Positions 1-20,000 of a stretch of DNA of 20,000 nt are shown piece by piece. The stretch is from the IMG/VR virus record IMGVR_UViG_3300042384_001469, one strand, 5' to 3'. The DNA is from an uncultured virus (IMG/VR IMGVR_UViG_3300042384_001469) (Duplodnaviria; Heunggongvirae; Uroviricota; Caudoviricetes). Within the stretch, counting starts at the first letter, position 1, and each line of letters begins with the position of its first letter. Both the position numbers and the translations under genes were made by a program. The notes below the pieces were generated by a model. It saw nothing but the letters and a program-made list of their open reading frames with translations. It was not told the DNA's origin and did not search any database.

Positions 1-870
1 ATCGATATCTAAACCATTATACAAATTAATTGGTAATTTATTTTTTACTTCTAAAATTTCATTTTTAGCATTTTCAAAAAATGTACCTAATAATCCATCA
101 TAATTTATTTCGAAATAATTTATAATTTTTGGGTACTTATAAACCATTATTGAAAATATTGATTCTTCAGTACCCATATAACCTTGAGATAGAGTTTCAT
201 TTAACAACCCATAATAAAGGGAATTTACTTCCGCAATAGATTCTTTTGTTCCTCCAAAAAACCCTCCTCGTCCAACTAATCTTACATCATCATTCGCCCA
301 ATCATTAATTTTAGGATATGAAAACCCGTGAATTTCATTGTTTGCATCGTATGGAAAACAAATGAAAGAAAATTTAGTAATTTTACTATCTATTTTTTTT
401 AATACATTATCATGTGTAAAATACCCTACGTGAACTGTATTTGTTATACCAGCATCTATCCAAAATAATTTATCAGAATTAAATTTATCTAAAATTTTTG
501 CATCGTGAAGAAGAAACATTTTAGACATCACTAATGGGTTGTAAAATTCTAATTTTGACTGTGTAGACTCAGGTAACCATGAAGATTGATTATACCATTT
601 TTCGTCATTTCTAATACCTTGAATTTTGCCAAAAAACTCATTTTTAAACCACGATAATTCTCTTAATACAAATTGAGTGTTCTCAGATTTTCGGTTTTCC
701 CAAACAAATTTTTCAAGCTCAGAGTCTCCAAATATTATTAAATTTTCCTCAATTGTTAGAAGTTGTTTAAATTTTTCTAAATAGTGTTCTTTAAATGGTC
801 TCGCCCATCCTTCATTTAACCCATCTCTTTTTAAATCCCAAAGCCCTGTAACTAAAGTTATCTTACTCAT
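1..870 (-). CDS. HtrL/YibB (WlaTC)-family glycosyltransferase-like protein; 3' end runs off the window
   Basis: Not in the ORF track. Manual translation from ATG at 870 is open to base 1: MSKITLVTGLWDLKRDGL...YNPLVMSKMFLLHDA...LFWIDAGI...GRGGFFGG...YMGTEESIFS. The TxVTxxxD, WIDAG, GGFFGG and TEE motifs match this family. The start overlaps the stop of 863..1735. Confidence 0.75.
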   Translation of the reverse strand, partial: MSKITLVTGLWDLKRDGLNEGWARPFKEHYLEKFKQLLTIEENLIIFGDSELEKFVWENRKSENTQFVLRELSWFKNEFFGKIQGIRNDEKWYNQSSWLPESTQSKLEFYNPLVMSKMFLLHDAKILDKFNSDKLFWIDAGITNTVHVGYFTHDNVLKKIDSKITKFSFICFPYDANNEIHGFSYPKINDWANDDVRLVGRGGFFGGTKESIAEVNSLYYGLLNETLSQGYMGTEESIFSIMVYKYPKIINYFEINYDGLLGTFFENAKNEILEVKNKLPINLYNGLDID

Positions 871-1735
871 AATCAAAAAATCTAATGTTATTACTTAATT
901 TAGTTTGATTGTACGATGCCGCAAAAAATAAAAAAACAGACCACCAATTACATATTCTAAATATTTTTTCAGATTTAGACATTGCATACATCTCAAATAA
1001 AGTAGATTTAAAAAAATACATTAATTCATCATCACTTAATCCTAAACTTCTTGTTGTACTTAAATCACCTTTATAAACATAATCATTGTAATATAAATTT
1101 TTATAATTACATTGCTTAAGTTCATTTTTTAAAATTTCAAATTGTGTAAACACAAATATTGGTCTATCTTGATTTTTTTCAATAAAATTTTTAATTGACT
1201 GTATTGAATTTGATAATTCTTCAGTTTGGTTATTTAATTCAAAAGGTCTGTAATGTACACAATAAAAATTTTCAGGAAATGATTTTAGTTTTTCTTCGCA
1301 GAATGACACCACTTCGTCAGTTAAAAAACTTAATTTTGGCCACTCATCGTACATTATCCATTTTCTATAATTTTCAATATGAGGAAAATTATTTAAATCT
1401 TCCACTCCCTCAATAATCTCATCAACATAAACATAATATATTTTTGAATTATCAATAACTAATTTAGTTTCATTTCTTTCAGGAAAATTTCCTTCATGAG
1501 GACTAAATCCACTAGTAAAAAATGTAAAATTATCTAACTTGTCTAATTTAAAAATTTTAAAAAAAACATCTCTATTTTCATTATTCATTTTATAAGGATT
1601 TAGGCCAAAATCAACATAAGTTTTAACCTTATATCCCATCTCTTTTAATTTTTCTTGTGTTAGATATACTGAATAGATTGTTGAATACATATCCCCCAAA
1701 CCTGAATTCATACCGGTAGTAATATACGCATTCAT
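863..1735 (-). CDS. Putative GT-B fucosyltransferase-like glycosyltransferase (GT11/GT23/NodZ-like superfamily)
   Basis: N-terminal SGLGD motif, central VHYR motif and C-terminal EMYAMSKS...SVF segment, the motif order seen in GDP-fucose-dependent GT-B enzymes. Lies within a GT operon. Confidence 0.55.
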   Translation of the reverse strand: MNAYITTGMNSGLGDMYSTIYSVYLTQEKLKEMGYKVKTYVDFGLNPYKMNNENRDVFFKIFKLDKLDNFTFFTSGFSPHEGNFPERNETKLVIDNSKIYYVYVDEIIEGVEDLNNFPHIENYRKWIMYDEWPKLSFLTDEVVSFCEEKLKSFPENFYCVHYRPFELNNQTEELSNSIQSIKNFIEKNQDRPIFVFTQFEILKNELKQCNYKNLYYNDYVYKGDLSTTRSLGLSDDELMYFFKSTLFEMYAMSKSEKIFRICNWWSVFLFFAASYNQTKLSNNIRFFDYE

Positions 1736-1739
1736 ATTT

Positions 1740-2660
1740 TTAACTATTTAAAATGTCTATCCAAACCATGTATAATGGTTTAGGTTTACCCCAAGATGGG
1801 TCCCAAAGTTCAAAATGATATTGGTCATGTTCATCAGTTTGGTGAACGTCAAAAATTAAAGGATGAACAATGTCTTTTAATTTATCATAAACTAATTTCA
1901 TTATTGATTCTTCTGTACATAAAAATTCTTTATCAATAATTTTATCACAAAAATTCCAATACTCATTTATATAATTTTTTAACTGTTTAGTATCTCCTCC
2001 AATCATACCTGCAATAGGATAATATGGTCTAATATCATAATCAATTATTCCTTTAGTTTTAAAAACATATCCTGATTGAGGATTTGTTGCGGTTAAATTT
2101 AAAACTTTATTCTCACTAATCTCATTCATTTTTATGAAAAGTTCAGTATTGAATAATTTTGTAAAATCATATTGAGATATTTGATTATTATTCCACACAG
2201 GTACTTCATTTGGATTATGAAATTTTTTATCCCCATATGGAACACAGTACATCCACGGGAATATCCCTGGATGTTGTAATCCTCCGTCAACCCAATAGAC
2301 CCTATCAAAACCTTCTAACTCTTGTTCAAGAACTTGGAATTTTCCCCACATTATTTCAGGTCCTCTACCATCTAAGTCAGTATCAAAATTTTTATCTCTA
2401 ACATCTTTTATTTTTTTATGATACTTCATGTCAGATAATTCCAATATTTTAATTTCAAGATTAGATAAATTATAATCTAATTTAAGTTTTTCAATTTCGG
2501 ATTTATTTTTTTCGTGAGTGTAACAAACAACTGGAAAATTAATACCACGGCAATGACTAATTAAAGACCCATAATATCTATCTTTTCTAACTGAGCTAGC
2601 CCCTTGGAAAGGGTACCCAGCGACATCTAGCCATAAGGCGGTTACTATTTTAGTTTTCAT
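1740..2660 (-). CDS. HtrL/YibB (WlaTC)-family glycosyltransferase-like protein
   Basis: MKTKIVTALW...IMWGKF...YWVDGGL...AGMIGG...TEESIM has the same motif order as the paralogue at 1..870. Confidence 0.65.
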   Translation of the reverse strand: MKTKIVTALWLDVAGYPFQGASSVRKDRYYGSLISHCRGINFPVVCYTHEKNKSEIEKLKLDYNLSNLEIKILELSDMKYHKKIKDVRDKNFDTDLDGRGPEIMWGKFQVLEQELEGFDRVYWVDGGLQHPGIFPWMYCVPYGDKKFHNPNEVPVWNNNQISQYDFTKLFNTELFIKMNEISENKVLNLTATNPQSGYVFKTKGIIDYDIRPYYPIAGMIGGDTKQLKNYINEYWNFCDKIIDKEFLCTEESIMKLVYDKLKDIVHPLIFDVHQTDEHDQYHFELWDPSWGKPKPLYMVWIDILNS

Positions 2661-3400
2661 TAGAATCTAACGTGAAAATCTCCAAGTTTAGTGTAGAACG
2701 AAAAACAATTTTGAATGAAGTGATTTAAAACTCCTTCATATTGGTATTTCATGTCAGCTTCTAATGCTGAAATTCCAATTTCAAAACCATCAGGATAATT
2801 TCTAATGTCATTAGCGATACTATACCATAAAAATTGTTCCCATCTTTGTACAAAAAATTTAAATTTTGAATTGTTCCTAAAAACTAAAAATTGTTCGTTA
2901 ACCACATGAGCCTCATCCCATTTATTATGGTCAAAAACATCGTAATCAAAAAGTTTATCTCTAAAAAAACTTTCATTTGGATTTAACTTGTGAGGACCAA
3001 TTGGTGCGGGTCTTTCAAACAAAAAATCAACATTATTTTGTTCCATATGGTCAAGCATGTTTAATATTTTTTGTTCATCAAATCCATCATGCATTCTCCA
3101 ATCACCATCAGTAAAAATAATATAATCGGGACTATTTCCAGTTTCTTTCTGATGTTCTAGTATATGTTTTAAAGATAAAACTTTTAAATTTAAATTAAAA
3201 TTAAATCCTCCCCTTGAATCATATAATGGTGGGTTAACAATTTTTGTGTGAATTCTGTCACCTTGATTTCTTAATTGTTCATTATTTGTTGTGATAAAAA
3301 ACTCACATTCTTTAGTTTTTTCACGTAACTCTTTATAAAACTCAGGAGTGATAGTTTCATAAGGTTCGTTGATTGCTAGTGTTGTAAAACAGTATCTCAT
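2660..3400 (-). CDS. Putative GT-A fold glycosyltransferase / hypothetical protein
   Basis: N-terminal beta strand FTTLAI, an NLK motif and a DxD motif after a hydrophobic strand (YIIFTDGD). TAATG coupling to the next gene. Confidence 0.5.
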   Translation of the reverse strand: MRYCFTTLAINEPYETITPEFYKELREKTKECEFFITTNNEQLRNQGDRIHTKIVNPPLYDSRGGFNFNLNLKVLSLKHILEHQKETGNSPDYIIFTDGDWRMHDGFDEQKILNMLDHMEQNNVDFLFERPAPIGPHKLNPNESFFRDKLFDYDVFDHNKWDEAHVVNEQFLVFRNNSKFKFFVQRWEQFLWYSIANDIRNYPDGFEIGISALEADMKYQYEGVLNHFIQNCFSFYTKLGDFHVRF

Positions 3401-3402
3401 AT

Positions 3403-4080
3403 TTATAAATTTAAATCATTTAAATATTGCAGGCATTGCTCCCCGCTTGGTTTAGTTGGGTTATCGTATTCATCTAACTGAATTCCAATAAAAAAATTTT
3501 TATTATCTCTACGTATATAGGTCTCAGGTTTGTCATACCCACAGTAAAAAATATTATCATCTGAAATTTTTGACATATATTCATGTAAAATTTCTTGGTC
3601 AGTCCCCCATCTCAAATCAGAACTACTAATAAAACTATTAAAATGGTCCTCAAAATCAGTAATTTTTCGTATTATACCAAATAAACCACTAGGTACTGGA
3701 GAATGCCACGGGTGGTCTCTTATTATAAAATAATCTTTATTAGATTGTACCCATCTATTGATATATTCCACTTCTCGTTCAGAAAGTCTACTATCTAAAT
3801 CTCTAGATATTGTAATCCCGTCATCAAAAAAAGAAATAAATCTCCAAAAAAATGGGTAATCTTTTGGAGGACGATTACCAAATGAAAAAGACGACACGTC
3901 AATCATTTTTGCCCCCATATTTGATAATTTATCAATATATTCGTTACGAATCATTTCAGGATGGTAATAAATCACCGTTTCCCAATCAGGTAATAACTTT
4001 TGATTGATTAAAATATTTTTCTCAGCACCTGTGTAATATTTGTAGTCTAATCCAAATAAACTGTAAGAAATTGATTTCAT
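3403..4080 (-). CDS. Conserved GT-A-like protein (ISYSLFG...WRF...RDLDSR...RDHPWH...DQ type)
   Basis: Motifs ISYSLFG, FWRF, ISRDLDSR (DxD), IIRDHPWH, SGLFG and DQEIL resemble an uncharacterised GT-like family found in glycosylation clusters. Confidence 0.55.
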   Translation of the reverse strand: MKSISYSLFGLDYKYYTGAEKNILINQKLLPDWETVIYYHPEMIRNEYIDKLSNMGAKMIDVSSFSFGNRPPKDYPFFWRFISFFDDGITISRDLDSRLSEREVEYINRWVQSNKDYFIIRDHPWHSPVPSGLFGIIRKITDFEDHFNSFISSSDLRWGTDQEILHEYMSKISDDNIFYCGYDKPETYIRRDNKNFFIGIQLDEYDNPTKPSGEQCLQYLNDLNL

Positions 4081-4081
4081 A

Positions 4082-5071
4082 TTAAATAATTTTACTAAAA
4101 AAATCTAAAATGTAATCCTCATCGAAATAAATTGGTAATTTATTTTCATTAAAAATAGGAGATTCAAAATAAGATTTTAATTTATTATTATCAGAATATA
4201 TTGTATTTAATTCATCGACTAATTCATCAAAATTTTTAAATTTGTGAGCATTGATAAATGACTCAGGATTAAATCCTTCTTCTTCAATGTATTGGTTACC
4301 ATAAAATATTGGAATTGAATTAGAAGCGAATGCATGTATTATTTTTTCTTGAGTTAGATAATCCGTATTAGTATATTGAAAAGCCATGTTGAATGTACAG
4401 TCTGAGAAAAAATTAATTTTATCCCTATAGGTTAACCCGTCAATTTTTCCCATATAATCTTTATTGGAATAGTTATGATATTTGTGAGGATTTAAGGTTT
4501 CTGAATCAGGTATTGTTTGTCGATACGGACCTGAACTTTTAATATAATGATACTTTTCCACAATATTAAAAAATTGGTCTCTATCGGGATTAAAACTTGC
4601 TTGAACTAAACTACAAAAATGTTTTTTTATTAGTTTAATATCTTCGTATTTTTTTGGTTTGGTTAACCAACCAAAATTACTTTCAAATAGACCTCCTTCA
4701 TTATGGAGTACATGCGCGTCTAAAACATATGTTGGGAACCTTAAATATCTGTCATGGTCATGGTGTTCATATCCTAAAGCGTAATAGTTTTCCCCTTTAT
4801 TTAAATGAGATAAGAAATCAGGTCTTGCCTCACCACTTATGAATATTTTTTTTACGTTATCATTGTATTCATGAATACCTTTAACAATTTCGTTAGTGTA
4901 AAAATCTAATTCGTTTTCTCTGTAAAATTGGTTAGTATAAATAACCAAATCAGGATTTTTAGAATCTATTATTACATTATATTTTTTGGATAATATTTCA
5001 TAAAAGAAATTCATCCATGAAAAATTCCCCACACCTGGAAAATTAGCTCTACTTATTCTTATAGTCTTCAT
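4082..5071 (-). CDS. GT10 alpha-1,3/4-fucosyltransferase-like protein with a divergent donor motif
   Basis: NPDLVI, FISGE, YLRFP, FCSLV, SSG, DKINF, QEKIIHAF..NSIPIFYG and FNPESFIN follow the H. pylori FucT/GT10 layout. Confidence 0.85.
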   Translation of the reverse strand: MKTIRISRANFPGVGNFSWMNFFYEILSKKYNVIIDSKNPDLVIYTNQFYRENELDFYTNEIVKGIHEYNDNVKKIFISGEARPDFLSHLNKGENYYALGYEHHDHDRYLRFPTYVLDAHVLHNEGGLFESNFGWLTKPKKYEDIKLIKKHFCSLVQASFNPDRDQFFNIVEKYHYIKSSGPYRQTIPDSETLNPHKYHNYSNKDYMGKIDGLTYRDKINFFSDCTFNMAFQYTNTDYLTQEKIIHAFASNSIPIFYGNQYIEEEGFNPESFINAHKFKNFDELVDELNTIYSDNNKLKSYFESPIFNENKLPIYFDEDYILDFFSKII

Positions 5072-5910
5072 TTTTTATAAATGTCATCAATTTTAATGTG
5101 AACATATCGGTCTTCATCATCAACTTTTAAATTAACATGAGTTCCAAAATTTTTATTGTTTGAATTTGGCCCATCGTTAGTGACCGGCCAATATATTTTA
5201 CTCGCATTTGATAAGAAACATACCCAAAATGAAAATGTACCTTGACAAGCAATTATTTTATTAAATGATGTTAGTTCTTTAAACACATCTAAAATTGAAC
5301 CCTCAATATATTTTGGATTATAAATTTGTAATTTATCTAAAATACTTTTATGGTTATAGACATGGTCAAAAGAAACGTATAAATTTTTAAAATTTTCTTT
5401 TTCCAAAATGTTAAGGTAATATTCATCAGGCAATACAAATCTACCATCGTCTCTACTATTTCTTAACATCAAAACCAAATCGTCATCATTTCTTTTTGGT
5501 AATACTATTTCTGAAAGAAAATTTCTAACTTTTTCTTTGTACGGTTTAATATAATCGTACTTAGAAAAATAGGAGGCGGAAATAATTTTATGTCCCCGAC
5601 AATGGTCTACCATTTTTTCGACAGTATTCAATGTTAATACATCAGTGTCCCCAATTGAGATGACTGGACCTTCAATTGACTCTTTTCCGGTAATGGATTT
5701 AAATGGGAATACTTGCTCAACATATTGACCAACACTTAATTCTTCTCTACGTATTAATGAATTATCAGGAACAATTAAATCATAATTTAATTCATCGGCA
5801 ATAAGTCTACTAACAGAATAAATAAATAATTTATTTCCTAAGTTTTTTCTGTAACTAGAAAAGTGACCTCCTTTCAATCCTTCACAGTAACCATCAAAAA
5901 TTTCAACCAT
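5068..5910 (-). CDS. GT11 alpha-1,2-fucosyltransferase-like protein, divergent
   Basis: NLGNKLFIY (cf. LGNQLFQY), SYFSKY (cf. GYFQ), LPDEYY and IIACQGTFSFW (cf. NSTFSWW). The HxRRGD motif appears as MLRNSRD. ATGA overlap with the next gene. Confidence 0.7.
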   Translation of the reverse strand: MVEIFDGYCEGLKGGHFSSYRKNLGNKLFIYSVSRLIADELNYDLIVPDNSLIRREELSVGQYVEQVFPFKSITGKESIEGPVISIGDTDVLTLNTVEKMVDHCRGHKIISASYFSKYDYIKPYKEKVRNFLSEIVLPKRNDDDLVLMLRNSRDDGRFVLPDEYYLNILEKENFKNLYVSFDHVYNHKSILDKLQIYNPKYIEGSILDVFKELTSFNKIIACQGTFSFWVCFLSNASKIYWPVTNDGPNSNNKNFGTHVNLKVDDEDRYVHIKIDDIYKK

Positions 5911-5912
5911 AA

Positions 5913-7157
5913 TTATAAATTACCTGTTATTCTTTCACCCCATCCTTTTGATTCTGAATATGGCCAAACAACCCAATATGTTGGTTTTTTAGTCATATTA
6001 AATTCTCTCCAAATTTTTATATAACCATCAGGGTCATCCATCATTCTTGCAATTTCAGATTTATCGGCATCTTTTCTAAAAAGTGTTTCATCTGTTTCAT
6101 CATGAAATGCAACAACCCAAAATTCATAATCTTTTTCAGGTACTTGAGAATATTGTAAATCAATACAATGTTTAAAAATCGATGAGAATGAATTCATCCA
6201 TTCTTCTTCAGAATTAAAATTATAAGGATTTGGTGGGTAATGTTTATCTATTGTCCATTGTTGGATTGCTCTTTTGGAAAAAAGTAACCCTGAATATTTT
6301 TCATAGTCTTTTAATGTCCTTTGTTTACCAAATCCATATTTTCCATGGTTCATTGGTTCTTCACCATCCATTCCAAATAGACTTCTATTTTTTTTGTGAC
6401 AATAATCATTTTTACTTACCCAATCTTTATCATCATCCCATTGTTTAGTTCTTCCCTTTCTGGTATATTCGTGCCAAATAAGAATTTTATGTATATGAAA
6501 TAAATCATAACCATGTGTGTACGCTCTAGCTGCAATTGATATCTCCTCACCATGAAAATAAAATTCAGGGTCATGTTGTACTTCTTTGGAAAATTTACCT
6601 AATGTGAAACAATAATGTGCTGAGTAAAATCTTGCAGGAACTGGTTCTGTCATACTTTGCCATCCAGGGATTACTTCAGGTAGGAAAAATACCGCCCCTT
6701 CAGGTATGAATCTATCAAAAACCATTCTCCAAGGTTCCATAACTCTAGAGTTTGGGTCATCGTCAGGGTCAAAAGATGGAACATATCCTGTTAATAAAGG
6801 TTTTTTATGTCCTTTTTTCTGTAACTTTTTAATGATATCAATCATTTCAACATCCCAATTTTCAGCGAATCTCATGTGAGAATCAATTTGTAATGTGTAT
6901 TCTTCTTTTTGATAAAGTTGTTGTATTTGATTTCTAGCCCAACAAGCCCCTTTAGATTCTTCACATGGAATATCTAAAATTCTAAATCTGTCATCACCTC
7001 TATATTCATCCAAATTATCAAATCCATCTTCAATATGAAATTGTCTGGCAATTCCGAATATTAAATTTTCAGGATGTTTGGCATTATCTAATGCGGATTT
7101 AATAGTTGGTATTAATTGTGGGTCTCTATAAGACGCGACTTGGATAAAAATTTTCAT
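5913..7157 (-). CDS. GT60 polypeptide N-acetylglucosaminyltransferase (Skp1 Gnt1-like, Pfam GlcNAc) with a C-terminal extra domain
   Basis: IFIQVASYRD, GACWAR, YTLQIDSHMRF (DSH metal motif), FHGEEISIAARAYTHGYDLF and WHEY are signature motifs of the GT60/GT27 polypeptide HexNAc-transferase clan. Confidence 0.85.
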   Translation of the reverse strand: MKIFIQVASYRDPQLIPTIKSALDNAKHPENLIFGIARQFHIEDGFDNLDEYRGDDRFRILDIPCEESKGACWARNQIQQLYQKEEYTLQIDSHMRFAENWDVEMIDIIKKLQKKGHKKPLLTGYVPSFDPDDDPNSRVMEPWRMVFDRFIPEGAVFFLPEVIPGWQSMTEPVPARFYSAHYCFTLGKFSKEVQHDPEFYFHGEEISIAARAYTHGYDLFHIHKILIWHEYTRKGRTKQWDDDKDWVSKNDYCHKKNRSLFGMDGEEPMNHGKYGFGKQRTLKDYEKYSGLLFSKRAIQQWTIDKHYPPNPYNFNSEEEWMNSFSSIFKHCIDLQYSQVPEKDYEFWVVAFHDETDETLFRKDADKSEIARMMDDPDGYIKIWREFNMTKKPTYWVVWPYSESKGWGERITGNL

Positions 7158-7193
7158 TATTAGTATTTTTAACCAAAAAATATAAAAATAAAA

Positions 7194-8849
7194 TTAGGTG
7201 TAAAGGAATGTTTGGTCTAATTCAATAATATAAAAATAAAAATTATTACCACAACAATTAGGTACTGACAAAGTATTCATGATGTATGGGAAAGTTTCAT
7301 TTTCAACAACCACATATCTTGGTTCTCCTGAATCTTTATAATAGTAAAGATTAAATGTCATTCCTGAAAACTCATCAGATGAAAATATAATATCAGTACC
7401 TGAACTAACTCCAATTATATCATTTATTACACCATCAGAACAACTTGGGCATTTGTAATCAAACAACTCAAAATTACCTTTCAGTATATCAAAATTATGA
7501 ACAACTTCGGGGTATGTTAAAGGTTCGGTATACATTCTAAATTGTGAAATTGCTCCGTCAAATGAACCTGCAAAATTAGGTTCAATAAAAATATTTGTGG
7601 TTAACGCTGATAAGGATGTCCCCGATAATGTTTCGTTTGGCATACATTCAGGGTCTTGTTGATACGTTAATCCAGACAATGAAGTCGGACATTCTCTAAA
7701 AGTTAAACTTTCTCTTAATCCTTGTGTACCTCCACCCCATCCGATATTGAAGGGAACCCCTATTTGTTTTTCTTTTTCAGTATTTAATCCTCTTGGGATT
7801 ACTTCTTCAAATCCGTTAATAACGTAGAATAATCTACCATTTATGTATATCTTCAAAGAACCTAATCTTTGGTCCTTTTCAATCAACCATTCCTCATTTA
7901 GATTAACTACTTCAATTTGGTCTGCAGGAGTCTCTCCTGAATGTGTGTACGGTATTGTAATTAAGCTAACCGCATTTCCTGCCAATGAATTTACATAATA
8001 TAAATTGGTAATAGAATCTAATCCTCCTCTGTATAATAAATCACATTCATCATAATAAGAATTACGTTCCCAAACACAATCGATTAAAAACCAATGTTCT
8101 TTATTTAAATAAGTTTGACTTGATGAACAGTAATCAAAAATAGTTTTACTTGAACAATAATCAGTTATAGTGTAACCTGTTGTGTAAGTAATTCCTGTTG
8201 TCTCACAACTTCCTGTTGTTTCACATCCTCCCGTAAATTTAAGAACTCTAACACAAACTTTAGGATTTTTTGGGTCACCTAAAAGTCTTAGCGATAAAGT
8301 GTTTGACATTGAGTCAAATAACGGGTCTTTATCCGGATTTGCGACTGAGGTTTCAGAACACCCACAATTACACTCAACATTATGTTGACTTGTATAATTT
8401 AATGGTTCATAAACATCTTCTAAACATCTTGAAATTGTTACTCCGGTATCTGAACATGCACATGTTTTTAGACACCCACTCAATACTTCTGTAACTCTTG
8501 TGTACCCTGAATCAGATTCAGGAGACCCCGACGCATGATGATAATATTTATTTTCAGCTCTTGTACCAAAATAAAAAAAAGTATTGTCGTTGTTTGGGTA
8601 AACCTCATTTAAAGTTGTTTGACCCGAAGTATGAAAAAATTGGTCTTCTTGTCTCGCTCTCAACAACATCTCAACAGACCAACCTTTGTTACATCGGTTT
8701 GGAAAAGTTTCATAATCATAACCAAATAATTTAAAAAATCCTTGATAAAATCCACCATACAATTGGTTATAGTATCCAACATTATCGGAAGTTTTACTAA
8801 CTATGTTGTAAACTGTCTCTTTTGTATTTCCTGAAAATCTAATTGCCAT
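7194..8849 (-). CDS. Cys-rich probable virion protein with a LamG/concanavalin-A-like beta-sandwich signature
   Basis: GWSVEMLL, LKIYING, FNIGWGGG and FDGAISQFRMYTEPLT..EVVHNF match the LamG-like pattern. I count 21 Cys, and TGxT/SGxT motifs recur. Confidence 0.55.
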   Translation of the reverse strand: MAIRFSGNTKETVYNIVSKTSDNVGYYNQLYGGFYQGFFKLFGYDYETFPNRCNKGWSVEMLLRARQEDQFFHTSGQTTLNEVYPNNDNTFFYFGTRAENKYYHHASGSPESDSGYTRVTEVLSGCLKTCACSDTGVTISRCLEDVYEPLNYTSQHNVECNCGCSETSVANPDKDPLFDSMSNTLSLRLLGDPKNPKVCVRVLKFTGGCETTGSCETTGITYTTGYTITDYCSSKTIFDYCSSSQTYLNKEHWFLIDCVWERNSYYDECDLLYRGGLDSITNLYYVNSLAGNAVSLITIPYTHSGETPADQIEVVNLNEEWLIEKDQRLGSLKIYINGRLFYVINGFEEVIPRGLNTEKEKQIGVPFNIGWGGGTQGLRESLTFRECPTSLSGLTYQQDPECMPNETLSGTSLSALTTNIFIEPNFAGSFDGAISQFRMYTEPLTYPEVVHNFDILKGNFELFDYKCPSCSDGVINDIIGVSSGTDIIFSSDEFSGMTFNLYYYKDSGEPRYVVVENETFPYIMNTLSVPNCCGNNFYFYIIELDQTFLYT

Positions 8850-8893
8850 TTTTAACTTATATAGTAATAATTTTTAAAACCATTAAAGTAAAT

Positions 8894-9481
8894 TTATGGT
8901 AATTTTTTAACAAAAATTCTAGTCGGTGTTGAGTTTGCGTTAGAAGGGAATGGTGAATTATTACTTGGATTTATTGAAATAGTTATATACGTTGGGGTAG
9001 ATATGAAAAAACAAATAGTACCGTTAATTAATCTGTCACCAGTTGTTTCCACAAATTTTTCATCACTAATTAATGTACCTACAGACATTGCATCAGTTGA
9101 ACCAGTCGCTGAGTTATATTTTACCAAAAGGTCTTGGTTACCAAATGCGTCAAAAAGGTGAACCTGACTTATTAATTCATAATAACCAGACTCTTTTAAA
9201 AAAATTCTTGCACCTGTATTACCAGCCCCGCTTGAGTTAACTAACTCAAAAATATTTGTGTTAGAGTTGAATACTTCGGTATCCCATCTTGGGTAATTTT
9301 CCGCCCCATTTGTTAAGTTAGCATAGTTTGTTGTCCATGAATATGATGCCACTCCAGTATCAATAAAAGTTTGTTTTGTAACTTTATATGTTATAGTTTG
9401 AGCACTGTTGTTCATAATTAAATACGAACCATTAGTATCCCCTGTGTAAAGGGGTAAATTAGAAATTAAAATATCTGCCAT
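8894..9481 (-). CDS. Probable virion fibre/decoration protein with a C1q/TNF-like beta C-terminal domain
   Basis: N-terminus MADILISNLPLYTG resembles phage structural-protein N-termini. ESGYYELISQVHL, the internal beta strands and terminal TRIFVKKL resemble C1q/BclA-like heads. Confidence 0.45.
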   Translation of the reverse strand: MADILISNLPLYTGDTNGSYLIMNNSAQTITYKVTKQTFIDTGVASYSWTTNYANLTNGAENYPRWDTEVFNSNTNIFELVNSSGAGNTGARIFLKESGYYELISQVHLFDAFGNQDLLVKYNSATGSTDAMSVGTLISDEKFVETTGDRLINGTICFFISTPTYITISINPSNNSPFPSNANSTPTRIFVKKLP

Positions 9482-9488
9482 AATTTTT

Positions 9489-9500
9489 TATTTATAAATA
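9489..9500. promoter_or_regulatory. Palindrome TATTTATAAATA, candidate late-promoter element upstream of 8894..9481
   Basis: Perfect 12-bp palindrome containing TATAAATA on both strands, 7 bp from the ATG in a 24-bp intergenic gap. Confidence 0.4.
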
Positions 9501-9505
9501 TATTA

Positions 9506-11065
9506 TTAAGGTTGTTTATTAATTAAATCACCGTTTTGTGCGGCTAACGTTGACCCATCCTGTACCAAAATACGATTATAAACAGGTGTAGGAGTTGGGG
9601 TAGTTGTTGGAGTTTGTGTTGGAGTCGAAGACAGGTCTAATGTTTGTGTAGGTGTAGATGTTTGTGTCTGTGTAGGGGTTTGAGTTGCAGTTTGACTAGG
9701 AGTTTGTGTCTGTGTAGGGGTTTGAGTTGCAGTTTGAGTTGCAGTTTGACTTGGAGTTTGAGTTGGGGTCTGAGTTTGAGTTGCAGTTTGACTTGGAGTT
9801 TGAGTTGGAGTCTGAGTCGGTGTTGGGGTAATTGCCGAATTATATAAAGTAATATTGTCCCCGTTTTGAATACTGATTGTTGAACCATCTTGTGCCAATA
9901 GATGATAAGTTATATAAGTTGTAGGCGTAATACTTGGTGTAATACTAGGTGTTGGTGTCTGTGTAGGTGTTGGTGTCTGTGTAGGAGTCTGTGTTGGTGT
10001 CTCAGTTTGTGTTGGTGTCTGTGTAGGAGTCTGAGTTGAGGTTTGTGTAGGAGTCTGAGTTGAGGTTTGTGTTGGAGTTTGTGTGGGAGTCTGAGTTGAG
10101 GTTTGTGTGGGAGTCTGAGTTGAGGTTTGTGTAGGAGTTTGTGTTGGAGTTTGTGTTGGAGTTTCAGTTTGACTAGGAGTTTGTGTTGGGGTTTGTGTTG
10201 GGGTTTCAGTTTGACTAGGAGTTTGTGTTGGGGTTTGGCTAGGTGTTGGAGTAATTGTTGGGGTAATTAATGGTGTTGGAGTGACAGGGGCGAACGTTTG
10301 ATTTGGGGTTACTTGTATTTGGTACGCACCTCCTGATTCTGATGAGGTCACGCCTGTTATCAATGAAGTCCTATTTAAAGAATCGAAATTTTCATTAATA
10401 GTTACTATTGTTTGCCCGCTAGAGTTACCTAAAGATATTGTTACACCTGTTTGAACTAAAATAGTCCCACCAGTATATCCTAAAACATTTGTAAAATTAA
10501 TTGTGACATCATTAACTAAATTTTCTTCAGATATTAAATTATATATCGCAACAATAGAACCTGGTTCTATAATAGATTCAAGTGTTATAGTAATATCTTC
10601 AGTTGTATATGCAGTAATTGGAATTAATTTAGTTCTTCTATCAAAATGATATCTATCCCATTTTGTAGTTCCACTATATAATCCCATACTAAAATATATT
10701 GTTTCACCTGACATTTCAGGGACTAACCCATTATCGGTACCAACTAATCCAATATCACATAAACTATCACCTGTAAAACAAGATATATTTTCATTATTTG
10801 GGTTATAATAATTTAATGAAACCAAAGTATTTCCGGACATGAAATCCCCATAATTTAAAGTTGGTTGTTGTGAAGAATTAGGGTTATTTAAATCGAAATA
10901 AATTGGTAATCTATTACCATCGTTTATTCCAATTAATTGAGTTGAAAAAACAACTTCTTCATTAAAATCTCTTTCATCAGAAGCTAAGGACATGTCCAAA
11001 TTGTTCCAACTTGGATTTAATTTCCACTTATTAAAGACATATTGATTAATATTCTGTTGACTCAT
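9506..11065 (-). CDS. Probable virion surface protein with two mucin-like Thr/Pro/Gln repeat tracts
   Basis: 519-aa ORF: globular N-terminal ~260 aa, then two TPTQ-type tracts, each followed by an L-x-QDGST-x3-QNGD-x-I motif. Confidence 0.7.
   Translation of the reverse strand: MSQQNINQYVFNKWKLNPSWNNLDMSLASDERDFNEEVVFSTQLIGINDGNRLPIYFDLNNPNSSQQPTLNYGDFMSGNTLVSLNYYNPNNENISCFTGDSLCDIGLVGTDNGLVPEMSGETIYFSMGLYSGTTKWDRYHFDRRTKLIPITAYTTEDITITLESIIEPGSIVAIYNLISEENLVNDVTINFTNVLGYTGGTILVQTGVTISLGNSSGQTIVTINENFDSLNRTSLITGVTSSESGGAYQIQVTPNQTFAPVTPTPLITPTITPTPSQTPTQTPSQTETPTQTPTQTPSQTETPTQTPTQTPTQTSTQTPTQTSTQTPTQTPTQTSTQTPTQTSTQTPTQTPTQTETPTQTPTQTPTPTQTPTPSITPSITPTTYITYHLLAQDGSTISIQNGDNITLYNSAITPTPTQTPTQTPSQTATQTQTPTQTPSQTATQTATQTPTQTQTPSQTATQTPTQTQTSTPTQTLDLSSTPTQTPTTTPTPTPVYNRILVQDGSTLAAQNGDLINKQP
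9584..9829 (-). repeat. Coding tandem repeat block B (TPTQ/TATQ/TQTQ units)
   Basis: The 35-mer tttgtgtctgtgtaggggtttgagttgcagtttga occurs at 9661 and 9703 (period 42), within degenerate 12-bp units. Confidence 0.9.
9917..10288 (-). repeat. Coding tandem repeat block A (TPTQ/TSTQ/TPSQ units)
   Basis: Degenerate 12-bp units with near-exact 24-bp higher-order copies (gtgtaggagtctgagttgaggttt) and 42-bp copies. Confidence 0.9.
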
Positions 11066-11071
11066 CTTTTA

Positions 11072-11097
11072 ATAAATACAATAATCAAAGTATTTAT
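11072..11097. promoter_or_regulatory. Divergent promoter region with inverted repeat ATAAATAC-N10-GTATTTAT
   Basis: Each arm places GTATTTAT on the sense strand just upstream of one of the two divergent ATGs (11065 minus, 11111 plus). Bases 11091-11098 also read TATAAATA on the minus strand. Confidence 0.5.
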
Positions 11098-11110
11098 AGG
11101 TAAAAACATT

Positions 11111-11971
11111 ATGAATAATAAAATTGAAACTTTTTCTAACAATTATTATTTCTTTTTAAAAGAAAGAGAAGATGATATTGCGTTATATTATTCAGTTTCA
11201 AATACTTTAAGTGAAGCACGAAAAAACGATAAAGTTATATTGTTTGAAAAGAAAAATTTACCAAAAGTAAAACAAGAAATTAAAAAAATACAAAAAGTAA
11301 AAAAAATAAAAAATACTGATGAGATGAAATCTCATTTAAAAAATTTTAAAGGAGAGATTGGAGAATTAGTTGATTACGATGGAACATTTTTAAGTTCAAA
11401 AATACCAATTATTAATCCAAAACTTTCACCAATTAAAACTACTGACCAAGAAGTTGTTGCAACAAGACAAACCAATAATCCCGTAACAAGAGGTTATCGA
11501 GTTTATTATGGAGAATCTATTGAGGACGGTCCTGTACTTGAAATTGATATGGATGGTGCGTTTGGTTGGGATGAAACCAAAAATATGGATGGTAAAAAAA
11601 CATTCAAATATCTTGTAAAAAACATGGGGATGGAACCTGAAGATGCAAAAGACAGGACTGAAAAATTTGGTAAAGATATAAAAGATAAAAAAGAAAAAAA
11701 TACTCCCAAAAAAATTAAAAATAAAAAATCTTTTATTGGGACTTTTAATCTTTTTGAAAAAAGGAAAATTGAAGAAAAAAAGAATGAGGACGCTAGGAAA
11801 TTAATTGAGGATATTTTGGTACAAAAAAATAAAAAAGATTCAGATATCACAAAAAAAGAAACTAAAATTTCTAAAACTTTTTTAAATAATCTAAAATCTT
11901 TAAAAAAGATGGCTGACAAAGAAGGTATTAGTTTAGGTGAGTTAGTTAAAATGATAAAAAAGGATGAATAA
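11111..11971 (+). CDS. Hypothetical Lys-rich phage protein
   Basis: Long ORF. The ATG at 11111 (MNNKIETF) is preferred to the track start at 11042, which would overlap the divergent gene. Overlaps the next gene by 8 bp. Confidence 0.7.
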   Translation: MNNKIETFSNNYYFFLKEREDDIALYYSVSNTLSEARKNDKVILFEKKNLPKVKQEIKKIQKVKKIKNTDEMKSHLKNFKGEIGELVDYDGTFLSSKIPIINPKLSPIKTTDQEVVATRQTNNPVTRGYRVYYGESIEDGPVLEIDMDGAFGWDETKNMDGKKTFKYLVKNMGMEPEDAKDRTEKFGKDIKDKKEKNTPKKIKNKKSFIGTFNLFEKRKIEEKKNEDARKLIEDILVQKNKKDSDITKKETKISKTFLNNLKSLKKMADKEGISLGELVKMIKKDE

Positions 11972-12428
11972 AGATTTATATAATAAAGAGTACGATATCC
12001 CAAGTGATGTTATTGAATCTTTACAAAAAGGGTTTGATGAACATAGTACTAGGTTTTATAATACTTCAGGTTATAAAAAAAATATAAATTTAAGAGATAA
12101 TAAAAAAATATCATATCAACTTTTAAAAAATTATAAAAACAAATTTGAAAGTGGAAATTTAAGTAAAGAAAGATATGAATTAATGGGTGGAGATAGGATG
12201 AAAAATTGGGTTAATATGTTATTAAACCAAGATAGACAAACACTTAAAACTTCTAAAAAACATAGAATGGATTCAGGTTTGTCAAATTCTTTTATAAAAA
12301 CTCATACTAAAAACCCATTGAATGGTGTTAGACCATCTTTGAGTCACAAAAAAACAAGCTTTAGACACGCATCTTCTATATTTGAAGATATAGAAAGAAT
12401 AAACGAAATAATAAAAATAATAATTTAA
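11964..12428 (+). CDS. Hypothetical phage protein
   Basis: 154-aa ORF tightly packed in the operon, ending in an amphipathic IFEDIERINEII helix. Confidence 0.7.
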   Translation: MNKDLYNKEYDIPSDVIESLQKGFDEHSTRFYNTSGYKKNINLRDNKKISYQLLKNYKNKFESGNLSKERYELMGGDRMKNWVNMLLNQDRQTLKTSKKHRMDSGLSNSFIKTHTKNPLNGVRPSLSHKKTSFRHASSIFEDIERINEIIKIII

Positions 12429-12432
12429 AATT

Positions 12433-12735
12433 ATGCCAAGTTACATTCCAATTAATTTTGAGCAACAACAATTAAACCAACTAGGTCAAATTGGTGTTCA
12501 ACAAAGAGGAACATTAATTCCAACTAATGATTATTTTCAAACGAATCAATACAGTGCAACAAATCCTGACGCATTAGCAACTGGCGATGCTCAAGGTAAG
12601 GGTACAGGAAACGATGGTTTATTAAACGCTTATGATTTTGTTGCAGGTAACAATAGAGACGTACAAGAAAGAGCGTCAGAAGTTGCAATTAATTACTATA
12701 AAGCTCAAGTACCTTACACTACCCCATCAGTATAA
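12433..12735 (+). CDS. Small hypothetical protein, possibly virion-associated
   Basis: 100 aa, Gln/Asn/Gly/Ala-rich and Lys-poor unlike its neighbours, with a DALATGDAQGKGTG motif. TAATG coupling to the next gene. Confidence 0.65.
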   Translation: MPSYIPINFEQQQLNQLGQIGVQQRGTLIPTNDYFQTNQYSATNPDALATGDAQGKGTGNDGLLNAYDFVAGNNRDVQERASEVAINYYKAQVPYTTPSV

Positions 12736-13118
12736 TGAAATTAATAAACTCATTAAAATCACTATTGGTTGAGACTGTTACTTTTCGTGATATACGAGAT
12801 GCCATATCCCAACGCAAAGTTATTTATATAACATATAATGGTGATGAACCCGGAGGTAAAGGTATTCGTGTTATTGAGCCAGTGTGCTTAGGAGTTAATA
12901 AAAAAGGTAATCAAGTATTGTGTGCGTGGGAAAGAGAAGGAGCGTCTCATAGAGGATATTTAAGACAACGTCCTATGCCAGGATGGAGATATTTTAAAGT
13001 TAGAGACATTTTAAGTGTGACTCCAACAGATATCGAGTTTTCTGAAGTCAGACCAGGTTTTAATCCAAATGGAGACAAAAGAATGATATCAATTGACATT
13101 TTAGCAAAGTTTATTTAA
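12735..13118 (+). CDS. Stand-alone WYL-domain protein
   Basis: AISQRKVIYITY...RVIEPVCLG...VLCAW...GWRYFKVRDI matches the WYL pattern (AI...v.i.Y...R.iEP..l...yl.aw...R.Fr.drI). No HTH or WCX domain is visible. Confidence 0.75.
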   Translation: MKLINSLKSLLVETVTFRDIRDAISQRKVIYITYNGDEPGGKGIRVIEPVCLGVNKKGNQVLCAWEREGASHRGYLRQRPMPGWRYFKVRDILSVTPTDIEFSEVRPGFNPNGDKRMISIDILAKFI

Positions 13119-13128
13119 TATAAAGAAT

Positions 13129-13707
13129 ATGACAGAAGATTTAATACAAAAACTCATGATTTCAAAAAAAATCATGGATAAAAGTGATAACATCAAAAGA
13201 GGAGATGTTAGAAATATTTCAGAATCAAATTTTAATAGTAGTCCTGAAATTCAAGATTTTAATATTCCCCAGGCTAGTTATAATATTCCACAGGAATTTA
13301 TGACTGAGTCTAAACCCGTACAATCAAAACAATTTACAAATACAAAAGATAGAATTTTAAGTTCTAAATTACCTGACGCAATTAAACAATTAATGATTGA
13401 ACACCCAATACAATCACCACAACCATCATCACCTACAATTTCAGACGACATTATTGAAAGAGCTGCCAGATTAATGAATCAAAATAAAGAGTCTATTGTT
13501 GAGACATCTACTAACAAAAAATCCACAGTTCCTCAAACTTCAAACAATTCTGATTTACGAAAAATGCTTAAAGAAGTAGTTACCGAAGTTTTGACAGAAA
13601 AAGGAATAATACACGAATCAGAACAAAAGTCACAACAAGTAGTCCAAATTAAAGTTGGCGACCACATTTTTGAAGGTAAAATAACTAAAATAAAAAAATT
13701 AAAATAA
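13129..13707 (+). CDS. Hypothetical phage protein
   Basis: 192-aa ORF with SKLPDAIKQLMIEHPI and a terminal QIKVGDHIFEGKI hairpin, followed immediately by a terminator. Confidence 0.7.
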   Translation: MTEDLIQKLMISKKIMDKSDNIKRGDVRNISESNFNSSPEIQDFNIPQASYNIPQEFMTESKPVQSKQFTNTKDRILSSKLPDAIKQLMIEHPIQSPQPSSPTISDDIIERAARLMNQNKESIVETSTNKKSTVPQTSNNSDLRKMLKEVVTEVLTEKGIIHESEQKSQQVVQIKVGDHIFEGKITKIKKLK

Positions 13708-13710
13708 ATG

Positions 13711-13733
13711 AACCCCCACTTAGGGGGTTTTTT
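13711..13733 (+). terminator. Rho-independent terminator
   Basis: AACCCCC-ACTTA-GGGGGTT hairpin running into a T tract, 3 bp after the stop of 13129..13707. Confidence 0.85.
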
Positions 13734-13744
13734 ATTCATATGTG

Positions 13745-13773
13745 TTGAAATATTGTAGATTAAGTACTATAAT
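13745..13773 (+). promoter_or_regulatory. Sigma70-type promoter TTGAAA-N17-TATAAT
   Basis: -35 TTGAAA at 13745-13750, 17-bp spacer and perfect -10 TATAAT at 13768-13773, directly after the terminator. Confidence 0.65.
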
Positions 13774-13780
13774 TATTTCT

Positions 13781-14998
13781 ATGAGTAAAAAAATTAATAT
13801 TTTAGTTTTACCTTCAGATAGAAGTGGTGTTGGTAAATTTAGGTCGGTTGACCCACACGTATGTTTACAAAAATTATATCCAAACGAAGTACACGTTGAC
13901 ATTGAATTTGATGTGGATTACAATGACGATAGATTTTGGAAAAAATACGATATTGTTCATTTTCACAGATTAATAGGAACTGATTATGATAAATCATTAG
14001 AATTAATTAATAAACTAAATTCTGATGGGGTGGTTACAATTTGTGACATAGATGACTATTGGTTACCTACCAAAGAACATCCATTACATTCAATCATTGT
14101 TGAAGAAAAAATAAATGAGAGAATTATTGCACAAATAAAGGTGGCGTCACATGTCACTACTACAACCCCAATATTTGCACACGAGGTGTCTAAAATAAAT
14201 AAAAATGTGTCAGTATTACCAAATGCAATTGACCCTAATGAACCTCAATTTAAGGAACCATCAATTGAGTCTGACAGAATTAGAGTTGGGTGGTTAGGGG
14301 GTTCTTCACATTTACATGACCTTAATTTACTTGATGGGATGATAAATAAGTTAGGTTCTTTAAATGATAAACTACAATATGTTTTATGTGGATTTGACAC
14401 TAGAGGGTCAATGACTGAGTATAACAAAGAGACTGGTGAAAAGAAAGTTCGACCAATTAAACCTGAAGAAACAGTATGGGTAAAGTACGAAGAAATATTC
14501 ACAAATAATTATAAAATTATTAGTCCTGAGTATAAATCACATTTAATGAAATTTAAAGATGAACCTTACTTTAATGAATTAAATGAAGGGTACCGAAGAG
14601 TTTGGACATTACCTACAACATCTTACGCCAAAAATTATTCAAAATTTGATATATCATTAGCCCCAATTAAAAACCATATTTTTAATAAAGTTAAATCACA
14701 GTTAAAAGTTATTGAAGCGGGGTTTTACAAAAGAGCGTTAATTGCATCTAATGTTGGACCTTACACTGTTGATTTAAAACACGCTCTTAATCATGGTGAG
14801 TTTGTTGACGGAAACGCTTTATTAATTGAGGAAACTCGTAATCACTCCGATTGGTCAAAAAACATTAAAAAATTAGTCAATAATCCAAATATGATTGTTG
14901 ATTTAGGTGAAAGATTGTATGAAACAGTCTCAAAAAAATACGATTTAAATAACGTAACCAAAGATAGAAAAGAACTTTATTTCAGTTTATTAAAATAA
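13781..14998 (+). CDS. GT-B (GT4-like) glycosyltransferase
   Basis: ATG at 13781 (MSKKINILVL) is preferred to the GTG at 13742. Motifs SGVGKFR, DIDDYW, VLPNAID, RVGWLGG, DISLAP, KSQLKVIEAG and IASNVGPY. Confidence 0.8.
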   Translation: MSKKINILVLPSDRSGVGKFRSVDPHVCLQKLYPNEVHVDIEFDVDYNDDRFWKKYDIVHFHRLIGTDYDKSLELINKLNSDGVVTICDIDDYWLPTKEHPLHSIIVEEKINERIIAQIKVASHVTTTTPIFAHEVSKINKNVSVLPNAIDPNEPQFKEPSIESDRIRVGWLGGSSHLHDLNLLDGMINKLGSLNDKLQYVLCGFDTRGSMTEYNKETGEKKVRPIKPEETVWVKYEEIFTNNYKIISPEYKSHLMKFKDEPYFNELNEGYRRVWTLPTTSYAKNYSKFDISLAPIKNHIFNKVKSQLKVIEAGFYKRALIASNVGPYTVDLKHALNHGEFVDGNALLIEETRNHSDWSKNIKKLVNNPNMIVDLGERLYETVSKKYDLNNVTKDRKELYFSLLK

Positions 14999-15001
14999 TT
15001 T

Positions 15002-15703
15002 ATGATACAGTACCCATTAAACAAACTATTATTTATAGATATTGAGACTGTTGGGGTTTCAAGTAATTACGATACTTTCAAAAGAGACTACCCGTCTCTT
15101 TGTTATCAATTTGATAATTATTTAGATTGGTTTCAAAAAAGATTTACTGAAGATTCAGATAAATCAAAAGAAGATATATTTGTTAACCGAGCCGCTTTAG
15201 TACCTGAATTTTGTAAAATAATTTGTGTCTCAGTAGGGTTTATTGGACCTGATAATACAGTTAAAAAACAAACTTTTTTTAATTCAGATGAAACTCAATT
15301 ATTAAAAGATGTCAACACACTATTAAATCGTGTTGATAAATTAGGGTTTGTGCTTTGTGGACATAATATTAAGAATTTTGATATTCCTGTGTTAGGAAAA
15401 AGAATGATAATTAATGGTATATTACCATCATCAATTTTACCAACTCCCGACACAAAACCTTGGGAAGTTAAAGCGGTTGACACTAAAGATATTTGGCAAT
15501 TTGGTCAATTTGGAGCAATCAGTTCTTTAGAATTGATGTGTATATCTTTAGGAATTGAATCATCTAAAAATATGGAAGTTACGGGTAATAAAGTACACTA
15601 TTATTTTTGGAATGAAAACAAATACCAAGAGATACAAGATTACTGTGAAAAAGACGTTGAGGTTTTAATAAATGTTGTTAAAAAAATTAAAAATTTAAAA
15701 TGA
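15002..15703 (+). CDS. DEDDy 3'-5' exonuclease related to the PolB proofreading domain
   Basis: ExoI FIDIETV, ExoII GHNIKNFDIP and ExoIII YCEKDV motifs. Confidence 0.88.
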   Translation: MIQYPLNKLLFIDIETVGVSSNYDTFKRDYPSLCYQFDNYLDWFQKRFTEDSDKSKEDIFVNRAALVPEFCKIICVSVGFIGPDNTVKKQTFFNSDETQLLKDVNTLLNRVDKLGFVLCGHNIKNFDIPVLGKRMIINGILPSSILPTPDTKPWEVKAVDTKDIWQFGQFGAISSLELMCISLGIESSKNMEVTGNKVHYYFWNENKYQEIQDYCEKDVEVLINVVKKIKNLK

Positions 15704-16299
15704 ATTTAGATATTAACGACGAGGATTTTGATTTATATGAGGAAATGAAAAAAATTCAAGAATCTTTAGATAAAGAATCTAATTTGAATTTATATAAACA
15801 AATTTCGGATGATTATGGTATTGATTTAAAAGACTTTGAAGACAAAATGATAGAGTCTATGAAAAAACTTGACTTACCTTATTCATCGGAAACTGATTTA
15901 GATTTAAAGTATAATTACGTATCCGACAGTGGGTTTGATTTATACTCAACAGAGGAAATTTCAATTGAAGCTTTTGGAAGAGCTTTAATACCTACGGGCA
16001 TTAGATTTGAGATACCTGAAGGTTTTGAAATTCAGGTTAGGTCAAAAAGTGGATTAGCTCTTAAACAAGGGTTAATGGTTCTTAATAGTCCAGGTACTGT
16101 TGATGAGGGGTACACTGGTGAGGTACAAGTAATAGTGTTTAATACAAATAAAGAATCATTTAAAATTACTAAAGGTATGAAAATTGCTCAAGCGGTTTTA
16201 TCCAAATGTTATCCCGGTAGAAATGTTAATTTGGTTAAAGTAAGTAAAGTTGAAAATAAAGACCGTGGTGAAAACGGATTTGGAAGTACAGGAATATGA
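15700..16299 (+). CDS. dut: Trimeric dUTPase with an acidic N-terminal extension
   Basis: All five motifs present: SGFDL, RSKSGLA, GTVDEGYTGE, KIAQAV and RGENGFGSTG. Confidence 0.95.
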   Translation: MNLDINDEDFDLYEEMKKIQESLDKESNLNLYKQISDDYGIDLKDFEDKMIESMKKLDLPYSSETDLDLKYNYVSDSGFDLYSTEEISIEAFGRALIPTGIRFEIPEGFEIQVRSKSGLALKQGLMVLNSPGTVDEGYTGEVQVIVFNTNKESFKITKGMKIAQAVLSKCYPGRNVNLVKVSKVENKDRGENGFGSTGI

Positions 16300-17933
16300 T
16301 AACAATTGGATATAGTACAAGAAAATCAAATCCTGAATTTCAGGAATATTTAAAAAAATCATGTGGTAACCCAAAAATACAGATTATTGAAAAAGTTAAC
16401 AATGGTGAAAAAAATCTTTCAGTTGTTTATAACGAAATATTATCTGAGTCAACTAATGATATTGTAGTATTGTGTCATGATGACATTTATTTTGATACAA
16501 AAAATTGGGGGGAAAAACTTAAAAAAGTTTTTGATAGAAATAATGAGTTTTCAATTTTAGGAGTTGCAGGAACAACAAGTTTACCTATTAGTGGTATGTG
16601 GTGGGAAGATAGGTCTAAAATGTTTGGTATTGTGAATCATGAACATGATGGTAAAAAATGGGAATCAAGGTATTCGGATTCTTTACAAAACAATGTTAAA
16701 GAAGTTGTACTTGTTGACGGTTTGTTTATGTGTTTAAATAAACAAAAAATTAAAGACTCTTTTGATGAATCAGTTGATGGATTCCATTTTTATGATGTCA
16801 ATTTTTGTTTTAAAAATTATTTAAGTGGGTGTAAGATTGGAGTAATTACAAATATTAGAATCACCCATAAGTCAATAGGAATGACAAATGAAAAATGGGA
16901 AGAAAATAGGAAAATTTTTTCTGAAAAGTATAAAAACAACTTACCTTCAAAAATAAAAGTAACCGAAAATGACAAATTAAAAGTTTTAATTGGTTGTTTA
17001 TTTTTTAGAGAATTTACAGGTTCTGAAATGTACGTTTACGAACTATCCAAAAATTTACTAAAAATGAATGTAGATGTTTCTATTGTTGCTTATGAAACTG
17101 TCGGTAGATTATCTGAAATTGCTAAAAAAGAAGGGATTAAAGTTTATAATATTACAGAACCTCCAGGGTTTAAAATGGGGGACGGAATTTGGAGGATGTC
17201 TACACCAAATGGGATAATAACAACTGAAAAAAACAAATATTATAGAATCTCAAATGAAACGTTTGATATTATTCATTACCAACACCAACCTGTTGTAAAT
17301 ACGTTAAATAATTTATATCCCGATATTAAAAAAATATATACTATACATTCTGAAGTCATTTCTTTAGAAAATCCAATAATTAATGAGAGTGTTAAAAAAT
17401 ACATAGCAATTCGACCTGAGATTAAAGAGTGTATTGTTAAAAATTTTAACGTACCCGAAAACCTTGTTGAAGTTATTTACAACCCAATTAATTCTGAAAA
17501 ATTTAATATTAAAAATACAAAAGATTTAGGTTACACTTTATTTGTTGGGACAATTGACGAGATACGAAAACAAACCATTTTTGATTTAATTAAAACCACT
17601 AAAGAAAATAATAAAACATTATATATTGTAGGTAAAAATCAATCAAACTATTTAAATTCAATTTTAAATGAGTCTCATGTAAAATATTTTGACAGTACGA
17701 TTGATGTACAAAAATATGTTAAAGATTGTTCCGAAACTGCTGGTATTTTATTAGGTAGAACTACAATTGAAGGTTGGATGTGCGGTAAAAGTGGTTGGAT
17801 ATACAACATTGATAATTTAGGTAACATAATCGATAAAAAATTACATGAGCCACCTTTAGATGTGGAAAGATTTGATTCATTAAATGTTACTAAAAAAATA
17901 AAACAAAATTATATAGACATAATTAATTTATGA
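16296..17933 (+). CDS. Two-domain glycosyltransferase: N-terminal GT-A (GT2-like) plus C-terminal GT-B (GT4-like)
   Basis: N half: YNE, VVLCHDDI, ILGVAG, VDGLF, FHFYD and H-x-S-x-G. C half: KVLI..TGSEMYVYEL, TIHS, VIYNPI, FVG and TTIEGWMCG. Confidence 0.8.
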   Translation: MITIGYSTRKSNPEFQEYLKKSCGNPKIQIIEKVNNGEKNLSVVYNEILSESTNDIVVLCHDDIYFDTKNWGEKLKKVFDRNNEFSILGVAGTTSLPISGMWWEDRSKMFGIVNHEHDGKKWESRYSDSLQNNVKEVVLVDGLFMCLNKQKIKDSFDESVDGFHFYDVNFCFKNYLSGCKIGVITNIRITHKSIGMTNEKWEENRKIFSEKYKNNLPSKIKVTENDKLKVLIGCLFFREFTGSEMYVYELSKNLLKMNVDVSIVAYETVGRLSEIAKKEGIKVYNITEPPGFKMGDGIWRMSTPNGIITTEKNKYYRISNETFDIIHYQHQPVVNTLNNLYPDIKKIYTIHSEVISLENPIINESVKKYIAIRPEIKECIVKNFNVPENLVEVIYNPINSEKFNIKNTKDLGYTLFVGTIDEIRKQTIFDLIKTTKENNKTLYIVGKNQSNYLNSILNESHVKYFDSTIDVQKYVKDCSETAGILLGRTTIEGWMCGKSGWIYNIDNLGNIIDKKLHEPPLDVERFDSLNVTKKIKQNYIDIINL

Positions 17934-18577
17934 TTTTAAACAATTTTTTTTCCAAATCCTTTTGTATAAATTTAGACAGAAGACAAGACAGATGGACGAC
18001 TATTACTAAAAAATTTAATGATTTTGGAATTGTTGCTGAAAGGTATTCCGCATTTGATGGTAAAACTTTAACATTACCATATCCTCATTCATCTGAATTA
18101 GGGGGTACCATATCTCATTTAAATGTGATTAAAATGGCGAAAGAGTTAAATTTAAAGAACGTTTTAATATACGAAGATGACGTTGAATTTGATTCAAATA
18201 TTTCTGAAAAATTTGAATCAATTATTCCTCAGATTCCTGAAGATTGGGACCTTATATATTTTGGTGGAAACCACCAAGGTCCAATTAAACAAATTTCCGA
18301 AAACATTTTTAAATTGTCTCACACTTATGCATTACAAATGTATGCAGTTAATTCAAAATCATACGACACAATTATAGATTTTTTAGAAGATAAAGTTAAT
18401 AAGGTATTAGATAAAAAAGTATCTTTTAAACCATCAGTAGCTGCCGATTTTTATTTATCTTTATTACAACCAAAATTAAATTGTTATTGTATTAGACCTC
18501 ATTTAACTTGGCAAATTCAAGATTATTCTGACATACAAGAACACATTGTAAATTATGACTATTTGTTAAAAAAATAA
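17930..18577 (+). CDS. GT25 family glycosyltransferase (Lex2/LgtB-like beta-galactosyltransferase family)
   Basis: CINLDRRQDRW, SAFDG, GGTISH, VLIYEDD and DWDLIYFG motifs. Confidence 0.88.
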   Translation: MILNNFFSKSFCINLDRRQDRWTTITKKFNDFGIVAERYSAFDGKTLTLPYPHSSELGGTISHLNVIKMAKELNLKNVLIYEDDVEFDSNISEKFESIIPQIPEDWDLIYFGGNHQGPIKQISENIFKLSHTYALQMYAVNSKSYDTIIDFLEDKVNKVLDKKVSFKPSVAADFYLSLLQPKLNCYCIRPHLTWQIQDYSDIQEHIVNYDYLLKK

Positions 18578-18579
18578 TT

Positions 18580-19395
18580 ATGGATAAAATAAATTTAAAA
18601 GATATTACTTTTTCACATAGCGTATTGGGTTATTGTAGCGATTTTCAAAAAGACAATAGGTTTTTTTGGGATAGGTCAAATTTAGACTCAAGTATTCCAT
18701 GTGTATATACAGATTTCATGTTAGGACATGAAAAAATAGATAATTATGAAAAAAACTATGCTTGGTTAATTGAACCAATGTGTATTAACTCAAATACCTA
18801 CAACTATATTTTAAATAATCACCAAAATTTTAATAAAGTTTTTACACATGAAAAATCATTACTTGATTTAAATAAGAATTTTGAATTAGTACCTTTTGGA
18901 TGTTGTTGGATTGACCCTGAACAACAAAAAGTTTATAAAAAATCAAAAGACATATCAATTATATCTTCAAATAAAAGACAAACTGACGGACATCAATTAC
19001 GTCATTTGGTTATAGATAGATATAAAGATAAAATGGATGTTTATGGTAGAGGTTATTCACCAATTGATAGAAAAATAGAAGGTTTAAAAGATTATAGATT
19101 TTCAATAGTAATTGAAAACTGTAAAAGAGATTACTGGTTTACTGAAAAATTAATAGACTGTTTTACAACTGGGACTATCCCGATTTATTGGGGGTGTCCA
19201 TCGATTGGTGATTTTTTTAACACTAAAGGAATGATTTGTTTTGACAAAATAGAAGAAATAGAAGATATTTTAACAAGTTGTAATAAAGATTTATATGAAA
19301 AAATGTTACCTTTTGTAATTGAAAATTACGAAAAATCTAAATCTTACATTTTACCTGACTCAATAATTTATAATAAATTAAAAACTAATGGATAA
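18580..19395 (+). CDS. GT10 fucosyltransferase-like protein
   Basis: Canonical YRFSIVIEN...YWFTEKLIDCF..GTIPIYWG motif. Confidence 0.85.
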   Translation: MDKINLKDITFSHSVLGYCSDFQKDNRFFWDRSNLDSSIPCVYTDFMLGHEKIDNYEKNYAWLIEPMCINSNTYNYILNNHQNFNKVFTHEKSLLDLNKNFELVPFGCCWIDPEQQKVYKKSKDISIISSNKRQTDGHQLRHLVIDRYKDKMDVYGRGYSPIDRKIEGLKDYRFSIVIENCKRDYWFTEKLIDCFTTGTIPIYWGCPSIGDFFNTKGMICFDKIEEIEDILTSCNKDLYEKMLPFVIENYEKSKSYILPDSIIYNKLKTNG

Positions 19396-20000
19396 TATAA
19401 TATCTACCGCATTGTTACAAGGAGGTTTAGGTAACCAAATGTTTCAAATTGCACATTCGTATTCTCAGGGGTTAAAAAATAAAATACCATCGGTTTTTTT
19501 ACCACAAGCATACACCCCAATGGGTAAAGCAAAACAACCCACACATTATATTAATAATATTTTTAAAAAAATTAATTTTGTTAATAATATAAATGTTAAA
19601 AAAATAGTTAGTGAGTATAGTTGGAATGAACCTAACTTGAATTTTAATTGGGACGAGTCAGTTGGGTTTAATGGGTATTTTCAAAGTAGTAAAAATTTTT
19701 TAGGGTATGACAAAGAAATAATTGATTTATTCTTACCTTCTGAAGAATTTAAAGAAAAAATATTTAAAAAATACCCTCAATTATTATCTAATAATACGAC
19801 ATCAATTCATATTAGAAGAGGTGATTATCTAACAATATCTGATATACTACCAGTTATAGATATTTCATATATTGAACACTGTATGAGTCTTTTACCTGAA
19901 ACTGAAACATTTTTTATTTTTTCAGATGATTTTACTTGGGTAAAAAATAATATTAAATCTGATAAAGTTATATTTGTTGAAGATAATGACGATTATGAAG
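19388..20000 (+). CDS. GT11 alpha-1,2-fucosyltransferase; 3' end runs off the window
   Basis: Not in the ORF track. Manual translation from ATG 19388: MDNIISTALLQGGLGNQMFQIA...GYFQS...SIHIRRGDY...FIFSDD, all canonical GT11 motifs. Confidence 0.9.
   Translation, partial: MDNIISTALLQGGLGNQMFQIAHSYSQGLKNKIPSVFLPQAYTPMGKAKQPTHYINNIFKKINFVNNINVKKIVSEYSWNEPNLNFNWDESVGFNGYFQSSKNFLGYDKEIIDLFLPSEEFKEKIFKKYPQLLSNNTTSIHIRRGDYLTISDILPVIDISYIEHCMSLLPETETFFIFSDDFTWVKNNIKSDKVIFVEDNDDYE

Follow-up and report, generated by a model that had tools for sequence, protein, structure and literature searches.

Organization of the locus

Because the 46.6-kb contig that we studied encodes a tail sheath, a tube, a baseplate hub, and PolB, it is from a phage, and we rejected the alternative that it is a cellular polysaccharide locus. 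We analyzed a 20,000-nucleotide stretch of this contig (the window). Positions 1–11065 of the window are a single close-packed minus-strand arm of this fragment, which comes from an uncultured, freshwater-type jumbo myophage. The first-pass annotation had described a tightly packed, co-oriented arm, and all eleven minus-strand ORFs were indeed found where it had placed them, with intergenic spacing that ranges from a 14-base overlap up to 44 bases. The arm is located among replication genes (PolB, exonuclease, and dUTPase) and outside the tail module. Beyond the window, it extends as far as another Thr/Pro protein, of 581 amino acids. We did not find membrane segments in any arm protein (no 19-residue hydrophobic window above 1.3), and the arm's enzymes are predicted to be soluble. 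The genes of the arm are:

9506..11065, minus strand: 519-aa mosaic Thr/Pro protein with an N-domain, a small domain, and two (Thr-X)n tracts
8894..9481, minus strand: 195-aa protein, of which just the N-terminal 39 residues are also seen elsewhere, at one other locus
7194..8849, minus strand: 551-aa Cys-rich protein, the "body" behind a 154-residue N-domain in close relatives
5913..7157, minus strand: GT60/PF11397 relative of polypeptide HexNAc-transferases (Pfam and PHROGs profile matches)
5068..5910, minus strand: GT11-like fucosyltransferase-type enzyme of the variable cassette (hhalign 99.9% against the Pfam-GT11 gene of this contig)
4082..5071, minus strand: GT10 fucosyltransferase-family enzyme of the variable cassette (PF00852, E = 8.6e-11)
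3403..4080, minus strand: putative GT-A enzyme of 225 aa in which R-D-x-D-S-R is invariant (lead only)
2660..3400, minus strand: 246-aa protein in which D-x-D is invariant; Atlas points weakly to GT8 (lead only)
1740..2660, minus strand: 306-aa HtrL_YibB-like paralogue (hhalign 97.8%)
863..1735, minus strand: 290-aa protein for which Atlas points to the NodZ/FUT8/O-FucT superfamily of fucosyltransferases (lead only)
1..870, minus strand: N-terminal 290 residues of a 558-aa HtrL_YibB + GT2-like protein, which continues past the window start

The divergent plus-strand arm, which also encodes the dUTPase and the exonuclease, contains:

13742..14998, plus strand: glycosyltransferase phrog_7162, conserved in relatives
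16296..17933, plus strand: fusion of GT2 (Glyco_tranf_2_5) and GT4 (profile match)
17930..18577, plus strand: GT25-family glycosyltransferase (profile match)
18580..19395, plus strand: second GT10-family enzyme (profile match)
19388..19999, plus strand: GT11-family enzyme (profile match), which continues past the window end

Downstream of this GT11 gene are genes for a Maf/PseD-like protein, a methyltransferase, a PseF-like cytidylyltransferase, an aminotransferase, and an SDR protein.

A GT60 enzyme with a conserved partner and a variable cassette

The protein encoded at 5913–7157 had been proposed to belong to GT60. It matches PF11397, which we take to be the Pfam equivalent of CAZy's GT60, with 218.9 bits, far above the cut-off of 21 (E = 1.7e-64; residues 55–292, profile positions 96–349 of 352). 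It also matches phrog_24687 (E = 2.4e-171). Among 20 aligned phage relatives, D92-S93-H94 and H229 are invariant (20/20); D-x-H is presumably the metal-binding motif of the GT27/GT60 type. Outside the Pfam model, the phage enzymes have a conserved C-terminal extension of ~120 residues. Sequence and profile searches of PDB with the phage GT60 gave no significant match.

PF11397 is common to the phage enzyme and the protist GT60s (TcOGNT1/2, which act on T. cruzi mucins; the pp-alpha-GlcNAcTs of Dictyostelium; and Gnt1, which acts on a hydroxyproline of Skp1), and so is the D-x-H motif. Also, the phage gene adjoins genes for Thr-rich and Pro-rich repeat proteins, which are candidate acceptors and recall the substrates of the protist enzymes. 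Unlike the protist GT60s, this enzyme is encoded by a phage, has no Golgi anchor, carries the C-terminal extra region, and has an HtrL+GT2-like partner. PMC9472816 and PMC8724618 describe the GT60 enzymes of T. cruzi and Dictyostelium as forming GlcNAc-alpha-O-Thr on mucin-like proteins. Animal GT27 enzymes have a ricin-type lectin domain that the protist GT60s lack (PMC8724618), and the phage enzyme lacks it as well.

The 558-aa partner matches HtrL_YibB (PF09612) over residues 3–252 (E = 9.5e-16; 58.6 bits, cut-off 24.1). Its residues 296–392 have a weak match to GT2 that is below the cut-off (E = 0.0077). In the cassette, the protein encoded at 3403–4080 has a single marginal profile match (E = 9.6e-4) to the capsid-glycosylating chlorovirus protein A064R.

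The first-pass annotation had counted seven further glycosyltransferase-like genes besides GT60. Four of these are well supported as glycosyltransferase-type, but three (863–1735, 2660–3400, and 3403–4080) are leads only. It had also treated the array as a unit with GT60; this holds for the HtrL+GT2-like protein, which is a conserved partner, but not for the rest of the array, which is strain-variable. For instance, in a phage whose GT60 is 91% identical and whose flanks are 81–88% identical, the cassette is wholly different and the tract insertion is missing. Similarly, the substrate, initiator, and elongating enzymes that were supposed to share one locus are all in the arm, but the system extends past both ends of 1–11065.

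The Thr/Pro proteins

The first gene of the arm was thought to encode about 200 residues of TPTQ-type repeats, and we measured 220 residues of alternating (Thr-X)n in the 519-aa protein. These are in two tracts, at residues 246–383 (window 9917–10330) and 413–494 (window 9584–9829), whose combined composition includes 95 T, 44 P, and 42 Q. In the first tract, 87% of alternate positions are Thr or Ser. The ORF contains tandem DNA arrays at 9642–9829 and 9934–10264, and each tract is followed by a short Q-D-G-S...Q-N-G-D module. Residues 1–154 are the N-domain of a conserved family of first genes; in close relatives, this same domain is fused ahead of the 551-aa body. Residues 158–232 are a small domain that is common to other Thr/Pro proteins. 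The 581-aa protein has a tract of ~195 residues, and Thr/Ser alternation is 87–91% in the tracts of both proteins. Thus, both have tandem Pro/Thr/Ser-rich domains of the acceptor type, one of the features of a mucin-type system.

We did not find homology to virion proteins for any tract protein of the contig (Pfam, PHROGs, PDB sequence searches, and BFVD), and the N-domains had no annotated match in these searches. The phage tract proteins also lack a signal peptide or membrane segment. The two genes that follow the first gene had been described as structural-looking. For the 551-aa protein, a low-confidence model suggests a lectin core like those of ConA, LamG, or CBM40; the 195-aa protein is left without an assignment. 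In the model of the 581-aa protein, a disordered tract follows an N-terminal beta-sandwich and leads to a six-bladed propeller. Overall confidence is low for both models (mean pLDDT 47.8 for the 551-aa protein and 57.0 for the 581-aa protein). Relatives that share the N-domain of the 581-aa type of tract protein have DUF285, Fib_succ_major, or papain-type heads, and a tract is also found within the tail sheath of a relative. The models point to an anchor-stalk-head architecture for the tract proteins, with an N-terminal beta-sandwich, a disordered stalk, and a propeller or lectin-type distal domain. If so, they are most likely displayed on the particle.

Linkage of GT60 to Thr/Pro proteins

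To survey the phage relatives, we grouped 77 IMG/VR loci into 40 clusters at 90% GT60 identity and used one representative of each. The conserved order is Thr/Pro protein(s), GT60, 0–9 variable enzymes, the HtrL+GT2-like protein, and a Thr/Pro protein. A homolog of the 558-aa HtrL protein was found in 34 of the 40 representatives, with 0–9 genes between it and GT60. A Thr/Pro-rich ORF lies within 10 kb of GT60, on either side, in 35/40, and is the immediate co-oriented upstream gene in 15/40. Overall, 68 of 581 genes in the GT60 loci encode Thr/Pro-rich ORFs, whereas four large contigs have 24 among 800 genes. Of those 24, 17 are over 10 kb from GT60, and one contig (G004) has no tract ORFs near GT60.

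Co-occurrence and synteny of GT60 and tract proteins across phages had been suggested as a check, and in this phage clade the two do go together: 32 of 39 representatives have a Thr/Pro ORF no more than two genes away from the GT60...HtrL island, where 39% would be expected from the density of such ORFs in the loci, or 11% from the genome background. In the other 7 of 39, no tract ORF adjoins the enzymes at the threshold used. P-values for the phage loci overstate their independence because the loci share descent.

In bacterial records, we surveyed 53 clusters of GT60 loci from several phyla. Thr/Pro-rich ORFs account for 20 of 202 genes that are within two genes of GT60 or HtrL and 9 of 515 genes at greater distances (odds ratio 6.2, p = 3.7e-6). 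At the threshold used, 36/53 clusters have no tract ORF beside the enzymes. The clusters with a tract do not group together in the GT60 tree, where the label changes at least 15 times. The bacterial tract partners differ in kind: 10 of 16 have RR-type N-termini (judged by eye), all four from Gemmatimonadaceae have PqqD domains (4/4), and all three from Saprospiraceae/Lewinellaceae have T9SS tails (3/3).

Proposed function and alternatives

Because a GT60-family enzyme is in a swappable block between two Thr/Pro proteins, the phage probably sugar-coats these proteins. On balance, we favor cytoplasmic O-glycosylation, by the phage's own enzymes, of its fibre or display proteins. Going by its family and by the linkage of the genes, GT60, which is soluble, would put the first HexNAc on threonines of the (Thr-X)n tracts. 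The acceptors would be the 519-aa protein, the 581-aa protein, and probably tract-bearing proteins encoded elsewhere in the genome. The conserved pairing suggests that the next sugars, which would be constant, come from the bifunctional HtrL+GT2-like protein, and the swapping of cassettes suggests that the strain-variable enzymes complete the chain. In this phage, those would be mostly fucosyltransferase-type (the GT11-like enzyme, GT10, and the NodZ/FUT8-like lead), along with the GT-A-like proteins. The enzymes of the divergent arm and the activated-sugar genes may contribute to the chain as well. On the particle, the tract proteins would most likely be glycan-stiffened fibres that are shielded from proteases.

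A different role for the glycosyltransferase island would be to edit glycans of the host's envelope (LPS/LOS core, capsule, or glycoproteins), for instance to block superinfection or change a receptor, with the Thr/Pro proteins as inherited neighbors. The divergent arm and the contig end do encode families of the LPS/LOS/capsule type (GT25, GT2+GT4, GT10, GT11, the PseF-like cytidylyltransferase, the Maf/PseD-like protein, and a WaaZ-like protein), and htrL takes its name from a bacterial gene family (PF09612). LOS synthesis on the cytoplasmic face would not need a flippase or polymerase of the phage's own and would likewise employ soluble enzymes, and in other parts of these genomes Thr/Pro tracts often serve as linkers. 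Nevertheless, we consider host-glycan editing unlikely. PMC9472816 and PMC8724618 present GT60 as a polypeptide-directed family. GT60 is also paired with tracts in bacterial contexts that are unrelated and where the tract proteins are not homologous, and tract proteins flank the island in 32 of 39 phage representatives. Furthermore, a search of five large relatives that covered two families, and that detected positive controls in 9 of 14 reference genomes, recovered neither an initiating phosphoglycosyl transferase (PF02397, 0/5) nor a Wzy/ligase (Wzy_C, 0/5). The 46.6-kb contig has no lipid-carrier polysaccharide genes of these kinds either.

If GT60 and its partners do glycosylate the tracts, the modified proteins might instead be absent from the particle and have a role within or outside the infected cell, for instance as decoys or as adhesins or enzymes that are released. 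The position of the arm among replication genes would fit this, as would the lack of matches to known virion proteins, the secretion of the bacterial counterparts (T9SS tails or RR-type N-termini), and heads that include protease and lectin-type domains. We find non-particle acceptors improbable, given that the phage proteins lack signal peptides and membrane segments, that a shared N-domain with exchangeable heads would be the usual build of particle-attached fibres, and that a relative's tail sheath bears a tract; the virions of phage XacN1, too, contain glycoproteins (PMC5852040). Modification of the phage's DNA (hypermodified bases), so as to evade restriction, is a frequent role of phage glycosyltransferases, according to PMC12619734, which cites other work. 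The dUTPase and exonuclease of the divergent arm could be related to such a role, and a thymidylate-synthase-family gene is present in two of five large relatives. It is absent from the other three, including one that is estimated to be complete, and nothing in the surroundings of the bacterial three-gene modules relates to DNA. To our knowledge, GT60, GT10, and GT11 are not DNA-modifying families, and about fifteen enzymes with a nonulosonate-type pathway would exceed any DNA glycan that we know of. DNA glycosylation is therefore a very remote prospect.

Comparison to other systems

Among jumbo phages of Xanthomonas and Stenotrophomonas, XacN1, Xoo-sp13, RAS14, and CM1 have GT60 proteins that are 46–48% identical to this phage's, and in XacN1, Xoo-sp13, and RAS14, the GT60 operon includes a homolog of the 558-aa HtrL protein (38–41% identity). 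Thus XacN1, a cultured relative, carries the GT60-HtrL pair like this phage. XacN1-type cassettes have a carbamoyltransferase in place of the fucosyltransferase-type enzymes. In these phages, the sole nearby tract is ~50 residues long, in a 3313-aa protein that is encoded ~9 kb away, behind baseplate wedge genes. The main text of PMC5852040 and the legend of its supplementary Fig. S4 mention Schiff-positive glycoprotein bands in XacN1 virions, without assigning the bands to proteins.

Our literature search found no paper that describes this idea of GT60-based glycosylation of Thr/Pro proteins in phages. Freeman and colleagues are said to have shown in 2023 that mycobacteriophage glycosyltransferases modify the phages' own structural proteins, which gives the particle a glycan shield; the modified sites are reportedly short C-terminal tails of capsid and tail-tube subunits. 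Here, in contrast, the candidate sites would be in the long (Thr-X)n stalks of modular, fibre-like proteins; the initiator would be a GT60, and the set of enzymes is far larger and swappable.

In the one-locus plan, this phage resembles, on paper, the serine-rich repeat adhesin loci of Gram-positive bacteria. Those loci bring together a repeat acceptor, a cytoplasmic O-HexNAc initiator (GtfA/GtfB), and strain-variable extenders, and modification precedes assembly or export. The adhesin loci use GT4 (GtfA/B) and a Ser-rich acceptor, whereas this phage has GT60 with HtrL and Thr-X tracts. We saw no accessory Sec genes in the 46.6-kb contig.

Self-glycosylation is also known from giant viruses, namely the chlorovirus PBCV-1 (capsid protein Vp54, with A064R; the latter is the marginal match of one cassette protein) and mimivirus (fibrils). 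The glycans of PBCV-1 are N-linked, and, unlike this phage, chloroviruses and mimivirus infect eukaryotes. Such viruses use their own soluble glycosyltransferases and sugar-nucleotide genes to decorate particle proteins independently of the host, a subject touched on in PMC5852040. In the literature that we consulted on these viruses, we found no description of GT60 paired with a tandem Thr/Pro acceptor.

Implications

More tentatively, GT60 might belong to a mobile three-part "prokaryotic mucin" system that is spread across many bacterial phyla and jumbo phages, with a (Thr-X)n acceptor, a soluble GT60 initiator, and an HtrL+GT2 extender. To judge by the RR-type N-termini and T9SS tails, bacterial acceptors would receive their glycans in the cytoplasm before export. 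In phages, the core would sit between fibre-like proteins and would have gained a hypervariable cassette of enzymes, so that close phages would wear different glycan coats, akin to serotype-like variation of the surface.

Very few cases of glycosylated phage particles are known. If our proposal is correct, then a mucin-type initiating family that is regarded as eukaryotic has dedicated Thr-rich stalks as its targets in both phages and bacteria, and freshwater jumbo phages, which are abundant, use a swappable cassette to vary the glycans on their particles. This would bear on the adhesion of large phages to surfaces or hosts, their resistance to proteases and to recognition by grazers or hosts, and the diversification of particle surfaces. 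The bacterial modules hint at an undescribed route of protein glycosylation that is coupled to export.

Genomic context of the GT60 locus

The window corresponds to bases 21056-41055 of a 46,613-base IMG/VR virus record with a G+C content of 30%. With CheckV putting the record at 13% completeness, a whole genome of roughly 350 kb is expected. Because the record encodes a 1061-aa tail sheath, a tail tube, a baseplate hub, a family-B DNA polymerase (PolB), an SNF2 helicase, and a superoxide dismutase, it is a fragment of a jumbo myophage. This gene content rules out a cellular locus or a eukaryotic giant virus as the source and bears out the first-pass annotation, which had taken the contig to be phage rather than a cellular polysaccharide locus. 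The Fe/Mn superoxide dismutase gene adjoins the SNF2 helicase gene (L002:13035-13745, plus strand, on this same contig).

The gene arrangement stands in two assemblies: over 16.1 kb, another IMG/VR contig (L005) matches this one at 100% identity except for a single 53-base stretch. That stretch (window 4133-4185; contig 25188-25240) lies inside the GT10 gene and is absent from L005, so the GT10 ORF is 329 aa here and 311 aa in L005. The two contigs may differ here through variation in the population or through assembly. A megablast search of 50,697 phage records with the full window gave no match, and a tRNA scan found none.

Thr/Pro-tract proteins at both ends of the arm

Window positions 1-11065 hold eleven minus-strand ORFs, which overlap by at most 14 bases and lie at most 44 bases apart, so the description of this arm as co-oriented and tightly packed stands. 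Scanning window 1-12000 for promoter-like sites (74 vs. 71.7 expected) and terminator-like sites (1 vs. 5.0 expected) says nothing about operon structure. The genes for the first tract protein and GT60 are as follows:

9506-11065, minus strand: 519-aa tract protein, the arm's first ORF, with tracts at residues 246-383 and 413-494
5913-7157, minus strand: GT60 (Pfam PF11397, E = 1.7e-64, 218.9 bits vs. a cut-off of 21)

The first-pass annotation had noticed about 200 residues of Thr/Pro repeat in the first protein; we found 220 in the two tracts together (95 T, 44 P, and 42 Q). In the first tract, Thr or Ser falls at every second position in 87%, and at the DNA level the tracts are nested tandem arrays. 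Behind each tract is a short Q-D-G-S...Q-N-G-D module (residues about 389-405 and 499-515; window 9506-9580 and 9830-9916). Among the 3322 ORFs of the collected loci, just one other protein has this module; it is a tract protein too, with the module at its C-terminus.

The 519-aa protein is a mosaic. The closest relative (L006/L007, with a 91% identical GT60) has instead one 706-aa protein (L006:7844-9961), which corresponds to residues 1-154 of the 519-aa protein plus residues 4-551 of the 551-aa protein (window 7194-8849). The tract-coding stretch and a 195-aa ORF are inserted between these halves, without a DNA counterpart in L006/L007. Among the 1447 database relatives, it is common for the "body" to stand alone, as a protein of about 550-585 aa.

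The 551-aa and 195-aa genes had been described as structural-looking. For the 551-aa protein, modelled via the 706-aa relative, we can add a predicted lectin-like core: mean pLDDT is only 47.8, with core blocks at 70-90, and in this low-confidence model the core resembles ConA/LamG/CBM40-type lectin domains (Z 10-12, 137-159 residues aligned, rmsd 2.7-3.8). Residues 1-207 of the 706-aa relative (the shared N-domain) were unpredicted. The 195-aa protein gained no assignment from Pfam or PDB. Sequence searches of PDB with either protein found nothing, and Pfam searches up to E = 10 gave nothing usable for the 195-aa ORF or the N-domains.

Beyond the window start, the arm continues with the rest of a 558-aa protein, a 122-aa ORF, a second tract protein (581 aa), and PolB. 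The tract of the 581-aa protein spans about 195 residues (89 T and 40 P), with Thr/Ser alternating in 91%. Its model (mean pLDDT 57.0) has a beta-sandwich at residues 1-120, a disordered tract, and a six-bladed propeller in the C-terminal part (pLDDT 70-87; Kelch/YWTD matches, Foldseek E about 1e-6). Residues 1-137 and the 122-aa ORF are paralogues. A database search found this 137-residue N-domain in 204 proteins, and in the sampled ones tracts and exchangeable heads lie behind it; heads among 30 scanned proteins included DUF285 (3), Fib_succ_major (1), Peptidase_C1 (1), and Methyltransf_14 (1). Matches of both tract proteins to phrog_15511 fall in the repeat region, so we treated them as low-complexity matches.

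Divergent from the 519-aa gene is a Lys-rich ORF (window 11042-11971, plus strand), which is kept as the divergent neighbour in relatives. It encodes 309 aa from a TTG start or 286 aa from the ATG at 11111; with the TTG start, it would run into the beginning of the 519-aa gene.

GT60 and the other sugar enzymes

The identification of GT60 from the sequence holds up against Pfam, and among phage proteins it falls into the established family phrog_24687 (E = 2.4e-171). D92-S93-H94 are invariant in 20/20 aligned relatives; residues after about 293 are conserved but lie outside the Pfam model. A sequence search of PDB found nothing, and comparing the GT60 profile to PDB gave only fatty-acid-binding-protein rows at chance level (E of 0.09 or worse).

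Seven further GT-like genes had been proposed. Of the seven ORFs behind GT60, four are well supported as glycosyltransferase-type: a GT10; a GT11-like protein that hhalign matches at 99.9% to the Pfam-GT11 gene of this same contig; a paralogue of HtrL_YibB type (hhalign 97.8%); and the 558-aa protein (HtrL558), which has its first 290 residues inside the window and bears a weak GT2 match (residues 296-392) in addition to HtrL_YibB. The other three are no more than leads. In the 225-aa ORF, the motif R-D-x-D-S-R is invariant, and its profile matches chlorovirus A064R marginally (E = 9.6e-4). For the 246-aa ORF, in which a D-x-D is invariant, Atlas gives a lead to GT8 that 20% of one cluster carry. 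The Atlas neighbours of the 290-aa ORF carry NodZ/FUT8/O-FucT families (scores of 0.95-0.96). Using hhalign, these three families all gave below 5% probability against the contig's known enzyme families. Pfam up to E = 10 gave nothing usable for these ORFs or the 306-aa ORF, the 246-aa profile found nothing in PDB, and NCBIfam had nothing for any of ten minus-arm proteins.

The plus-strand arm encodes a phrog_7162 glycosyltransferase, a GT2+GT4 fusion, GT25, a second GT10, and GT11. It also encodes a 127-aa WYL-domain protein (window 12735-13118, plus strand; PF13280, E = 8.2e-6) that is conserved in relatives. Past the window end (L004:248-3786; contig 41248-44786) are genes for a Maf/PseD-like protein (PF01973), a methyltransferase, a PseF-like CMP-sugar cytidylyltransferase (E = 3.3e-29), and a class-III aminotransferase; an SDR gene also lies beyond the window. 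Taken as a set, the four genes of L004:248-3786 suggest a branch for nonulosonic or ulosonic acid. Maf enzymes are described as O-glycosylating Ser/Thr of flagellin (bioRxiv 10.1101/2020.06.03.131540). At the end of its divergent arm, L006 has a UDP-GlcNAc 2-epimerase (100-1086, minus strand; PF02350, E = 2e-64), and its variable cassette contains a methyltransferase.

Linkage of GT60 to tract proteins across phages

We found relatives of GT60 in 77 IMG/VR loci and clustered them at 90% GT60 identity into 40 phage representatives. Ordered gene maps show a shared frame: the first-gene family and/or tract proteins, GT60, variable enzymes, HtrL558, an N-domain protein (often fused to a tract), and PolB. 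Of the 40 representatives, 34 have an HtrL558 homologue, which lies downstream of GT60 in 32 of them and upstream of it in the other 2; the two genes are separated by 0-9 others. The cassette between GT60 and HtrL558 is wholly different here and in L006, despite flanks that are 81-88% identical in DNA.

We defined tract ORFs as having at least 40 residues covered by 30-residue windows with S/T+P of at least 60%. By this definition, 35/40 representatives have a tract ORF within 10 kb on either side, and in 15/40 it is the immediate upstream co-oriented gene. Tract ORFs make up 68 of 581 genes in the phage loci vs. 24 of 800 genes in four large contigs. The proposed co-occurrence and synteny of GT60 with Thr/Pro proteins is found across these phages: a tract ORF lies at most two genes from the GT60...HtrL island in 32/39 representatives, as compared to 39% expected from locus density (binomial p = 5e-8, which overstates independence because the loci share descent) or 11% from the genome background.

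Tract proteins also occur elsewhere in these genomes. In the four large contigs, GT60 has only 7 of the 24 tract ORFs within 10 kb, and in one of these contigs (G004) none is that close. The distal ones include a tail sheath, an RCC1 propeller, a Fib_succ_major protein, and a SprB-repeat protein. The tail sheath of a related jumbo phage (L118:1159-4506, or G005 81159-84506; 1116 aa, Phage_sheath_1C) bears a 56-residue Thr/Pro tract.

The isolated jumbo phages XacN1, Xoo-sp13, and the Stenotrophomonas phages RAS14 and CM1 have GT60 at 46-48% identity. In the three cultured phages that we examined, the genes after GT60 encode a carbamoyltransferase, one or two further proteins, and then a homologue of HtrL558 at full length (38-41% identity). 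These three also encode a giant protein (3313 aa in XacN1) behind the baseplate wedge genes and convergent to the GT60 block, with one Pro/Ser/Thr tract of about 50 residues. XacN1 virions are reported to have at least two Schiff-positive glycoprotein bands, not assigned to particular proteins, and the authors suggest that the phage's two glycosyltransferases make the glycoproteins (PMC5852040, main text and supplementary Fig. S4).

What the island may modify

None of the arm proteins has a 19-residue hydrophobic window above 1.3 (Kyte-Doolittle). Across five large relatives, we found no initiating phosphoglycosyl transferase family (0/5) and no Wzy/ligase family (0/5). Protist GT60 enzymes are reported to form GlcNAc-alpha-O-Thr on mucin-like proteins (PMC9472816, PMC8724618). 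Taken together, these observations make soluble, sequential protein O-glycosylation the best-supported explanation, with the steps past gene content and linkage being what we infer. GT60 would start on the (Thr-X)n stalks; the HtrL+GT2-like protein would then add constant sugars; and the swappable cassette, here mostly fucosyltransferase-type enzymes, would finish the chain.

The island may instead edit host glycans. This remains a rival because LOS-type synthesis likewise uses soluble enzymes and the divergent arm resembles LPS/capsule gear. Or the tract proteins may be glycosylated and yet not be components of the particle: in a BFVD search with the 581-aa model, the best match to the N-domain was an unnamed phage protein, so a virion location for this protein is not supported. 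DNA glycosylation is unlikely. Hydroxymethyl-pyrimidine DNA glycosylation requires a thymidylate-synthase-type gene, which is present in only 2/5 large relatives.

Among phages, virion glycosylation has been described for mycobacteriophages (PMC12619734), and giant viruses also glycosylate their own particles. In the literature covered, which excludes subscription journals, we found no published description of phages that pair a GT60 initiator with tandem Thr-X acceptors, an HtrL-type partner that is constant, and a cassette that is hypervariable.

A similar gene set in bacterial records

We scanned prokaryotes, with one genome per species, and obtained 528 stretches encoding GT60 relatives, of which 77 loci were kept. 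After dropping four bacterial-record loci whose GT60 gene was lost to the ORF filter, clustering the rest at 70% identity gave 53 clusters. Tract ORFs account for 20/202 genes at most two genes from GT60/HtrL vs. 9/515 genes farther away (odds ratio 6.2, Fisher p = 3.7e-6). A tract ORF lies this close to the enzymes in 17/53 clusters, and 18/53 have an HtrL558 homologue beside GT60. In a FastTree phylogeny of 98 GT60 sequences, well-supported branches force at least 15 changes of the tract label, and the tract-positive rows are spread over phage, Gemmatimonadaceae, Bacteroidota, Acidobacteriota/Deltaproteobacteria, and Verrucomicrobia branches.

Besides GT60 and HtrL558, the bacterial loci have only single matches to three cassette proteins of this contig; with so few shared genes, they are not copies of this phage. 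Some short low-G+C contigs among the bacterial records may be misbinned phage.

The bacterial tract proteins beside GT60/HtrL (bacterial-record loci L129, L132, L133, L139, L144, L147, L148, L160, L161, L167-L169, L175, and L198) are small and of differing kinds, and they combine an export or recognition element with a long Thr/Pro/Ser tract. By eye, 10 of the 16 that we inspected have an R-R N-terminus and then a hydrophobic stretch. All four from Gemmatimonadaceae have a PqqD domain, and all three from Saprospiraceae/Lewinellaceae have a T9SS C-terminal sorting domain (one above the Pfam cut-off). We found no published description of a bacterial counterpart of the GT60/HtrL/tract system, again with subscription journals outside our coverage. 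The tract protein, GT60, and HtrL look like an undescribed three-gene glycoprotein module of bacteria.
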